A DNA stretch of 64,000 bases from an uncultured Spirochaetia bacterium (GCA_964586675.1 CAZPHQ010000001.1:127385-191384), one strand, 5' to 3'; shown: positions 1 through 64,000, numbered from the stretch's first letter. The notes: generated by a model from the sequence alone, not told the origin. Numbers and translations: made by a program.

Positions 1-678
1 CGTCATGGAGAAGCCCGGATTGGGGTTCACAGGCGGGGCCGTGTATGTATACGGCTTGCCGTAGGCGGAAAGGGGGGTGATTGTATACTGCGCCTGGAGA
101 GCGTTGACCTTTTCATAGTCGGCGTCCGTGCCGTCGGCATACGTCCTGCCGAGAATCACGACATAGCGCGTCGGAGATTTAATCTGTTTCATGCCCTGGG
201 GCACTTCGCCTTCCCACCCCGGGCCGGTTAGGAGATATGTCCCGGCTCCCTCTCCGGCTGTGCGGCTCCCCTCCGACGTGATAACAGGCATCCAGAGGCT
301 ATACATCGGGAACAGGTAAAAGCGCTTGCCCATATCGGGATGCGAAAAGACCTGCGGCTCCTGGCCTAAGTCGATCCAGGCGAGCGAGTAAAGCGTGTCC
401 GCGTTCGGGGCTGAAACGCCGCGGTAATCGGCCGGCGGATAGCGCTTGACGTTCACAAACTGTCCCATAGGAGCGCGGAGCTCCTCGACCTTGTCCACGT
501 TTGACATCTGAACCCGCGTAACCTCGGTCGTGATCAGCGAATAGCCGTATATGTAAGCATCCGTCGCGATGGACAGCGCCTCTTCCTTGCCGGGCTTTTC
601 AGCCTTCGCAATATCCGGCGCTGTGAAAGTTATAATCATAAACAACGCCGCTAAAATGACAGCTAACGATTTATTCAT
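1..678 (-). CDS. DUF1254/DUF1214-family secreted protein (partial; the C-terminus lies beyond the window edge)
   Basis: Absent from the ORF track because it runs off the window. My reverse-strand translation from the ATG at 678-676 (AGGAG just upstream) gives MNKSLAVILAALFMIITFTAPDIAKAEKPGKEEALSIATDAYIYGYSLITTEV...SAPNADTLYSLAWIDLGQEP. It has a signal peptide and the PN-DTLYS-AW-DL signature I associate with DUF1254. The frame stays open to position 1. Confidence 0.7.
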   Translation of the reverse strand, partial: MNKSLAVILAALFMIITFTAPDIAKAEKPGKEEALSIATDAYIYGYSLITTEVTRVQMSNVDKVEELRAPMGQFVNVKRYPPADYRGVSAPNADTLYSLAWIDLGQEPQVFSHPDMGKRFYLFPMYSLWMPVITSEGSRTAGEGAGTYLLTGPGWEGEVPQGMKQIKSPTRYVVILGRTYADGTDADYEKVNALQAQYTITPLSAYGKPYTYTAPPVNPNPGFSMT

Positions 679-722
679 GTCATATCTCCTTTTATTTTTC
701 CTGAATATCATTATGCACGAAC

Positions 723-1298
723 TCAATATGTATTTAAATCGCTGTCCAGCCAGTACTTCGACGCGCTGAAAGTCGCCCGGAGCGCGATCCCGGATTTCGT
801 GATCTGATAAACCAGGACGGCCGAATCCAGGGGAACTTCTCCCGATGCCGCCGCGCCGCTGCCCTGGTACTTCGCCGCCGCCTGCCCCTGAGCCCCGAAA
901 TTCCAGCCTTCGGTTACGAAATTGCTAAAAACGCTTTCATCGTTGAAAATTATCACCTCGCGGAAGTTCATGAGCGCGACGCCGAGCCCGGCGCTCGCTT
1001 CGCCCATTCTCATATAGGTTTTGAAACCGTCCGAGTTATCCGTGACCACTCCATACCCGTTCCCCGTGCCGAAATACAGGAGCTGAGTATTTATATCGCT
1101 GAATACAGCGTAGCCCACGGACCTTTCGACCAGCTGCCTGGCCTCGGGATTATTCGCGTAAAGCTCCGCCAGGGTCTCGTCCGCCATGTTGAGAACATAT
1201 TCTCTCTTCTGCTCAGGCGTATCCCCCTGGGGCCGTGCGCAGCCCGCAACCAAAAATAAACACGCAAGCAACAGGCAAAGTACTGTTCTATTCTTCAT
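723..1298 (-). CDS. lipoprotein, SYLF/DUF500-like (start trimmed to the internal ATG)
   Basis: ORF 723..1502. The internal MKNRTVLCLLLACLFLVAGC has a lipobox and is preceded by AGGAGGA (1303-1309). The Gly-rich G-x-G body resembles the SYLF lipid-binding domain pattern; the family call is tentative. Confidence 0.65.
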   Translation of the reverse strand: MKNRTVLCLLLACLFLVAGCARPQGDTPEQKREYVLNMADETLAELYANNPEARQLVERSVGYAVFSDINTQLLYFGTGNGYGVVTDNSDGFKTYMRMGEASAGLGVALMNFREVIIFNDESVFSNFVTEGWNFGAQGQAAAKYQGSGAAASGEVPLDSAVLVYQITKSGIALRATFSASKYWLDSDLNTY

Positions 1299-1413
1299 AA
1301 TTCCTCCTGTTATTACTGCTGCTGCAATCACCGGTATACCGGCACGAAGACAGATGCCCGTTCCTTCCGCGAGACTCAAGTTGGGTCGATTATACTTTGG
1401 GCGCAATTTACCG

Positions 1414-1431
1414 TCTATCCGAATATTGCAA
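1414..1431. promoter_or_regulatory. 18-bp box TCTATCCGAATATTGCAA, copy 1 (candidate operator)
   Basis: Exact 18/18 repeat of 3686-3703. It lies in the intergenic region upstream of the lipoprotein gene (minus strand), next to a TATAAT hexamer on that strand. Confidence 0.4.
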
Positions 1432-1461
1432 TCTGCAAAATGCCTGCCGTGATTCGAACAT

Positions 1462-3393
1462 TCATTTCGCCGGGCTGTACCAGATCGGCGAAGTGTACGC
1501 ACGATTGGTGACAGTCATCGGGACCTGTTTATCCATCTCGACTCCGAAGCGTTCGGAATCGTAGGCCGTCCAGCGCGGAGTCGGGATCTCTATCACCCGG
1601 ACGTAATAAAACGCATACTGTTTCGGGTTAAAATCCTGGTCCTTCCAGTAGCCGGTAAGCATCGGGGCGCCTATGGAGTTCGTCCATGTCGCGTTTTCGA
1701 CGTCCACGGTGCTGCCGACCAGCGGCACCTGCCCCGTTTTCGGGTCGGGTTTGCGGTCGCCCGACCAGGCGACGTCCATGACCTTCTCGTGCACGGCACC
1801 TTTCTCGTCGAGCCATCCCTTCACAATCTGGACGCGATCGAGATAAGCCCCGTCCGGATCGTAAACGGCTTTAACCATGAACGCCGGCGATTTGCCGTTC
1901 GGCGGGCTCGCAAGGTCGCCTCCCATGGGAACGCCCCTGGCGTATCCCTCTTTCACCCAGACCCGGTCCGGGTTGTCGAGATCCTTCGCCGTGAAGTCCC
2001 ATCCGCCGAAAACCCTGACTGTCGGGCGCGTCCCGCTGGTCGCATAAACCTCTTTCCTGTAAAGGGCGTCCCATACGGCCTCGCGCGTGTTCTCCTTCGC
2101 CCAGACGCCCGTCAATCCTCCGGGCGCCATCTCCCACATATAAGTGTCGAGCTTGGGCGATATATCCGACCTCAGGAAAAACTCCTTCCAGCGCCCGGGG
2201 CTCGGTTCGCCGATCGTGCCCACGCCGAAATAGTTCTCCGCGCGGGTAGTGGACAGGCTCGTGTGCTGGTCGCTCGCTCCGATAAAGCCGAACTTGAACG
2301 GATTCACTCCCAGCTCTTCCTGATGCTGCAGGCCCAGCCTGAGCGCCGAGCGGATATAGTTGTAGGGCAGCATTTCCGGCGTAGTCCCTACAAGGCCGAA
2401 GATATTGGCCTTGTTCCAGCGTTCGAAGTCGGCGAACTGATCACCGGGCGATAACTGGGGCGTCGTCTCGCTGTCGCCCTTGGACTGGCTTATCTCCGCG
2501 AGCGGCTCGAAACGGGCCCGCATCGCCGCGTATTCGGCGTCGAAAGGCTTGCCTGTCCAGGTCTTCGGCGCGAACATCAGCCCGCAGGAAAGATTCGGGT
2601 TATGCTCTATTGCCATAACGCGCCCGCCGGTTTTTTCTTCGTAGTCAGCCATGTATTTCCACAGATCTTCCGGATCGGTGCTATCGAACTCGGAAAACGG
2701 CAATACCTGCTTGGTTTTGTCCGGACCGTCGCGAAACACGACGGACCTGTGAAGGTTGTTGCCCCCGACGCTCTGGGTCCACTCGAAGCCGTTGAACGCG
2801 GAGAAGACGCCCGGGATAGTGTTACGCTCGGCGGCGTCGATTTCCAGATCCCAGACCTTCCTGTAAAGCTTCACGAGCGCTTCCCTCGGAATGCTCGGTT
2901 TCGCTTCGGCGAAGTCGGAGGTCATTTCGACGAACGCTTCATAGCCTGCCTTGCCGCCCTTCTTGAGCGCTTCCGCCCACTTTTTACCCGTCTCGGTTTT
3001 GAGAATGTCGGGGTCGTTTTCTTCGAACGCCTGGGGGAGGCCCATGTACTCGGCATGGTCCGTGATGACGATCCAGTCGTAAGGACGCTCGAGCTTCACG
3101 GGCTGTCCGGTCGAAGACATGATCTGCTCACCCCTTGCAAGACGAAAGGCCTCGTCGGGGCTCAGGCGGTCGCCCACGAGCCCGGCGTCGGGCGAAATGG
3201 AAGTATGGAGATGCGTTTCGCCCCAATACACATCGGTCGGGTAACCGATGTCCGCATAGGGGGAATAATTTTGCGACTTTTCCGGCTTTGCAGAACCGGC
3301 ATCGGACGATAAGACCGCGGTTAAAACGAAAATACCGGCGATCACTAAAAAAATACTTGTTACTAAGCCCGCAATCCTCGAATGAATTTTCAT
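1462..3393 (-). CDS. DUF3604 domain-containing (PHP-like metal-dependent) secreted protein
   Basis: 643-aa ORF with an N-terminal TM/signal segment. The YWGETHLHTSISPDA motif is typical of DUF3604 N-termini. Confidence 0.8.
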   Translation of the reverse strand: MKIHSRIAGLVTSIFLVIAGIFVLTAVLSSDAGSAKPEKSQNYSPYADIGYPTDVYWGETHLHTSISPDAGLVGDRLSPDEAFRLARGEQIMSSTGQPVKLERPYDWIVITDHAEYMGLPQAFEENDPDILKTETGKKWAEALKKGGKAGYEAFVEMTSDFAEAKPSIPREALVKLYRKVWDLEIDAAERNTIPGVFSAFNGFEWTQSVGGNNLHRSVVFRDGPDKTKQVLPFSEFDSTDPEDLWKYMADYEEKTGGRVMAIEHNPNLSCGLMFAPKTWTGKPFDAEYAAMRARFEPLAEISQSKGDSETTPQLSPGDQFADFERWNKANIFGLVGTTPEMLPYNYIRSALRLGLQHQEELGVNPFKFGFIGASDQHTSLSTTRAENYFGVGTIGEPSPGRWKEFFLRSDISPKLDTYMWEMAPGGLTGVWAKENTREAVWDALYRKEVYATSGTRPTVRVFGGWDFTAKDLDNPDRVWVKEGYARGVPMGGDLASPPNGKSPAFMVKAVYDPDGAYLDRVQIVKGWLDEKGAVHEKVMDVAWSGDRKPDPKTGQVPLVGSTVDVENATWTNSIGAPMLTGYWKDQDFNPKQYAFYYVRVIEIPTPRWTAYDSERFGVEMDKQVPMTVTNRAYTSPIWYSPAK

Positions 3394-3685
3394 ACCCTTT
3401 CCCCCCCGATTTTAATTTCCCCGATGCGTGCTGTTACAAAGTATCTCGATATAATGCTCCCCTGCACCAGACCTGGTCGAGTGCGGGGCAGAGCCGGCCG
3501 TATCCCCTCCGCCGACAGCGGCCCTGCCCCGGGCAACCATTTCGTAAAGCGTCTTCAGAAGTCGGGCAATGCATCTGATCGAACCGTATCGGCCTGGCAG
3601 CACTGGATAATTTCCGGCATATGACATCCCCCGGAGCCTGACGTTCGACACTGGAAGTCTATTCTAAAATTATTTATAATTAGTT

Positions 3686-3703
3686 TCTATCCGAATATTG
3701 CAA
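3686..3703. promoter_or_regulatory. 18-bp box TCTATCCGAATATTGCAA, copy 2 (candidate operator)
   Basis: Exact repeat of 1414-1431. It sits in the divergent intergenic region between the DUF3604 gene and the AraC-family gene, 30 nt upstream of the AraC start. Confidence 0.4.
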
Positions 3704-3733
3704 CTGGCGGAAATCGTAGCTTAGGCGATCCCC

Positions 3734-4726
3734 ATGGAAGACCATAATTCGTCGTCAGTGGCCCCCAATTTTCTCATCAGCATAGAGACTAAAGAGCTCG
3801 AAGAGCTGTCTCAGCACATAAAGGAAGCCGACATCGAGCTCCATCAAACAGGGAAAACGGTATCTCCTTCCAACCTTGTAATGCTCGGGTTCGACAACGT
3901 ACACCTTCAGGTCGGGTCTTACGGCTCGGCAACCATATCCAACGCCACCTCCGACAGACAAAGATTCGGGCTCCTTTATAAAATCGACGACACGTGCAGG
4001 ACGAAGTGCAACGGATACTTGATGGAGAACGCCAGGTTCATTGCGTACGGGAGCAACGCCGAGCACGTCGCCTCCAACAACGGCCCCTGCGAATGGGCCT
4101 ATGTTACGCTCGACTACTCTTTCCTTGAAGAGAACCTGCTCGAAGCTGTAAACGGCAGGATGGATACCGGTAGAGGAACGGTTTCCTGCCTTCACTGCCG
4201 GGACAGCTCGGCGATCGGCTCGCTTCTCCGCGTGATAAATGAGATCGCGGGCCTCGCGGAAACGAACCCGGCATTTTTCGCGAACAGTTATCTGAAAACG
4301 GGAATGGAATATTCGCTGATCGAGGCCCAGACTGCGGTCTTGAGCAGCGCTCTGGACACGCCTTCGAACGGCAACGGACGGGGCAAGACTTCCCATTCCC
4401 TAATAATCAGGCGCTCGGTCGAGTTCCTGAAGGCGAACTCATACAAGCCTGTACACGTGATCGACCTCTGCGCCGCGCTCAACGTAAGGATGAGAACACT
4501 CTATTACGCGTTTCAGGAATTCTACGGAACTAGCCCAATCCACTTTCTCCGCCTGCTCAGGCTTACGAAAGCAAGAAAAGACCTTCTCGACGCCGATCCT
4601 AAAAAAACGACCGTAACCGACGTCGCGGCGAGGTGGCATTTCTGGCATTTTGGAAGGTTCTCCGTCGAATATAAAAACCTTTACGGAGAGTCCCCCTCCG
4701 CAACGCTGAGCAAGGCCCGCCGCTGA
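3734..4726 (+). CDS. AraC family transcriptional regulator
   Basis: The C-terminal double-HTH region (IDLCAALNVRMRTLYYAFQEFYGTSPIHFLRLLRLTKARKDL...VTDVAARWHFWHFGRFSVEYKNLYGESPSATL) matches the AraC/XylS pattern. Confidence 0.85.
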   Translation: MEDHNSSSVAPNFLISIETKELEELSQHIKEADIELHQTGKTVSPSNLVMLGFDNVHLQVGSYGSATISNATSDRQRFGLLYKIDDTCRTKCNGYLMENARFIAYGSNAEHVASNNGPCEWAYVTLDYSFLEENLLEAVNGRMDTGRGTVSCLHCRDSSAIGSLLRVINEIAGLAETNPAFFANSYLKTGMEYSLIEAQTAVLSSALDTPSNGNGRGKTSHSLIIRRSVEFLKANSYKPVHVIDLCAALNVRMRTLYYAFQEFYGTSPIHFLRLLRLTKARKDLLDADPKKTTVTDVAARWHFWHFGRFSVEYKNLYGESPSATLSKARR

Positions 4727-4798
4727 TTAAACACGGGCCTCGTTTTTCGTACCGCCGCAATCTACAAACGGAAGGCCTGTTATATCGCGGCCATTTAA

Positions 4799-5257
4799 CT
4801 AATTCTCGTCTGCCGGGGGCACGGCGGCTTCGAGCTTTATGGTTACGCCCGATATGCCGACATTGAGATCGACCCCTTCCATAGTCGAATGGAGCTTTAG
4901 GAGGACGCCGTTCTCGTTTTTCAGCACGACTCCGCCCGCTCCGCCGCCGAGCGCGATGCCGTAATCTCCCGCGACGTACGTGCCGGGAAACTGGCCGAGG
5001 TTGAAAAGGTTATAAACCTCTCCGGCAGCCGATATCTTGGCGACGCCTACCCCGCCAACCTTTATCCCGCTCGTCTTGAAAATGTACTCGGAGCCCTGGT
5101 AGTTAAGGATGCCGCTTCCCTCGCTTCCCCCGATTATGAGACCGAACTGGGTCTCGTCTATCGATATCGTTCCGGATGGAACATTATCCGCGAAAACGGA
5201 ACCGGCATAGGAAATAAAGACGACAACCGTAAAAATGAGAGCCCTCGAAATTCTCAT
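4799..5257 (-). CDS. secreted Gly-rich hypothetical protein
   Basis: Signal peptide MRISRALIFTVVVFISYAGSVFA, a GGGAGA RBS, and a beta-rich glycine-rich body. No family assigned. Confidence 0.6.
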   Translation of the reverse strand: MRISRALIFTVVVFISYAGSVFADNVPSGTISIDETQFGLIIGGSEGSGILNYQGSEYIFKTSGIKVGGVGVAKISAAGEVYNLFNLGQFPGTYVAGDYGIALGGGAGGVVLKNENGVLLKLHSTMEGVDLNVGISGVTIKLEAAVPPADEN

Positions 5258-5438
5258 CGCACATCTCCCTTGTATTCAGATTGTCCGCGACTACCCTGGA
5301 GATATTACTCTAAACCGGAGGGGAATGATATCCAAATCCCGCAGCTATAGACCAGCGTCCCGAAGGCCGATGAATCAGCGAATGTCGGAGCGTGCTAAGT
5401 ACAGACCGTAATATTTTCAGGAACTCGTCCGGAGGCGC

Positions 5439-5837
5439 TTACTCCACCCGCGTCCACACGATGGTCTTCGAGAGGATGCCGGCTTTTGCTTTCATGGTGA
5501 AAGAGGCGGGATCGCTCATTTTAATTTCGACGTTGTAGTCCTTTTTCTTTTCGATGGAATAGACCTGCCCCTTCCATACGCCATCCGTTGCGTCGTATAC
5601 GAGGTTCTTGAATATGACGGTCGAAACACCCTCGGGATGGGACGGGGCCTCGACTACCGCGCCTTCGTAATAAGTCCCTTTATTTTCGATCTGCACCACG
5701 GCGTCATCATCCGGCTCCTTCCACTTTCCGACTATGCTGTCGGCGCTTATGTCCTCTGCCACGGAAGACGAAGCGCTCACGAACGCCATGAAGGCAAGCA
5801 CGAATAAAGCCGCCGAAAAATAATGGATAATTTTCAT
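5439..5837 (-). CDS. DUF2147 domain-containing secreted protein
   Basis: Signal peptide, then the GKWKEPDDDAVVQIENKGTYYEGAVV pattern typical of DUF2147. GGAG RBS. Confidence 0.7.
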   Translation of the reverse strand: MKIIHYFSAALFVLAFMAFVSASSSVAEDISADSIVGKWKEPDDDAVVQIENKGTYYEGAVVEAPSHPEGVSTVIFKNLVYDATDGVWKGQVYSIEKKKDYNVEIKMSDPASFTMKAKAGILSKTIVWTRVE

Positions 5838-5936
5838 AGTAGTCTCCTTTTCGCTTCCGGCTCATCGCCGGATATTTTTTCGGAAGCCCCGGCTGTATCA
5901 GAAGAGAGCTTCCAGTAGAGCGGATCTCCTTTTTTG

Positions 5937-6806
5937 CTATGAAGCGCAGTCAACTACTAAAGGCGATTCGTCGCGTACGCTCCATTCGGCGCAGCTCCCG
6001 TCCTCGTTAACCTCGTTGCAGGAGCAAAAGCAGCTGTTGAGCTCGGGCACTGCGCCGTCCTGAAGTAAACAGGATAACATGGCCGGGGTCCCGGCGGAGG
6101 ATCCGACCGGCACATTTTCCTGGATGCCGATAAAGCTGGCGGGGTTCGATGTCTGGCACTGGGCGTCCGTCAATCTGGCCGCGTCGCACTTAAGACACGC
6201 ATTCGGGTCGCAGCCCGCCGCGCTGTCATAAGGACCGCCTATCTGGTGCCCGCCCGGACTCGTATCCGAATTTTCGCAGTTCGTGGTTATCGGGCACGAG
6301 CACATAAGCTCTTTCTTGCCCAGCTTCTCGAACCCCGGGAAGTTCCTGCCCTGGGTGCTGGTGAAGCAGAGCCCGCCGTCGCACTGCGCGTAAGAGCCGG
6401 ACGCAGCCGCAACGCCGCCGTACTTGCCCTTGTTGAGCTCTCCCGGGCAGGTATAGAGGGCATAGTCGCCTTCCGGATACACGCTTCTCTTGGGAACGCT
6501 GTATGTGCTCACCCTGTAGCCGTTTCCTCTCCCGTCCTGGTTCACAGTGCACACGTTCTCGCCGTCGCTGAAATCGAAGGGAAGGCTTATGCTGTCGCCC
6601 CTCAGGAGATCGCATTCGCAATAGGCCACCTGGTTCATGGTAAGGCATGTCGCGTTGGCGCAGAGCGCGTATTGCTGATCCTTCAAGATCAAAAAATCTC
6701 CGGCCGGCTCGCACTTGTCGGGATTCGCCGCCGACGCATCTCCCGCGCCCGCGAATAGGGGCATCAATAAACCAGCCAGTATAAAGAGAATATTCCTAAG
6801 CCTCAT
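5937..6806 (-). CDS. cysteine-rich secreted protein of unknown function
   Basis: ORF 5937..6857 trimmed to MRLRNILFILAGLLMPLFAGAGDASA (AAGGAG RBS upstream). I count 22 Cys in the mature part, including CEC, CSC and CFCSC clusters. Confidence 0.7.
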   Translation of the reverse strand: MRLRNILFILAGLLMPLFAGAGDASAANPDKCEPAGDFLILKDQQYALCANATCLTMNQVAYCECDLLRGDSISLPFDFSDGENVCTVNQDGRGNGYRVSTYSVPKRSVYPEGDYALYTCPGELNKGKYGGVAAASGSYAQCDGGLCFTSTQGRNFPGFEKLGKKELMCSCPITTNCENSDTSPGGHQIGGPYDSAAGCDPNACLKCDAARLTDAQCQTSNPASFIGIQENVPVGSSAGTPAMLSCLLQDGAVPELNSCFCSCNEVNEDGSCAEWSVRDESPLVVDCAS

Positions 6807-7006
6807 CTTTCCATCCGCTCCTTCATTTAAAGTTTTAAGATCCAGTCGGAAATCCATTTGTCCGTTAAATATATGCCCATTTCAGAAATTCTGTGTTTTA
6901 TTTTCACGCTCGGCCCAGGGGCCCGGTTGAAGTCGCAAACCGGCATTTTGGTTTGGATCGATATGGCGCTAAATTTAGCAGATAAACTCATATATAGGGA
7001 GCTACT

Positions 7007-8644
7007 GTGCCGAAACAAACCAGGGTCAGCGAATATCTGATAGAGAGGCTTTACGATCTCGGCGTCCGCCACGTGTTCGGGGTTCCGGGCGACTACGCCC
7101 TAAGCTTCTTCAAGGAGCTTGAGAAAAGCGGGCTCGAATTGATAAACACCTGCGACGAGCAGGGCGCCGGGTTTGCCGCCGACGCCTACGCGAGGGTTAA
7201 GGGACTCGGCGTCGTCTGCATCACATACGGCGTCGGCGGGCTCAAGGTAGCCAACACGACAGCCCAGGCATTCGCGGAAAAATCGCCCGTAGTCGTCATC
7301 AGCGGGGCCCCGGGAATAAAGGAGCGGGTCAAGAATCCCCTCCTTCATCATAAAGTGAGGGAGTTCGATACGCAGCTCAAGGTCTTCCGCGAGCTGACAG
7401 TGGATTCCGTTCTTATACACGACCCGGAAACCGCCGCCCCCGAGATCGACAGGGTGCTCGAATCCGCGGTGAGGTATAAGAGGCCGGTCTATATCGAGCT
7501 CCCGCGCGACGTCGTCTCCCTCCCTGTAAAGCCGCACAAGCCGGCGCGACGGGCGCCGCTCGAAAGCGAGGCCGATACACTGAAAGAGGCCCTCGGAGAA
7601 GCGGTCGCCATCATAAACAAATCGAAGAAGCCCGTGATAATCGCCGGGGTAGAAATACACAGGTTCGGCCTCCAGGAGAAGCTCCTCGAGCTACTTGACA
7701 AAACCAACATTCCTCTCGCAACGACGATTCTCGGGAAATCAGTCATAAGCGAAACGCACCCCCTTTGCATGGGCGTTTACGAAGGGGCTATGGGCAGGGA
7801 ATCCGTCAGGAAATTTGTGGAATCGAGCGACTGCATGATACTCCTCGGCACCTTCATGACCGACGTCAACCTCGGCATATATACCGCGAACATCGACAGG
7901 TCCCATTCGATCTGCGCAACGAGTGAGGGAATAGCGATCAGGCATCATACGTATGAAGACATAAGCATTCACGACTTCATCGACGGCCTTTTAAAAGGAG
8001 GCATCGGGCGGAGGAAAACGGTGAAGATACCCAATCCGCCGCTTCCGAAACGCCCGAAGCCCGTTAAAGGAAAGAAGATCAGCGTCGGCTACGTGTTCAG
8101 GACGCTGAACTCATACCTCGACGAAAAAACGGTGGTCATCGCCGACCCGGGCGACGCGATGCTCGGTGCGCTCGACATGGTTATTCAAATGGAAACGGAA
8201 TTCCTCTGCCCGGCGTATTACTGCTCGCTCGGCTTCGCCGTCCCGGCAAGCCTCGGGGTACAGGCCGCAAGGCCCGACCTCCGCCCGCTCGTCCTCGTCG
8301 GCGACGGGGCCTTCCAGATGACCGGCATGGAGCTTTCGACTATAGCAAGGTTCGGCCAGAACCCGATAGTCGTCGTGTTCAACAACGAAGGCTACGGCAC
8401 GGAGCGGCCCATGATCGACGGCGCGTTCAACGACATACACCCCTGGAGACACAGCCGTATACCCGGGATTCTGAACAGCGGCGTCGGTTTCGATATAAAT
8501 ACCGAAGACGAGCTTCAGAATGCACTCGCCGCGGCCGTGAAAGATACCAATAATTACTACATCCTCGATGTCCATCTCGACAAGGCAGACAGATCGGAAG
8601 CGCATAAACGTCTGACGACCGCTTTAAGTAAAAGAGTCAGATAG
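7007..8644 (+). CDS. thiamine-diphosphate-dependent alpha-keto-acid decarboxylase (indolepyruvate/pyruvate decarboxylase family)
   Basis: GTG start with an AGGGAG RBS. The N-terminus HVFGVPGDYALSFF...CDEQGAGFAADAYAR and the TPP motif GDGAFQMTGMELSTIARFGQNPIVVVFNNEGYG fit this family. Confidence 0.85.
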   Translation: MPKQTRVSEYLIERLYDLGVRHVFGVPGDYALSFFKELEKSGLELINTCDEQGAGFAADAYARVKGLGVVCITYGVGGLKVANTTAQAFAEKSPVVVISGAPGIKERVKNPLLHHKVREFDTQLKVFRELTVDSVLIHDPETAAPEIDRVLESAVRYKRPVYIELPRDVVSLPVKPHKPARRAPLESEADTLKEALGEAVAIINKSKKPVIIAGVEIHRFGLQEKLLELLDKTNIPLATTILGKSVISETHPLCMGVYEGAMGRESVRKFVESSDCMILLGTFMTDVNLGIYTANIDRSHSICATSEGIAIRHHTYEDISIHDFIDGLLKGGIGRRKTVKIPNPPLPKRPKPVKGKKISVGYVFRTLNSYLDEKTVVIADPGDAMLGALDMVIQMETEFLCPAYYCSLGFAVPASLGVQAARPDLRPLVLVGDGAFQMTGMELSTIARFGQNPIVVVFNNEGYGTERPMIDGAFNDIHPWRHSRIPGILNSGVGFDINTEDELQNALAAAVKDTNNYYILDVHLDKADRSEAHKRLTTALSKRVR

Positions 8645-8808
8645 ATTCGACTCAACTTGCTCTTAATCATTCAAGAATTTTGAGGCGAGCAGCCAGAAAC
8701 TCAAAAATCCGTGTATTTGCAGGCATCTACGCGCTTGCTATTAGTATCTGTATTGATTATAGTTGAATTTCACTAAGTAAAATCACTCGACCTGGGGAGG
8801 TATTAGAT

Positions 8809-9162
8809 ATGAGGTCACGTACTTATTTAGTCCCGCTTTTTGTCCTTTTTTCCCTGTTTGTATTTTCACTAGTCAATGCGAGCCTGGCTGGCGATAAAAC
8901 GACGGTAACAATCGAGGGCAATGTCGTTTGCCTTCTGCCCGATTATGAAAAGGGCACTGTTAACCCGGTCATCGCAACCGGCCCTTGCACCAACGACCCT
9001 CCGCATGAACACATCCTGGTCAGCAAGGATAATAAAGTGTATTACCTCCAGGGCCTGCAGGAAGGGTTGATGAAGGTAGCGCTGAATCCCAACCACACCG
9101 ATGTCAAGATCACGGGTCAAGCAGAGCAAACAGCCGGCGGTTGGATTCTATACGTAGAGTAA
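8809..9162 (+). CDS. small secreted hypothetical protein
   Basis: GGGGAGG RBS and signal peptide MRSRTYLVPLFVLFSLFVFSLVNASLA. 117 aa. Confidence 0.6.
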   Translation: MRSRTYLVPLFVLFSLFVFSLVNASLAGDKTTVTIEGNVVCLLPDYEKGTVNPVIATGPCTNDPPHEHILVSKDNKVYYLQGLQEGLMKVALNPNHTDVKITGQAEQTAGGWILYVE

Positions 9163-9238
9163 TTCGTTGGTAATTTTCGAGCCCAAGTACCGGAGTCCCC
9201 GGGCAGGATAGCCCGGGGCTTCGGTTCAAGTATTTCGG

Positions 9239-9718
9239 TCAGTAAGGCGTTCCGTCTTTGTGAACGAATTTCCATTTGCCCTCTACTAGCAGCGCCTGGA
9301 GATCGTCGTCAGGATAGCATGCCTCGTCTCCCGGAGTTCTATCCCCGATTTCAAGGTATAAGACATCCTCAGAGCTTTCGTTTATAAGGTGATGGCCGTT
9401 TCCGTCGCCCGCTTTGAATCCGGCGCACATTCCCGGAGAGAGGACTGTACGGCCCTCGTTGGTGTGCAGCGTCGGGTTTCCGCCGAGGATGTAAATAAAC
9501 TCGTCCTGCTTCGAATGGCAGTGCCGTATGGACGACATCGCCCCAGGCTTCAGCCTGGTGAGATTGACCCCGAAATTGGCAAGCCCGAAAAGGTCGCCCA
9601 GCGGACGCTTCTCCCTGCCCGCCATCAGTGAAGCGAACGGCTCGGGGTAATTTGACGGCTTTGTCCGGAGCGGCGCATCTTGCGCGTGGATTGCTACTAG
9701 CTTCTTTTCCTGTGGCAT
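9239..9718 (-). CDS. cupin domain-containing protein
   Basis: ORF 9239..9760 trimmed to MPQEKK (GGAGGA RBS 5 nt upstream). Cupin motifs are HCHSKQDEFIYILGG and GNGHHLIN. Confidence 0.8.
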   Translation of the reverse strand: MPQEKKLVAIHAQDAPLRTKPSNYPEPFASLMAGREKRPLGDLFGLANFGVNLTRLKPGAMSSIRHCHSKQDEFIYILGGNPTLHTNEGRTVLSPGMCAGFKAGDGNGHHLINESSEDVLYLEIGDRTPGDEACYPDDDLQALLVEGKWKFVHKDGTPY

Positions 9719-10084
9719 ACGATCCTCCGCGGCTGTCACTTCAAAATCTACTTCGATCAAGAGAGCTCGATGGGGTTATTTTGCCGTTGGTAAGGTGGGG
9801 TACCTTAGTAGACGTATTCCGAACCAAATTATTAGAAGTAGAAAGCAGTTCTCTTGTAACCAGTATTAAGCAAATATTTCAGTCTAATAATCCAGTACCT
9901 AATTCTTGCTTATCATGTATTGATAAATAGAAACTCAATTTCTACCTTCTGTGTAATCTTCAATTTCCAAATTCCTCATTATCTTTGGTCCCAGATAGAG
10001 GTGAGTCCAGATCAAAGATATGGCGGATTTAACGGCTTTGAATGTGCAGACTTTGATAAAACAGGCCGTCCCACAACAGTGTAA

Positions 10085-11281
10085 TTATTCTTCCGGTTTC
10101 TCCAAGCGCAGCTTGTACTGTCCAGACTTGACCGGATCGATCCGGTCGGCCTGTGCAAGCGCCCATTGCGTCCATTCTTCAAATTCCTGCCGGGATATGG
10201 GATTTTCTGCCATATCGTCTGCCTGCTTTACCATTTCTACATAAGCGCGGATTTCATTAGCTTGCCGGAAACTGTTTGCCTGATCCAGCAACTGGTCAAT
10301 GCAATCCTGCTCATACTTTCTTTTTCGTTCAATCCGCTGCCGCTCTTCCTCGATCTGACGCTTGCGTTCTTTTTCCTCTAACTTAGCTTTACGCTCGACC
10401 AGCCACTCATGATGCCGGATTTGTCTGTCACGGTAATATTTTTCACCCTCAACAATGATCTCGATGACAATATCCCGGTAAAATTTCTCAATTTTGCCAT
10501 TTTTATCATCCTGCCAGCTTTTTGCATCAGCCCTTGATTGATGCCAGCTTTCCAATGCCAATCGCATAGGGTCTTTACGGCCGCGTTCTTCAAAACCGTA
10601 TCCTTGCCGCTCCCTCTCAAGCTGTTTGCTAATATTGGCGCTATCCAACGTAAAAGAGACATTTTGGTTGCCAATAGCCACTGATAGCTCTCTCGCCTGT
10701 TTGTCCCGCAGGGATGGTTTCATGCCGCATTGCTCAAGCCTTGTGAAAAGGGTATTTAGAATTTTCAGGCGGCGCTGTTCAAAGGGGTGGTCAAAAGAAG
10801 GGCCATCCCACAAAAACCAGTAACCTGACTCCAATCTGGCCTTTCGACGTTCAGCATCTTTTTCAAGCAATTTGGCAATGAGCCGGTGTGACTTATCCAA
10901 GGTTTTAACAAAAGCGGTTTTCCCGACCAGTTTTTCTACTCTGATCCGTACATCATCCATGGAGTCTTCAAATTCCGGTGGCAGAGGGAGTGGATTATTG
11001 AGAATTTCTGAATCGGATTCCCAATCATAATGGCCGTAATTGCTGCCGCCGATGACAACATCGTCGGACATGCCCAGTCCACGGGCAGGCAAGGCTCGTT
11101 TGGTCACTTTCTGACCGGCTTGCAATCTGTTCCAATATCCCCGCTCCGGCACCGGAATGTCTGATTTAACGCAGGCTTTGGCCAGACCACGGCCGGAAAT
11201 ATCGTATTTTTTGGCCAACTGATACATAGGCTCAGACCAAACAAGGTCGTAAAGCTGCTGGCGTGAAAACCGTTTGCTCAT
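10085..11281 (-). CDS. conserved hypothetical protein (N-terminal HTH-like module, C-terminal E/R/K-rich helix)
   Basis: 398 aa. The N-terminus LYDLVWSEPMYQLAKKYDISGRGLAKACVKSDIPVPERGYW is a module I recognise from many uncharacterised bacterial proteins. The C-terminus has a charged helix, ERKAKLEEKERKRQIEEERQRIERKRK. Confidence 0.7.
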   Translation of the reverse strand: MSKRFSRQQLYDLVWSEPMYQLAKKYDISGRGLAKACVKSDIPVPERGYWNRLQAGQKVTKRALPARGLGMSDDVVIGGSNYGHYDWESDSEILNNPLPLPPEFEDSMDDVRIRVEKLVGKTAFVKTLDKSHRLIAKLLEKDAERRKARLESGYWFLWDGPSFDHPFEQRRLKILNTLFTRLEQCGMKPSLRDKQARELSVAIGNQNVSFTLDSANISKQLERERQGYGFEERGRKDPMRLALESWHQSRADAKSWQDDKNGKIEKFYRDIVIEIIVEGEKYYRDRQIRHHEWLVERKAKLEEKERKRQIEEERQRIERKRKYEQDCIDQLLDQANSFRQANEIRAYVEMVKQADDMAENPISRQEFEEWTQWALAQADRIDPVKSGQYKLRLEKPEE

Positions 11282-11571
11282 GGCTGATGTCTCTAAGCTC
11301 TACAAACCCTATAGTGCTAAAAATTATTAACTTATAAGAAATGTTGCGTAACAGCCTTTGGGGAAATAATTAATTGTAAAGATGTTCCAAATGCCACTAT
11401 AAATATATACTAGATAAAAGGGTAATCATTAATCCGAGTTGTATACTGCGGGATGACGGAATGAAGGAGCACATATCGATACAAGGACATGACGATTATA
11501 AACTCGATTGCCGGCTAATGGCGTACACAATTTAATCCAGATTCGTTCAGCTGCATGATATGGAGGTATGT

Positions 11572-12438
11572 ATGGATTCTGAACTTTTCAAAGAGTCGGT
11601 AGAGTACGAACGGCTGACTCAGGCTGTCTATCAAGCCATTATTCGCAAGGAAGGCCAGAACATCGAAGTTGTTCATAACCAAGATGTCATTGGAAAATCA
11701 GGCGTTGCTCACCAAGTCGACGTGCTTTGGCGCTTCAAGTTAGCTGGCGTCACACATCTCGTCCTCATCGAGTGTAAGAACTATGCCAGCACTCTGACGC
11801 TTGAGAAAGTCAGGAATTTTTTTGCGGTGCTGCATGACATCGCTAATTGTTCAGGTTTGATGGTGACCCGCACAGGATATCAATACGGCGTGGAGCAGTT
11901 TGCAAAGTTTTACGGTATTGGTCTTAAGTTGCTTCGCCATCCCGAACCTGAGGATTGGATAGGAAGAATCAAGAATATACATATCAACTTTCATATCCGA
12001 GAAGTGGTCAGCAGTGAGGATCGACCGATTCGTGTAAACGTCAAATTTGAAGCAAAGGATGCAGATCAAGAAAACTACCTGAAGGAGCTCCAATCCAAAG
12101 GGCGTCTCTCGATGCCTTCTGCTCCAGACATGGTGTTCTGGTCTGGCGACAGAAAAAATGTGACGGAAGAGTTGCGCTGGTGGCTTCCGAAGCAACTCGA
12201 AGTGGCTGGGAAAGCCGATGGTGGTCCCTATATACAAGTGATTCCTCTTAGCGACCACTATCTTCTTTTCAATCCTGGCGACGGTGACGAAGTATTCGTC
12301 AAAGTTAATCAACTTGAAGTCGAATACTTCGTCGAGACTATCGACAACACAGATATGGTGGTTCTGGGTGAAGATCTTATCGAAGCAATTCTCAAAGACT
12401 TTAATTCCGGCGACGTGGAATACACAAAGTTGAAATAG
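11572..12438 (+). CDS. restriction endonuclease-fold (Mrr_cat-like, PD-(D/E)xK) protein with an unassigned C-terminal domain
   Basis: ORF 11560..12438 trimmed to the ATG at 11572 (GGAGG 7 nt upstream). The core HQVDVLW...LVLIECKNY...GLMVTRTGYQYGVEQFA matches the D...ExK Mrr catalytic pattern. The C-terminal 160 aa or so are unassigned. Confidence 0.7.
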   Translation: MDSELFKESVEYERLTQAVYQAIIRKEGQNIEVVHNQDVIGKSGVAHQVDVLWRFKLAGVTHLVLIECKNYASTLTLEKVRNFFAVLHDIANCSGLMVTRTGYQYGVEQFAKFYGIGLKLLRHPEPEDWIGRIKNIHINFHIREVVSSEDRPIRVNVKFEAKDADQENYLKELQSKGRLSMPSAPDMVFWSGDRKNVTEELRWWLPKQLEVAGKADGGPYIQVIPLSDHYLLFNPGDGDEVFVKVNQLEVEYFVETIDNTDMVVLGEDLIEAILKDFNSGDVEYTKLK

Positions 12439-12495
12439 TAATATCCTATATAGTTTTTATCAAAGTGCGTTTGCACATGAGCTATTGATGATATT

Positions 12496-14079
12496 CTACG
12501 CCGGATGTTCCTGAAATAAATTCTGTTGCAATAACGGATATCCGGTCGTCAGGCCGATTTCTTTTGCAAGGTCATCCATCGGCACGTTAGCCAGCTCCTT
12601 CGGTTCAAGTTTGTGAAGCCCGCCGCCATAAACACGACCTTCATCAAGAAGCTGTTGGGCATCTATATTGTTAAGATATGACCAGACTTTTTTCATCAGG
12701 GAAGGGTCTTTTGCCAAAGCGTTCGATAAAGCTTTTTTAGGATACATCATCAGGTAAACATTGGTGGCAATGGCGTTTGATTCATTCAATATAAACCGGA
12801 AAGGTCTGCCATTCTTTTTATCGCTGCGGCCGATATAGGTGCAGATAAAGGGAGCGGGGGCGCGGTCTTCCTGCCTGTGCCAAGGCTTGCGCGAACGACA
12901 TAGATAGCGCTCGGATACAGACGGAATGCCCGTTTCCAGGTACTTCCAGAGCGCGGGGTAGAGTTTTTTAATCTCATGTTCGCCAAGGCGGCAGTCCAGT
13001 ATAAAAAGCTGTTTATCTAAAACGGGATTGCCGTGCCGGTCGCCAATGACATGATCTGTTGCAAGGTATCGCGGGCTTGGCAGGATAGGCTGGAAGAATT
13101 TCAAAGGCAGTTTCAGCTCTTCAATTTTCTCGCGGCTGAAAATAAAAAATTTGTTATCACCTGTCGCCAGGCCGCGCTTGATCTGAAAAAGATCACCAAG
13201 CGTTATGGCCGCTTTCTCGCTGCGAATATCCGCAAGCGGGAATCGAATCCATTTCGGCTCATACTGCAAGATGTGCGTGGAAACAAATTTACGCAGCTTA
13301 GGATTATTGACCGTGCCGCCGAAGGTGAATTCAACGACGTTGTCTTTTGACGGCATTTCATTCCGGAAGAAAACGACAGCGGATGACACCAGGGCGTCAT
13401 CAAACTGGACATCGTTGGGATCAAAACGGTGTATGCGTAGCAGATTGACCTTTGTAAGCAGGTAACGTTTTACGGCTGTACCGTAATTCACATTCATGAA
13501 CTCGCTCGGCACCAACCAAGCGGCAACGCCGCTTGCGGCCATCCAGGGGTGCGATAACGCCATAAAATAGCAATACAGCCCGGACAGGCCGGTGATTTTT
13601 ATATCGGCGGATTTCTGGGCGGCATGTTGAAGCCGCAATTTTTCACCGTTCACGATATGGTGATGACGTACATAAGGGGGATTGCATACAAGAAGGTTGA
13701 AGCGCCCGTATTCATTCTTCGGCGGGATAGCCGCCGTGAAGTCCTCCAAATGTATTTTCAATGGTGAATTGGCCCATAGGGAACGCGCGGGACCGGCATA
13801 ATGAGGGTCTATCTCATAACCTTCGGCGGCCGATATTCTGCCGGGCGGCAGGACGCTTTGTAATGCCGAATAAAAGGAGCCCGTTCCGAAGGCGGGATCG
13901 AAAAAACGGACGGGTGAGCCGGAAGGCAACAAGCTTTGTGCATAGCCAACAATTTCCCTTGCAAGCTCCGTCGGCGTTGCAAACTGGCCGAGAATGTTGC
14001 GCTCTTCCTGCGTCTTGACGGCGTCAAGCTCGCTTTGAAGCGTTAATCTGCAGTCTTCCTGTGCGTAATTTTCTTTCAT
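12496..14079 (-). CDS. N6-adenine DNA methyltransferase, Eco57I-family (type II R-M methylase)
   Basis: AdoMet motif FFDPAFGTGSF, followed by the catalytic LLVCNPPYVRHHH (NPPY). There is a large C-terminal target-recognition region. The start lies 3 nt after the stop of the upstream nuclease gene. Confidence 0.9.
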   Translation of the reverse strand: MKENYAQEDCRLTLQSELDAVKTQEERNILGQFATPTELAREIVGYAQSLLPSGSPVRFFDPAFGTGSFYSALQSVLPPGRISAAEGYEIDPHYAGPARSLWANSPLKIHLEDFTAAIPPKNEYGRFNLLVCNPPYVRHHHIVNGEKLRLQHAAQKSADIKITGLSGLYCYFMALSHPWMAASGVAAWLVPSEFMNVNYGTAVKRYLLTKVNLLRIHRFDPNDVQFDDALVSSAVVFFRNEMPSKDNVVEFTFGGTVNNPKLRKFVSTHILQYEPKWIRFPLADIRSEKAAITLGDLFQIKRGLATGDNKFFIFSREKIEELKLPLKFFQPILPSPRYLATDHVIGDRHGNPVLDKQLFILDCRLGEHEIKKLYPALWKYLETGIPSVSERYLCRSRKPWHRQEDRAPAPFICTYIGRSDKKNGRPFRFILNESNAIATNVYLMMYPKKALSNALAKDPSLMKKVWSYLNNIDAQQLLDEGRVYGGGLHKLEPKELANVPMDDLAKEIGLTTGYPLLQQNLFQEHPA

Positions 14080-14082
14080 CGT

Positions 14083-15054
14083 TTACAATCCAAAACTGGC
14101 AAGGTCATCGATCCGGTGTTCCCAAACCCAGTCGATCCCTTCCGCCGCTTCATATCCTAAATAACCACTGTCAAAATATCCGCATAAAAAAAGATTGAAC
14201 CGGACCCTGTCGCCGTAGGTGCTGTGGAGCTGCGCCATCTTTACGGCTTCTTCCTTGCGGCGTTTGTTAACATTAGTAAAGTCGCCGGCTGATTTTGCCT
14301 CGATAAACACGGGAAAATCGCCTTCTATAGCCGTCTTAGGCATGATCGCTGCGTCGATGGGAATATTGATCTGACCAACACCGCCTTCAAGCTTTACAGG
14401 CACATTCATCCGGAAACTGAATGATCCGGGAGGCATATTTTCAAATGTCATGCCGTCGCCGGAAACAACATGTCGGTAATCGCGGGCTTCAAGCCATGCC
14501 TTGATTGCCGATAACTGCCTCTTTTCCTGGGCGTTGCGGATGATCGGATTGGCCTCGGCCCCGCATAAACGATCAGCTATGATGGTTGCGGCCCGGTGGA
14601 TTTCAGCTTCGGTAGGCGGTTCCATCCGTCCCCGCCAGACAAAAATATCGGGATCGGCCATTTTCTCTATAATGGCCCCTATTTTACTCAATTCCTCGTC
14701 CAGCCGGGTTTTACTCATGCGAGGCGGTATCTTTTTATCTCTATCCATTGTTTTGACAAAGCTTTTTGATACCTTGGCAAGACCGATGAGGCGATCCACT
14801 GCCAGGGGTGGACAGGTGGACATGCGCAGGGTCGGAAGGACTTCCGGATGCTGCCTTAAAATCTCCGGACGTATGTCGGTGAGGTTTCCAGTGGATTTTA
14901 GAGTGTCTTCAACATCTTTTGTTGTCTGGATGCGAGTTTTTCTGAAGGCATCAGGCGCAAATTTCATGAACCAGTCATTGTACATATCAACCGACTGGAT
15001 AATATCGGCCTTCCACTGATGCGGTTTATCTAGGTTTACGCCCATATCCGGCAA
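14083..15054 (-). CDS. type II restriction endonuclease, XamI-like (PD-(D/E)xK)
   Basis: NIPIDAAI...FPVFIEAKSAGDFTNVNKRRKEEA gives a D...EAK catalytic pattern, and the sequence resembles my recollection of the XamI family. It is tightly coupled to the methylase. The start is ambiguous (TTG at 15054 or ATG at 15045). Confidence 0.65.
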   Translation of the reverse strand: MPDMGVNLDKPHQWKADIIQSVDMYNDWFMKFAPDAFRKTRIQTTKDVEDTLKSTGNLTDIRPEILRQHPEVLPTLRMSTCPPLAVDRLIGLAKVSKSFVKTMDRDKKIPPRMSKTRLDEELSKIGAIIEKMADPDIFVWRGRMEPPTEAEIHRAATIIADRLCGAEANPIIRNAQEKRQLSAIKAWLEARDYRHVVSGDGMTFENMPPGSFSFRMNVPVKLEGGVGQINIPIDAAIMPKTAIEGDFPVFIEAKSAGDFTNVNKRRKEEAVKMAQLHSTYGDRVRFNLFLCGYFDSGYLGYEAAEGIDWVWEHRIDDLASFGL

Positions 15055-15152
15055 TTATATCCCTGTATCTGATGATCATATCCGGTATCTTCAAAGATTC
15101 TTGCAGCTTAGTAAAACTAAAATCGTGTTTTCTGCCAAGGGTTACCAGAAAA

Positions 15153-16187
15153 TCAGCCTAATTCCCGTAATCTGTTGCGAAGCGCATCGGCCAGTTTCCG
15201 GACGAGGGCTAGCATCTGCCGGGCGTCATTTTCAGTCACGACAATCCGTTGCCCGATGCGATAGCTGCCATCGCGACTGCGGTCAATATAAAGCTGATCT
15301 ACGATGCCTTCGGTGTGTTCCAGTAAATGACGCCTTTGGAAAAGAACATTCAACCTGTCCAGCTCCAGCGGCGTCAGCCAGTCATCATAGCCTTGTCCGA
15401 TGGCGCTGCGCCATAATTCGCTACCTTGTTGCAGCTTCTGAAAAGCATTGCGTGGAGGCGGTGGGTTATCCGGCATCTTTATATAGAGCTGTCCGGCAAG
15501 TCGCTGGAATGCAGAAATGCAATCGCTGAAACAACTTTCGATCAGGGACCAGGAGGTATTTTCGGCTTCGTCCTCCAGACCGGCAGCTTCAAGGGCGGAT
15601 CGGATTGTGTTGATATTATGTAGCTTGCCTTCGGCCTTGTTTAATGAAACGTCAAAGGTACGCTCGACGGAATTATGCCCGCAGGCCGGGCAGAAGTAAG
15701 CGCAGCCGATAACTGCGAACCGGGCCGAACATTCTTCGCATTGTATTTCTTGTTCCATGGCATCTCGTGCCCTAAGGGGTACGATGACTGGGTTTGACGG
15801 TCGCCTATTTGTAATGGAGAGCGAGAGTTTGATAAATGAATTGCGGGGCTGTCTCCTATTAAATTCCTCCGCCCCCATACTTAAGCCACTGTGGATAGCT
15901 CTATGAACCTTCGTAGTCATATAGTCCCTTGCCTGGCGTCTTGCTTCTTCAAGCTGTTCGGTTGTCCACCAGTGGTCGGCCGGTGCTTCTTCACGGCAGC
16001 GGGGGCAGTACACAGCTTCATTTTTGAAAATATTTGTCCAGTCCTCTTTTTTCACTTTGAAAACGTATCGGCACTCCTCTCGCGGGCATTCCCTGTCAGT
16101 AAAACCCTTTTCGTCAGGCGTGAGGGGAAAACCGACGTTTATTGGTTCTTCCAGTTTTTTTAGCTCTTTTATAACGTCTTCAAACAT
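15153..16187 (-). CDS. double zinc-ribbon protein with a C-terminal HEPN-like (Rx4H) helical domain
   Basis: CPREEC...CPRC (aa 34-64) and CEEC...CPAC (aa 150-169). The C-terminal four-helix region carries FQRRHLLEHTEG (R286-x4-H291, nt 15315-15332). It is on the same strand as the R-M operon and 98 nt upstream of it. Confidence 0.7.
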   Translation of the reverse strand: MFEDVIKELKKLEEPINVGFPLTPDEKGFTDRECPREECRYVFKVKKEDWTNIFKNEAVYCPRCREEAPADHWWTTEQLEEARRQARDYMTTKVHRAIHSGLSMGAEEFNRRQPRNSFIKLSLSITNRRPSNPVIVPLRARDAMEQEIQCEECSARFAVIGCAYFCPACGHNSVERTFDVSLNKAEGKLHNINTIRSALEAAGLEDEAENTSWSLIESCFSDCISAFQRLAGQLYIKMPDNPPPPRNAFQKLQQGSELWRSAIGQGYDDWLTPLELDRLNVLFQRRHLLEHTEGIVDQLYIDRSRDGSYRIGQRIVVTENDARQMLALVRKLADALRNRLRELG

Positions 16188-17437
16188 ATTTTTTACTCTG
16201 TAGAATTATATTTTACTTGGATAATTGTAAAAGTTGAATAGCGCAGTCTGTGTGGGGAGGGCTTTACCAAGGGGAAATCCAACACTACGGCCGTCATTTT
16301 GGGGCATGGGGGACGCCTACCCTTCCCTGCCGGTTTTGAGGTCAGGTCGGTGGCGTTTTCGCGGAGAATGCGAAGGTTCTTTTCCGTTTTTTGCTGCCTT
16401 GACAGTTTTTCCTTTGGGAAAGGTCTTGTGATGTCGGCCATACACTCATGTAACTCCGTGATTATCTGTATGGTGCATTCTTGCCGGCCGCGTTTTTCCG
16501 TGCGGATGAGGCATAGATACTTGCGGTGCAGGGAGAGCCGCTCGCGAGCCTCGATCATATCCAGGGCTGCCGCTTTTCGCTGGAGAAGCTTCTGTAGAAG
16601 ATCTGGCGAGCGGCACAATCTACATTCTGCGAAGCAAGTCCGATCATCCGTCTGTCGCGGCGAACCGCGATATTCTACATAAGATCGGCGTCACCGGGGG
16701 GAGATCGAAACTCGCTTCGTCAATGCAAGCTGGACCCGACTTTCCTGATGGCCGAAGTGGAAGTCATCGCCACTTATGATCGAACACGCGGTGGATTAAG
16801 CTTTCAAGCTTGACTCTTTGAGCGCAGTTGAACATTGAAATCAAGGATCGATTCGGCAACCCGGTTAGACTCCGCGAATGGTTCCTCGTCCCTTTTTTCT
16901 CGTCCTCTTTTCATAGTCAACGAAGTGGTCGAAAGCATAAAGGACGGAACAATCACTCAATACGTTTACGATCCGAACGAAGCGCGTCTTGTGAATGTGG
17001 CTCCTGAAGCATGAGGGCCAGGCCCATGCATCCGGTCCGCGATACGGAAGACCCAAAAAAACTTCCTTAAGCTGCACCCGGCCGAGGCGGACAAGATTAG
17101 TTGCAGTCAAAACACTTTGAAGCCATCGGCGTGACATTTGCGAGCGCAATGACCACAGACAGCGTCTGAGCAAGAGAACAGATCGGATTCTTCGATTTAA
17201 TTAGCTGCTATTTCCTCAACCAAATGCCTGCCATCTCCAACAGCTAAAAAGTGATGATCACTCGGCAGTCTTTCATATCCGTTTCAAACGCTGAAAGGGG
17301 CAGCGCGCAATAGCATACACATAGCGAGATTGCAAGGTTGGAATATAGTCAAGATTAAATATAAGCGTTAATTAGTTAGTCTCTTGTGATTTTATATTTG
17401 AGTTGGTCCTATTATACTACTATCCAGAAATCCAATA

Positions 17438-20400
17438 ATGAATCTTGATGCTCTTAAAAAATATAATCTATCCGAAATAGCAAGTGCTGGCCCTCGCTAT
17501 ACACCCGGTCAGGACAAAAACGCGCCTAATCTTCATATTCAAGGGCTCGAAGATGCGCTTGATGCGCTAAGCCTATCAAAAGACTTTAGAAAACGCCTCC
17601 GGGGCTTAGCAAAACTGATTGCAAAAGCTCGTGAGGAGTCGACACACCAGGTAGATCAGTTGTTCAATGGCAAAAAACGATCGCCTCTTTATCTGAAGAA
17701 CCTCATAGAGAAGTTATCTGAGGCGAATCCGCAAGATGCAAAAAGTTTAATCAAGGAAATAAAGGTTGTAATTGAAACAATCAATAAGACCATTAGAAAA
17801 CGAGTGGATAAACTCTTTGAGTTGGAACGTAAGGAACGTGTGAAAAAAAGAGAACAAACTGGCGGCCATGATTATGAACGTAGTCGACTAATGCGTTTTG
17901 AAGAAAATATAGGAGATGTCGTTTCATATTTTTATTCAGCTCCCGATCTAATTTTAAATAATTGCGCTCTCCTGCTTGGCGAATGGGGGACGGGAAAAAC
18001 GCATTCGTTGTGCGATTTCGTAAAGAGACTAACCGAAAACGGCCATTATTGTGTTTTTTCAATAGCGCAGAATTTTCCTCTAAACACGGACCCTATTGAA
18101 GCAATATGCCAAAGAAGTAAGCTCTCAAAAAATATGTCAGAGTTGCTCTCTCACATGGAAAAATTTGGGCAGGAAAATAAGTGCCGCTCTCTTCTAATTG
18201 TGGATGGAATAAACGAAGGTGATAGAGAAGAGTGGAAAAGTGCGGTAGATAAGCTGTATAAAAGCATCAGCAGTATACAACATGTCGGTCTTGTTCTAAG
18301 CTGCCGTACGCCATTTCAGAAACTTATTTTTAACAAGCGCATACTGCGCCGTTATAAAGCTTTTTTTCATCAGGGTTTTAGCGAAATAGAGTTTGAAGCA
18401 CAGGAAGAGTTTTTTAAGTATTACAAAATTCCCTTTCCTGAAGTTCCGCTCTTGTCAGATGAATTTTCTAGGCCACTTACCCTTAAACTGATTTGTAAAG
18501 CTTTAGAAAATCTTACTACATCGAAAAAAAAGAGCACTTTCACGGGCATCGCTTCAGGTCAGAAGGGTATGACCTATATTCTGGAGAAATACATTCAGGA
18601 TTTAGGAGAACCCATCGAAAAAAACTTTAAGTTACCAGGAAAATTCTGCTGGACGTTTCTAAAAGGAACAACCAAGACCAAGGACGGATCAGAGGATGGT
18701 ATAGCGGTCAGGATGGCAAAAGATCAAAAGGAGGTTCTTTCCTATGAAGAAGCATTAGAAATCATTCTGAATGTAACAAAATGGGAATCAAAGGATAAAG
18801 CTAAAAAGTTTTTAAAGGCTATCGTTCACTCCGGCATCTTGTTTGAACATTTTATCTGGATAGATAGTGGATACGTGGATGCCATAAAGCTGCCATATCA
18901 AAAATTTAGCGACCATATTATCGCTCGACACCTTCTAGGTCGATACCTAAGCACCAAGTCTCCAACTGCAATTAAGAGAAGTTTTAATGCAAACAGGCCA
19001 TTAGGAAAGATTTTTGATATCAGTAAGCACGGTCATGAATATGAAATACCCAACTGGGCTGAAGCTCTTATGATCGAATTTCCTGAAAGAATTAAGAAAT
19101 TGAATTCGGAAAACAAGGAACTTATATATTATCTCCCAAAAAGCAAAAGACTCATTACTCCTTCGCTTGATCCATTCCTAAATAGCCTCTTATGGCGTCC
19201 GCCTTCGTCTTTTTGTCGGGGAACAGATGCAATAGTAGATCAGTTGCTTACTATAGGAACGGCAGAAACAAAACATCGTGTCCTCGATGTTCTATTGGCC
19301 CTCGCTGTAAAGAAAAATCATCCATATGGCGCCAAAAGGCTGGATGCATTCCTTTATAAGAAAGCGATGCCGGAACGCGATCTTTTCTGGTCTGAATTTC
19401 TTAGAAAAAGTTACGCCGCAGATACTCCTTATAAGGTAATTTCGTGGTCGATAACAGCTGCAAATCAAGGTATTTCAAAAAGTGTAGCGGAAAATTGCAT
19501 CATCATTCTTATGTGGTTTTTAACCAGTGTTAGCAAACCACAGAGAGATAAGGCAACAGAAGCGATTATAAATCTTGGATTTCTTTATCCAGATCTGGTC
19601 TTCGAAAAAACACTATATAGCATAACAATTAATGATCCTTACGTTTCGGAGAGAATGTTGAGCGCTTCATACGGCATTGCAATGAATAAATGGGCTGAAA
19701 ACCGAAAGAAGTTTAGGGAGCCATTTATGAATTTTGCTAAGGATATTGTGAAAGAAATGTTTCTTCCTGGTGGCAAATGGGGGACTCACAACGCAATATC
19801 TAGAGATTGCGCGCTAGGCTGTATAGAAATCGCGCGTTTGATGGATAAAAATTGTATAGCCAAACAATATCTGCAATATCTAAAACCCCCGTTTTCCCAT
19901 ATTAAATTATCGTTCAAAAAACCTAGAGATATAACAAAAAAGAAAATCGAGGCGGTCGAGTTTGCGATTCATATGGATTTTGAAAACTATACCATAGGAA
20001 GATTGATTCCTGGTCGCGGAAATTATCAATATAATCACCAAGGTTATCAGGCTGTTTTAAAGCAGATAAAGGGACGGATTTATGATCTTGGGTATAGGTC
20101 TGACCAATTTAAAAAAATCGACGAAGAGATTGCACGATATCAAGGGCCGGATACATCGGATCGTCCCTCAAAAAGAGAGAGATACGGTAAAAAGTATTCA
20201 TGGATAGCTTACTACGAGATGTATGGTTATCGTGAAGCTAATGGATTACTTAAAGAAAATAGAAATGACCACAGAATATCGGATATTACTTTCGATCCTA
20301 GTTTGCCCAAAGCCCCAAAGCCTTGTTCACTGAAGCTGCCAAATTTGTTTAGAAACAAGTTTAAAGGCACTTCACATTGGTTAGAATACGGTCTAACTCC

Positions 20401-21262
20401 TGACTACGGGAATCTCCTGGTTCGCGATATCATAAGAGGGGAGCATGGACCTTGGGTATTGCTCGATGGCTATATTCATCAAGCAAACAGTACCGATAAA
20501 CGGGAAATCTTTAGCTTCTTACGGGGACTGTTTATCGAGGAAAAGAATATAGAAGACTTTAAAAAGAAGTTCTTTACTAGACCCTATCCAGGAAATTCTT
20601 CTATCGCCGATCCCCAGGAAGATTTCTACACGTTTGCTGGTGAAATACCGTGGTCGAAGCAACATGCCCCTTACCTTAGATATAAAAACGGACAGGCAAA
20701 ACGACATTTAGAGGATGTTTTTGGGGAGAGTGAGTTCGTTCCCTATAAAAGAAAACCACCTAAAAATGCTCCTTCTGTAGCAATTGAGACACCAGAAGGA
20801 CCTATCTCTGTTGTTCTAGGTAAAAAGTCCGTCACGGGAAAATGGAAAAGAACGCCTGGTGTGCAAGTTGAAATCCCTGTCTATGGTTTCAGTTGGGAAA
20901 GCTATCACAGTATAGTAAACGATTACAGCGGTTTTGATGTTCCAGCACCAGCTATTTCAAATTATCTAGGTCTTAACTATAGAAATCAATCAGTTGAGTT
21001 TTTCGACAGAAATGGAAAAAGAGCCACCATATTTCTGAGATTCCCTATCACAGAGATCTATCACAGCACTCATTTATTATATTTACGCAAAGACCTATTG
21101 GAGAAATATTTAGCACACAAGGGGCAAACCATTGTATGGGCAATCTGGGGAGAAAGAAGCATGCATTATAAGGTTTTCGAAAGGGGATATGTTAATGAAC
21201 AACAATTAGATGCTATATATCAAGAATATAAACACATTCATCGGACTTTTTGCAGGTATTAA
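17438..21262 (+). CDS. 1274-aa STAND/NACHT-like (or KAP-like) P-loop NTPase with an unassigned C-terminal domain
   Basis: Walker A LLLGEWGTGKTH (nt 17978-18001) and Walker B SLLIVDGINEGD (nt 18191-18217; the hhhhDGhxE form is typical of NACHT). Architecture is an N-terminal coiled coil of about 170 aa, a long helical middle region, and about 370 C-terminal aa with no motif I can assign. Confidence 0.85.
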   Translation: MNLDALKKYNLSEIASAGPRYTPGQDKNAPNLHIQGLEDALDALSLSKDFRKRLRGLAKLIAKAREESTHQVDQLFNGKKRSPLYLKNLIEKLSEANPQDAKSLIKEIKVVIETINKTIRKRVDKLFELERKERVKKREQTGGHDYERSRLMRFEENIGDVVSYFYSAPDLILNNCALLLGEWGTGKTHSLCDFVKRLTENGHYCVFSIAQNFPLNTDPIEAICQRSKLSKNMSELLSHMEKFGQENKCRSLLIVDGINEGDREEWKSAVDKLYKSISSIQHVGLVLSCRTPFQKLIFNKRILRRYKAFFHQGFSEIEFEAQEEFFKYYKIPFPEVPLLSDEFSRPLTLKLICKALENLTTSKKKSTFTGIASGQKGMTYILEKYIQDLGEPIEKNFKLPGKFCWTFLKGTTKTKDGSEDGIAVRMAKDQKEVLSYEEALEIILNVTKWESKDKAKKFLKAIVHSGILFEHFIWIDSGYVDAIKLPYQKFSDHIIARHLLGRYLSTKSPTAIKRSFNANRPLGKIFDISKHGHEYEIPNWAEALMIEFPERIKKLNSENKELIYYLPKSKRLITPSLDPFLNSLLWRPPSSFCRGTDAIVDQLLTIGTAETKHRVLDVLLALAVKKNHPYGAKRLDAFLYKKAMPERDLFWSEFLRKSYAADTPYKVISWSITAANQGISKSVAENCIIILMWFLTSVSKPQRDKATEAIINLGFLYPDLVFEKTLYSITINDPYVSERMLSASYGIAMNKWAENRKKFREPFMNFAKDIVKEMFLPGGKWGTHNAISRDCALGCIEIARLMDKNCIAKQYLQYLKPPFSHIKLSFKKPRDITKKKIEAVEFAIHMDFENYTIGRLIPGRGNYQYNHQGYQAVLKQIKGRIYDLGYRSDQFKKIDEEIARYQGPDTSDRPSKRERYGKKYSWIAYYEMYGYREANGLLKENRNDHRISDITFDPSLPKAPKPCSLKLPNLFRNKFKGTSHWLEYGLTPDYGNLLVRDIIRGEHGPWVLLDGYIHQANSTDKREIFSFLRGLFIEEKNIEDFKKKFFTRPYPGNSSIADPQEDFYTFAGEIPWSKQHAPYLRYKNGQAKRHLEDVFGESEFVPYKRKPPKNAPSVAIETPEGPISVVLGKKSVTGKWKRTPGVQVEIPVYGFSWESYHSIVNDYSGFDVPAPAISNYLGLNYRNQSVEFFDRNGKRATIFLRFPITEIYHSTHLLYLRKDLLEKYLAHKGQTIVWAIWGERSMHYKVFERGYVNEQQLDAIYQEYKHIHRTFCRY

Positions 21263-21435
21263 TACTTTTATCCCGTGTTTTTATTTATAATCATTTCAAA
21301 TGAAGGCTGTTCGAAGCAAAATTAGTATATAGCCAGAAATCAATTAAAAGCCAGCCAGTTAAGTAATGTGTGCCGAAGATTGGAGGTTAAGTTATTAAAA
21401 AATCATCTGACACCAGTAAATCAACATTTAGTCTG

Positions 21436-22401
21436 ATGATGGAGGATCAGATTAAGAATCTTCTTAAATCGCTACCCAGCAGTCCCGGTTACGACAGGAT
21501 TCAAGAAATCATCAAAGAATACGAAAGAACGAATAGGATATTAGCTGACTTGATATACAGTCCGTGGGAGATGGACCGTTTGATATCGGAAGCAGAGCAA
21601 CTTTCGCAATTTACAGAATTCAACCCGATAATTGATGAAGAACACGCAATGCTGAGTCAGCAACTTGTGGCAACACTGGCACCACAGTCGGCTGCCGATG
21701 CCATAGCGAGTCTAGGCTCTCCCATGAATGAGGGATTAATAAGGCTCGTAAGTCAATGTTTTAGTATTCCGACATCGGGCATTTGTAGCTCAATGGATGA
21801 AACAACAAACCTGGAATTTAACTTAACTGAATTAAAACCATTTGATATATCCAGACACGAATATTTACTGAATACTGAAGCCACACGAACCATAGATCTG
21901 GGAATTGTAAAGCTTAAAACTATTCAACAGACCCAGATGCAAGTTCAGATGAAGGTAACGGATATTCAACAAGATGTAGTTGAGTTAAAGGAGATTGTAA
22001 TAAAAGACGTGCAAAAGAAAGATGAAATGCTCGGAGAACTGCTTGATTATTTCCGTAATGGGGGCTCGAATGCAGTAAAAATCAGAAAGCTCAACTATAA
22101 CAAAAAATCAGCCGAGCTTATAATTAATGACACAGTTATACAAATCAGAACCGATACGAATCAACACTACCTATGTAAATTATTATTTTCCAGCAAAACA
22201 AGCATTAAGAGAGTTTGGGAGATCTACGATATCGTGGAAGCATTCGGCGAAGACACCACATGCCTTAAAGACTGGCGCAACATTATATACAACACTGTCA
22301 GGCATCTGAATGAGAAGATACAGTCTCAAACAGGGTTAGAAAAATTCATATTGTTCGACAATAAAACAATATTAATTAATCCCAACTACTTAGACCTCTA
22401 G
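21436..22401 (+). CDS. hypothetical protein with a C-terminal OmpR/PhoB-like winged-helix pattern
   Basis: 321 aa. The C-terminus SAELIINDTVIQIRTDTNQHYLCKLLFSS...VWEIYDIVEAFGED...WRNIIYNTVRHLNEKIQ...FILFDNKTILINPNY follows the Trans_reg_C spacing. There is a central Q-rich coiled coil. Confidence 0.7.
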   Translation: MMEDQIKNLLKSLPSSPGYDRIQEIIKEYERTNRILADLIYSPWEMDRLISEAEQLSQFTEFNPIIDEEHAMLSQQLVATLAPQSAADAIASLGSPMNEGLIRLVSQCFSIPTSGICSSMDETTNLEFNLTELKPFDISRHEYLLNTEATRTIDLGIVKLKTIQQTQMQVQMKVTDIQQDVVELKEIVIKDVQKKDEMLGELLDYFRNGGSNAVKIRKLNYNKKSAELIINDTVIQIRTDTNQHYLCKLLFSSKTSIKRVWEIYDIVEAFGEDTTCLKDWRNIIYNTVRHLNEKIQSQTGLEKFILFDNKTILINPNYLDL

Positions 22402-22405
22402 TAAA

Positions 22406-22429
22406 TAGTTGCGCAGATATGCGCAACTA
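22406..22429. repeat. perfect 10-bp inverted repeat TAGTTGCGCA-gata-TGCGCAACTA (terminator-like hairpin or candidate origin element)
   Basis: Read directly from the sequence. It starts 5 nt after the stop of the 321-aa gene and lies 204 nt upstream of the Rep-like gene. No T-run follows. Confidence 0.5.
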
Positions 22430-22450
22430 TCCTTCCATTAGTCTCAGAGC

Positions 22451-22636
22451 ATGCAATCTGAGGCCAGAAGTTTAAAAAACATAGAGATCAAGAAGAATCT
22501 GAATAGAGATAGCGCAGATTCCAGATTGCGGATGTTCTTTGAAATTCTCATGAAAATCGACAAGCGTGAAAATATCGTGCGTGGCGCACGCGAATCGAAA
22601 GATAAAGAGCTCAAAATAAATTGTGAAAACCAATGA
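22451..22636 (+). CDS. possible small basic ORF overlapping the rep start (ATGA)
   Basis: 61-aa ORF whose TGA overlaps the ATG of the Rep-like gene. No recognisable domain. It may instead be non-coding origin or promoter DNA. Confidence 0.25.
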   Translation: MQSEARSLKNIEIKKNLNRDSADSRLRMFFEILMKIDKRENIVRGARESKDKELKINCENQ

Positions 22637-23745
22637 TCGACACAATAACTATTCGACTCGCTGCACCTCAATTCAGAATAACCGACCACTATAAATTCAG
22701 TCCGGACACCCATAACTTTTTCTATCCGCCTTATGCAAAAATGGGTGGCAGGGCATATTTGGATTCATACCAAAACCCAACGAGGTCGGAGCTTAAAGAA
22801 GGAGAATACAAACCACAACTTACAGTGCGTAAGAGATGGCAGGATTCAGAGCCTTTGATATTTCTCTACGTACAATTTTCAGCACCAAAAATCCTCTTTG
22901 GCAATAACTTTGATGAACTTAAGGACACCGATTTGGATGAAGTTATAAATGTATTAAATTCAAGACTGTCAGATATGGGAGTTATTACAAGCAAAACCGA
23001 ATTACTAAAAGCAAAAGTTGTAAAGATTCATTACTCCAAGAACATAGTATTGCCGGATTATATTATTCCGAGCATGCTGATCGGCGAAGTCAGAAAAGTG
23101 GACTTCAATCTTCATAGAGAACTCACTGAAAGAGATTACAGAAATTCAGGGCAGAGTTTACGATTCCACGTTAAAGATTTCGAGTTAATACTTTATGACA
23201 AAAAGAAGGACATGCAGAAATCTATTGATAAAGACAACACTTTGCAACTCGAACTCTTTGAAAAAATACAAAGAAAGAGACCTTTTGAAGTTTTACGTAT
23301 AGAGATAAGACTTAATAGCACTAACAGGATCAAAGATGAAGTGGGAATACCTAAAAAAGACCATACACTGGAAAGATTATTCGATACTCAAATTAGCATT
23401 AAGGTACTTCAAAGATATTGGACGCAACTAAATAAAGGCTATAAAAGTCTAAATTACGATATTCAGGATAAAGAGAAATTTCTGGCCAGCTTTTTGGTAA
23501 ACAATCCCGAGGCCCGAATATCAAATGCTTTTACGACTTATGCTATGTTGGAATTTTTACAAGATATAGGCACTAGCAAGCTTAGAAACCTAATAGATAC
23601 CAAGTTTTCCAAGCGGACCTGGTTCAATTTGAAAGCCAATCTGAACAAGTATAAACTTAATGGAGAATTGCCGGATTATTTCAATGCAATATCAGATTCC
23701 TTAAAGAAATACACCCCCTTAAATTTGAAAGACCATCTTATCTAA
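22633..23745 (+). CDS. rolling-circle replication initiator-like protein (Rep_trans / phage gene II-X family-like)
   Basis: The MIDTITIRL N-terminus, FSAPKILFGNNFDEL, FELILYDKKKD (YDK active-site-Tyr-like motif) and LRIEIRLN follow the pattern I recall for Rep_trans/CRI-type initiators. Confidence 0.6.
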   Translation: MIDTITIRLAAPQFRITDHYKFSPDTHNFFYPPYAKMGGRAYLDSYQNPTRSELKEGEYKPQLTVRKRWQDSEPLIFLYVQFSAPKILFGNNFDELKDTDLDEVINVLNSRLSDMGVITSKTELLKAKVVKIHYSKNIVLPDYIIPSMLIGEVRKVDFNLHRELTERDYRNSGQSLRFHVKDFELILYDKKKDMQKSIDKDNTLQLELFEKIQRKRPFEVLRIEIRLNSTNRIKDEVGIPKKDHTLERLFDTQISIKVLQRYWTQLNKGYKSLNYDIQDKEKFLASFLVNNPEARISNAFTTYAMLEFLQDIGTSKLRNLIDTKFSKRTWFNLKANLNKYKLNGELPDYFNAISDSLKKYTPLNLKDHLI

Positions 23746-23785
23746 CTTGAATTCATAGAATATTCAGCTTAAACTGTTTCAATAT

Positions 23786-23998
23786 ATGGAAAGTATGTTA
23801 ATAGACTTGCCCCGACAAATAAAGCGGATTCGTGAGGAAAAAGAAATTACGCAAAAAGAACTTGCGAAAATTTCAGGTGTAAGCTATTCAACCTTAACCA
23901 AGCTTGAAACAGGCGTGATCAAAAATCCCTCCTTTGAAGTGGTATTGAGAATTATTAAGGCACTGGAAATCGATTTATCCGATCTAATGACGGAATAA
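23786..23998 (+). CDS. XRE-family helix-turn-helix transcriptional regulator
   Basis: ITQKELAKISGVSYSTLTKLETGVIKNPSFEVVLRIIKAL is a canonical HTH_3/Cro-C1 pattern. 70 aa. Confidence 0.85.
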   Translation: MESMLIDLPRQIKRIREEKEITQKELAKISGVSYSTLTKLETGVIKNPSFEVVLRIIKALEIDLSDLMTE

Positions 23999-24010
23999 GA
24001 ATATCCAACA

Positions 24011-25468
24011 ATGAAAGCAATATTATTAGCCAGGGTTTCAACAGAAGAACAAAATACTGAGAGTCAGTTAATTAAGCTTAAAGAATACGCAGACGAGGAG
24101 GGATTCGAATATACAAAAGAAGACATTTTTGATTTCTATGAATCCGCTTACAAAAGCAATAGAGAACACTTCCAAGAAGTGATCGCGTATTTAAACGAGC
24201 AGAAGGACAAAGTAGCTCTATGTTGTGATAAGGTAGACAGATTATTAAGAAACTTCTTGCACTTGAGGCCTATTCAGGAATTACTTGAGCAAGACAGAAT
24301 CGAGTTACATTTTCCATCTGACAATTTAGTGTTGAATAATAATTCTCAAGCTACTGAAAAATTCAAATTCAACCTTGGGGCTATGTTAGCCCAATATTAT
24401 TCGGACGCCATCAGCGACAACGTGAGGCGTTCGATATACAAACGAATAAAATCAGGGCAAATACTTGGAAAAGCACCATACGGATATAGAAATGCAACAC
24501 TCGATGACGATACAAAAACTGTTGAGACAAATCCATTCGAGGCCTCTGTCGTACTCAAGATTTTTGAGTGGTATGCAACAGGATCATATGCGCTAAGCGA
24601 GATTAAAGAGAAAATCCATAAAGAATTCGGTGTGAAACTAGGCAAATCAACCATTGCAAAAATACTCGAAAATAAATTCTACATTGGGATTGCCGAGTAT
24701 AAAAAACAGGGAACGGAATATCATCACATTTACCCAACTATAGTTCCAAGTAATATCTTTTACACTGCGCAGGAAGTCAAAGCAGGTAGAAATCCCTTTT
24801 TAGGCTCAGGTATTAAATACTCCGGAAAAGAATTTTTTTACAGAGGACTCATTAATTGTTCCACATGCGGGTACTCCATATCTCCAGAAGAACATAGAAG
24901 CAAAAAATATTATTGCTGCACTGAATATGGAGGCAAACATGGAGCACACTATGTAAACGAGGATGTACTAACAAACGAATTTGCTGAAGCTTTTAGACGA
25001 ATTACCATATCAGAGGCTACCGCTCAGAAAATAATTCATGAAGTACATCAATTAAACGAAACGAACCTTTATATGTCTCAGGAGCTCATAGATAATTTCA
25101 GAAAGGAAAAAGACAAAATACGCAAAAGGATATCAAAACTATATGATGCATATTTTGACGAAAGTATTACTAAGGAAATGTATGAAGGAAAATTGAATCA
25201 ATATAATACAGAATTGAAAAGAATTGAGGACAGGCTGAAAAACGTAGAAAAGGTCGATAAAGATTTTTATGCTACCGCCGAATATATAATTCAGCTTGCT
25301 AAACATAGCAGCGCGTTATTCAGGTGTTCAGAATATGAAGAAAGGAGACTGCTAATTAACACAGTACTTCTGAACGTTAAATGGAATGGTCTAAACCTTT
25401 GTTATGATTACAAAGAACCATTCAATTTGCTAGCAAATATGCATGAGAGTACAGGGTGGGGTGAGTGA
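24011..25468 (+). CDS. large serine recombinase (integrase)
   Basis: N-terminal resolvase motif ILLARVSTEEQ with the catalytic Ser, GKAPYGYRN in the recombinase domain, the zinc ribbon CSTCGYSISPEEHRSKKYYCC, and a C-terminal coiled coil. The last 12 nt overlap tRNA-His. Confidence 0.9.
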   Translation: MKAILLARVSTEEQNTESQLIKLKEYADEEGFEYTKEDIFDFYESAYKSNREHFQEVIAYLNEQKDKVALCCDKVDRLLRNFLHLRPIQELLEQDRIELHFPSDNLVLNNNSQATEKFKFNLGAMLAQYYSDAISDNVRRSIYKRIKSGQILGKAPYGYRNATLDDDTKTVETNPFEASVVLKIFEWYATGSYALSEIKEKIHKEFGVKLGKSTIAKILENKFYIGIAEYKKQGTEYHHIYPTIVPSNIFYTAQEVKAGRNPFLGSGIKYSGKEFFYRGLINCSTCGYSISPEEHRSKKYYCCTEYGGKHGAHYVNEDVLTNEFAEAFRRITISEATAQKIIHEVHQLNETNLYMSQELIDNFRKEKDKIRKRISKLYDAYFDESITKEMYEGKLNQYNTELKRIEDRLKNVEKVDKDFYATAEYIIQLAKHSSALFRCSEYEERRLLINTVLLNVKWNGLNLCYDYKEPFNLLANMHESTGWGE

Positions 25469-25535
25469 CGGGATTTGAACCCGCGACCTCTGGGGCCACA
25501 ACCCAGTGCTCTAACCGGTCTGAGCTACACCCACC
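25457..25535 (-). tRNA. tRNA-His: tRNA-His (anticodon GTG) with encoded G-1 and CCA
   Basis: Manual cloverleaf: G-1 plus acceptor GTGGGTG/CACTCAC, D arm GCTC/GAGC, anticodon arm CTGGG-TTGTGGC-CCCAG, T arm GCGGG-TTCAAAT-CCCGT, discriminator C pairing with G-1, and CCA. 79 nt. Confidence 0.9.
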
Positions 25536-25596
25536 ATTGATTTCAGAAAATTTAAGAGAACAGAAATAGTACCATATATATAATATGTGACAACTG

Positions 25597-26232
25597 CTAA
25601 CCCCACGCCGCCCCGACGTAAAAAAATCTCCCCAGCCCTACAGTGAAAATAAGGCATCCGTAGAGGGCGTGCTCTATGGAAACGAGCGCAAGGGAGTGAC
25701 CCTTCCTGTAATTGTCGGCGAATATAAACCCGCCGGCAAGCGTCATCGCCACCGCAATCCAGTTAAGAAAAATTATATGCATATATCCGAACGCGAGGGC
25801 CGAGGCGATAAGGTGCCCCCTCCCCTCGCCGAAAATCGGCGCATATCTTTTATATATTAGAGCCCTGTACAAAACCTCCTGCGGCCATACGGAAAGAAGG
25901 GGATAAAGAAAGATCACCATTAACCAGATGCGCGGGTTTTCGCGCGGGAATGAAAGAAAATCCCCGGGAGCCGCTATCCATACCAGGATCGTTACAAGAG
26001 GGGCGATAACGGCGAACCTCAGGAGTATTATCTTCAGCATGCCACGGAAAGAAGCGCGGGGCCCTTCATCCGTGGGGCGCGACATTCTGAGGTAGATGTA
26101 GGCAAGTATGCTCCCGCCCCAGAGAAGCGCGATCATGAGCCAGCGCTCCCTGAAAAAAAGTATGAGCGCGGGAACGGCGGCGAAAAGTAATAAAAATTCA
26201 GACAGGAGAAGCCACTTTTGTCCCGGCCTCAA
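25597..26232 (-). CDS. CPBP (CAAX/Abi) family intramembrane metalloprotease
   Basis: Multi-TM protein with the QEVLYRA, FGYMH and IEHALYG motifs. The TTG start overlaps the stop of the upstream OMF gene by 4 nt. The start is uncertain. Confidence 0.7.
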   Translation of the reverse strand: MRPGQKWLLLSEFLLLFAAVPALILFFRERWLMIALLWGGSILAYIYLRMSRPTDEGPRASFRGMLKIILLRFAVIAPLVTILVWIAAPGDFLSFPRENPRIWLMVIFLYPLLSVWPQEVLYRALIYKRYAPIFGEGRGHLIASALAFGYMHIIFLNWIAVAMTLAGGFIFADNYRKGHSLALVSIEHALYGCLIFTVGLGRFFYVGAAWG

Positions 26233-27653
26233 GCGCCGTCCTCCTGCCAGCCGCCGCCGAGCGCCCTGTAGACTTCCACCAGCGCCGTAAGCTCTCCGAG
26301 ATAAGCCTCCGCAAGATCGATCCGAGCGGAGAAGTAATTCGTTTCGTTGGTGAGGACTTCGAGATAGTCCGTTTCACCTTTTCCGAACCTGAGCTCGGAG
26401 AGATGCGCCGAGTCCCTCGCGGCCTCGGCGAGCTTTCCCTGCTCGATGCGGAACTCCCTGTTTTTCCTGTAGGCGACGAGCGCGTCGGAGACGTCCCTGA
26501 ATGCCCCCTGTATCGTCCGCTGATACGTGAGCATCATCTCCTGGTACTCGGCTTCGGAGAGGCGGACGCCGGAGCTTATCCTCCCTGCTTCGAATATCGG
26601 CTGCAGTAAAGAGGCGGCCGCGCTCCATATACCGGCAGGCTCCGTGAAGAGGTTCGAGAGCTCGTCGCTCTGATAGCCCGCCCTCCCCGTGAGACTTATC
26701 CGGGGGAACCACGCAGCCCTGGCGACGCCGATATCTGCATTGGCGGCGGCAAGCTCCTCCTCCGCGCGCCTTATGTCGGGCCTGCTTTCGAGTAGCGCGG
26801 ACGGGAGACCTGCCGGAATCTCAGGCGGATGAGGCTGCTCCGTCAGCGGCAGGCCCCGCGCGATCGGGCCGGGGTTTTGTCCGAGGAGCGTGCTGAGAAG
26901 GTTCTCCTGCCGCGCTATATCCCTTTCGAGCGCCGGTATCTGTGTCGACGCGGTGTAGACCAGCTGCTCCGCCTGCCGGACGTCCAGCAGCGAGCTCAGC
27001 CCGCGCTCTTCGCGTATATTCGTCAGGTCGAGCGACTCCTCCCGCGACGCGAGGGTGTTCTTTGAAATTTCGAGCTGGAGGTCGAGCTTTCTGAGCTGAA
27101 AATAAGCCGCCGCGACGTTCGCCACGAGCACCGAGACGACTTCCTTCTCGGCCCATTCGCTCGCGAGGAGACGCGCCCTCGCAGCCTCGGTCGCCCTCCG
27201 GTACTGGCCCCAGAAATCGAGGGTCCACTGCCCCACGAGGCTTACCTGGTAGTCAGTGAGCTCGAACGCCGGCGTCGGGCCCAGGCGCGCGCTCCTCTGG
27301 TTCGCCACTCCCCCGCTGGCGTCGATAGTCGGGAACTGGTCGGCCTGCGTGATTCCGAGTATCGCCCGCGCCTGGAGCACCCTCGCCGCCGCTATCTGGA
27401 GGTCGTAATTCTGCTCCAGAGCGGTTTCGATGAGCCTCGTCAGCTCGGGGTCCTGAAACACCCGCCACCAATCCTCGTCCGCGAGCGACGCGGCGGATTC
27501 TTCGGCCCCCGTCTCCCCCCTGTATTCCTCCGGCACGTCCACGGCAGGTCTTTTATAGTCCGGGCCGACCATGCACCCCGAAAGCGCGAGCAGTAATGCC
27601 GGCACAAAAACGCGCAGGAAGGCTTTACGCATATCGCTCACCGGATTCGTCAT
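26229..27653 (-). CDS. RND efflux outer-membrane factor lipoprotein (NodT family)
   Basis: Lipobox LLALSGC and the two-repeat OMF architecture. ATGA overlap with the RND pump gene. The true start may be the MRKAF Met at 27632. Confidence 0.9.
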   Translation of the reverse strand: MTNPVSDMRKAFLRVFVPALLLALSGCMVGPDYKRPAVDVPEEYRGETGAEESAASLADEDWWRVFQDPELTRLIETALEQNYDLQIAAARVLQARAILGITQADQFPTIDASGGVANQRSARLGPTPAFELTDYQVSLVGQWTLDFWGQYRRATEAARARLLASEWAEKEVVSVLVANVAAAYFQLRKLDLQLEISKNTLASREESLDLTNIREERGLSSLLDVRQAEQLVYTASTQIPALERDIARQENLLSTLLGQNPGPIARGLPLTEQPHPPEIPAGLPSALLESRPDIRRAEEELAAANADIGVARAAWFPRISLTGRAGYQSDELSNLFTEPAGIWSAAASLLQPIFEAGRISSGVRLSEAEYQEMMLTYQRTIQGAFRDVSDALVAYRKNREFRIEQGKLAEAARDSAHLSELRFGKGETDYLEVLTNETNYFSARIDLAEAYLGELTALVEVYRALGGGWQEDGA

Positions 27654-30600
27654 GACGCTTCGGCACCCGGGCGCGTGTGCTGCGAGCGGAAGAACGAAAC
27701 CCTGTCGAGCACCTTCTCCTGGAAGTCTTCGAGATATAGATAAATTACCGGCGTTATGTACAGAGTTATGAACTGCGAGACTATGAGCCCGCCGACTATG
27801 ACGAGGCCGAGCGGCCGCCGCGACGCCCCGTCGGCCCCATAGCCGAGGGCTATCGGTACGGCGCCCATGACCGCCGCCAGAGTTGTCATGAGTATGGGCC
27901 TGAAGCGTTCGAGGCTCGCCCGGTGTATGGCTTCGAGAGCGGGGCTTCCGGATTCGACGTGCTGGCGCGCGAAGTCGACTATCATGATGCCGTTCTTCTT
28001 CACGATGCCCATCAGCATGAACATGCCGACAAAGGCGTAGAGCGACGCCTGCTCTCCGAAGAAAACGAGCGCGAGGAGACCGCCCACGAGCGCCGTCGGC
28101 AGCGTCGAGAGCACTGTAATCGGATGCACGTAGCTCTCGTATAGTATGGCGAGTATCACGTACATGACGAAAACAGCTATGCCCATCAGTATCGTGAGGT
28201 CGCGCACCGTCCTCTGGAACGTCTGCGCCTCGCCCTGGAGGCTCGCCCTTATCGAGGGGGGAACTATTTCCGCGGCGGCGCTGTTTATGAAATTCGTAGC
28301 GTCGCCTATCGCAACGCCGGGCTTTAAATTAAAGAAGATGGTCACGCTCGTGAACTGGTTCAAGTGATTGACAGACTGAAGCCCCATCGTTTTTTTCCAC
28401 GTTACGAGCGATTTCAAAGGCACGAGGTTCGCCCCGTCGTCGGACCTTATATAAAGGAGCGAAAGGTTCTCGGGGTTTTCGCGCGCCGTGTCGCTCGTCT
28501 CGAGGATCACCTGATACTGATCCGTCGGCTTTTTTATAAGATAGAGATAGTTCTGCGAATACGCGTTCCGGAGAAGGTTGAGTATGCGCGTCTCCGAAAC
28601 ACCGTAGATCCTCGCCTGCTCCCGCTTGATTTCAATATCGAGGTTAGGCGTGTTGCTGTAATAATCGGACGACACCGTCGAGAAGCCCGGGTATTCCATG
28701 AGCTTCGCCATGAACTTCGACGCGACGTCGTAAACCTCGTCGGGATCCACGCCCGAGAGCGAGAATGCATATTGCCCCTGCGATTGCTCCGTAGCTCCGG
28801 TGCTTATTTCGAGAACGGGCAGCGGCTGGAGGAACGCGATGACTCCCGTTATGGTCCCGAGGCTCCCCATCAGCTGCCCCGCCTCCATCTCGATGGGCAT
28901 CCTTTCTGACCGCGGCTTTAAAAATATGAACATGAGGCCCTGATTCGCCCCTATGAACGACCCGGCGCCGGTCATGGTGAAGTTCATGAACACGTTGGGG
29001 TCGTTGTGTATGACAGCGTCCACGCGGTCCTGGATAGTCCTCATCTGCTCAGGCGACGAGCCCTCCTTGGCGATGAACACGCCCTGCATGACGCTGCTGT
29101 CTCCCAGGGGCAGGAACGCCTTCGGAACGAGCATGAAGAGCCCTATAGTGCCCGCGAGACAGGCGACCCACATGAGAGCCGAAACCCACCTGTGGCGGAG
29201 AAACCACATGAGAGACTTTCCGTAAACCCCGAGCACCCTTTTTTCGAGGCCGACGACGACACGCTCGGCCCACGTCTGTTTCGAGTCCGGGCCGCGGTCC
29301 TTGAGAAGCCTCGCGCACATGAGCGGCGTAAGTGTGAGCGAGACGAGCCCGGAGGCGAGTATCGCAACGACAATGGTGATGGCGAATTCCCTGAATATCC
29401 TCCCGACAATTCCCGTCATGAAAACGAGCGGGATGAACACCGCGGCAAGGGATATGGTCATAGAGACTATCGTGAAGCTTATCTCCTTCGCGCTTCCGAT
29501 CGACGCCTGGAGCGCACCCTCCCCTGCTTCCATTCGTCTCACGGTGTTTTCGAGGAACACTATCGCGTCGTCCACCAGGAATCCGATCGCGAGCGTAAGC
29601 GCCATGAGCGAGAGGTTGTCTATGCTGTAGCCGAGCATGTTCATGACTATGAACGTCAGAAGGAGCGACAGCGGGAGCGCGACGACTGGAATCAGCGTGT
29701 CCGTCGCCCTTCCGAGGAATAGAAATATGACAATCACGACAAGAATGAATGCTATGAACAGCGTGTGCTGAACTTCCGTAACGGAATCGACGATCGTCCG
29801 CGAGCGGTCGTAAATCGGCGTTATCGTAACGGCCGCCGGAAGCTCGGCGTCCACTATCGGCAGCAGCTCTTTTACGCTGTTCGCGACTTCGACGGCGTTC
29901 GCGCCGGCCTGTCTGAACACTGCAACGACGACGGTAGACGAAGGGATCGGATGGCCCCTCATCCAGAACCTCATGTCGATGCGCTCGTCCTCCACGGTAT
30001 CCGTAACCGAGGCAACGTCGCGGAGATAAACAGGCGCGCCGTTTACGCTCTTGACTATGATGTTCGCGTAAGACTCCGCCGTATCGAGCTGCCCCTGCGG
30101 GCGAAGGATCGACGTGCCCGCCGGGCCGTCGAACTGCCCGGCCCCGGTATAGCTCGTCGCGTTAGATACAGCGGCGTAAAGGTCGTCCACGGATATGTTT
30201 CGCGCCCACATGGCCGAAGGGTCGGCCTTGATGCGCACGGCGGACTTCGTTCCGTAAACGTTGACGCTGCTCACGCCCGGGATCATCGTCAGCCTCTGGC
30301 CGACCTGTGTGCTCGCGTAATCGTAAAGCGTGCCCGGGGTCAGCGAATCGGTCGTGAGCGCTATGTAGAGGATAGGCTGGTCGTTGGGGTTGGTCTTCAC
30401 CAGCGTGGGCGGCGACGGGAGGTCGAGAGGGAGATTCCCCGTCGACTGCGATATGGCGGTCTGAACGTCCGTCGCCGCGGCGTCGAGGCTCTTGTCGAGA
30501 GAGAACTGGAGCGTAAGGCTCGTGAATCCCTGCGTGCTCTTCGACGTCACGAGATCGAGCCCTTCTATCTGCATGAACTGGCGCTCGAGCGGCGTCGCAA

Positions 30601-30787
30601 TGTTGTTGGCCATCGTCTCGGGGCTCGCACCCGGGTAGCCGACGAAAACATTTATGACGGGATAGTCGACGGCTGGAAGGTCGTTCACGGGCAGCTGAAA
30701 ATAGCTGAGGACGCCGAAGAGAACAGCCGAAAGCGTGAGGACCGCCGTCATTACCGGACGGCGTATAAAAGCCTCGGAAAAATTCAC
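27650..30787 (-). CDS. RND efflux transporter permease (AcrB/HAE1-like)
   Basis: 1045 aa with 12-TM AcrB-type organisation. The N-terminus is FIRRPVMTAVLTLSAVLFGVLSY. GTG start overlaps the MFP stop (GTGA). Confidence 0.95.
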   Translation of the reverse strand: MNFSEAFIRRPVMTAVLTLSAVLFGVLSYFQLPVNDLPAVDYPVINVFVGYPGASPETMANNIATPLERQFMQIEGLDLVTSKSTQGFTSLTLQFSLDKSLDAAATDVQTAISQSTGNLPLDLPSPPTLVKTNPNDQPILYIALTTDSLTPGTLYDYASTQVGQRLTMIPGVSSVNVYGTKSAVRIKADPSAMWARNISVDDLYAAVSNATSYTGAGQFDGPAGTSILRPQGQLDTAESYANIIVKSVNGAPVYLRDVASVTDTVEDERIDMRFWMRGHPIPSSTVVVAVFRQAGANAVEVANSVKELLPIVDAELPAAVTITPIYDRSRTIVDSVTEVQHTLFIAFILVVIVIFLFLGRATDTLIPVVALPLSLLLTFIVMNMLGYSIDNLSLMALTLAIGFLVDDAIVFLENTVRRMEAGEGALQASIGSAKEISFTIVSMTISLAAVFIPLVFMTGIVGRIFREFAITIVVAILASGLVSLTLTPLMCARLLKDRGPDSKQTWAERVVVGLEKRVLGVYGKSLMWFLRHRWVSALMWVACLAGTIGLFMLVPKAFLPLGDSSVMQGVFIAKEGSSPEQMRTIQDRVDAVIHNDPNVFMNFTMTGAGSFIGANQGLMFIFLKPRSERMPIEMEAGQLMGSLGTITGVIAFLQPLPVLEISTGATEQSQGQYAFSLSGVDPDEVYDVASKFMAKLMEYPGFSTVSSDYYSNTPNLDIEIKREQARIYGVSETRILNLLRNAYSQNYLYLIKKPTDQYQVILETSDTARENPENLSLLYIRSDDGANLVPLKSLVTWKKTMGLQSVNHLNQFTSVTIFFNLKPGVAIGDATNFINSAAAEIVPPSIRASLQGEAQTFQRTVRDLTILMGIAVFVMYVILAILYESYVHPITVLSTLPTALVGGLLALVFFGEQASLYAFVGMFMLMGIVKKNGIMIVDFARQHVESGSPALEAIHRASLERFRPILMTTLAAVMGAVPIALGYGADGASRRPLGLVIVGGLIVSQFITLYITPVIYLYLEDFQEKVLDRVSFFRSQHTRPGAEAS

Positions 30788-31992
30788 ATACCACCCCCGG
30801 ACGCCGCTTCCGCCCCGCCGCCCTGCCCGCCTTCCTCGACGACCGTTACACCCGCTCCTGGAGCCACCGCGAGCTGGCCGGTAAGAATGACCCGCTCTCC
30901 AGCCTTCACGCCCTCTTCCAGGACGACGAGATCGCCCTGCCTCTGCCCTACCCTCACGGGCCGGAGTTCCGCGGTAGAGTCTTCCTTCACAACGTAGACG
31001 AAATTCCCCTGCGCCGAATCCTGAACGGCAGTCGACGGTACGAGGACGGCTTTTTCTTTCGTAGCCAGAACGAGCCTAACCTTGACGAACTGCCCCGGCC
31101 AGAGCTTGCGGTCGGGATTAGGCACGGTCGCCCTCAGCTTCACCGTACCCGTAGGATCGCTGACGGCATTGTCGAGGAACGTCAGCTCGCCCTGAAGAGG
31201 CGCGTTGGGCTCCTCGGGTATACGGACCTCGACCCTGAGCGTCCCGTCCTCCATGTGCTGCCTGACCCTTCCGAGGTCGCTCTCGGTGACGGTGAACTCG
31301 GCGTATATGGGGTCAAGGCGCTGTATGGTGAGAAGAGTTGTCGCGTTCGCCGTGACGACGTTGCCGATGTCCACGAGCCTGTGCCCCGCCCGGCCGTCTA
31401 TCGGCGAGTCTATTGTCGTATAGTCATAATCTATCCGCGCGGAATCGAGCGTGGCCTGGCTCTGCTCGACGAGCGCCGCCGCAACTGCCACAGCGTTTTT
31501 CCTCGTATCGTACTCCTGCCGCGCCACGGCCCTCGAATCCGCGAGGTCCTCTACGCGCGTGAATTGAATTTTCGCGAGATCGAGGTCCGCCTTCGCCTTG
31601 GCGAGATTCGCCTGGGCGAGGTCGAGCGCGGCCTTGTACGGCCTCTGGTCTATGGTGAAAAGAAGATCGCCCTTTTTCAGCTCCGCGCCGTCCTTGAAAT
31701 GTATGCCGGTAATTCGTCCGGACACCTGAGGCTGTATGGAAACGGATTCGAGCGCGACGCATTTACCGACCTCGTCGAGATACACCGGAACGTCCTGCGA
31801 CTCCGCTTCGGTTACCGTCACCCTCGCGGGCTGGAACTCCGGCATTCCGCCGTCTCCGCCCCCGCATGCGGAAAGCAATATCGCGCAGAAAATCGCTGCG
31901 GACGTTAATAGTTGAAAGTATTCACGTAAGTGACCCGATTTCGATGGACGTGGAGCCGCGTATCCTTTCGGCTCCGAACCTAGACGCCTCAT
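30784..31992 (-). CDS. RND efflux periplasmic adaptor (membrane fusion protein)
   Basis: ORF 30784..32064 trimmed to MRRLGSEP (GGAGGA RBS). It has a lipobox-like LLSACGG and barrel-sandwich/hairpin motifs (GDLLFTIDQRPY...). Confidence 0.9.
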   Translation of the reverse strand: MRRLGSEPKGYAAPRPSKSGHLREYFQLLTSAAIFCAILLSACGGGDGGMPEFQPARVTVTEAESQDVPVYLDEVGKCVALESVSIQPQVSGRITGIHFKDGAELKKGDLLFTIDQRPYKAALDLAQANLAKAKADLDLAKIQFTRVEDLADSRAVARQEYDTRKNAVAVAAALVEQSQATLDSARIDYDYTTIDSPIDGRAGHRLVDIGNVVTANATTLLTIQRLDPIYAEFTVTESDLGRVRQHMEDGTLRVEVRIPEEPNAPLQGELTFLDNAVSDPTGTVKLRATVPNPDRKLWPGQFVKVRLVLATKEKAVLVPSTAVQDSAQGNFVYVVKEDSTAELRPVRVGQRQGDLVVLEEGVKAGERVILTGQLAVAPGAGVTVVEEGGQGGGAEAASGGGM

Positions 31993-32214
31993 ATGAGACT
32001 CCTCCGGACAAATAACTTCATAGCTTATCCGACCAAATCCCCGAACCAACCCGATTTTCCCCATGCGCGAAGAGGAGACCCGCAGCTGCCGCTGAAAGGA
32101 CTCGATTGCAGACGTGGCAACATAACCGGATAAACGGAATTATCAATAGACGTGAATGACAACATGCGTCCGCAATAAGAGATTTGATTCACCGGATTCG
32201 AGAGCGATGCGGTT

Positions 32215-32826
32215 TTATCGGAGGCCGCTCTTGTTGACGCCAAGCCCGCCGAGGCCGGCGGCTATATCTTTTGGACCGACGTCGCCGACTATAGCTGCCT
32301 CGACTACGAACCCGAGTATGACGGCGAGTAGCGCCTTCGCCACATCGTCGGGAGACGCGCCATCGTGGAGAAGCCCCTCTTCCTTCCAGCGCAGAGCGGT
32401 GCCGGCGAGGAGGTCTCTGAACGCGGCGTAGAATCCCCTCATCGTAGCGTGGAGGTTTTCGTTCCGCTGAGCCTCGCTCCAGCCAAGGAGCGCAATGCGC
32501 TTCAGATCGTAGCCCTCGCGCTTCGAGAAATCGTCTATGGTCGACATTATCCGCTCCGTCAATTTGACGGGCGGTGGCAGCGGCTCCGCTTTGAGAAGCG
32601 GCTCGAGAAGCGCCCGGAGTGTGCCGAGAGAGGTCGTCACGGCTGCCAGTATCAGCTCGTCCTTGCCCTTAAAATAGGAATAGACAGCCCCGGCCGAGAG
32701 CCCCGATGCGCGGATTATATCCTCCATCGTCGTGGCGTGGAGGCCGTTTTTCTGAAAGCAGGCGCGGGCGGCGTCCAGGATCTGCATCCGGCGGGCGGCG
32801 CGTTTTTCGTCTGATATTTTCGGCAT
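32215..32826 (-). CDS. TetR/AcrR family transcriptional regulator
   Basis: Trimmed to MPKISDEK. HTH is ILDAARACFQKNGLHATTMEDIIRASGLSAGAVYSYFKGKDELI. It lies upstream of the efflux operon. Confidence 0.9.
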   Translation of the reverse strand: MPKISDEKRAARRMQILDAARACFQKNGLHATTMEDIIRASGLSAGAVYSYFKGKDELILAAVTTSLGTLRALLEPLLKAEPLPPPVKLTERIMSTIDDFSKREGYDLKRIALLGWSEAQRNENLHATMRGFYAAFRDLLAGTALRWKEEGLLHDGASPDDVAKALLAVILGFVVEAAIVGDVGPKDIAAGLGGLGVNKSGLR

Positions 32827-32914
32827 ACTAAAAAATAAAACGAATAACCCTTCTTTACAAGCGCCCAAGTCTTATTTAAAATGAATACTCATTCTTTTTA
32901 AAAGGAGAAATGCC

Positions 32915-33748
32915 ATGATTAAAGTCACGGCAATAGAAACAGGAAAGGCCAGGATGAAAACGGCGCAGCGCACGGGCCGCGACGACAGGGGCCCGGTCGG
33001 GCGGAAGATAGACATCTTCCTCGACCGCAACTGGGTCGAGCCCCTTCCCATACTCTGTTTCCTTATTGAGCACCCTGAAGGGCTATTCCTGGTAGACACC
33101 GGGGACACGTGGCGGAACTCCGTCCCGGGCTACCTCCCCGGCTGGAACCCGTTCTACAAGCAGGTCTCCATTAAAGTCGCGCCGCACGAGGAAATCGGCC
33201 CGCGCCTCCTGGCAATGGATATCGACCCCGGCGACCTCACCGCCGTAATACTGACTCATTTTCATCACGACCACTCGGGCGGGCTCGACCATTTCCCGCA
33301 CACTCGCATAATCGGCCCCCGCGAGAACTACGCCGTCTCCACCGGAATAAGAGGCATGATGATGGGCTGCCTGCCGCAGCGCTGGCCGGTATGGCTCCGC
33401 CCGGAGCTCGTCGACATGGACGGGCCGGCCATCGGCCCCTTCCCTTCCTCGCATCCGGTCACGAAGGACGGGCGCATCATCCTCGTCCCGACGCCGGGAC
33501 ACGTCAAGGGTCATGTATCCGTAATCGTGCGCGCGGACGGCGTCACTTGGTTCCTCGCGGGCGACGCCACGTACTCCGAGGCCAATCTCCTCGCGGAGAA
33601 AACGGACGGCGTGACGAATAACCCGGCCGAGTCGCTGGCGACTCTGAGGGCCATCAGGCGCTTCGCACTGGAAGAACCGACAGTTCTCTTACCGGCACAC
33701 GACCCCGAAGCCCCCGCCAGGCTGGCCGCGCGGAGTCTCCTCGCGTGA
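32915..33748 (+). CDS. MBL-fold metallo-hydrolase (lactonase-like)
   Basis: HFHHDHSGG (HxHxDH) motif and a later GH pair. AAGGAG RBS. Confidence 0.85.
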   Translation: MIKVTAIETGKARMKTAQRTGRDDRGPVGRKIDIFLDRNWVEPLPILCFLIEHPEGLFLVDTGDTWRNSVPGYLPGWNPFYKQVSIKVAPHEEIGPRLLAMDIDPGDLTAVILTHFHHDHSGGLDHFPHTRIIGPRENYAVSTGIRGMMMGCLPQRWPVWLRPELVDMDGPAIGPFPSSHPVTKDGRIILVPTPGHVKGHVSVIVRADGVTWFLAGDATYSEANLLAEKTDGVTNNPAESLATLRAIRRFALEEPTVLLPAHDPEAPARLAARSLLA

Positions 33749-33751
33749 GGG

Positions 33752-34648
33752 TTAAAAGCCTGCGACCTCGGGGATGATCTCGCGCCCGATAAGCTCTATC
33801 GGTTTTATATCGTGAGTGTCGGGCATGCTGACGATAAAGTGCTGTATGCCCTCATCGGCAAGCTTCCGGCAGAACGCAATGAATTCAGAGACCGACATCC
33901 CGCCCTCCCCAAGCTTCACGACTCCGAGAGCCGTGCGCTCTATCTCTTCGTACGGACGGCCGACTTCGTCGCAGTGCCGCCTGAGCACGTCTAGCTTTCT
34001 CGTCATGTCTTCCCAGCTTATAAACGGCGGGGCGTAGAGATTACAGGCGTCGGCGTACGTCGCCACGAGCCTGAGTGTCTTTTTCTCCCCGACGCCGCCC
34101 ACGAGTATCGGAGGGTGAGGCTTCGAGAGCGGAAGCGGATTATTCATCGGCTCGGCGAGGTGATAATGCTTCCCGTTGTAAGGTTTGACCTCACCCGACC
34201 ACATCTGCTTCGCTATCTGGAGCGTTTCTTCGAGCCGCTCCATGCGCTCGGTCATATTCGGAAACGGGAATCCCAATCCGAGAGATTCGCGCTCGTACCA
34301 CGACGCGCCTATGCCGAAATACGCGCGTCCGCCCGACAGAACATCGAGGGTCGTAACGGTTTTTATCAGGTGCCCGGGATTCCGGTAAATGACGCCTGTA
34401 ACCATGGAGCCGAGGCGCACCCGTTTTGTGACGGACGCGAGATACCCGAGCGTCGTGTAACTTTCGAGCATCGGGTCCTCGGGCGATACGCCGAGGTCCG
34501 GCATATCCATCTGAAAGAGATGATCCATCGTCCATAGGCTGGCGAAGCCCGCCTCGTCCGCGGCTCTTCCTATATATGTAAGCTTCTCGCCGACATTACC
34601 CGGGTTACCGGGCCAATCGAATTCCACTATCTGAAGTCCTATTTTCAT
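33752..34648 (-). CDS. LLM-class (luciferase-like) F420-dependent oxidoreductase
   Basis: The MKIGLQI...AGFASLWTMDHL...RVRLGSMVTGVIYRNP pattern matches luciferase-like monooxygenase family proteins. Confidence 0.85.
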   Translation of the reverse strand: MKIGLQIVEFDWPGNPGNVGEKLTYIGRAADEAGFASLWTMDHLFQMDMPDLGVSPEDPMLESYTTLGYLASVTKRVRLGSMVTGVIYRNPGHLIKTVTTLDVLSGGRAYFGIGASWYERESLGLGFPFPNMTERMERLEETLQIAKQMWSGEVKPYNGKHYHLAEPMNNPLPLSKPHPPILVGGVGEKKTLRLVATYADACNLYAPPFISWEDMTRKLDVLRRHCDEVGRPYEEIERTALGVVKLGEGGMSVSEFIAFCRKLADEGIQHFIVSMPDTHDIKPIELIGREIIPEVAGF

Positions 34649-34800
34649 ATCATGATTCCTCTCAGAGTAATTTATTCGCTCCCACTAATATTCTAGATGA
34701 TGATTCTCGGATCGGGATTCGAAATTTTCAACGAATTTTTGTTGTCATGCCCCGGCAATTAGAATAGAATTAATGAAGGGTGGAGTGAAATACAAAGAGG

Positions 34801-35580
34801 GTGTGCTCCATATTGAGTATTAAAGCCTTTTTCTATTTCCCGCTTGTCGTTTTTTTCCTGCTGCTTTTCTTCCCGGAGGATTTTGTCCGCGCTCAAAACT
34901 CGACCGACGACGAGATAAAACTCGTAAAGCAGCAGATCGAAGTTCTCAGCAGGCGGCTCGAAGAGCTCGAAGGGCAGAAGGCAAAACAAAAACCTGCCAT
35001 GGGAACGACCGAGTCGACAAACGTCACACTCTACAATACAGCGGTCAACACGAGCATGAAGAGGCTCGGCGAGTCGAACAGCTCCAGGACCATTTTCAAC
35101 CTGAGCGGCAACGGTACTGTCAGCCTCACAGGCGAGGACGACCCCAACAGGGTGAACGCGGTTTTCGCGCCGATGGTGAATCACCGGATCACGGAGAATC
35201 TCCGATTCGTCTTCAAGCCGGAAGTGAAGCTCATCAACGAAGAGGTCGGATTCGGAATCGGAATGGGGGAGCTGGATTTTTTCGTGAACGATTACCTGAC
35301 CCTGAGAGGAGGAAAGATACAAAATACCGCCCTTCTCTCACCCTCGGCATTCTCCTCCTGGCTCGGCGACGATCCCGTCGCCTACTCCCTCGCGAGGCGG
35401 AACCAAACCCTGCCGCCGGAAGACCTTATCTCACAGCTCAAGAATATGGGAGTCGGGATAACCGGGGGCATACCGATCAAGCTCTTCGACAGGACGAACC
35501 TCAGTTACGGCGTCTCGTATATAAACGGGGCCGACGGCCGGGGAACGATGAATTTCAGCTTCTCCATAACGAGACCGTGA
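34801..35580 (+). CDS. porin-like outer-membrane protein, possibly truncated
   Basis: GTG start and a hydrophobic N-terminus, then a coiled coil (IKLVKQQIEVLSRRLEELEGQ) followed by alternating beta-strand sequence (LRFVFKPEV, ELDFFVNDYLTLRGGKI). This is reminiscent of OprO/P-type porins, but the protein is only 259 aa. Confidence 0.45.
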   Translation: MCSILSIKAFFYFPLVVFFLLLFFPEDFVRAQNSTDDEIKLVKQQIEVLSRRLEELEGQKAKQKPAMGTTESTNVTLYNTAVNTSMKRLGESNSSRTIFNLSGNGTVSLTGEDDPNRVNAVFAPMVNHRITENLRFVFKPEVKLINEEVGFGIGMGELDFFVNDYLTLRGGKIQNTALLSPSAFSSWLGDDPVAYSLARRNQTLPPEDLISQLKNMGVGITGGIPIKLFDRTNLSYGVSYINGADGRGTMNFSFSITRP

Positions 35581-35652
35581 CAGGCACTCAGGAACGGCCG
35601 CAGATTTCTAGAGAGTTAAGCGGTTCCTCGCCGGATTAATTCGCAAATTCAG

Positions 35653-36117
35653 CTATTTTTCAGCGCACCGGCCCTCCAGCCGGGCAGCCATCTCGGCGCG
35701 GCGCTCTTTCTTCCGCCTTGCGAATCCGTATTCCACGCCCGAGGACTCGACCGCCTTTTTCCAGGAGCCGAAATGATAATCCGCGGCCGAAACCAGCGAC
35801 GTCATGCCGCTCTTCCTGAGAACGGAGGGCCTCAAGCTGCCGCCGTTCGCGCTCAGCAGCTTTATCTCGCTCGTTATTCTCTGGCGTGTCCACTTCCTGT
35901 TGTTCCTCGTGCTCTCGTAATCTATACCGCTCGCCTCGAGCGCGTTCCTCCACGAGCCGAATATCTTGCACGCCCGGAGATAAAGCGCGGAATGCTCCTT
36001 CGCCACATTGGACGGTTTTTCCGCCCCTGGGCCGAATATTTCCCTGATTTCCTTTATAACCCTTTCTCTTCTTCCAATCATGATAATTATCATGATTACA
36101 ATTCGCATGCCAGACAT
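35653..36117 (-). CDS. small protein with two homing-endonuclease-associated (HNH-associated) repeats
   Basis: Internal duplication ACKIFGSWRNALEASGIDYE / AADYHFGSWKKAVESSGVEY (the GSW..A.e.sG pattern). The start codon is uncertain; there are several Met codons at 36081-36117. Confidence 0.5.
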   Translation of the reverse strand: MSGMRIVIMIIIMIGRRERVIKEIREIFGPGAEKPSNVAKEHSALYLRACKIFGSWRNALEASGIDYESTRNNRKWTRQRITSEIKLLSANGGSLRPSVLRKSGMTSLVSAADYHFGSWKKAVESSGVEYGFARRKKERRAEMAARLEGRCAEK

Positions 36118-36403
36118 AAGTTCCCATAATTATTAACAGTCAGAACATTTCATAATCGAAATTCCGTCCTATTATCGTACAGCTTACAACCCGGGTCGAC
36201 GCGTTTCACGGATCCATCGCTCTGAAACCGTGTCTTCCCACGCAGGATATACCCGGGCTCCTTGGATCTGCGCCGCCGTATCTTCATTTATTCCCGATTA
36301 ATAAAGCCTTAATAAATAAGCTTTAACATACTAGGCGTCGGTTGGAGGTTCCTGTGAAATAGATGTATTTTGTTTCTAGGAATCCATGCCGGGGGTATAA
36401 GAA

Positions 36404-38062
36404 ATGATCGTTAGTCCATTTGCAGGTAAGCCGGTAGAGCCTTCGATGCTTGTCGACGTGCCCAGGCTCCTAACCGCTTATTACAGCGAAATTCCGGATT
36501 ATTCAGTTCCCGGGCAGAGGGTTTCTTTCGGCACTTCGGGGCATCGCGGCTCCCCATTCGATAAAACGTTCAACGAGTTCCATATACTCTCGGTGGCTCA
36601 GGCAGTCTGCCTCTACCGAAGTCAAAAAGGGATCAATGGGCCGCTATTTTTAGGTATGGATACGCACGCGGTCTCGACGCCGGCATTCGTGAGCGTGCTC
36701 GAAGTCCTGGCGGCGAACGGGGTCGACGTAATGATATCAGAGCGCGACGAATACACGCCGACGCCCGTCATTTCACACGCGATTTTACAGTACAACCGGG
36801 GGCGTACCAGTGGGCTCTCAGACGGCATAGTGATAACGCCCTCACACAATCCGCCCGACGACGGTGGCATAAAGTACAATCCGCCGAGCGGCGGCCCGGC
36901 CGAGCCGGAAGTCACCGGCTGGATCGAATCCAGGGCCAACGAATTCCTGCAAAACGGTCTCAGCGGCGTCAAGAGAATCCCATACGAAAAGGCCCTTGGC
37001 GCACCGACGACGCACCGCCACGATTATCTCGATGCATACGTGAGCGACCTCGGCAATATAATCGACATGGACGCCATACGCGGCTCGGGCATAAGTCTCG
37101 GAGTAGACCCGCTCGGCGGCGCGGGAGTTCACTACTGGAAACCCATCGCCGAGCGCTACGGGCTCAATCTCACCGTAGTAAATGATACCGTCGACCCGAC
37201 GTTCCGCTTCATGACCGTCGACTGGGACGGGAAGATACGCATGGACCCTTCCTCGCCCTACGCGATGCAGAGCCTTATCAGGCTTAAAGACAGCTTTGAA
37301 ATAGCCTTCGCCTGCGATACCGACCACGACCGCCACGGTATCGTCACGAAGAGCGCGGGTCTCATGCAACCGAATCACTACCTGTCCGTCATGGCCTTTT
37401 ATCTCTTTCAGCACCGGCCGAAATGGGCGAAAGATACAGCTGTGGGAAAAACGGTCGTAAGCAGCAGCATGATAGACCGCGTCGCGGCGAAGATCGGGAA
37501 AAAGCTCTACGAGGTGCCGGTCGGATTCAAGTGGTTCGTCGAGGGCCTTCTTAACGGCTCGCTCGGCTTCGGGGGCGAAGAGAGCGCGGGGGCTTCGTTC
37601 CTCCGCCTTGACGGCGATGTGTGGACGACGGACAAGGACGGCATAGTACCGGCCCTCCTCTCCGCCGAGATAACCGCGCGCATGGGGCGCGACCCGGGCG
37701 AGATATACCGGGAGCTCACCCATGGCCTCGGCGAGCCTCTTTACGACAGGATAGAGGCGCCGGCCACGCCGGAGCAGAAAAAGGCGCTTTCAAAACTCTC
37801 TCCCGAACAGGTGAAGTCGACGGAGCTCGCGGGCGAGAAGATCGAGTCCGTACTGACCAGAGCGCCCGGTGACGGCAGCCCTATCGGCGGCCTCAAGATC
37901 ATCGCCGAAAACGGATGGTTCGCCGCCCGTCCTTCCGGGACCGAAAGCATTTATAAAATTTATGCAGAAAGTTTTAAGGGCGAAGAGCACCTTCGCCGCA
38001 TTCAGGAAGAGGCGCAGGCGATCGTCGACAGCACCCTTAAAAACGCCGACAAAAATTCATGA
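36404..38062 (+). CDS. pgm: phosphoglucomutase (alpha-D-glucose phosphate-specific)
   Basis: Active-site loop TPSHNPPDDGGIKYNPPSGGPA plus the GVDPLGGA and FACDTDHDRHG motifs. Confidence 0.9.
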   Translation: MIVSPFAGKPVEPSMLVDVPRLLTAYYSEIPDYSVPGQRVSFGTSGHRGSPFDKTFNEFHILSVAQAVCLYRSQKGINGPLFLGMDTHAVSTPAFVSVLEVLAANGVDVMISERDEYTPTPVISHAILQYNRGRTSGLSDGIVITPSHNPPDDGGIKYNPPSGGPAEPEVTGWIESRANEFLQNGLSGVKRIPYEKALGAPTTHRHDYLDAYVSDLGNIIDMDAIRGSGISLGVDPLGGAGVHYWKPIAERYGLNLTVVNDTVDPTFRFMTVDWDGKIRMDPSSPYAMQSLIRLKDSFEIAFACDTDHDRHGIVTKSAGLMQPNHYLSVMAFYLFQHRPKWAKDTAVGKTVVSSSMIDRVAAKIGKKLYEVPVGFKWFVEGLLNGSLGFGGEESAGASFLRLDGDVWTTDKDGIVPALLSAEITARMGRDPGEIYRELTHGLGEPLYDRIEAPATPEQKKALSKLSPEQVKSTELAGEKIESVLTRAPGDGSPIGGLKIIAENGWFAARPSGTESIYKIYAESFKGEEHLRRIQEEAQAIVDSTLKNADKNS

Positions 38063-38114
38063 GCCGGTAAAGACAACCAATCCCGGACTTCGGGGGAAAA
38101 TTTAAGGAGGAGCC

Positions 38115-40655
38115 ATGAGCGAGCAGTCATTTAACGACAACCCTATCAATTCTTTTCTGCCTACGGACATCGAAGGATTCGATTTCCTGGCCGAGTTGGC
38201 GCTGGATCTTCGATGGTCGTGGAACCACTCGGCCGACGAGATGTGGAAGGAAATCGATCCGGCCTTATGGGAGATCACGCACAATCCGTGGGTGATACTG
38301 CAAACCGTTTCCCGCAGCAGACTCAAGGAGGTGCTCTCCGATCCCCATTTCCGCGGGCACGTGAGCGAGCTGGTGCAGGTCAAGCGCCGTGAAGACGAGC
38401 AGCCCGCGTGGTTTCAGCACGTTCATCCGCAGGCTCCCCTCACCTGCGCCGCCTACTTCAGCATGGAATTCATGCTCAGCGAAGCCCTTCCCATATATTC
38501 AGGGGGTCTCGGCAACGTGGCGGGCGACCAGCTGAAGGCAGCCAACGACCTGGGCGTGCCGGTCGTCGGCGTCGGGCTTCTCTACCAGCAGGGCTATTTC
38601 CGGCAGGTGATCGACATGAACGGTGCTCAGGAGGCGCTGTTTCCATACAACGACCCTGGACAGCTTCCCATAACCCCGCTCCGCGAGGCGAACGGCGAAT
38701 GGCTCAGGCTCGAAATCCCGCTCCCAGGGTATTCCGTATGGGTGCGCGCGTTTCAGGTCCAGGTCGGAAGGGTGAAGCTTTACCTCCTCGACACGAACGA
38801 CGCCGCCAACTTCCCCGCTCACAGGGGAATAACGAGCGAGCTCTACGGAGGCGGATCGGAGCTTCGTCTGAAGCAAGAGCTCGTGCTCGCCATAGGGGGC
38901 TGGCGGCTTCTGCGCACACTTGGTATCAAGCCGGAAGTCTGCCACCTTAACGAAGGCCACGCGGCCTTTGCGGTCTTCGAACGGGCCCGCTGCTTCATGG
39001 AAGACACCGGTTTATCCTTCGAGGCGGCGCTCGCGGTCACACGGGCCGGTAACCTGTTCACTACTCATACGCCTGTCGCGGCCGGCTTCGACCGTTTCGA
39101 TCCCCACCTGATCGAGCTCTATTTCGGCGACTACGCCAGGAAGGAGCTCGGCATTTCGCTCCACGACCTCATGGCGTTCGGCAGGCAGAACCCGAACAAT
39201 TCGTCCGAGCCATTCAACATGGCGTATCTCGCCATAAGAGGGAGCGGCGCTATAAACGGCGTGAGCCGTCTTCACGGAGAAGTGAGCCGGCGCATTTTTC
39301 AAATACTATTTCCACGCTGGCCCGAAGAGGAAGTACCCGTCGGATACATTACCAACGGTGTTCATATGCCGACTTGGGATTCCCCGGCGGCCGACGAGCT
39401 ATGGACAGACACCTGCGGGAAGGACCGCTGGGTGAAGACTACCAAAACCCTCGAGCACGACTTACGCGCCCTGCCCGATGCGAAACTCTGGAATGTCCGT
39501 AATTCGGCGCGGAAAGAGCTTATCGAATACGCGAGGGAACGGTTGACACATCAGCTGATAGCCTCGGGGATGGCGCCCAAGGCAGAACGGGTGAAGCACA
39601 TATTCGACCCGGGTGTGCTGACACTCGGCTTCGCCCGGCGCTTCGCCACGTACAAGAGACCTAACCTCCTCCTTCACAACCCCGAGCGGCTTATAAGGAT
39701 TCTCTCTAACCCGGACCGTCCGGCCCAGCTCATTCTCGCCGGGAAGAGCCATCCCGCCGACAAGCCGGGACAGGCCATGATACAGGAATGGATACATTTC
39801 ATCAGGCGGTCGGATGTCAGGGACAACGTGATGTTTCTCGGCGATTACGACATGTTCCTTGCCGAGCGCCTGGTGCAGGGTATAGATGTCTGGATCAATA
39901 CCCCGAGGCGGCCATGGGAGGCAAGCGGAACGAGCGGGATGAAGGTGCTCGTAAACGGCGGTCTCAATCTTTCGATACTTGACGGCTGGTGGGCCGAAGC
40001 CTACTCTCCGGAAGTCGGATGGGCGTTCGGCGACGACAAGGAGCACGGAGACGACCCGGCCTGGGACGCTTCCGACGCCGAGGCGCTTTACGATCTCCTC
40101 GAATATGAGGTCATACCGGAATTCTACACACGCGATAATAACGGCATACCGACCACATGGGTTGCGCGTATAAGGGAGAGCATGGTTCAGCTGACCCCGC
40201 GTTTCTCGGCGGACAGGACCGTCCGCCAGTATACGGAAGAGCAGTACCTCCCGGCCGCTGCCGCCTACCGCGAGCGGGCGGAGGATAACGGTGCCGCGGG
40301 TCCGGAGATAGTAAACTGGCAGGGTTCCCTGAAGCAGAAATGGTCGTCGCTCCGCTTCGGAGACCTGAAGATCGAAGAGGACGGGGATCACCACGTTTTC
40401 GAAGTCGAGCTGTTCTTGGACGGGCTCGACCCCGATGCGGTGCAGGCCGAGCTCTATGCCGAGGGAATCGCCGGCGGCGCTCCCGTAAGGCAGCTCATGA
40501 CGCGCGTGAAGCACCAGGAGCCCGAGGAAGCATGCGTCTACAGCGCGCGGGTGCCCTCGACGCGCCCGGCTTCGGACTACACGCCCCGCGTGATACCGCA
40601 CCGCCCGGGCGTCACTGTTCCCCTGGAGGCCTCGCAGATCCTCTGGCAGAGATGA
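38115..40655 (+). CDS. glgP: alpha-glucan phosphorylase (GT35, DUF3417-type N-terminus)
   Basis: AGGAGG RBS, the PLP-lysine region WEASGTSGMKVLVNGG, and YSGGLGNVAGDQLKAANDLGVP near the N-terminus. Confidence 0.9.
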   Translation: MSEQSFNDNPINSFLPTDIEGFDFLAELALDLRWSWNHSADEMWKEIDPALWEITHNPWVILQTVSRSRLKEVLSDPHFRGHVSELVQVKRREDEQPAWFQHVHPQAPLTCAAYFSMEFMLSEALPIYSGGLGNVAGDQLKAANDLGVPVVGVGLLYQQGYFRQVIDMNGAQEALFPYNDPGQLPITPLREANGEWLRLEIPLPGYSVWVRAFQVQVGRVKLYLLDTNDAANFPAHRGITSELYGGGSELRLKQELVLAIGGWRLLRTLGIKPEVCHLNEGHAAFAVFERARCFMEDTGLSFEAALAVTRAGNLFTTHTPVAAGFDRFDPHLIELYFGDYARKELGISLHDLMAFGRQNPNNSSEPFNMAYLAIRGSGAINGVSRLHGEVSRRIFQILFPRWPEEEVPVGYITNGVHMPTWDSPAADELWTDTCGKDRWVKTTKTLEHDLRALPDAKLWNVRNSARKELIEYARERLTHQLIASGMAPKAERVKHIFDPGVLTLGFARRFATYKRPNLLLHNPERLIRILSNPDRPAQLILAGKSHPADKPGQAMIQEWIHFIRRSDVRDNVMFLGDYDMFLAERLVQGIDVWINTPRRPWEASGTSGMKVLVNGGLNLSILDGWWAEAYSPEVGWAFGDDKEHGDDPAWDASDAEALYDLLEYEVIPEFYTRDNNGIPTTWVARIRESMVQLTPRFSADRTVRQYTEEQYLPAAAAYRERAEDNGAAGPEIVNWQGSLKQKWSSLRFGDLKIEEDGDHHVFEVELFLDGLDPDAVQAELYAEGIAGGAPVRQLMTRVKHQEPEEACVYSARVPSTRPASDYTPRVIPHRPGVTVPLEASQILWQR

Positions 40656-40744
40656 CGGCTCACGACTTACAGCAGCGGCATCCGAATAATTGCCAGGGAG
40701 ACTTTGACCGGGCTTTGGAAGGGAATCGATTTTCTCGAAACTGT

Positions 40745-40821
<77 letters not shown>

Positions 40822-40870
40822 ATGGGTGATATTTAAGTTTATACTGCGCCGTGCAGGCCGACAAAACGGC

Positions 40871-41539
40871 CTAGGTTTTGTCTATATGCTCTATCTTTCT
40901 CGCAATGCCGACTATGCCGCTCCCTATCGAAACCAGCCTGACGACAGGCGATGCGGATTCCGAAACCGAGCCTTCGTATGCAAGCGCGGCGCCCCCGAGT
41001 ATTCCGAACCCGGCGTCGAGCACGCGCGCCGTTTTCACGAGGCTCCTCGGCAGAAAAGCTTCCTTGTCTATATTTCTCTCTACGCTGTTCGAGACGGTAT
41101 TTAGCGCCCTCCCCGCCCTCGAAATCCCCTTCCGGAGCTCCTCTATCTGGTCGGGATGGGTGAGCGCATAAACGGCGCCTATAGTTATTGATACCCCCTG
41201 CACCAGCTCGAGCGCGTGCGCCGGCTCGTAGCCCGCGGCGGTAAGTATCCCGTACTCGGTTTTCAAAAACTCGTCGAGGTCTTTAATCTGCCTCGTCACT
41301 TCCTGGTACTCGGCCTGAACGTCGTCGATATAGGCCTTTAGGCCATGGTAAAAATCCTCATCAGCAGCAAGCCTGTCTAGTGTTTCGGCGACGAGCCTCG
41401 CGGACGCCGTGAGCTCCGGCGCGGCCTTCCCGCTCCCGGAGACTAGGTCCGTTCGGGACGCCTCTTCGTAGAGCTTCTTCGCCCCGCTCCATGCGTCTCT
41501 AACGTATCGGGTTTTGCCGAAAAATTCGCTGCTGCTCAT
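40871..41539 (-). CDS. hypothetical protein
   Basis: ORF 40871..41605 trimmed to MSSSEFFGK. Helical with a Gly/Ala-rich hydrophobic C-terminus. No family assigned. Confidence 0.55.
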   Translation of the reverse strand: MSSSEFFGKTRYVRDAWSGAKKLYEEASRTDLVSGSGKAAPELTASARLVAETLDRLAADEDFYHGLKAYIDDVQAEYQEVTRQIKDLDEFLKTEYGILTAAGYEPAHALELVQGVSITIGAVYALTHPDQIEELRKGISRAGRALNTVSNSVERNIDKEAFLPRSLVKTARVLDAGFGILGGAALAYEGSVSESASPVVRLVSIGSGIVGIARKIEHIDKT

Positions 41540-41656
41540 AAAAGCCTTCCCGTAAATTATCCCCGGGGAAGGAAGAATACTACCCAAGAGAGGCCCTCTC
41601 TTCAATAATACGATTCACCCGGTTCCGGCAGCCCGTGGGCCGGGCCAGAGCGGAGG

Positions 41657-43624
41657 TCAGTAGGTCAGACGGATGCCTGCGCGCGGGCTTATTCCCGGCG
41701 CGGGGAATCCGACAAACTGCTCGTATTCGGCGTTCAGGAGATTCTCGACGGCGAGGAATACGCGCACGTTACGGGTCGGCGTCCACGTCGCCGTGAAATC
41801 GAAAACGGTGTAAGGGTCCAGGACGACGTCGCCAGTAGGAATCGACGAATCGTGAACGTCGCCCGTGAATACGGCGTCCAGCACCATGACGAGGCTCTGT
41901 TCCGGGCGGAACTCGACCGAAAAACCGCCGAACCACTTCGGGCGGTTCCTGAGCTCCTCGCCCGTTCCTTCGATGTCGCTGTCGGCATATGTCACGCTGC
42001 CGCTCACTGTAAGCGGGTCCCACGGATTGATGTCTCCTATGATCTCGAAACCCTTCACCGTCACGCGGGACCTGTTCACGAGGATCGGCGGCGGACCTTC
42101 GTCGAAGTCTATGAGATTCTTGAAGCGGTTGTAATAAAGATTCACCTGCGCGCCGGCCCTTCCTCCCCACACCCTCTGCGAGACGCCGACGTCTAAGCTC
42201 TCGCTTTTTTCGGGAACGAGATCAGGGTTCCCGACTATAGGACTCGAAAGCGAGAAGAAGCTCGGGAGCTTGAACCCCTTCCCCCAGTTCGCCCTGAGCG
42301 TCGTGTCCGTCGGCGCGATCTTGTATGTCAGCCCGGCCCTCGGGCTGAAGGCGTCGTTAAACCCCTCGGGGAAATCGAGCCTCCCGCCGAGGACAGCGTA
42401 GAGATTTTCGACCGCGCTGAACTGAATTTCGGCGTAGGGAGACAGTATGTACCTGTTAAGCGTGAAGCTGGTCGGGACCGGGGCCCCGAGCATTATTTCT
42501 CCGTTACTCTTTCCGTCTTCTATCTCGGCCTCGAACCCCGCGGCGAGCGCTATCCCTTTCGCTATAGTGAACGTATTTACGAAATTCGCGTCGTACCTTT
42601 TAAAGTCGTTGTCGGAGTTGGTCGGCGGTATGCCGAAAGGGTCTCTTATCCCGGGAGCGACGCCCGGAGACGAGAGCTTCTCCCTATTGTTGTAGTATGC
42701 GAGCTCAAGCCTGTATTCCCACCACGGCAAGATCTCGTGCGTCAGGTCGACTCCAAGAAGAAGCTGGTCGATGTTATTCCTGTCGACGGAACGGATAACG
42801 GCGAACTCCGGCCCGCCGCTGTCGTCGGGGAAGCTCGAGCTCTCTATGTGGGAATACCTGATAGTCGAGTTTATCTCGAAATTCCGGTTGTTGAGAAGGC
42901 CGAGCCTGCCCGTGAACGACGGGCTCTTGAAACTGCTCCCCTCCACCTGCTCCCCGTCGTCGAGGTACGAGCCCGAGAGCGAATAATTATAGAACTCCCC
43001 TCCCCCCGAGACTCCGCCGAGGAAGCTGTACTGCCCGTAGCGGCCGAGGGAGCCCTCGGCGAAGGCCTCGGGCTTCCCCTCCCCTTTTTTCGTAATTATG
43101 TTTATGACGCCGCTCAAGGCATCGGAGCCGTAAAGTGAAGACATCGGATCGCGGACGATCTCTATCCTCTCTATGTTGTCGGGGCTGAGTGTGGAAAAAT
43201 CGAACGACCCGCCACGGCTGTTGGTGGGGTCGTTAACCTTCACACCGTCAATCAGGACGAGAGTGAAGTTCGGGTCGCCGCCCCTTATGTATACGGACGT
43301 CACCCCGCCCCGAGACGCTGGCTGGTCAACATATAGACCCGGGACCTGCTGTAATATCTCGGCGACGCTGCTCGCGTTCCGCTCCTCGATCTGCTCCCGG
43401 GTTATGACGGTTACGCTCGCGGGCGTCCGGGAAATGGAAGCGGGGTTCAGTGTGCCGGTAACGACTACGGGTTCGAGAGAGGGCGCAGACTCGGCAGGGG
43501 CGACATTTTCCTGCGCCTCTGTCCAATCGCCGCATAATGTGAGAGGACCGAGCAACAATGCAAACGCGAGAATGCTCCAAACGACGTTCTTAACTTCGCT
43601 ATCCACCGGTCGGCTTCTATTCAT
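41657..43624 (-). CDS. TonB-dependent receptor (BtuB/CirA-size class)
   Basis: Signal peptide, plug-domain motifs (VVVTGT..., DALSGVINIITKKG), a beta-barrel body and a terminal aromatic residue (RLTY). Confidence 0.9.
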   Translation of the reverse strand: MNRSRPVDSEVKNVVWSILAFALLLGPLTLCGDWTEAQENVAPAESAPSLEPVVVTGTLNPASISRTPASVTVITREQIEERNASSVAEILQQVPGLYVDQPASRGGVTSVYIRGGDPNFTLVLIDGVKVNDPTNSRGGSFDFSTLSPDNIERIEIVRDPMSSLYGSDALSGVINIITKKGEGKPEAFAEGSLGRYGQYSFLGGVSGGGEFYNYSLSGSYLDDGEQVEGSSFKSPSFTGRLGLLNNRNFEINSTIRYSHIESSSFPDDSGGPEFAVIRSVDRNNIDQLLLGVDLTHEILPWWEYRLELAYYNNREKLSSPGVAPGIRDPFGIPPTNSDNDFKRYDANFVNTFTIAKGIALAAGFEAEIEDGKSNGEIMLGAPVPTSFTLNRYILSPYAEIQFSAVENLYAVLGGRLDFPEGFNDAFSPRAGLTYKIAPTDTTLRANWGKGFKLPSFFSLSSPIVGNPDLVPEKSESLDVGVSQRVWGGRAGAQVNLYYNRFKNLIDFDEGPPPILVNRSRVTVKGFEIIGDINPWDPLTVSGSVTYADSDIEGTGEELRNRPKWFGGFSVEFRPEQSLVMVLDAVFTGDVHDSSIPTGDVVLDPYTVFDFTATWTPTRNVRVFLAVENLLNAEYEQFVGFPAPGISPRAGIRLTY

Positions 43625-43764
43625 TATAATCTATAACTTCGCGCGGTATGGAAATCCGGTGACTACCACTGATATGGAATTTACTGGCAGTCGATACAAA
43701 TATACCGGAGTCCCGGCCCGAAGCTCGACAGCCCGGGTAACAATCGAGGCCGGCAGCTTTTCAA

Positions 43765-45552
43765 TCAACGCTTTTTGATTCGCGAGATATAAATAACCGC
43801 CAGGACGCCGGAGAGAAGGAATCCAAGCGCGAACGAGTAAATAAGGCGCTTTAACCCCTGACCCGAAGCTGTTTCCTCCGGAGCCTGGCGAGCGGCATTT
43901 TCAGGTTCTTTCTCTTTTAAATTATCTTTCACGAGGTAATCCGCCAGAAGAGCGGCTTCGTGATCGGTGAGCCCGAGCTTGGGCATCTGCGAATACGGGT
44001 TGTCGAATTTCGGTTCGAGGAGGCGGTACTTCACCCAGGTTCTGACCTTGTCGATGCCCTCTTTCTGAAGTACTTCCTGCCTGGCATTCCTGTATTCTTT
44101 ATATGGCTCCATGTCGAGCCCGTCGAGCTTTTTAACCGTCTCGCGATATTCTGGCGAATCGAGCCTCTGGAGGATGCTTTCGGCCATGGTGTTCCTGTCG
44201 AGCCTCGGCCCCGCCGTACCCCAGCCATCGTAATCCACTACATGACACCCGTAACATGCGCGCGTGTCCAGCAAATCTTCCGCCGAAACCGCCTTGTCAA
44301 CCTTGTATGGGTATGAGTTCGATTCGTCGTACGTCGCTTTGTAAATAGATGTGAACCCGTTTTCGTCCGGCAATATGGGGGCATAATAGAGCCCGTCGGG
44401 CCCTATTCCAACCCCCACGATTATCTGGTTCTCCTCGCCTATGTATCTTAAAAAAAGCCTGGGGACGCTGAGCATCTTGTTTTCCGCAAACCCGTAATCG
44501 AGTATCGCTATGCTTTTATCCTCCCTTTGACCCGGGCCGGGCATCGAAAGATTACCCCCCATGACGAGATAAAATTTTCCCCTGTATTCCTCGGGGAAAA
44601 TTTCAAGATTCTCGGGATAATAATCGAGCTGGACAGGCCCGACCGAAGGATTGATCGCGAAATCGGCATTGAGGCCGGTGCTCCAGTTAGAGCCGTTCCA
44701 GAGATAATTCACCCCTTTCCTGACTTCTAGAAACCTGTCGGAGCTGAGGCCGTTGTCCCCGACGAAAACCCTGCCGTCTGCAACTTTAAGGCTGAACGGA
44801 TTACGAAGCCCGTAGGCCCAGACATAGTTTCGCGGCTTTTTTACATCGTCGTCCACGTAGAACGGGTTCGAGCTCACGGGTTTGCCGTCAGTCGTCATGC
44901 GTATAATTTTCCCGAGGAGCGAATCTACCTCCTGGCTCTTAAGGAAACTATGACCGTCGCCGACGGATACGAAAACCGTGCCGTCATATACCTGGCAGGG
45001 CCCGATCTGGTGAGACGGCGTCGTCTGCTCGTCGACGAAAACTTCCGTAAAGTCGACCGTGGATTTCGGCTTCAGCGAGAATGTCTCCGGCTCGGCTTCG
45101 AACCTCACCATATTATTACGAAGGATATTGTTCTCGTCCTGGTATGCGAAGGTAACGAAGACGTATCCGTTTTCCGGATCGAGACATATGCCGGCGAGTC
45201 CCGTTTCGCCGCTGAAAGCCGGCAGCTCTTCCTCGGGCTTGAGCTTAAAAAAATCCTCGGCGAACGTGTGAACGGTTCTGTCGTTGGTGACGACCTTCAC
45301 CTTCCCCCTGAGCTCCGTTACGAAATAAAGCGGATCGCCCGGTCCGTCGCCGGGATTCGGCACAAAGGCTATCGCGCTCGGAAACTGAAATCCCCCTGAG
45401 TCTACGCTTATCTTGAAATTATCACGGACAGCCCACTCTTTCATCCAGGGTTCCGAATCTTCCGCATATGCCGGGCGCAGCAAAAATATGAGCGAAAGGA
45501 GAAGCAGAAGGAAACAGGTTTTCAACAGACTGTGCTTATTCGATATTTTCAT
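43765..45552 (-). CDS. PQQ-dependent sugar dehydrogenase (sGDH beta-propeller) fused to a c-type cytochrome domain and a C-terminal TM anchor, paralog 1
   Basis: sGDH motifs HQIGPCQV...VGDG, LGKIIRMTTDGKPVSSNPF, VWAYGLRNPFSL and GVNYLWNG. Heme site CYGCH. Terminal hydrophobic helix. Confidence 0.85.
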   Translation of the reverse strand: MKISNKHSLLKTCFLLLLLSLIFLLRPAYAEDSEPWMKEWAVRDNFKISVDSGGFQFPSAIAFVPNPGDGPGDPLYFVTELRGKVKVVTNDRTVHTFAEDFFKLKPEEELPAFSGETGLAGICLDPENGYVFVTFAYQDENNILRNNMVRFEAEPETFSLKPKSTVDFTEVFVDEQTTPSHQIGPCQVYDGTVFVSVGDGHSFLKSQEVDSLLGKIIRMTTDGKPVSSNPFYVDDDVKKPRNYVWAYGLRNPFSLKVADGRVFVGDNGLSSDRFLEVRKGVNYLWNGSNWSTGLNADFAINPSVGPVQLDYYPENLEIFPEEYRGKFYLVMGGNLSMPGPGQREDKSIAILDYGFAENKMLSVPRLFLRYIGEENQIIVGVGIGPDGLYYAPILPDENGFTSIYKATYDESNSYPYKVDKAVSAEDLLDTRACYGCHVVDYDGWGTAGPRLDRNTMAESILQRLDSPEYRETVKKLDGLDMEPYKEYRNARQEVLQKEGIDKVRTWVKYRLLEPKFDNPYSQMPKLGLTDHEAALLADYLVKDNLKEKEPENAARQAPEETASGQGLKRLIYSFALGFLLSGVLAVIYISRIKKR

Positions 45553-45595
45553 GTGTAGGCTGATCTAGCGCAACGGCGCGAATCGCCGGATCGAT

Positions 45596-47362
45596 TCACT
45601 TTTTCCTGATAAATTTTACGTAAACGCCCATAAACAACAACGCGATAGCGCCGCCGAGCGCGAACGAATAAAAGAGGTGCCTGTACCTGAGATTCGGGAT
45701 AAAATGGCTCATCACTCCACGCACTTCCATTCCGATATCCGTATCCGGGTTCAATAAATAGTCCGCAATAAGCGCGGCCTCCTTTTCTGTAAGACCGGGA
45801 TTCGGCATTTGCGAGAACTGGTTGTCGAACCCGGGGCGCATCAGGTGATATTTCACCCACGTTTCGATGCGGTCGTCCCCGGTTTTCAGCATCAGCTCCT
45901 TTCTGGCCTCCCTGTATCTTACGTAGGGCTCCCTATCAAGCGCGTCGAGCCCGGCAACGGACTTTTTGTAATCGGCCGAAGCCAGCCTCTCGCCTATCCT
46001 CTCCTTCATTACCGCGCCTCCCAGCGCGGGACCGATATTGCCGAACCCGTAACCGTATATAACATGACAGGAATAGCACTGGTGGGAATTGAGGAGTGAA
46101 ATTACGTTCTCCCTGCTGCGGAGCGTCCCGGGGCTTACGTACCCTTCCCTGTAAAGCACCTTGAGCACTGCGCTCCGTCCCGAAGCGTCGGGCATGACCG
46201 GAACGAAATAAAGCCCGTCGGGGCCCATCGCAAGGCCCGATATAAGCTGGAGGCCTTCGCCGAAATACATGACGAAGTATCGCGGCGCGCTTCGCATTCT
46301 GCCCTCGGCGAGCCCGTAATCGAGAATCACTATTCCTCTATCCTGAGCGTTGATGTCGACCCTGTGAACGGGATTGCCTGTCCGGGCAAGGTAGAACCTG
46401 TCCCTGAAAGCTTCGGGAAAAACCTTTCCGCCCGGAGGATTATAATCGAGCTGGGCCATTCCGTCAGACGGCGTCAGCACCTGCGCGGCATTGGCCCCGA
46501 TACTCCATTCGGTCCCGTCCCAGAGATAATTTTCGCCCCGGCGGACTTCGAGGAACCTGTCCATGGTACCGGACCCGTTGTCGGCGGCGAATACCCGGCC
46601 GCCGACCGCCTCCACTCCGAAAGGATTTCTGAGCCCGGTCGTCCATACGTAGTTCCGGGGCTTTTTTATATCATCGTCGACGTAGAACGGGTTATCTTTA
46701 GGAGGCTTGCCGTCGGCCGTCATGCGGAGTATTTTCCCCTGGAGTGAATCGACGCTCTGGCTTACGCTGTAGGCGTCCCTTTGGAGGTCGGCCCGTACAT
46801 TACCGTCCCCGACGCCGACATACAGTAGCCCGTCCTCGACCTGACACCCGCCGATCTGATGCGAAGGGCTCGTATATTCGGCCGAGAATATTTCCGTGAA
46901 TGCAGTTTTGGAAACTGGTTCGAGAGAAAACGTGCCGGGCACGGAATCGAACCTCATTATATTGTTTCGGATAATCCCTTTTTCATCCTGGTATGCGAAG
47001 GTCACGAACACGTAGCCCCGCGAAGGATCGAGGCATATGCCTGCAAGCCCCGCCTCCCCGGACTGCTCGGGGAGCTCTTGCTGTGGTTTGAGCTCGAAAA
47101 ACCCCTCGGCGAAAGTATGGACCATCCTGTCGTTCGTTACGACCTTAATCTTCCCCCGGAGCTCGGTGACGAAATAAAGCGGGTCCTTCGGCCCCGTCCC
47201 GGGCTCGGGAACGAATGCAATGGCAGTCGGAAAATGATAGCCCTCGGTGTCTAACTCTATTGCGAAATTTTCGAGGAGAGTCCAGTCGTTCCTCCAGTCG
47301 TATGCCTCATCCCCGGCATGCGCTAGAGTCGTCATGAGCAGAATCAGGAGTATCGGTTTCAT
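45596..47362 (-). CDS. sGDH-cytochrome c fusion, paralog 2
   Basis: Same architecture as paralog 1. Heme site CYSCH. Collinear similarity over the full length. Confidence 0.85.
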   Translation of the reverse strand: MKPILLILLMTTLAHAGDEAYDWRNDWTLLENFAIELDTEGYHFPTAIAFVPEPGTGPKDPLYFVTELRGKIKVVTNDRMVHTFAEGFFELKPQQELPEQSGEAGLAGICLDPSRGYVFVTFAYQDEKGIIRNNIMRFDSVPGTFSLEPVSKTAFTEIFSAEYTSPSHQIGGCQVEDGLLYVGVGDGNVRADLQRDAYSVSQSVDSLQGKILRMTADGKPPKDNPFYVDDDIKKPRNYVWTTGLRNPFGVEAVGGRVFAADNGSGTMDRFLEVRRGENYLWDGTEWSIGANAAQVLTPSDGMAQLDYNPPGGKVFPEAFRDRFYLARTGNPVHRVDINAQDRGIVILDYGLAEGRMRSAPRYFVMYFGEGLQLISGLAMGPDGLYFVPVMPDASGRSAVLKVLYREGYVSPGTLRSRENVISLLNSHQCYSCHVIYGYGFGNIGPALGGAVMKERIGERLASADYKKSVAGLDALDREPYVRYREARKELMLKTGDDRIETWVKYHLMRPGFDNQFSQMPNPGLTEKEAALIADYLLNPDTDIGMEVRGVMSHFIPNLRYRHLFYSFALGGAIALLFMGVYVKFIRKK

Positions 47363-47429
47363 GGAAGCAGAGGAATTTATCGCACAATTTTACACGCACC
47401 CCAGCCAAGAACGAAACTAGAGTGTTGAA

Positions 47430-49199
47430 CTAGCCCTTCTTTAAGCGACTGAAGAAAACGATCGCGATGCCCAAGACAAAGGCAAAGCCAAACCCTATGA
47501 GAAAGCTGTATATCACATGCCTGTACCTTAGCTCCGGTATGTACCTCGTTATAGAATTCCAGGCGGCTCTCTTCGCTTCGCCCTGAAAACTGGTGTCCTG
47601 GCCGACGAGAAAATCCGTAATCGCTACGGCCTCGTCTTCAGTGAGCCCCATGTTCGGCATGATCGAGTATGGATTATCGAATTTCGGCTCGAGGATGTGG
47701 TACTTGACCCAGAGCTTCACCCTGTCCATCCCCTCTTTTTCGAGGACCTCTTTCCGGGCATCCCTGTAGCTTTTGTAGGGCTCCATGTCGAGCGAGTCGA
47801 GGCTGACGGTATTCTGAACGTAAGCTGACGAGAAGAGTCTCTCCTTCAGGCGCGCCACCATCTCGTTCCTGTCGAGATTCGGCCCCGCAGTGCCCCATCC
47901 GTTTTCGCCCAGCGTATGGCACCCGTAGCATCCGCGCGATTCGAGAAGAATCTGGGGGTCCCTTTCGTTCTCGAAGGTGTGGGGGTGCCCACCGGGGCCG
48001 GAATACTTTACTTTAAGAATGGCGCTCATGCCGTCCTTGAACGGCAGTATCGGCGCTATGTATAACCCGTCGGGCCCGGAGGCAAGGCCTGCGAGCACCT
48101 GAAACCCCGAGCCCCTGTACCTGACGAAATAGTCGGGCACGGCCGCCAGCCTGCCGGCGGAGAAGTCGTAATCGAGCATCATTATCCCGCGGCCGGAATC
48201 GATTTTCGGGTCAGTATCCGGATCGCCGCAAAGAGTGAGATAAAATTTCCCGTCGAACCCTGCCGGCAGGGCCCGTGACGCCGGCTTCACGAAAGCCATC
48301 TGCGCCAGGCCGTGCGCGGGGGAGAACACGGCAAGGGCGTTAGTCGTCATGCTCATGTCGGAGCCGTCCCAGCGGTAATTCCCTCCTTCCGTGACCTCTA
48401 TGAATCTGTCGACCTCCTTGCCGTTGTCTCCTACGAACACGCGCCCGTCGGCGATGCTGAGGGCGAACGGATTCCGGAAGCCCGACGCCCATACAAAATT
48501 TCTCGGCTTCTTTATATCATCGTCGACGTAATAGGGATTGGTCTTTACGGGCTTTCCGTCGAGCGTCATCCGGAGCACCTTTCCCAGGAGGGAATTTATG
48601 TCCTGGCTCTTTTTTTGCGAGCCGCTTGTCGAGAAGGCGTCTCCCAGGCTCACGTAAAGATGATCGCCGTAGACCTGGCACGGCCCTATCTGGTGCGAGG
48701 GCGCCGACTGCTCGCCGGCGAAGATCTCCGTGAATACGGTTTTAGAAACGGGCTTAAGGGAGAATGTTCCCGGCTCGGATTCGAACCTTGCAATGTTGTT
48801 CCTGAGTATTCCCTTTTCGTCCTGGTATGTGAAGGTGACGAAAACGTAGCCCGAGCGCGGGTCGAGACATATGCCCGCCATTCCCATCTCTCCGCCGAAA
48901 GAGGGAAGCTCGACTCTTGGGACGAGCGTGAAGAAATCCTCGGCGAACGTATGAACGGACCTGTCGTTGGTTACTACCTTAACCTTGCCCCGGAGCTCCG
49001 TCACGAAATAAAGGGGGTCTTTGGGACCTGCGCCGGGCTCGGGAACGAACGCTATCGCGGAGGGGAAACTGTAGCCGTCCGTGTCTATCTCTATCGAGAA
49101 ATTCTTGTCGAGAGTCCAGTCGGCCTTCCAGTCGTAGGGCTCTTCCCCGGCGTGAGCGAAGCCGGCAACCAGCATCAGGATTAGAAGCAAAAGCAGCAT
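47430..49199 (-). CDS. sGDH-cytochrome c fusion, paralog 3
   Basis: Same architecture. Heme site CYGCH. ORF 47430..49208 trimmed from the TTG to the ATG at 49199 (MLLLLLILML...). Confidence 0.85.
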   Translation of the reverse strand: MLLLLLILMLVAGFAHAGEEPYDWKADWTLDKNFSIEIDTDGYSFPSAIAFVPEPGAGPKDPLYFVTELRGKVKVVTNDRSVHTFAEDFFTLVPRVELPSFGGEMGMAGICLDPRSGYVFVTFTYQDEKGILRNNIARFESEPGTFSLKPVSKTVFTEIFAGEQSAPSHQIGPCQVYGDHLYVSLGDAFSTSGSQKKSQDINSLLGKVLRMTLDGKPVKTNPYYVDDDIKKPRNFVWASGFRNPFALSIADGRVFVGDNGKEVDRFIEVTEGGNYRWDGSDMSMTTNALAVFSPAHGLAQMAFVKPASRALPAGFDGKFYLTLCGDPDTDPKIDSGRGIMMLDYDFSAGRLAAVPDYFVRYRGSGFQVLAGLASGPDGLYIAPILPFKDGMSAILKVKYSGPGGHPHTFENERDPQILLESRGCYGCHTLGENGWGTAGPNLDRNEMVARLKERLFSSAYVQNTVSLDSLDMEPYKSYRDARKEVLEKEGMDRVKLWVKYHILEPKFDNPYSIMPNMGLTEDEAVAITDFLVGQDTSFQGEAKRAAWNSITRYIPELRYRHVIYSFLIGFGFAFVLGIAIVFFSRLKKG

Positions 49200-49442
49200 A
49201 TGGATCAATTATTTACTACACAATTCTACACACACCACAGGCGAATTGCACAATCCGGGGAATATTCCGGCGGAGAGCGAAGCTTGCCGGTATAGGCGCG
49301 GCGCCGGAGGAATTTCGCATCTTTCACCGGCGCTCGGGCACATGCATATGCAAATATTGAGTATATTTTAACAACCGGTGCGGGGGGATATTTGTAGTGC
49401 CGGCCCGCAGCAAATGGGTTTATACTTAGCAGCGGTGAGGAG

Positions 49443-49784
49443 ATGGGAGACAAGAGACAGTCGAGAAGGCTGCCCTACCGTAAACGGATAAGGCTGGGAA
49501 AAGACGAGCCCAAGTACATGGGCTACGCCTCTAATATTTCGGAAAGCGGGCTCGAAATCGAGTCAAGGAATCTTTATCCCCCGGGCACCAGGATAGTAAT
49601 CAGCTTCCAGGAAGACATCGGCACGGAAGACAATGCGCCAGAGGCCAGGATCGAAGGCATAGTGAAGTGGTCGACGAGGACCATCGGAAACCAGTCCGGC
49701 AATATGGGCATAAAGATCGCGGAGGATTCCGAGCAGGCCGTAAAGCGCATTTACGCCGAACGGATCAAGAGACTTACCAAGTAA
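49443..49784 (+). CDS. PilZ domain-containing protein
   Basis: RQSRRLPYR (RxxxR) and NISESGLEI (D/NxSxxG) motifs. GAGGAG RBS. Confidence 0.8.
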   Translation: MGDKRQSRRLPYRKRIRLGKDEPKYMGYASNISESGLEIESRNLYPPGTRIVISFQEDIGTEDNAPEARIEGIVKWSTRTIGNQSGNMGIKIAEDSEQAVKRIYAERIKRLTK

Positions 49785-49793
49785 CCGGCGTAT

Positions 49794-50261
49794 TTATCTC
49801 GGAGCGTAAGCGAGATTCTGCAGCCAGAAATCTATCACGTATTCTATCCGGGCGAGGAGGAGCGGCCTGTACTTGTCGAGGTCCGGCAGATGCACCCACC
49901 TGCACTCGATTATGCCCTCGGAAAACTGGGGCGAAACGTCGGAATCAGCGCCGCGGTAATGAACGAGATACCAGTTGGTCTTTTTGAGATACTTGGTCTT
50001 GTCGTATCTGGTTGTATGCCAAGTCGAGACGAGCTTATCCTGGACGATGAGCTTCTCCCTGTCGAGGCCTGTCTCTTCGCTTATCTCCCTGAGTGCTGTT
50101 TCCACCGGGTCTGTATCCAGCTCGAAACGACCTTTCGGAAGGTCCCATTTGCCGCGCTTGAATATTAGCAGGATGTGATAATTGTCGTTGTAAACCAGCC
50201 CTCCGGCGGATTTTATCTTCGGGAGGTTGAGCGTTTTGGCTAATGTAAATTCTTCATTCAT
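49794..50261 (-). CDS. NUDIX hydrolase
   Basis: Near-canonical Nudix box G-RFELD-T-DPVETAL-REISEETGL. The start overlaps the PPK2 stop by 8 nt. Confidence 0.85.
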   Translation of the reverse strand: MNEEFTLAKTLNLPKIKSAGGLVYNDNYHILLIFKRGKWDLPKGRFELDTDPVETALREISEETGLDREKLIVQDKLVSTWHTTRYDKTKYLKKTNWYLVHYRGADSDVSPQFSEGIIECRWVHLPDLDKYRPLLLARIEYVIDFWLQNLAYAPR

Positions 50262-51144
50262 TTGACGGGTTCGTTAAAACCTCCTGTGTGTTGTTAGATT
50301 TATGCTCGTCCGACATTTCTTTCAAGACCGAGTACTGAAGCTTGTTGAGGCCGCTGAAGGCGACGCCGTGTATCTCTATGCTGTGGGTCTCTGTAACGTC
50401 CTCGCCGGTGAGCGGAACGAATTTATCGTCCCCGTAAGTTCTTATCACGTAGAGCATGCACGTTAGCCTGGAAGTCTTCCGCGAGTTTGCATTTATGAGT
50501 ATCCAGGGCGATTTTTCCGATGCGGTATAGTCGAACATCTGCTCCTTGTACTTCGTGAACGTCTCCCATTTCTTTCTGGCGTGGAAATCGTTCTCCGAAA
50601 ATTTCCAGAACTTGAGCGGGTCGGTGAGCCGCTCCTGAAAGCGGTAGAGCTGATGCTCGGGGTCTACTGAAAGATAGAATTTAATGAGCGTGAGCCCCTG
50701 GTCTATGAGGCTATGCTCCCAGTCGAGCACTTTATGTATGAAGTACTCGTACTGCTTCTGCGTGCAGTAGCCCATTGTCGGCTCTATCAGGGCGCGATTG
50801 TACCACGAGCGGTCGAAGAAAACTATCTCCCCGGGCTCAGGGAGATTCTGCTCGTACCTGTGGAACCAGTACTTGGACTCTTTCGGGGTCGGCACGCCGA
50901 GATCGACTATCCTGAAGTATTTCGGCATAAGGTTTTGGGTGAAGCGGATGATCGTCGAGCCTTTCCCTGCGGCGTCACGGCCGTCGAAGCAAATGCACAC
51001 CCTTTGCCCGAGCTTGGCCACGCTCTGCTGCATGGTCAGGAGCTCCAGCTGCAGGCGCCTTTTTTCAACGTAATAATCTTTCAGGTTTATTCCGTCGTAG
51101 GGCGCTTCTATTTTGGTTATTTCTTTACCCGTAAGTTTCTTCAT
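50254..51144 (-). CDS. ppk2: polyphosphate kinase 2
   Basis: Walker A FDGRDAAGKGSTI, the FDRSWYNR lid region and the PPK2-typical length. Confidence 0.9.
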   Translation of the reverse strand: MKKLTGKEITKIEAPYDGINLKDYYVEKRRLQLELLTMQQSVAKLGQRVCICFDGRDAAGKGSTIIRFTQNLMPKYFRIVDLGVPTPKESKYWFHRYEQNLPEPGEIVFFDRSWYNRALIEPTMGYCTQKQYEYFIHKVLDWEHSLIDQGLTLIKFYLSVDPEHQLYRFQERLTDPLKFWKFSENDFHARKKWETFTKYKEQMFDYTASEKSPWILINANSRKTSRLTCMLYVIRTYGDDKFVPLTGEDVTETHSIEIHGVAFSGLNKLQYSVLKEMSDEHKSNNTQEVLTNPSNE

Positions 51145-51522
51145 GGAGCGTCACCTCTGAATTTTTAACGCTAAACGTTGTGCTGGCATTTCTGCGTATC
51201 GTCGTCTGCGCGGCTAATCCGGATAAACCTCCGGGACACGTCTCATCCCGTTTAAGCCCGTTAAATGCGTTTAATACATATTAGAATTACACTCGGGCAG
51301 GCTAAAATCAAATCCGCGATAAGTATATTAAATGAGTCCGATTTTTTCAATTTGAGAAGACACGGGAAGGAGCCGTCGATACTGTAAATAGAATAGCGTT
51401 GACTGGGTACTAAAAACTGCTCTGAAAAAATTATCCTTTCATGCTGGATAATTATGCGCTATCATTACATTGGTATTAACGCATATTAAGAAAGTGTTAA
51501 GTCTACTATCAAAGTATCGGAG

Positions 51523-51999
51523 ATGACTGGAATGCTCGGGAAATTCATCTTCTGCTTACTCCTCACGGGAGTGGTGCTCGCCCTCGCCGGAGATGAGGCC
51601 GGCGCGGCTTCAGGCCTTTCGGACGAAACGGGCCGGGCGGCTATCCAGCTCGATCCTGAAACCGAGCAGCTCGACCAGGTCTCGGAGCCCGTGGGAGAAT
51701 TGTCCGAGCCTGTCGAGGGCGTGCCCACAGAGCCTCTCGACGCCGTTTCCGAATCCGACGATGAGGCTTCGGAAGAAGTCGGCCAGGATATCGCACCGAC
51801 CGAAGAGCTCGACCAGGTTTCGGAAACGGACGATCAGGCCTCCGAGGAAGTTGGAGCCGATTCGGAAACCGCAGCGGAGGCGTCAGAAATTCTTCCGCCG
51901 GCTCCCGAGGGTGAAGAGTCCGGCCTCGAAGATGAATCCCCCGCACAGGAAATGCCTCTCGGCGACAGAGAGGCCGAAGGCAGGGGGCTCGGCTATTAG
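51523..51999 (+). CDS. secreted acidic low-complexity repeat protein
   Basis: Signal peptide, then a D/E/S-rich body with repeated EELDQVSE-TDDQASEEVG units. Coding status is moderate; overlapping ORFs exist in other frames. Confidence 0.45.
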   Translation: MTGMLGKFIFCLLLTGVVLALAGDEAGAASGLSDETGRAAIQLDPETEQLDQVSEPVGELSEPVEGVPTEPLDAVSESDDEASEEVGQDIAPTEELDQVSETDDQASEEVGADSETAAEASEILPPAPEGEESGLEDESPAQEMPLGDREAEGRGLGY

Positions 52000-52438
52000 A
52001 CGCCGGCTGTCCTGAGTTCTGTCTTCCTCCCTCCCGATTTGTTACACACATATCAGGCGTATTTCGAGCGCTCGCGCTGACCTACCCACAGAACAGCGCG
52101 ACTGAAATTCAAGGCCGCCGTTGAGGTCGACGCAACCCATAGCGATTTCAAAAACACTGAAGAGCTTGTTAAAAAAAGCCTGCCTTAACTCACCCATGAT
52201 ACAACGGCCGGGTATTCCCTGACCCCACCTTCCGCCTATCATATCAATTAGCACATGCGACTACATAAATCAAGAAATAATTACCACAGATAACCGCCCG
52301 GATGCGTTACGCGCATGTAGTGTAGAGATGAAGACAGTAATGTTTATTACTATGAGAGAGGGACGCACGCCATCGTCTTTTTTTAATTCTGCGCGACTGT
52401 CTTAATTGTTTCTATTCGGGCAGTACGCTGTTGTAAAA

Positions 52439-52515
52439 TGGTCGGGGTGAGAGGGATCGAACCTCCGACTTCGGCGTCCCAAGCGCCGCGCGCTACCAGA
52501 CTGCGCTACACCCCG
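52439..52515 (-). tRNA. tRNA-Pro: tRNA-Pro (anticodon TGG), CCA encoded
   Basis: Manual fold: acceptor CGGGGTG/CACCCCG, anticodon arm CGGCG-CTTGGGA-CGCCG, T arm GGAGG-TTCGATC-CCTCT. 77 nt. Confidence 0.9.
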
Positions 52516-52661
52516 ACCGGGGAAGCAGAAGTATACCCATGCGAAGGAAAACAACAAGGTCAAATATGCCGCGCGGAGCTGCTCACATCTGAATCGGATA
52601 ATGAATATCATTTCCGAAACGAGACACCGTAGAAGACAATATCACGCTGAAGCAGCGAGGA

Positions 52662-53204
52662 CTAACTCATATTTTTCATATGCTGTATATACCCTTCCCT
52701 GCCGGAGCCTACTTTATACGTAGAGTATCCTATGGGATTCTTCTCGTAGTATTTCTGATGATACTCCTCAGCCGGGTAAAACTCCATAGCGGGCCTTATG
52801 GTCGTGACTATCGGGGCTTTGTATCTCCCCGATTCCCCGAGCTTCTTTTTCGACTCTTCCGCTATTTTTTTCTGCTCCTCGTCGTGGTAGAAAATGGCCG
52901 TATGGTAGTGCTTCCCCCTGTCGGCGAACTGCCCGCCGTCGTCGGTCGGGTCTACGTTCAGCCAGAAGACGTCGAGCAGCTGCTCGTAGGAGACCTTGTC
53001 GGGATCGTAAACGATTTCTATGGATTCGAGATGATTTGTTCTGCCGTAGCAGACGTCGTGGTAGTTCGGGTTTTTCTCGGTCCCGCCAGTGTAACCGACA
53101 GTCGTCGATACGACGCCCGATATGGCGTCGAACGGGGGCTGCATGCACCAGAAACAGCCGCCCGAAAAAGTCGCCTTTTTATACTTTCCGTCGTTCTCTT
53201 CCAT
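52662..53204 (-). CDS. msrA: peptide-methionine (S)-S-oxide reductase
   Basis: GGCFWCMQPPFD active-site motif and a typical MsrA body. Confidence 0.9.
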   Translation of the reverse strand: MEENDGKYKKATFSGGCFWCMQPPFDAISGVVSTTVGYTGGTEKNPNYHDVCYGRTNHLESIEIVYDPDKVSYEQLLDVFWLNVDPTDDGGQFADRGKHYHTAIFYHDEEQKKIAEESKKKLGESGRYKAPIVTTIRPAMEFYPAEEYHQKYYEKNPIGYSTYKVGSGREGYIQHMKNMS

Positions 53205-53329
53205 TCTCGCCCCCGTTGAAAATGATATTTTTATTTAAAGTATAGTGGCCGCGGCGAAAGAGACAAGGAACCCGGCTCACAACTCCTTTGTACGCCGATT
53301 TTCGTGCGGGGGATTCAGCGATTAAAGCG

Positions 53330-56300
53330 TCATAGTCCGGGCGGGGTCCTGCTCTTCCCGGAGCCTGCCCTGTCTTCGTAAAGAGGCCTTTGCGGCTTTC
53401 TCGGAGGGTTATCCTCCAGGAGATCGAGGACGACGTCGACCGCCTTCTCGAGCTGGGGGTCGGGTGAATCGTTTATGTTCTCCGGCAGGTCCTCCACGAC
53501 GTAATCCGGCTCGACCCCGTAGCCCTCGACTTCCCATTTGCCGTCCGAGTTCCAGAAGGCGTAACTCGGCGCGGTGACGTATCCGCCGTCTATGAGACCC
53601 GGATTCCCGCCTATGCCTATGAGGCCGCCGAGCGTGCGCGTGCCGACGAGCGGGCCGAGCCCCGTTTTTCGGAAGTAATAAGGGAAGGCGTCCCCTCCCG
53701 ACCCGGACCAGCCGTTTATTATCATAACCTTGGGGCCGCCATTCGACACCGAAGGCGTCTTCGAGTCCTTGAAGTCCCTCATCGCCCAGTAGTTCAGTAC
53801 CGATCTGTTAAGAAGCTCGATAAAGCGGTCGGGCACCTGGCCTCCGCCGTTGAACCTTTCGTCGATCACGAGGGCTTCCTTGTCCGCCTGCGGCACGAAC
53901 TGCCTTACGAGCTCGTTCTGTCCCTGCCAACCGGTATCGGGGACATATACGTATCCCACCCTGCCGCCTGTCATCTTATCGACTTTTTCCATATTGGCTT
54001 CGACCCATTCCAGGTATCTGAGCTTTCTGTCTTCGGTCGTAGATATGAGCTTTATATTTACCTCCCGGGCGTCCTTGCCGTTAGGGTTCCTGGCGACTGT
54101 GAGCGTCACGACGTCGCCCGTCGGCGCGGCGAACGCCTCCCAGGGGTCCTTCGTTACGTCGGGCTTCCGGCCGTTAACGGCAATGAGATAATCCCCTTCC
54201 TCGACGCCGAGGCCAGGCTGGCCGAGGGGTGAATACGCGTCCGGGTTCAGCTTCCCCCCGGTATATATCTTTTTTATTTTGTACGCCTTGCTCCCGGTTT
54301 CGAGCTCGAACTCCGCGCCGGGAAGGCCGAACGGGAGGATTTCCTCCTCGTCTATGTCGCCGCCGCCGACGTAGGTATGCGAGGAGTTGAGCTCCCCTAC
54401 CATCTCCCCTATGACGTAATTTAGGTCTTCCCTGTCCGTGATGAAGGGAAGGAGCTTTTCGTACCTCGCCCTGACGGCGTTCCAGTCGACCCCGTGCATG
54501 CCCGGGTCGTAGAAGAAATCCCTTTCTATACGCCAGGCGTCGGCGAATATCTGGCTCCATTCCTCCCTGGGGTCGATGCTTGCCTTAAGCCCCGACAGCG
54601 CGAGCTGCCCGTCTCCGGGCTTGCTTCCTTCCAAGAGATTTACTATTCCGTATGTATCGCCCGACCTGTAAATGATCTTCGATCCGTCGGCCGAGAGATC
54701 GTAGTCGGAGACGTTCTGCATGACGGTCTTTTCCCTTTTGTCGCCGAAATCGAAATACTGGAGCGCGCCCCCGGGGTTGTCCCCGGCGCTCCCCGCGGCG
54801 GGGAAGCGTAGATAGACCACCTTTCCGTTGGCGGCTGTCACGCGTCCGAAATTGCCCGCGCCGATCGGGAGCTTCACGGCGCGTGATTCCATGCCCTCGA
54901 AATCTATCGCGCTCTTTTCTTCCTCTTTTTTCTCCTTTCCCGGCGGCACATATTCCTCTTCGTCTGCCGGAGCGAGCGGCGATTCGGTGTCCTTTGCGAG
55001 CGTGATCGCATATAGCTGGGAGGAGTTCGGATAGATCCAGGTGTCGTCCATGTCGCCGTAAACGGGAGTGAAGGAGCTGTCGGAGAAGTAGTAGAGATAT
55101 TTCCCCTCGGGATCGAAAACGGGGGAGTTGTCGTTATAAAAGCCGCTCGTTACCCTCTTCGATTTTCCGGCGGCGACGTCGTAGACGTATATCGACCTCA
55201 TTCTGTTATTCCCGGTTTTGGCATAAGCGATATATTTCCCGCCGGGCGACCAGGAATAATTGCTTATGATATTGTGCGCGTCCCTGTCGATCTCTTTCGG
55301 TTTTCCGTCGTCTATATCGACGACGAAGAGCCGCCCTGTCTTGTCGCTGAAAGCGATCTTCTTGCTGTCGCGGGACCATACCGGCCTGTAGCGGTAGACG
55401 GAGCCGTCCTCGGTCACCCTCGTCTCGCCGCCGTCGCCGTTACTCAGCCTGTAGTAAAGCTCGTACTCTCCGGACCTGTCCGAGAGGTAAGCCACGTATT
55501 TACCGTCGGGCGACCACACCGGAAAGCGCTCGGCCACGCCTGAAGTGTTGGTGAGATTTTTAACCCTCCCTTCCCCTGCCGGCACAGTCAGGACTTCACC
55601 CCGCGCGCCGAAGAGCGCACGCTTCCCTGTGGGAGAGATCGAGAAGTCACTTATATTTTCGGTGAGATCCTTCTGGCGCGTGCGGAGCTCGGGCAGGTCG
55701 TCCGGCACACGCACGACGACCTCGCTCACCGTTTCGTCCGGGAGGCTAAGGAGAAAGAGCCTCCCGCCGTTCTCGAAGACTATGTCGTCAGGCCCGAGGC
55801 TCGGCCACTTCACGTCGAACTCTTTAAAGTCGGTCACTCGGCGCGTTTCGTGTGTTTCAGTATTGTAGGCCCATATATTGATCCGCTTTTCATCTCCCCT
55901 GTCGGAAACGAAGAAGATGTCTTTCCCGCGCCACATCGGAAGGGAATCGGTGCCGGGATAGTCAGTTATTTTTTCTACGGAGCCCGTTTCGAGATCGTAA
56001 ATCCATATGTCGCTTGCCATCCCTCCCCTGTACCCTCTCCATGCGCCCCGCATGGGAGGCATGTATTCGAATGCCAGTTTCTTGCCGTCGGGGCTCAGGC
56101 CGCCGAGCTCCCCGTAAGGCAGTGGAAGCGCCTCGGGAAGACCGCCCCTCGCCGAAACCCTGAAGAGCCTGTCGTAGCGCTGGCTTGGGCTCAGCATATT
56201 GGAATGGAACAGTATGTTCTTTCCGCCGGGGTACCAGTCGACGAGGATGTCGTCGTCGGGGTGGTGCGTCAGCCTCTCGGGTATCCCGCCGTCCCTGGGT

Positions 56301-56632
56301 ATCGTGTAGATGTCTACGTTACCGTCGTAATTTCCGCTGAACGCTATCACCCCGCCGTCCGGAGAAAATTTGGGCAGAATTTCGTCTCCGCCGGCGGACG
56401 TCAGCCGGGAGGCGAGCCCGCCCGACTTCGGCACCACCCATATATCCCCGGCGTATACGAACGCTATCGAATCCCGGCTCACGTCCGGATAACGGAGCAT
56501 GAGGGCGTCGGGAACTTTTTCGGCCTCCTTTTCCTCCGGGCCCGGGAATGCGGGAACGGAGCCGAGGAGAAGCAGGGCAAAAAGAACCGCCGCTCTGATC
56601 ATAAGGGTATGGCTGGATAGACGGGTGCTCAT
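53330..56632 (-). CDS. tricorn protease homolog (S41 family, beta-propeller + PDZ + protease)
   Basis: 1100 aa. N-terminus LRYPDVSRDSIAFVYAGDIWVVPKSGG...SPDG repeats (TolB-like propellers). C-terminal S41-type core has GWSGSGGDAF. Confidence 0.9.
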   Translation of the reverse strand: MSTRLSSHTLMIRAAVLFALLLLGSVPAFPGPEEKEAEKVPDALMLRYPDVSRDSIAFVYAGDIWVVPKSGGLASRLTSAGGDEILPKFSPDGGVIAFSGNYDGNVDIYTIPRDGGIPERLTHHPDDDILVDWYPGGKNILFHSNMLSPSQRYDRLFRVSARGGLPEALPLPYGELGGLSPDGKKLAFEYMPPMRGAWRGYRGGMASDIWIYDLETGSVEKITDYPGTDSLPMWRGKDIFFVSDRGDEKRINIWAYNTETHETRRVTDFKEFDVKWPSLGPDDIVFENGGRLFLLSLPDETVSEVVVRVPDDLPELRTRQKDLTENISDFSISPTGKRALFGARGEVLTVPAGEGRVKNLTNTSGVAERFPVWSPDGKYVAYLSDRSGEYELYYRLSNGDGGETRVTEDGSVYRYRPVWSRDSKKIAFSDKTGRLFVVDIDDGKPKEIDRDAHNIISNYSWSPGGKYIAYAKTGNNRMRSIYVYDVAAGKSKRVTSGFYNDNSPVFDPEGKYLYYFSDSSFTPVYGDMDDTWIYPNSSQLYAITLAKDTESPLAPADEEEYVPPGKEKKEEEKSAIDFEGMESRAVKLPIGAGNFGRVTAANGKVVYLRFPAAGSAGDNPGGALQYFDFGDKREKTVMQNVSDYDLSADGSKIIYRSGDTYGIVNLLEGSKPGDGQLALSGLKASIDPREEWSQIFADAWRIERDFFYDPGMHGVDWNAVRARYEKLLPFITDREDLNYVIGEMVGELNSSHTYVGGGDIDEEEILPFGLPGAEFELETGSKAYKIKKIYTGGKLNPDAYSPLGQPGLGVEEGDYLIAVNGRKPDVTKDPWEAFAAPTGDVVTLTVARNPNGKDAREVNIKLISTTEDRKLRYLEWVEANMEKVDKMTGGRVGYVYVPDTGWQGQNELVRQFVPQADKEALVIDERFNGGGQVPDRFIELLNRSVLNYWAMRDFKDSKTPSVSNGGPKVMIINGWSGSGGDAFPYYFRKTGLGPLVGTRTLGGLIGIGGNPGLIDGGYVTAPSYAFWNSDGKWEVEGYGVEPDYVVEDLPENINDSPDPQLEKAVDVVLDLLEDNPPRKPQRPLYEDRAGSGKSRTPPGL

Positions 56633-56759
56633 TCTGTGGACGGGCGATTCCTTATATATGATGACACAGGCTTAAGTGTAAGCGCGTTTGCTATAAAAAT
56701 ATACCCTCGAACCGCGCCGGGTGTGTCCCCGATTTCAGCGCACCGAATTGGACGACGGC

Positions 56760-57872
56760 TCAAATCTCGTCCCTGAAGTCGGTTTTGAACGCTTTTTGCG
56801 AGGCCGAGCGCTCGAGCGCGAGCTCTATGAGCCTCGTTACGAGGCCCCTGAAACTGAGCCCGCTCTCCTGCCAGAGCCGGGGGTACATGCTTATCTGTGT
56901 GAATCCCGGGATCGTGTTTATCTCGCTCACGTAAATCGCCCCAGTGCCCTCCTCGATGAGAAAATCGACCCTCCCGAGGCCGCTGCAGTCAAGCGCCTTG
57001 AACGTTCTGACGGCATAGTCCTGAAGGAGCGCTGTCAGCTCCCCGCCGAGCTCGACGGGGGCGACGAGGCCCGTCCCTTCTTCGAGATACTTGGCCTTGT
57101 AGTCGTAAAATTCCCTGTGCGGTATTATCTCGCCCGCGCACGAAGCCAGCGGCTCTTCGTTCCCGAGTACGCTTATCTCTATCTCGCGCGGATTCGTTAC
57201 GGCCCTTTCAACGATTATACGGTTCGAGAATTTGCAGGCGTAGTCTATGGCCTTTTCGAGCTCGTCCCCGTTTTTCGCCTTCGTTACGCCCACGGAAGAG
57301 CCGAGGTTGGCCGCCTTGACGAAGCACGGCACGCCGAGGACATTCATTACGAGTATGGCGACGCCGTTCCTGTCGGCCTCCCATTCGTGCTTGTAAAATC
57401 CCATGAACTCCGGGACGGGAAGGCCAGAATCCTTGAGCACCGCCTTCATTACTATCTTGTCCATGCCCACGGAAGACCCGAGCACCGACGCGCCGATGTA
57501 GGGGACGCCCATCAGCTCGAAGAGCCCCTGCACGGTGCCGTCTTCTCCGAAGGTGCCGTGAAGGACGGGGAATATAACGTCTATCTTGTGCGAGGCGGCG
57601 AATTTACCGCCGGAGGAGATTTCGAAGAAGAGCGGATCCCCGGAGCCGAGCGAAGGCGTCAGGAACGAGCCCGTTTCGACTTCGAGCTCCCCCCCGCCGA
57701 GCCAGGCGCCGATAGACGCCCGTCTCCATATTCCTTCCTTATCTATAAATACGGGGAATACATCATATTTATCCGTATCCGTATTCGATATTACGGACCT
57801 CGCCGAGACGAGTGAAACCTCGTGCTCCACGGATCTCCCCCCGAAAACGACTCCGACTGTTAATTTTGCCAA
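56760..57872 (-). CDS. ddl: D-alanine--D-alanine ligase
   Basis: VGVVFGGRSVEHEVSLVS, HGTFGEDGTVQGLFELMGVPYIG and an ATP-grasp C-terminus. I place the start at the TTG at 57872 (AAGGGGG RBS). The track ORF extends to 57929. Confidence 0.85.
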   Translation of the reverse strand: MAKLTVGVVFGGRSVEHEVSLVSARSVISNTDTDKYDVFPVFIDKEGIWRRASIGAWLGGGELEVETGSFLTPSLGSGDPLFFEISSGGKFAASHKIDVIFPVLHGTFGEDGTVQGLFELMGVPYIGASVLGSSVGMDKIVMKAVLKDSGLPVPEFMGFYKHEWEADRNGVAILVMNVLGVPCFVKAANLGSSVGVTKAKNGDELEKAIDYACKFSNRIIVERAVTNPREIEISVLGNEEPLASCAGEIIPHREFYDYKAKYLEEGTGLVAPVELGGELTALLQDYAVRTFKALDCSGLGRVDFLIEEGTGAIYVSEINTIPGFTQISMYPRLWQESGLSFRGLVTRLIELALERSASQKAFKTDFRDEI

Positions 57873-58057
57873 GTTGCCCCCTTGTTTTTTCGTTGTACGA
57901 AGCTGAATCCCGCCCGATCGCGGCGGCATCTAACGGGTTACCCAAACCGCTATACCTTGTCAAGACGAAGCCGGTTTCCGTTACTTGCAAATGCAAAGTC
58001 TTAATGTAAAATCCACTCAGCGGATTGGCAGTCAACCTAAAACAGGAGGCGATTCTT

Positions 58058-59254
58058 ATGCAGAAAGTAGTTCTGAGCGAACCGTTAAGGACTGCAATCG
58101 GGGCATTCGGCGGAACGTTGAAAGATACGAGCTCCGCGAAGCTGGGCGCCGCGGTTGTAAAGGAGATACTGGACAGGACGGGTATCGACCCGAAAGAGAT
58201 CGACGATTGCATTATGGGCAACATTCTCGGTGCGGGTCAGGGAATGAACGTATCGAGGCAGATATCCATCGAAGCGGGTCTGCCAGTGGAGACGCCGGCG
58301 GTAACCATTAACCGCGTCTGTGGCTCGGGAGTGCAGTCGGTAGCGCTCGCCGCGCAGGCGATAAAGGCGGGAGACTCGGAAGCCATAATCGCGGGCGGCA
58401 CCGAGAACATGAACCTCGCCCCCTTCTATCTTCCCAAGGCGCGCTACGGCTACAGGATGGGGATGCCGAAAGACGAGATAGTCGACGGCATGGTGTACGA
58501 CGGCCTCTGGGACATATTCAACGATTACCACATGGGAGTCACCGCTGAAAACCTCGCGGAATCCTACAACATTTCGAAAGACGAGCAGGACGAATTCGCT
58601 TACAAGAGCCAGATGAAATGTAAGGCCGCCCAGGACGAGGGCAGGTTCAACGACGAGATAGTGCCGATACTCATCGCGCAGAGAAGGGGCGACCCGCTTC
58701 CTTTCATAAAGGACGAGCATCCGAAGGGCGATACGACTCTCGACGCGCTCAAGGGCCTCCGCCCCGTGTTTAAAGTCGGCGGAACGGTAACGGCGGGAAA
58801 CGCGTCGGGCATCAACGACGGCGCCGCCGCTGTCATAGTGTCCTCCGAGAAAAAGGCCAAGGAGCTCGGCCTCAAGCCCGTAGCCTCGATAGTGTCTTAC
58901 GCTGTCGGCGGCGTCGATCCCTCGATAATGGGCATCGGGCCGGTTCCGGCCATACAGAAGGCGCTCGACAAGGCCAAGCTCTCGCTCGACGACATAGACC
59001 TCTTCGAGTTAAACGAGGCCTTCGCCGCGCAGTCGCTGGCGGTGCTGAGAGACCTCCCGATACCCGAAGAGAAGATAAACGTGAACGGCGGAGCGATAGC
59101 CCTAGGTCACCCGATAGGCGCCTCCGGAACGAGAATACTCGTAACCCTTCTCCACGAGCTCGGCAGGAGAAAGAAGGCCAAGCGCGGCCTCGCGGCTCTT
59201 TGCATAGGCGGCGGCATGGGTATCGCGATTATCGTAGAAAAAGAAAAGAATTAA
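58058..59254 (+). CDS. acetyl-CoA C-acetyltransferase (thiolase II)
   Basis: Trimmed to the ATG at 58058 (AGGAGG RBS). Active-site [27 protein letters not shown] and CIGGGMG motifs. Confidence 0.9.
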
Positions 59255-59277
59255 AAAAACTCAGGATTGAAACTTCC

Positions 59278-59305
59278 GGGGAGGGTTTTCCGCCCTCCCC
59301 TTTTT
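59278..59305 (+). terminator. rho-independent terminator after the thiolase gene
   Basis: GGGGAGGG-ttttccg-CCCTCCCC stem-loop followed by TTTTT. Confidence 0.6.
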
Positions 59306-59343
59306 AAACCGTTGTTCTTCCCGGAACTGTTTCAGAATTGTTG

Positions 59344-59817
59344 CTATTTACCGTTTGACGTCGTCCCCGGCTGAATCTCAATAAAATATTCGTCTGGCTC
59401 GAAAAGGCTTTTGAACTTCTCCGGCACAGGCGCAACGGTTCTTTCGGCGTAGCTCATGAACACGATCCCCGTCTTCGCCGTGGCGATCTCTTTGCCCGTT
59501 TCCTTGTTGCCGACCCTATACACGAGATCGCAGCCGTACTTCGTAAAGTCGCATACGGCGATGTCGATAACGACGACGTCGCCGTAAAACCCCTCGGACC
59601 TGTACACCATCGCCACATCCGAGAGTATTATCCCGGGCCCGTCCACCTCGAGCTCCGTGAACCCGAGGCTGTAAAAGAACCTCACCCTCGCCTCGTGAGT
59701 GAGCGACAGTATCGAATCGTGCCCTAGGTGCCCGCCGTAATTTATATCGCTTATGCGGAGCGGTATCTCAGTCGAAAAAACGCTTTTTCCGGGAAATTCC
59801 ATTTTTATCCTGGCCAT
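59344..59817 (-). CDS. hotdog-fold acyl-CoA thioesterase (4HBT/YbgC-like)
   Basis: 157 aa. The pattern RISDINYGGHLGHDSILSLTHEARVRFF is typical of 4HBT-type thioesterases. Confidence 0.7.
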   Translation of the reverse strand: MARIKMEFPGKSVFSTEIPLRISDINYGGHLGHDSILSLTHEARVRFFYSLGFTELEVDGPGIILSDVAMVYRSEGFYGDVVVIDIAVCDFTKYGCDLVYRVGNKETGKEIATAKTGIVFMSYAERTVAPVPEKFKSLFEPDEYFIEIQPGTTSNGK

Positions 59818-59970
59818 GAAGTATCCTTTTTATAGTGAATTGTCACCCGGCCCTTATGACGCGCGCCGGGCGGGATTCGGCGGCGCTTACGGAAAACCGA
59901 GTTGACACACCGCCGGGTCGTTTGCTAAATTTGTATTATACTTATAGAGGTCGTTTCACGCGAATCCGCC

Positions 59971-60522
59971 ATGACCAGAGATAGAATCGACACGGTATCC
60001 ATAAGGTCATACTTCAGCAACCTCGTTAATCTAAGCTTCTTCGATCTCGGAAAAGAAAAGGACAGGGACGCGGCGGAGTATCTCACCGAAATGCTGACCG
60101 GGTTCGCCCGGTCCGAAAGCCTCTACAAGCTCACCGACGACGCCGGGAAGAAAGTGAACACAATAGTCGACATGCTTATCGAGAGCCGGAAGGTCCCGAC
60201 AAAGAACAGCGGCTACCAGAGAGAGGTCAGGAAATATATGGGCGACTTCTCCCTCTTCATGAGCGGCATATTCCGTGACTACGTCAACCGCGGCTCATAC
60301 CTTTCTTACTATATGAACGAGGGGATGAAATCCTACTCGGTCGTATCCATACTCGACCTCGAAAGGGGCGAGGGAAATCCCATAATGTTCAGCAAGCTCG
60401 CCCGCGAGTTCGAGTTTTACTCCGGCGCGCTCGACTACATGCGGAAGGTCTATTTCGGGCCCGAGGTGTCCGCCGACCCGTTCTCGAACCTGGCGCTTCA
60501 CATTTCGCGTCTCGAGCACTGA
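59971..60522 (+). CDS. hypothetical protein
   Basis: 183-aa ORF with ordinary composition. No motif recognised. Confidence 0.55.
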   Translation: MTRDRIDTVSIRSYFSNLVNLSFFDLGKEKDRDAAEYLTEMLTGFARSESLYKLTDDAGKKVNTIVDMLIESRKVPTKNSGYQREVRKYMGDFSLFMSGIFRDYVNRGSYLSYYMNEGMKSYSVVSILDLERGEGNPIMFSKLAREFEFYSGALDYMRKVYFGPEVSADPFSNLALHISRLEH

Positions 60523-60544
60523 TCGCCAAAGATCCAGCGCGGAT

Positions 60545-61594
60545 TTATCCCCTGAAGTATTCCGCTATATCCTTCGAAAGGACCCTGAACGATTTTTCCC
60601 TGTCGGTGCTGAAGTCTCTTATGATGAAATGCTCGACGCCCGCGTCGACGTACTCTTCGAGCTTCTTTGTGACGTCTTCTTTTGAGCCGGCCGCGACGAA
60701 GTCGAGCACAATGTCGCGCGAATAATACTTCTCGCCCATCTCCCTGAACTTCCTCAGCATATCCTGGTCGCCCGGCATTATCTTCGTGTATTCGAGCCCC
60801 TGGTACTCCTCGTCGATTTTTATGTCGTACCCGGCCTGCGCGAGGAGCTCGGGCCATATGAGCGCGTGTTTTACAGGCTCCAGGGACTTGTAGGCCTCGT
60901 CGACGTTTTCCGCGATAGAGGTAAACATGTAGATTATCTTCTCTATGCCTCCGAGGCCTTCGGCCCGCTCGGCCGAGGCTTCGAGAACCGTTTCCAGCTT
61001 GTGCGCGTATAGTGAGGGCGGCATTGCGTTCGTCACCCACCCGTCGCCGTACATCCCCGCTACTCTCAGGGCTCGCGGCCCTGTCGCCGCGACGTATATG
61101 GGGATACGTTTGTCGCGGACGGGCTCGATCCGAAGCTCGGCCTGCCGGAGGCCGTACACCTCGCCCTGAAAATCCACGGGCTCGCCCTTCCAGAGAGAGC
61201 GCATGACCTTTATGGATTCCACGACGCGGGTAAGCGGCCTGTCCCACCTGATGCCGTAGGGGTCGAGGTTCATCTTCTCCCCGTATCCGACGCAGACGAA
61301 GATCCTGCCGTTCGAAACGTGGTCGACCGTCGCGAGACGGTGCGCGAAAACGGCGGGGTGCATGCGGTGAGAGTCGCCGACCGCTCCCATTATTATGCTG
61401 TTCGTTTTCATGGACGCCGCAGTGATCACGGACCACACTTCGGGCGTGAGTCTTTTGGCCATGAAGACGACGTGATCGGGAAACCATACGGTGTCGAAAC
61501 CCGCGTTTTCAGCGTCCGCGGTGAATTTAATCAGGCTCTCGACCGACTCTCCGGGAACCGGAGCCGTGATGCCGAACTTGATTTTCTTTCCCAT
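60545..61594 (-). CDS. LLM-class flavin/F420-dependent oxidoreductase
   Basis: Trimmed to MGKKIKFGI (GGAGG RBS). The AGFDTVWFPDHV pattern fits the luciferase-like family. Confidence 0.85.
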   Translation of the reverse strand: MGKKIKFGITAPVPGESVESLIKFTADAENAGFDTVWFPDHVVFMAKRLTPEVWSVITAASMKTNSIIMGAVGDSHRMHPAVFAHRLATVDHVSNGRIFVCVGYGEKMNLDPYGIRWDRPLTRVVESIKVMRSLWKGEPVDFQGEVYGLRQAELRIEPVRDKRIPIYVAATGPRALRVAGMYGDGWVTNAMPPSLYAHKLETVLEASAERAEGLGGIEKIIYMFTSIAENVDEAYKSLEPVKHALIWPELLAQAGYDIKIDEEYQGLEYTKIMPGDQDMLRKFREMGEKYYSRDIVLDFVAAGSKEDVTKKLEEYVDAGVEHFIIRDFSTDREKSFRVLSKDIAEYFRG

Positions 61595-61754
61595 CTCCAT
61601 ACCTCCGCCAACGTTAATCGGACTGACAGAATTATACACAATTCATTTTGATGTCTTTCTTGATTTTTAGAAATCAAAGGGTTATTATTTCGTACCCAAA
61701 CAATCCAAAACATAATTAAACCACACAAGTGGAAAGAGGCGGAGGGAGCTGGAA

Positions 61755-62006
61755 ATGGAGAGAGTTGAGAGACTCGATAAACTCGAGAAAGAACACGCAA
61801 GCAAGCACGTCGACATAGAATCGAAGAGATTTTTTTTCGACGTAAAGGAAAATCACAAAGGTAAATATCTCAGAATAACGGAGCTCAGCGGCGGCAGGTC
61901 GTGCATAGTAATTCCTCTCGGTGGAATCAGTCTTTTTAAGGAGAGATTAGGGGAAGTGATTGAAGAAGCGGAGAAGCTGATCGAATCACCCGGAGCCGTT
62001 TCCTGA
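61755..62006 (+). CDS. PUR-alpha-like nucleic-acid-binding protein (DUF3276-like)
   Basis: SKRFFFDVKENHKGKYLRITELSGGR matches the PUR repeat signature (sKrfyfDvkeN.rG.ylkI.E). 83 aa. Confidence 0.65.
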   Translation: MERVERLDKLEKEHASKHVDIESKRFFFDVKENHKGKYLRITELSGGRSCIVIPLGGISLFKERLGEVIEEAEKLIESPGAVS

Positions 62007-62200
62007 GTAAAGCAGTATTTCAGGTAAGTCGATAATCCGCATTGCAGCAGTATGCGGACACAATTCCGTCAAAAGAAGAGTAGCGTCTTTAAACGCCCGT
62101 TCGCAAGCGGGCGTTAAACGGCTTTTCGGGCAAGACCCGCAAGCCGAAAATCGCTCTCGTTCCGGATTAAAGTCAATTAAGGCGTGATCAGAGCGGAGCT

Positions 62201-63448
62201 CTACTCGCTCTCCGCTTTAAGAAGGTCTTCGTACGTTTCGCGCTTCCTGACTATAGTAAACGTGCCGCCGTTCACGAGCACCTCCGGCGCGCGCGGGCGC
62301 GTGTTGTAATTGGAAGACATTACGAAGCCATATGCCCCCGCGCTGAGGACGGCGAGAAGGTCCCCGCTTCCGACCGCGGGAAACGGCCTGTCCTTAGCGA
62401 GAAAGTCGCCTGACTCGCAAATCGGGCCGACGACGTCCACCGGCCCCTCGGGCGCCCCTGATTCCCTGACGGTCAGTATCTCGTGGTACGAATCGTAAAA
62501 CGCCGGGCGTATGAGATCGTTCATCGCCGCGTCGACAATGACGAATTTCTTCGCAGTCCCGTCCTTGAGGTAGATAACTTTCGTGAGAAGGAGTCCCGCG
62601 TTTCCTATGAGCGACCTCCCCGGCTCGAGAACGAGCTTGTAGGGCTTGCCCGCGAGGACCGACTTGATGACGGCGGCGTAATCACTTGGCTTCGGAGGCT
62701 TCTCCTCCTTCGTGTAGCTGATCCCGAGGCCGCCGCCTATGTCGATGTATTGTATCTTTGTGCCTGAGGCCGAGAGGTCGTCGGCAAGGGCGACGAGCTT
62801 CTTGAGAGAATCCGTAAACGGCGTCAGGTCGAATATCTGGGAGCCTATGTGGGCGTCTATCGCCACGACCTCAATCCCCTTCATGACGCTCGCCTCTTTG
62901 TATACTTCGGCGGCCCGCCCGATCTCGATCCCGAACTTGCTCTTCTTGAATCCCGTCGAGATGTACGGATGGGTTTTCGGGTCGATATCGGGGTTCACGC
63001 GGAGGGCGACCGGGGCCTTCTTTCCGAGGCCGACTGCGACCTCGTTGAGAAGTCTGAGCTCCTCGACCGACTCGACGTTGAAGAAGAGTATCCCGGCTTC
63101 GAGCGCGGCAGTCATCTCTTCGGCGGTTTTTCCGACCCCCGAGAAGACGACCTTCGACAACTCTCCTCCCGCCTTCCTGACGCGTATAAGCTCCCCTAGA
63201 GAAACAATGTCGAAGCCCGAGCCGAGGTCGGCGAACGACTTCAAAACGGCGAGGTTCGAATTGGCCTTCACGGAATAGCAGATCAGCGTGGCGACGTCCG
63301 AAAAGGCGTCCCTGTAGCTGGTGAACGCATCTTTTAAAGCGGTGTAGCTGTAAACGTAACACGGCGTGCCGACAGATTCCGCGATCCGGGACAGCGCAAC
63401 TTCCTCGGCATAAAATTCGCCGTCATTATAACGAAATGACTCGCCCAT
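62201..63448 (-). CDS. lysA: diaminopimelate decarboxylase
   Basis: PLP-lysine region ICYSVKANSNLAVL, GGGLGISY and CESGD motifs. 415 aa. Confidence 0.9.
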   Translation of the reverse strand: MGESFRYNDGEFYAEEVALSRIAESVGTPCYVYSYTALKDAFTSYRDAFSDVATLICYSVKANSNLAVLKSFADLGSGFDIVSLGELIRVRKAGGELSKVVFSGVGKTAEEMTAALEAGILFFNVESVEELRLLNEVAVGLGKKAPVALRVNPDIDPKTHPYISTGFKKSKFGIEIGRAAEVYKEASVMKGIEVVAIDAHIGSQIFDLTPFTDSLKKLVALADDLSASGTKIQYIDIGGGLGISYTKEEKPPKPSDYAAVIKSVLAGKPYKLVLEPGRSLIGNAGLLLTKVIYLKDGTAKKFVIVDAAMNDLIRPAFYDSYHEILTVRESGAPEGPVDVVGPICESGDFLAKDRPFPAVGSGDLLAVLSAGAYGFVMSSNYNTRPRAPEVLVNGGTFTIVRKRETYEDLLKAESE

Positions 63449-63560
63449 GAAAAGGATTCTCCCGAAATTTTGCTGGAAACAATTTACACGAAATTACCTA
63501 AATGAAAACTGAAAATGCCCGCATCGAGGCCCCTTACTCCGAAAAAGCCCGGGCGGGGTT

Positions 63561-64000
63561 TTAAAGCTCCCCTTTAAGGTGCCTGTCGAGGTAATCGAGC
63601 CTGTCGTTCCCCCAGAACATCTTTTCGCCGACGAATATCGTCGGCGCCCCGAAAGCGCCGCGCGCCGCCGCCCGCGAGGTCTCGTCCTTCAGCCCGTCTT
63701 TTATGTCCTGCTCTACGATCCTGGCCATGAACCATTCCGGATCGATCCCCACCTCGCTCACCGCCGCCCTCAGTATATCATCCTGGCTGAGGTCCTTCCC
63801 CTCCGTCCAGTAGAGCCTGAAGAGGTGATGGTTATAAGTAACTAGGAGTCCTTTTTCCGCCGCAGCGAACGCCCCGCGCATCGCCTTGACGCTCATTAAC
63901 GGAAAGAGCTCGGGAAACTTGAACTCGACACGGTAGTAACGGGCCGTATCGGCGAGGTCCTTTTTAAGATATGCGATCTTGTTCTCGATCTGGACAGCGG
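63561..64000 (-). CDS. 2-hydroxychromene-2-carboxylate isomerase / DsbA-family protein (partial; the N-terminus lies beyond the window edge)
   Basis: My translation shows the frame stays open upstream of the track Met (63896) to the window end (...AVQIENKIAYLKKDLADTARYYRVEFKFPELFPLMSVKAMRG). The C-terminus GAPTIFVGEKMFWGNDRLDYLDRHL is typical of the family. Confidence 0.75.
   Translation of the reverse strand, partial: AVQIENKIAYLKKDLADTARYYRVEFKFPELFPLMSVKAMRGAFAAAEKGLLVTYNHHLFRLYWTEGKDLSQDDILRAAVSEVGIDPEWFMARIVEQDIKDGLKDETSRAAARGAFGAPTIFVGEKMFWGNDRLDYLDRHLKGEL

Follow-up and report, generated by a model that had tools for sequence, protein, structure and literature searches.

Comparative analysis suggests that the gene encoding a 344-residue protein that carries two zinc ribbons and probably a HEPN domain (ZnR-HEPN) and the type II restriction-modification (R-M) pair downstream of it are two independent modules, not one system. 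Both lie in the window, a 64,000-nt stretch of DNA from an uncultured Spirochaetia bacterium (GCA_964586675.1 CAZPHQ010000001.1:127385-191384). The explanation towards which we lean is that they are neighbors within a mobile defence island, the first as a stand-alone candidate defence RNase and the second as an R-M operon. The initial annotation had instead joined the three genes into one composite defence system. This proposal is not supported by comparison with other genomes: a XamI neighbour was found at 0 of the 78 loci in reference genomes where homologs of the 344-residue protein are encoded, the ZnR-HEPN gene at 0 of 45 loci of close XamI relatives, and the methylase gene downstream of the nuclease gene, on the same strand, at 49 of 49.

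Organization of the locus

Positions 12496-16187 of the window hold three open reading frames, exactly where they had been placed initially, with spacers of 98 nt between the ZnR-HEPN and nuclease genes and of 3 nt between the nuclease and methylase genes (Table 1). They are real genes and not chance reading frames, since the 344-residue protein has 833 database homologs and identical copies exist on 14 contigs.

The relaxase remnant next to the ZnR-HEPN gene aligns with residues 391-485 of the relaxase of a related element, L086 (53 % identity, E=5e-26 in tblastn). The island further contains Avs2, an Mrr-like gene and a serine recombinase. The neighboring Avs2-like gene lacks an N-terminal effector, and the HEPN protein was considered as its effector in trans. 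This was rejected because the two genes are separated by the relaxase remnant and the ZnR-R-M block of L086 comes without Avs2.

Table 1. Features of the ZnR-HEPN and R-M region, with positions counted from the first nucleotide of the window.
Feature	Position	Strand	Details
ZnR-HEPN gene	15153..16187	-	344 aa; 833 homologs at E<=1e-3; no Pfam family
XamI-family type II restriction endonuclease	14083..15054	-	PF09572 E=1.5e-124; PADLOC REase_II E=3e-111
Eco57I-family gamma-class N6-adenine methyltransferase	12496..14079	-	527 aa; FxGxG then NPPY
Zinc ribbon 1	15963..16127	-	aa 21-75; C34-x4-C39 ... C61-x2-C64
Zinc ribbon 2	15669..15752	-	aa 146-173; C150-x2-C153 ... C166-x2-C169
C-terminal helical HEPN-like domain	15156..15668	-	aa 174-344; domain-only model pLDDT 95.6
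Putative catalytic motif R286-H287-L-L-E-H291	15315..15332	-	Rx4H, polar residue after R
Decayed relaxase C-terminus remnant	16298..16582	-	directly upstream of ZnR-HEPN gene

Zinc ribbons and C-terminal domain of the 344-residue protein

Two CxxC...CxxC ribbons had been described in the protein. Both are indeed Cys4 ribbons, but the first has the form Cx4C...CxxC. All eight cysteines are invariant in a family sample of 43 sequences. In the AlphaFold2 model of the protein (mean pLDDT 86), ribbon 1 is built from β-strands at residues 29-33, 42-46, 58-60 and 67-69. The two ribbons lie about 70 residues apart and are the best-conserved parts of the protein, with a mean pairwise identity of 62 % for ribbon 1 and 71 % for ribbon 2, the top segment, versus 30-55 % elsewhere. 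Together they match PDC-M14A of PADLOC (residues 19-172, E=4e-13). Sequence matches to designed pentatricopeptide-repeat proteins of the PDB (E down to 3e-11) were discarded as an artefact of summing weak per-repeat scores; in the full-length search every such stretch had E>25. The protein is clearly not a C-protein controller, as had been stated.

The C-terminal domain is probably a HEPN domain, judging from its motif and from the position of this motif in the predicted structure, and sub-threshold fold and profile matches point the same way. HEPN domains carry an Rx4-6H motif where core helix 3 ends or the loop towards helix 4 begins, with a polar residue (N, D or H) right after the arginine (Anantharaman et al. 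2013, PMC3710099). Here the motif belongs to the segment QRRHLLEH at residues 284-291. R286 and H291 are invariant in the 43 sequences, which come from many phyla, and so is H287, the polar residue that follows the arginine; conservation among homologs, on which the initial HEPN reading had been made to depend, is thus complete in this sample. The motif ends helix 273-291 of the full model and helix 101-119 of the domain model, so that in both predictions it occupies the HEPN position, the end of helix 3, to which it had first been assigned. E217, N247, Q250, D297, Y300, Q313 and R314 are likewise strictly invariant in the family sample. E217 lies in helix 205-237 and may correspond to the acidic residue of HEPN helix 2, which is often part of Ex3[KR], but the residue at +4 is a serine instead of K or R. 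A 35-residue insert separates core helices 2 and 3 in the model.

When the PDB was searched with Foldseek, the best meaningful matches were HEPN toxins (TM 0.44-0.58, probability up to 0.94, all with E>=0.15). For the C-terminal domain these were HepT/MNT-associated toxins (TM 0.44-0.54, E>=0.4), and a MAE_28990-like HEPN protein ranked seventh in a BFVD search (E 1.1, probability 0.15). Among Pfam profiles, HEPN_RiboL-PSP (PF18735) was weakly matched by 4 of 21 members over helices 2-4, with a best E-value of 0.0045 and a score of 17.4 bits against a gathering cutoff of 28.4. The fold check proposed initially therefore came out in part: the best meaningful matches are HEPN proteins, but none of the fold or profile matches to HEPN in the Foldseek and Pfam searches is significant. 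Altogether, the invariant R-H-x3-H, the nature of the best fold matches and the weak HEPN_RiboL-PSP signal agree with the HEPN domain first proposed for this region.

Comparison with known systems

By analogy, RAZR (PD-T7-4), the ring-activated zinc-finger RNase, is the closest functional counterpart of the 344-residue protein. RAZR is a single-gene abortive-infection system combining a zinc ribbon with a HEPN domain; it is non-toxic until phage ring proteins bind, and its hypervariable zinc-finger domain sets phage specificity (Zhang et al., Nature 2026, PMC13017515). The two proteins have in common a single gene, an N-terminal Cys4 ribbon module, a C-terminal HEPN-like domain and a presence across phyla. 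In RAZR, the R and H of the HEPN RNase are essential and the protein stays latent until triggered, following an abortive-infection logic; we propose that the same may apply to the 344-residue protein. Membership of the RAZR family, however, fails. RAZR has a DUF4145 HEPN domain with R146/H154 and one ribbon, whereas the 344-residue protein has Rx4H and two ribbons. DUF4145 (PF13643) was not matched at E<=0.1 by the full protein, nor at E<=10 by 21 C-terminal domains; the PD-T7-4 model of PADLOC was matched by none of 43 family members, and the RAZR structures 9Y9C and 9Y6U fell outside the top 50 fold matches. Moreover, conservation peaks at the ribbons in the 344-residue protein, whereas in RAZR the ribbon varies most. 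Since this is the opposite of RAZR, an arms race with a protein trigger at the ribbons is not indicated, and their binding partner may rather be nucleic acid or a ligand that is conserved. The contrast suggests a different sensing logic with the same kind of effector. Besides RAZR, our literature search found no named zinc-finger HEPN system matching the family.

The N-terminal double-ribbon module matches the whole 152-position profile of PDC-M14 protein A in 43 of 43 members. With a best E-value of 2e-18, and 48 bits in the case of the window protein, these matches score low, which points to a distant relative of PDC-M14A; the latter lacks any HEPN part. As a candidate system PDC-M14 comprises several genes, but no second gene is conserved beside the present family, and PDC-M14B is missing from the 25 PADLOC families seen most often in the +/-1 neighbors. 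The literature search found no paper mentioning PDC-M14.

The best structural matches (6m6u, 7bxo, 5yep, 7ae8 and 4nqf) are HepT/MntA (type VII toxin-antitoxin) or other minimal HEPN toxins. These share an Rx4H-type motif with the 344-residue protein, and the E-values of the fold matches are insignificant. Unlike them, the 344-residue protein has no MNT partner, carries N-terminal zinc ribbons and has a larger HEPN domain, enlarged by the insert described above. The RiboL-PSP-HEPN or AbiD-AbiF branch gives the sole recurrent Pfam signal, below the gathering score; in contrast to this branch, the protein has neither an L-PSP fusion nor a ParB operon.

Distribution and possible function of the family

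Members of the large, unnamed family to which the protein belongs are about 335 residues long; the family comprises 1,400 clusters at 50 % identity and is spread over many bacterial phyla and ANME-1/Methanophagales archaea. No Pfam family covers it, and all the annotated records inspected read hypothetical protein. Searches of 50,697 phage records and 5,426 complete E. coli genomes turned up no member of the family. It is located on conjugative plasmids (8 of the 11 plasmid matches) and in defence islands. The immediate neighbors of homologs include CBASS SAVED nucleases, CapP, SLATT, TIR/SEFIR, LmuA, Mokosh and PDC-S06, together with type I/ISP restriction genes, integrases, transposases, T4CP and P4-type primases. 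The family is thus linked to defence genes generally, but to many differing systems; of the linkage to R-M or defence genes that had been expected, the defence part stands and the R-M part does not.

In this context, the ZnR-HEPN gene is plausible, by analogy, as a single-gene phage-defence candidate on mobile DNA. The two Cys4 ribbons, connected through a long helix and a basic, flexible loop, would form a recognition or regulatory part, and R286, H287 and H291 a predicted metal-independent RNase site in the C-terminal domain, which would probably be active only on dimerization or oligomerization. The protein would remain latent until the ribbon module binds an infection-derived cue; it would then cleave RNA and stop translation, an abortive-infection logic as in RAZR. 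The family could represent a new class of single-protein immune sensor, in which the conserved double ribbon would recognize an equally conserved cue, a nucleic acid or a small ligand, and not a phage protein that varies. If confirmed as a defence RNase, it would be a widespread addition, extending to many phyla, archaea and conjugative plasmids; E. coli, which lacks it, is the species behind the cited functional screens (PD-T7-4/RAZR and DefensePredictor).

Alternatively, the protein might be an addiction or stabilization toxin of mobile elements, with an unrecognized antitoxin or self-inhibition, maintaining plasmids and islands rather than acting against phages. HEPN domains are common as toxin-antitoxin toxins, HepT toxins are the best fold matches, the gene often lies on conjugative plasmids and ICEs or beside transposases, and pseudogenized copies occur. 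We nevertheless consider this reading unlikely. The 25 Pfam families found most often in the +/-1 neighbors include neither MNT nor any other conserved partner, and no small flanking ORF is conserved, the largest cluster covering 4 of 78 loci, all from related taxa. Many intact copies stand without a partner, which implies that the protein is not constitutively toxic.

A role in transfer of the mobile element, through anti-defence, exclusion or conjugation-linked RNA processing, rather than in host immunity, was also considered. In L086 the gene lies directly downstream of the relaxase gene; in four Bacteroidota loci (L015, L021, L024 and L049) it occupies the same position relative to genes for T4 coupling proteins, and plasmid copies have T4CP or TraC genes in their vicinity. 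However, most loci have no adjoining conjugation genes, and many are defence islands on chromosomes that contain CBASS, Lamassu, Mokosh or restriction genes. To our knowledge, there is no known HEPN anti-defence protein. We find this role improbable.

We give equally little credence to a non-catalytic C-terminal domain, which would make the protein a regulator that binds nucleic acids, of the zinc-ribbon type, and give its RHxxxH a structural or ligand-binding role. The sub-significant HEPN matches and the conservation of the ribbons are in line with such a regulator. Nevertheless, R, H and H are strictly invariant, along with the seven other residues, and stand at the canonical HEPN position; moreover, the patchy distribution of the family and its association with mobile elements are atypical of regulators.

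Homologs of unusual length were inspected as well. Two of the short ones (120-300 residues) were checked as possible split two-gene versions and rejected, one being split by IS21 and the other frameshifted; of the remainder, the majority lie on short contigs and are probably fragments. Proteins of 418-558 residues with the C-terminal domain were rejected as domain fusions, as they contain no meaningful extra Pfam domains. One long protein with this domain is a likely chimera with biotin carboxylase.

The R-M pair and its linkage to the ZnR-HEPN gene

Pfam and PADLOC profiles bear out the identities first given to the two downstream genes. The match of the nuclease to RE_XamI spans the entire profile. 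For the methylase, matches were obtained with Eco57I (PF07669, E=9.5e-12) and with the type II MTase model of PADLOC (E=1.1e-137), and its NPPY lies at position 133. The pair is a complete, self-sufficient type II R-M operon. It resembles XamI/SalI-type systems in its full RE_XamI match, its R-then-M order and its gamma-class m6A methylase, and shows nothing unusual.

Three-gene co-occurrence is not conserved across lineages, whether one starts from the ZnR-HEPN or from the XamI side. A weak Eco57I-like match was found among the neighbors at only 1 of the 78 homolog loci, and the 676 neighbors at these loci form 570 clusters with no recurrent partner. Relatives of the 344-residue protein at 73, 70, 64 and 62 % identity have other neighbors, without R-M. 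The trio recurs only in L086, with the same spacing and parallel divergence from the window (80.8 % identity for ZnR, 84.4 % for R and 83.7 % for M). The 4-kb block common to the two also takes in the 3' end of the relaxase gene, of which the window keeps only the remnant. Because the shared block holds this relaxase end, the trio in L086 is inherited backbone, a case of synteny by descent.

No terminator was detected between the ZnR-HEPN gene and the R-M genes in the window or in L086. Promoter and terminator scans gave counts equal or close to those expected from shuffling, the folding z-score of the window spacer was -0.1, and the hairpin in the L086 spacer has no U-tract. Given the shared strand, the distance of about 100 nt and the lack of a detectable terminator, co-transcription with R-M may occur at both loci.

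The composite system, with the HEPN RNase as a second-line, PrrC-like layer coupled to R-M, draws on this arrangement, on the trio in L086 and on the precedent of HEPN nucleases in R-M operons. The initial statement that no such architecture had been described was too strong, as DUF4145, AbiU2, AbiJ, AbiA-CTD and PrrC/RloC all occur in R-M operons (PMC3710099). PrrC-EcoprrI and RloC are the precedent for a HEPN RNase adjoining R-M as a back-up layer (PMC3710099); they have an ABC-ATPase N-domain, though, and are consistently found with type I R-M, whereas the ZnR-HEPN gene adjoins a type II pair in a single shallow lineage. As linkage is confined to that lineage and R-M is complete without the gene elsewhere, we judge the composite very improbable. 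The same holds for capture of ZnR-HEPN in this lineage as a co-transcribed back-up of the XamI system, triggered by restriction inhibition or R-M loss and likened to PrrC-EcoprrI, but with a type II system.

For annotation, the XamI pair is to be treated as ordinary type II R-M and the upstream ZnR-HEPN gene as a separate candidate; adjacency and a shared strand within a defence island are not enough to define a system. The XamI-like nuclease has 323 residues from a TTG start and 320 from the ATG at 15045, the start called in other assemblies.

Gene identities and family of the ZnR-HEPN protein

An ORF check confirmed the three minus-strand genes, separated by 98 nt (ZnR-HEPN/nuclease) and 3 nt (nuclease/methylase). 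The RE_XamI profile (PF09572) was covered end to end by the middle protein, and the methylase displays the motifs FxGxG and NPPY, in this order. Profile matches agree with the XamI-like nuclease and Eco57I-type methylase proposed in the initial annotation; the R-M pair of the window is an ordinary XamI-type pair.

Features of the window and their profile assignments
Feature	Position	Strand	Description
Mrr_cat-like gene	11560-12438	+	292 aa; convergent with the methylase gene
Methylase gene	12496-14079	-	ORF, 527 aa; Eco57I-type and N6-adenine methylase models
XamI-like nuclease gene	14083-15054	-	ORF, 323 aa; RE_XamI PF09572, E=1.5e-124
ZnR-HEPN gene	15153-16187	-	ORF, 344 aa; no Pfam family
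Relaxase C-terminus remnant	~16298-16582	-	matches aa 391-485 of the intact relaxase in L086 at 53% identity; decayed
Avs2-like STAND NTPase	17438-21262	+	PADLOC E=1.5e-164
Genes following Avs2-like gene	21436-22401, 22451-22636, 22633-23745	+	no Pfam or PADLOC match
Large serine recombinase	23786-25468	+	Resolvase, Recombinase, Zn_ribbon_recom; with an HTH gene at the island edge

The eight cysteines of the 344-aa protein form two Cys4 ribbons (34/39/61/64 and 150/153/166/169), but the first follows the pattern Cx4C...CxxC and not the annotated CxxC...CxxC. Database searching gave 833 matches at E<=1e-3. The best 120 were nearly all about 335 aa long, with near-full coverage and 45-81% identity; Myxococcota, Bacteroidota, Gammaproteobacteria and Zixibacteria are among the sources named for them. 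Scanning one genome per species located 221 family loci, in taxa including Campylobacterota, Nitrospirota, Thermodesulfobacteriota, Verrucomicrobiota and ANME-1/Methanophagales archaea. When a profile of the C-terminal domain was used in an exhaustive search, 1,400 cluster representatives came up (E<=1e-3). Throughout a 43-sequence alignment all eight cysteines were unchanged, and R286, H287 and H291 were invariant, together with E217, Q228, N247, F249, Q250, W259, G294, D297, Y300, Q313 and R314. Judged by sequence, the protein is a member of a large, conserved, widespread, unnamed and uncharacterised ZnR-ZnR-HEPN family.

Family members are carried by 11 plasmids, 8 of them conjugative; all of these plasmid copies are annotated as hypothetical proteins. 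Neither 50,697 phage records nor 5,426 complete E. coli genomes contained a family member. In a Sulfurospirillum locus (L093, 6001-9118) the gene is broken by an IS21 insertion (rve and IstB), and in a 6-Mb genome (L094, 6001-7006) it is split by a frameshift. Both are pseudogenised family members; in some hosts the gene is dispensable and decaying.

Linkage between ZnR-HEPN and the R-M pair

The initial annotation had proposed the three genes as a composite defence module. This was not borne out from either side. For the R-M pair, 80 metagenomic loci with genes for XamI relatives (65-77% identity) were compared: the methylase lay downstream on the same strand in all 49 with enough sequence, and a ZnR-HEPN homolog was found nowhere in the 45 with at least 1.2 kb upstream. 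Conversely, none of 78 reference loci of ZnR-HEPN homologs had a XamI-family neighbour, and one had a weak Eco57I-like match nearby.

The sole exception was L086 (81% identity), a related element in which the trio recurs with the same order and spacing. Divergence from the window is parallel for ZnR, R and M (80.8, 84.4 and 83.7% identity), and the trio lies inside a shared 4-kb block (80% DNA identity) that starts within the relaxase gene of L086. Since this block includes the relaxase end, decayed in the window, the trio is a piece of a single mobile-element lineage, and not a case of convergent linkage. The ORF listed at 16193-16618 is a relaxase pseudogene fragment, not a real gene. No terminator and no convincing promoter were found in the 98-nt spacer, so the three genes may be co-transcribed in the window, which would be incidental to the biology of the family.

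A gene of 398 aa and unknown function (window 10417-11292; L086 10972-11847) shows 93% DNA identity, against 80% for the ZnR-R-M block. The genes in between differ: the Mrr-like gene in the window, and genes for 722-aa and 346-aa proteins in L086, the former with a putative P-loop-like N-terminus. Both islands are recombination mosaics.

Neighbourhoods of the 78 reference loci were very mixed. Within five positions, 676 genes fell into 570 sequence clusters, the largest covering 8 loci at scattered positions. Other close relatives, at 73, 70, 64 and 62% identity, had neighbours differing from those of the window. Immediate neighbours included defence types (CBASS SAVED nucleases, CapP, SLATT, TIR/SEFIR, LmuA, Mokosh, PDC-S06), type I and ISP restriction, DUF4238, integrases, transposases, T4 coupling proteins, P4-type primases and ordinary metabolic genes. 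None of the small flanking ORFs was conserved.

In three loci (L010, L055, L081) a CapP-type (Peptidase_M78) regulator (PADLOC capP, E=2.6e-56) lies immediately upstream on the same strand, 18-46 nt from the ZnR-HEPN gene in two of them. By analogy with CBASS, this suggests DNA-damage-responsive control. In L081, a Chromatiales MAG, a homolog of the Mrr_cat-like gene (10839-11714, 31% identical) shares its strand with the ZnR-HEPN homolog and has a 2-nt overlap with the 3' end of that gene, with the CapP-like gene preceding. This proximity in two distant lineages may reflect chance within defence islands.

Assignment of the probable HEPN domain

In the predicted structure (pLDDT 86 for the full protein, 95.6 for the domain alone), a long helix (76-111) and a basic loop of low confidence (112-145) are found alongside two beta-ribbons and a C-terminal domain made of helices. 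RRHLLEH (residues 285-291) places the R-H-x3-H motif at the end of helix 273-291, a helix preceded by a 35-residue insert. Anantharaman et al. (2013, PMC3710099) describe HEPN domains by an Rx4-6H motif that ends helix 3, with a polar N/D/H next to the R, by an acidic helix-2 residue, and by inserts that often separate helices 2 and 3. The model shows the motif at this place, the polar residue and the insert; its acidic residue in helix 2, E217, lies outside an Ex3[KR] context.

The best meaningful Foldseek matches were HepT/MNT-type HEPN toxins, another HEPN-domain protein, Csm6 and the integron HEPN 3jrt, with low scores (TM-scores 0.44-0.58, E>=0.15). In a viral structure library the top matches were uncharacterised phage proteins (E=4e-3), a MAE_28990-like HEPN protein ranking seventh. 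HEPN_RiboL-PSP was the sole recurrent Pfam signal (4 of 21 members, best E=0.0045, below threshold), extending over helices 2-4. Altogether, the annotated reading of two ribbons and a HEPN-like C-terminus largely holds: HEPN identity is probable, with good support from the motif and where it lies, while fold and profile matches are no more than suggestive.

Proposed mechanism and known systems

The ZnR-HEPN protein could act as a latent single-protein sensor-effector: a cue would be bound by the ribbon module, and the HEPN domains would then pair, forming an RNase site that shuts down translation. Among its analogues, RAZR/PD-T7-4 is the best studied; it combines a Cys4 ribbon with a DUF4145 HEPN domain, acts by abortive infection, is non-toxic until assembled around phage portal or Erf-like rings, and owes its phage specificity to the zinc-finger domain (PMC13017515). 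The 344-aa protein does not belong to this family: it has no DUF4145 or PD-T7-4 match, it has two ribbons, and these are the most conserved segments of its family, whereas they are the most variable in RAZR. Such conservation speaks for a ligand that is itself conserved (possibly nucleic acid) and against a protein trigger that evolves fast. PADLOC PDC-M14A is a distant relative of the N-terminal module (43 of 43 members matched, best E=2e-18); a literature search found no paper mentioning PDC-M14. The family is a reasonable candidate for a single-gene defence system, here beside an ordinary R-M pair.

Island setting

The three genes sit in a low-GC island (about 10-26 kb of the window; GC 0.34-0.50 versus about 0.56), with the Mrr_cat-like gene, an Avs2-like STAND NTPase, three unknown genes, an HTH gene and a large serine recombinase. 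The last two probably make up the module by which the defence island as a whole integrates. Avs2 profiles aligned only from about position 174 onward, and the C-terminal ~450 residues had no match; from its sequence, the Avs2-like protein appears to be without the effector domain usually present at the N-terminus. The three co-oriented genes that follow might supply its effector.

Follow-up and report, generated by a model that had tools for sequence, protein, structure and literature searches.

A single complete gene, with an ATG start and encoding 1274 aa plus stop, lies at 17438..21262 on the plus strand of the window, the 64,000-nucleotide stretch of an uncultured Spirochaetia genome analysed here, and very probably encodes an Avs2-family STAND NTPase that lacks the effector. 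The open reading frame is that given in the preliminary description. Its GC content is 39%, in a host of roughly 56%, and the surrounding block (about 17-25.5 kb) has 36-41% GC, against 55-60% in the flanking DNA. Genes for a XamI endonuclease, an Eco57I-like methylase and a Mrr_cat protein are found upstream of it, and it is followed by genes for a large serine recombinase and tRNA-His, in keeping with the low-GC island carrying restriction-modification and nuclease genes that had been recognised at the outset. The downstream region is the backbone of an integrative element (21279..25580, +), which is context and lies outside the system; it contains 321-aa, 61-aa, 370-aa and HTH ORFs and the large serine recombinase (24011-25468, +, with Resolvase, Recombinase and Zn_ribbon_recom domains) and abuts the tRNA-His gene (25457-25534, -). 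This backbone is 94% identical in DNA to the element carrying an 87% ortholog, where a Fic gene is found between the avs2-like gene and the 321-aa ORF. Directly upstream of the start codon is a 243-bp AT-rich segment (17181-17423) with no counterpart upstream of the 87% ortholog. It contains a promoter-like site, TTTATA-16-TATACT (17391..17418, +), found by consensus scan only in a region that has fewer such sites than its shuffles. No obvious Shine-Dalgarno sequence was found before the start codon. Both here and in relatives the avs2-like gene stands alone, on integrative elements and in defence islands, and its neighbours across 48 non-redundant loci are recombinases, restriction-modification, CBASS and Abi genes, so that relatives too occupy the mobile and defensive settings first described for this locus. 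As a cassette of low GC, the gene moves among hosts that differ widely.

The domain order of the protein is collinear with that of EcAvs2: helical extension, nucleotide-binding domain (NBD), HD1, winged-helix domain (WHD), TPR and a beta-rich C-terminal sensor. The N-terminal part (aa 1-173; 17438..17956, +) has its aligned counterpart in EcAvs2 residues 168 to about 345 and consists of a conserved N-terminal helix and an AGPRYTPG..APNL motif (aa 17-32) followed by the Avs2 'helical extension', the whole being modelled by AlphaFold2 as helical with a pLDDT of about 80-94. In the NBD (aa 174-330; 17957..18427, +) the Walker A motif GEWGTGKTH (aa 181-189, with GEWGTGKT at aa 181-188, nt 17978-18001, +) and the Walker B motif LLIVDGINEGD (aa 252-262, with LLIVDG at aa 252-257, nt 18191-18208, +) are as originally read, K187 being the P-loop lysine, and R290 is sensor-1. 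Matches to the NBD in Foldseek were Cdc6/Orc, Avs4, MalT and a TPR-STAND. HD1 and the WHD (aa 331-505; 18428..18952, +), whose approximate boundaries come from modelled secondary structure and the EcAvs2 alignment, contain a clade-invariant D492-H493 motif. The sensor arm of TPR-like helical repeats (aa 506 to about 949; 18953..20284, +) aligns to the EcAvs2 TPR as far as aa 822 and then over aa 874-935; its boundary to the next domain is approximate, and its last element is the RYGKKYSWIAY helix (aa 915-925), which is invariant. The beta-rich C-terminal sensor domain (CTD, aa about 950-1274; 20285..21259, +) is defined by an AlphaFold2 model, a fold match and alignment. In the AlphaFold2 models (pLDDT 89.3 for aa 1-830 and 85.9 for aa 772-1274) a P-loop alpha/beta fold begins at aa 176 and is followed, as far as about aa 940, by helical repeats, in agreement with the long helical region noted earlier behind the NTPase; the part from about aa 995 is beta-rich. 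The highest 19-aa Kyte-Doolittle window is only 1.28, and there is therefore no TM segment in the 1274-aa protein and no TM insert, again as first described.

The stand-alone STAND NTPase proposed initially is borne out by Avs2 HMMs and the EcAvs2 alignment, which at the same time remove the impression that its architecture does not obviously match a described type. All six PADLOC Avs2 HMMs match, PDLC02164 at E=1.5e-164, with aa 4-823 on profile positions 174-955, and the solved EcAvs2 structure (PDB 9o4e; Evans et al., Nat Commun 2026, PMC13601566) matches at E=6e-54, with aa 4-822 against EcAvs2 residues 168-949. The NCBIfam Avs2 equivalog NF041813 aligns to aa 14-833 from profile position 1, with 482 bits against a curated cutoff of 1000. 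Pfam matches to AAA_22 and NACHT were below threshold, NACHT (PF05729) reaching 21.9 bits over aa 178-291 against a gathering cutoff of 26.7, and NCBIfam EruA, a NACHT antiphage protein, matched at E=0.0075 only; the protein has a STAND P-loop, but a sub-cutoff score does not establish membership of NACHT in the strict sense. The C-terminal 370 aa or so, previously left unassigned from ERYGKKYSWIAYYEMYGYRE (aa 914-933, with 361 aa to the C-terminal end) onwards, are now identified as the Avs2 C-terminal sensor. Over about 400 aa the CTD is 38% identical to its counterpart in P0186, an effector-bearing Avs2 whose entire length, N-terminal effector included, is matched by the Avs2 HMM PDLC02162. 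CTD similarity to EcAvs2 is weakly detectable by sequence, phmmer pairing aa 874-935 with EcAvs2 1102-1159 and aa 1143-1242 with EcAvs2 1351-1447. The sole significant PDB fold match of the model of the TPR end and CTD was the Avs3-terminase complex 8dgc (E=8e-7, probability 1.0), over about 509 aligned columns with a TM-score of only 0.36 and a sequence identity of 10-11%. EcAvs2 9o4e was not among the matches of this CTD fold search; the last release of the library (April 2026) predates the EcAvs2 paper. We are thus confident, on sequence and model comparisons, of an Avs2-family identity without an effector, and the gene is probably a single-gene sensor of the phage large terminase.

What is missing from the protein is the N-terminal effector. 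The alignment pairs residue 4 with EcAvs2 residue 168, just past the EcAvs2 effector, and therefore the N-terminus, once taken for a coiled coil that was not an effector, is the Avs2 helical extension; it is helical throughout and indeed not an effector. From the aligned aa 4 to Walker A there are roughly 177 aa, about equal to the distance in EcAvs2, and thus no extra module. No nuclease, TIR, SIR2, protease or other effector domain or fold was found with Pfam, PADLOC, NCBIfam or Foldseek on the AlphaFold2 models, the HMM and fold searches agreeing with the motif-based impression. Consequently, of the 'sensor-effector' originally envisaged the sensor and switch remain and the effector does not, and the clear HMM match that was to count against the original reading exists as regards the Avs family but does not extend to a known effector, since the effector module is wholly absent. 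The absence is not a truncation and is common to a large conserved group of relatives. The N-terminus is short in 169 of 187 full-length relatives, of which 158 have a GxWGTGKT P-loop, and at metagenome loci the short-type ORFs (64/87 matched ORFs) begin at the equivalent residue. A search with the CTD gave 376 representatives (50%-identity clusters) at E<=1e-30, effector-bearing relatives counted in, and with 158 sampled full-length representatives carrying the diagnostic P-loop the effector-less clade is evidently large; no account of it was found in the Avs literature examined. The dN/dS against the 87% ortholog is 0.16 (0.09-0.21 by domain), which points to purifying selection on every domain, and G181, G184, G186, K187, T188, D256 and R290 show no variation among the clade members (44/44). 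With the defence-island context, these are indirect indications of a possible NTPase-dependent anti-phage activity. Searches for a substitute were negative: there was no conserved N-terminal peptide or motif across the 44 clade members, whose extreme N-termini vary in sequence and length (mostly 0-8 extra aa, with a few longer called starts), no clade-specific insertion in short versus long forms, no clade-specific catalytic residues in the sensor, and no recurring neighbour gene, no family being directly adjacent in more than 2 of the 48 non-redundant loci. EcAvs2 has the one conserved helix (L6, N10, I14) as well, in the part that follows its effector.

Comparison of the short clade with effector-bearing relatives revealed that the sensor is the best-conserved part, with an identity of 30-42%, against about 20% for the NBD and 15-20% for the NTPase module (NBD-WHD); core identity to effector-bearing forms averages 23%. 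In the TPR-like arm 32/38 scored invariant polar residues are common to effector-bearing relatives, as are 18/19 in the CTD. Invariant polar residues specific to the short clade are concentrated elsewhere, 20/30 falling in the NBD-HD1-WHD module, among them P-loop W183 and D492-H493, and 14/30 in the HD1-WHD region (aa 331-505) itself. These could point to a different output through the switch module. A caveat that must be applied to this count is that alignment error may inflate it, since short and long forms are no more than 15-20% identical in the NTPase module.

Residues that contact terminase in EcAvs2 are conserved in part. E1239 maps to the terminase contact E1444 and is conserved in 44/44 clade members, E1154 maps to E1362 and is conserved in 39/44, and W1153 is conserved in 43/44. 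EcAvs2 T1128, R1130, R1132 and E1364, which hold the bridging ATP, are not conserved at the aligned positions, and W1266, E1462 and D981 have no mappable position in the 1274-aa protein. The bridging-ATP residues T1128, R1130, R1132, D981 and E1364 fall in a variable low-confidence loop, an unaligned segment of about 100 aa, or an indel. In the EcAvs2 structure the helical extension was assigned to the terminase-binding interface, the active site of the terminase ATPase is covered by the pocket, with 2833 A^2 buried, the nuclease domain of the bound terminase is partly unfolded, and the tetramers bring the N-termini of the ATPase domains together (PMC13601566). By analogy, the ligand here is reasonably likely to be terminase or a terminase-like ATPase.

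Among described systems EcAvs2 is collinear with the protein from its residue 168 to the C-terminus and has both the RYGKKY-WIAYYE helix and the two glutamates, but its N-terminus also bears an effector (about 167 aa) that is missing here, about 100 aa of its late TPR, including D981, have no aligned counterpart in the 1274-aa protein, and its P-loop is GKAGIGKS rather than GEWGTGKT. The Mrr-nuclease Avs2 proteins (KpAvs2 type; Bechon et al. 2024, PMC11564622), represented by P0186, match the same family HMMs and have nearly all invariant polar sensor residues in common with the 1274-aa protein, but have at the N-terminus a module of nuclease type (about 150-200 aa) and begin at Avs2 HMM position 3-4 instead of 174; in KpAvs2 this module is essential for defence (PMC11564622). 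Avs2-trypsin-MBL of Vibrio cholerae likewise has an Avs2 core with a helical insertion near the STAND start, TPR and CTD, and holds terminase between TPR and CTD in a flat C4 tetramer (bioRxiv 10.64898/2026.08.25.746987). Its fused N-terminal trypsin-like domain cleaves a separate MBL nuclease, whereas the protein described here has no protease domain and its gene no conserved partner. SeAvs3 (PDB 8dgc, with the PhiV-1 terminase), the fold match mentioned above, is also a terminase sensor; Avs3 is larger, has a Cap4-like nuclease effector (bioRxiv 10.64898/2026.08.25.746987) and also binds the natively folded nuclease domain of terminase (PMC13601566). The closest functional precedent is bNACHT11, an NLR-like protein that defends without a recognisable effector domain (bioRxiv 10.1101/2024.12.17.629029). 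It differs in its NTPase clade and sensor (SNaCT), and has a conserved N-terminal extension of ~45 aa (consensus MDPIT) that causes plasmolysis, whereas the effector-less Avs2 clade has no conserved terminal motif.

The best overall explanation, held with slightly better than even confidence, is an effector-less Avs2 antiviral receptor that senses terminase, with capture of the terminase as the hypothesis for its output. From the solved Avs2 complexes it would be expected that, late in infection, a phage large terminase is bound through its ATPase domain by the pocket of TPR and CTD and by the helical extension, and that the bound ligand and ATP drive the protein into a flat tetramer. Because there is no enzyme to activate, assembly itself might be the output. 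Terminase would be trapped in an ATP-locked complex with its active site occluded, and packaging of the genome would therefore fail, with no progeny released. Capture as the output is, taken singly, a tentative proposal with the largest single share among the options, and it is favoured, by analogy, by the position of the EcAvs2 pocket over the ATPase active site and by the sensor being the part best conserved across short and long forms. Against it, nuclease-dead KpAvs2 K71A loses defence (PMC11564622), and deletion or mutation of the effector domain abolishes toxicity in 13 Avs families; binding alone is thus insufficient in canonical Avs proteins. Furthermore, the bridging-ATP residues are not demonstrably conserved, and stoichiometric capture would need substantial expression, yet the gene has 39% GC in a host of roughly 56% GC and no obvious Shine-Dalgarno sequence. 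The wider view of an ancient, horizontally mobile Avs2 clade that protects without a death effector, by ATP-driven oligomeric capture and inactivation of terminase, is more doubtful still.

Sensor/helper NLR pairs and NAIP-NLRC4 offer an analogy for a different arrangement, a sensor-only receptor that, having sensed terminase, oligomerises and then either switches on an unlinked protein of the host or element or enters a joint assembly with an Avs paralog that has an effector. We regard an effector acting in trans as possible but improbable. The lack of any detectable effector module, the requirement of canonical Avs toxicity and defence for an effector, and the separate proteins used by some Avs2 systems (the MBL nuclease in Avs2-trypsin-MBL and accessory genes in the KpAvs2 operon) all speak for it, and the clade-specific invariants clustered on the NBD-HD1-WHD module may form a docking surface. 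An intact T5orf172 nuclease-family gene is directly upstream of the 87% ortholog, and an ORF fragment upstream of a 73% ortholog (at a contig edge) clusters with it. However, all that the window contains of T5orf172 is a truncated remnant, whereas the avs2-like gene is intact and has the same sequence in 7 contigs. No neighbour family is directly adjacent in more than two of the 48 loci, and the Mrr_cat gene of the island shows no relationship to Avs2 effectors and is not met again in the neighbour families of the other loci. Movement of the low-GC cassette among very different hosts favours autonomy. Less likely again is a cryptic effector built into the protein, either a remodelled NTPase module (for example with runaway NTP hydrolysis) or N-terminal helices that, clustered on oligomerisation, kill or arrest the cell. 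bNACHT11 kills via a short N-terminal peptide despite having no identifiable effector domain, Avs2 tetramers gather the N-termini of the ATPase domains, and the 20 invariant polar residues of NBD-HD1-WHD, W183 and D492-H493 included, would suit a remodelled module. But the N-terminal end is variable and without an MDPIT/MEPIS-like motif, its conserved helix and its spacing to Walker A are those of EcAvs2 past its effector, and the residue count carries the alignment caveat already given.

Capture of terminase also has to be set against readings in which the protein is not a defence effector at all. That the protein is a dominant-negative or decoy, poisoning effector-bearing Avs2 tetramers or titrating terminase for a mobile element, or else an inactive relic, is very unlikely. 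Carriage on mobile elements, with serine recombinases near 8/48 loci, and the loss of a module needed by canonical Avs proteins would fit, but a relic is excluded by the dN/dS of 0.16, the invariant catalytic residues and the spread of the clade across several phyla. Furthermore, the neighbours are defence genes (Type I R-M, GmrSD, type III CBASS, Abi_2, AbiEii, XamI R-M, MmeI), carriage on viral contigs is rare (3 loci in 2.9 million), and co-assembly with effector-bearing forms is unlikely because core identity averages 23%. Finally, a KAP-type (PifA-like) or other new NTPase family unrelated to the Avs/bNACHT types, a lead that came from the resemblance of the GxWGxGKT P-loop to the KAP form and to which the sub-threshold AAA_22 and NACHT matches might add, is hardly credible: there was no KAP_NTPase match at E<=1 in Pfam and there is no TM insert, and the very strong, collinear Avs2 assignment from HMMs and a solved structure refutes it.

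The Avs and NLR-like literature examined describes a tripartite logic, from sensor through switch to effector, in which removal of the effector abolishes function. Here sensor and switch are kept under strong purifying selection, and neither an effector nor a substitute module nor a dedicated partner gene was found. If members of the clade defend alone, this would be a non-suicidal output of a bacterial NLR-like receptor, or new trans-signalling; if they do not, there are widespread sensor-only receptors whose partners await discovery. Should capture prove true, an NLR-like receptor would be a direct stoichiometric inhibitor of a viral enzyme and not a trigger of cell suicide. In public sources relatives are named 'hypothetical protein' or 'NACHT domain-containing protein' because their scores lie under the NCBIfam Avs2 cutoff, and PADLOC-type HMMs call them Avs2 without signalling the missing effector.

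The gene at 17438..21262 (+) encodes a protein of 1274 aa, as the preliminary description had stated, with the Walker A motif GEWGTGKTH at aa 181-189 (K187) and the Walker B motif LLIVDGINEGD at aa 252-262. The low-GC setting reported for it was also borne out, since GC content falls to 36-41% around it (about 17-25.5 kb), against 55-60% on either side, and a TM insert is indeed absent, the top hydropathy window reaching only 1.28. Pfam gave AAA_22 and NACHT matches below threshold at aa 175-291; the suggested resemblance to KAP/PifA-like NTPases was ruled out by the absence of both a Pfam KAP match and a TM segment. All six PADLOC Avs2 HMMs match the protein, the best being PDLC02164 (E=1.5e-164, with aa 4-823 aligned to positions 174-955 of its 1504), as does the structure of E. 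coli Avs2 (EcAvs2, PDB 9o4e; E=6e-54, aa 4-822 against residues 168-949). The NCBIfam Avs2 equivalog is matched by aa 14-833 from profile position 1, at 482 bits and so below its 1000-bit cutoff. The avs2-like protein demonstrably belongs to the Avs2 family, a known one in which the PADLOC HMMs already place it, and the earlier view that its architecture does not obviously match a described type must be given up: the Avs2 HMMs and 9o4e align collinearly, and what is missing is the N-terminal effector.

Canonical Avs2 proteins consist of an N-terminal effector, a helical extension or insertion, a STAND ATPase (NBD, HD1 and WHD), TPR and a beta-rich sensor (PMC13601566; bioRxiv 10.64898/2026.08.25.746987). 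As aa 4-822 fall on EcAvs2 168-949, this layout makes residue 4 the first residue past the EcAvs2 effector, and what had been described as an N-terminal coiled coil of unassigned kind is, by the same alignment, the Avs2 helical extension. Two further collinear EcAvs2 matches were found with HMMER, aa 874-935 against 1102-1159 (ERYGKKYSWIAYYE opposite ERIGKKYQWIAYYE) and aa 1143-1242 against 1351-1447; aa 914-933 read ERYGKKYSWIAYYEMYGYRE. In the AlphaFold2 model covering aa 772-1274 (pLDDT 85.9, pTM 0.79), helices extend as far as about aa 940 and beta structure prevails beyond about aa 995. The only significant PDB fold matches of this model were the two chains of 8dgc, an Avs3-terminase complex (E=8e-7, with about 509 columns aligned and a probability of 1.0), and no enzyme fold was close in that search. 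9o4e was not among the fold matches, the latest release of the fold library (April 2026) being earlier than the EcAvs2 paper. A model of aa 1-830 (pLDDT 89.3) matched only Cdc6/Orc, Avs4, MalT and TPR-STAND folds. Exhaustive phmmer with aa 830-1274 retrieved representatives of 974 clusters, 376 with E<=1e-30, and the matches to this C-terminal domain (CTD) include effector-bearing proteins such as P0186, an Avs2 relative whose CTD is 38% identical to that of the avs2-like protein. The PDLC02162 match spans the full length of P0186 (aa 2-1389, profile positions 3-1345 of 1379), and its match to PDLC02164 starts at position 4 of that profile. Because the CTD is held in common with this effector-bearing Avs2, the last ~370 aa, previously left unassigned, are the Avs2 C-terminal sensor and not a novel effector, in line with the EcAvs2 matches and the 8dgc fold.

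The missing effector is a trait of a clade. A word-indexed search returned 516 homologs at E<=1e-10; the best 120 were mostly full-length matches of 36-87% identity and about 1235-1345 aa, and in 117/119 among them Walker A lies at residue 160-220. When the homologs were combined with representatives from the CTD search, 169 of 187 full-length relatives were short, that is, without an N-terminal effector, and the P-loop GxWGTGKT is present in 158 of these 169. The remaining 18, effector-bearing or long, carry Walker A at residue 275-410 and GxAGxGK[ST] without exception, and all fall inside one neighbour-joining subtree of 21 leaves. Across the fetched loci of homologs, 64/87 matched ORFs are full-length and start within a few residues of residue 1 of the avs2-like protein, an extra 125-190 aa being confined to distant relatives (<=31% identity) and one 33% pair. 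One homolog, P0051 (1608 aa), appeared to be an exception with a long N-terminus, but its 266-aa extension is Arg-rich low-complexity sequence from an upstream start miscall on a high-GC contig, the true start being M267, where MNLDDLGRVN...AGARYTP begins at residue 267; as this case illustrates, an effector domain is not reliably inferred from length alone in the Avs2-like family. In 44/44 sequences Walker A, Walker B D256, sensor-1 R290 and D492-H493 are unchanged, and comparison with the 87% ortholog gives a dN/dS of 0.16 for the whole gene and of 0.09-0.21 for each domain. The clade-wide architecture, the invariant motifs and the dN/dS all argue against an N-terminal truncation or pseudogene, and by every criterion that sequence offers the gene is functional. 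One family-defining feature, the N-terminal effector, is missing across a large coherent clade; the ATP switch and sensor are intact and under selection in a stand-alone defence-island setting.

The gene is carried by an integrative element, the backbone of which (21279-25580, +) comprises ORFs of 321, 61 and 370 aa, an HTH ORF and then a large serine recombinase (24011-25468, +). This backbone is 94% identical to that of the element with the 87% ortholog, and DNA homology between the two extends to about 25580. None of the 321-, 61- and 370-aa ORFs (21436-23745, +) gave a significant match in Pfam, PADLOC, NCBIfam or PHROG, and they recur at 94% DNA identity in the second element with different cargo. 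A tRNA-His gene (25457-25534, -), the 3' end of which overlaps the final 12 nt of the recombinase ORF, forms the right boundary of the low-GC element; no att direct repeats from the tRNA-His were found, the left side included. Upstream cargo in the window consists of a complete-looking Type II R-M pair, XamI endonuclease (E=1.5e-124) and Eco57I-like N6 methylase (12496-15054, -), a nearby stand-alone Mrr_cat protein (11560-12438, +) and a PDC-M14A-like ORF, against MmeI, a DEAD helicase and T5orf172 in the element of the 87% ortholog. The left half of the island, with the R-M and Mrr_cat genes, has ~48-50% GC versus 38% in the right half, a difference in composition; the island is probably composite. 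Between the XamI R-M pair and the avs2-like gene lies the ORF at 15153-16187 (-), of 344 aa, a match to the PADLOC candidate defence protein PDC-M14A (E=4e-13, aa 18-171) in which aa 144-187 also weakly match Lar-like restriction-alleviation proteins in PHROG. A truncated T5orf172/MUG113-family remnant (16569-17180) shares 78.6% identity with the 3' end of an intact gene of 402 aa directly upstream of the 87% ortholog (loci L005-L007) and with the spacer that follows this gene. The next 243 bp (17181-17423) are AT-rich, include a promoter-like site at 17391-17418 and are not represented at that ortholog's locus. In L006 a Fic/DUF4172 gene (5920-7565) on the opposite strand is inserted precisely at the junction of the avs2-like gene with the 321-aa backbone ORF, which appears to be a site of cargo insertion in elements of this family.

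Identity between short and long forms is highest in the sensor (30-42%), falling to about 20% in the NBD and 12% in the helical extension, and the conservation of the sensor fits a shared ligand class. The EcAvs2 terminase contacts E1362 and E1444 correspond to E1154 (39/44) and E1239 (44/44), and W1361 corresponds to W1153, kept in 43/44. The bridging-ATP residues of EcAvs2 show no demonstrable conservation: E1364 falls at an indel, D981 lies in a TPR segment of ~100 aa with no aligned counterpart, and T1128, R1130 and R1132 align to a variable loop, aa 899-913, in which lies the sole segment of the model with very low confidence (aa 905-911). The most probable ligand is a large terminase or a terminase-like ATPase. 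In the Avs2 complexes the terminase is gripped by TPR, CTD and helical extension within a flat C4 tetramer (PMC13601566; bioRxiv 10.64898/2026.08.25.746987). By analogy with these solved complexes, the avs2-like protein would bind terminase in the pocket of TPR, CTD and extension and would tetramerise in an ATP-dependent manner.

The option ranked highest for the output, and a tentative one, is capture itself, in which an ATP-locked oligomer would sequester and inactivate terminase and so block packaging. It is made plausible by the EcAvs2 pocket, which covers the ATPase active site of terminase and partly unfolds its nuclease domain (PMC13601566), and by the late action of terminase, such that a block of packaging would suffice against spread. 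The main evidence to the contrary is the loss of defence or toxicity in canonical Avs proteins upon effector inactivation; the composition of the gene also gives no hint of high expression. An unlinked effector supplied in trans, or a helper, is a somewhat doubtful second option. When the 347 ORFs neighbouring the gene at 48 non-redundant loci were clustered, the top family was a serine recombinase (8 loci, at variable distance and strand), followed by HsdM (4), HsdR (3) and XRE regulators (3), and no family directly adjoined the gene in more than two of the 48. The downstream 321-aa ORF was rejected as partner or effector, being element backbone, separated from the 87% ortholog by the Fic insertion and missing elsewhere, where the other orthologs have unrelated neighbours. 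The Mrr_cat ORF, rejected as an effector in trans, is dissimilar to the Avs2 effector of P0186 and not recurrent among the neighbour families elsewhere. The upstream T5orf172 gene, likewise rejected as a partner, is intact beside the 87% ortholog and truncated in the window; an ORF fragment of its cluster lies at a contig edge upstream of the 73% ortholog.

A cryptic output from a remodelled NTPase module is unlikely, and concerns the sole clade-specific feature found. When 95 invariant or near-invariant polar residues of the short clade were scored against the long forms, 20 of the 30 short-specific ones fell in the NBD-HD1-WHD module, clustered at aa 183, 311-409 and 491-498 (nt about 17984-18931), in an alignment of modest quality there (15-20% identity). 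The P-loop W183 is Ala in all long forms, and at S491-D492-H493 long forms have A/G-G-Y. In the TPR, 32 were common to the long forms and 6 short-specific. A cryptic catalytic site in the CTD was rejected, as 18 of its 19 such residues also occur in effector-bearing relatives, one being short-specific, and no enzyme fold was matched. A clade-specific inserted domain was likewise rejected: no short-specific insertion of at least 12 columns was present when 19 short relatives were aligned with 14 long ones, and the only long-specific segments were the N-terminal module and one 18-aa loop. Unlike bNACHT11, which has a terminal mini-effector (bioRxiv 10.1101/2024.12.17.629029), the short clade has no comparable conserved terminus; its extreme N-terminus varies in length and sequence without a conserved motif, and one conserved helix face (L6, N10, I14) is also found in EcAvs2, downstream of the effector. 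A decoy or other non-defence role is very improbable; the usual defence-gene setting claimed in the preliminary description is seen again, the neighbours being recombinases, R-M, Abi and CBASS.

Among other clade members, the gene adjoins Abi_2 on a tyrosine-integrase element, AbiEii or Type I HsdR, or lies between Type I R-M/GmrSD and type III CBASS. Named sources are Acidobacteriota, Binatia, Lysobacter, Rhodovibrionaceae, Micavibrio, Nitrosomonas and Candidatus Pacebacteria, and a gene GC of 38-41% is retained in the five close orthologs examined. The gene is rare on viral contigs, a scan of which gave 3 loci only; a single-protein query of genome contigs gave 6. The clade is not a new type of system and may have been mentioned before. 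The Avs2/STAND papers searched make no mention of effector-less Avs/STAND proteins. In one PADLOC Avs2 HMM, PDLC02165, residue 4 of the avs2-like protein falls at profile position 41, and Avs2 seeds whose N-terminus is short thus seem to be part of the PADLOC dataset already; such sequences are probably present in existing datasets, uncharacterised. What the clade raises is a mechanistic question answerable by ordinary experiments. At the locus of the 74% ortholog in a Nitrosomonas MAG (L010, 697-4185 and 8244-9819), an AbiEii/DUF6088 toxin-antitoxin-like pair lies upstream together with the gene of a separate STAND NTPase (1162 aa, ankyrin repeats at its C-terminus), which gives this island a second NLR-like gene.
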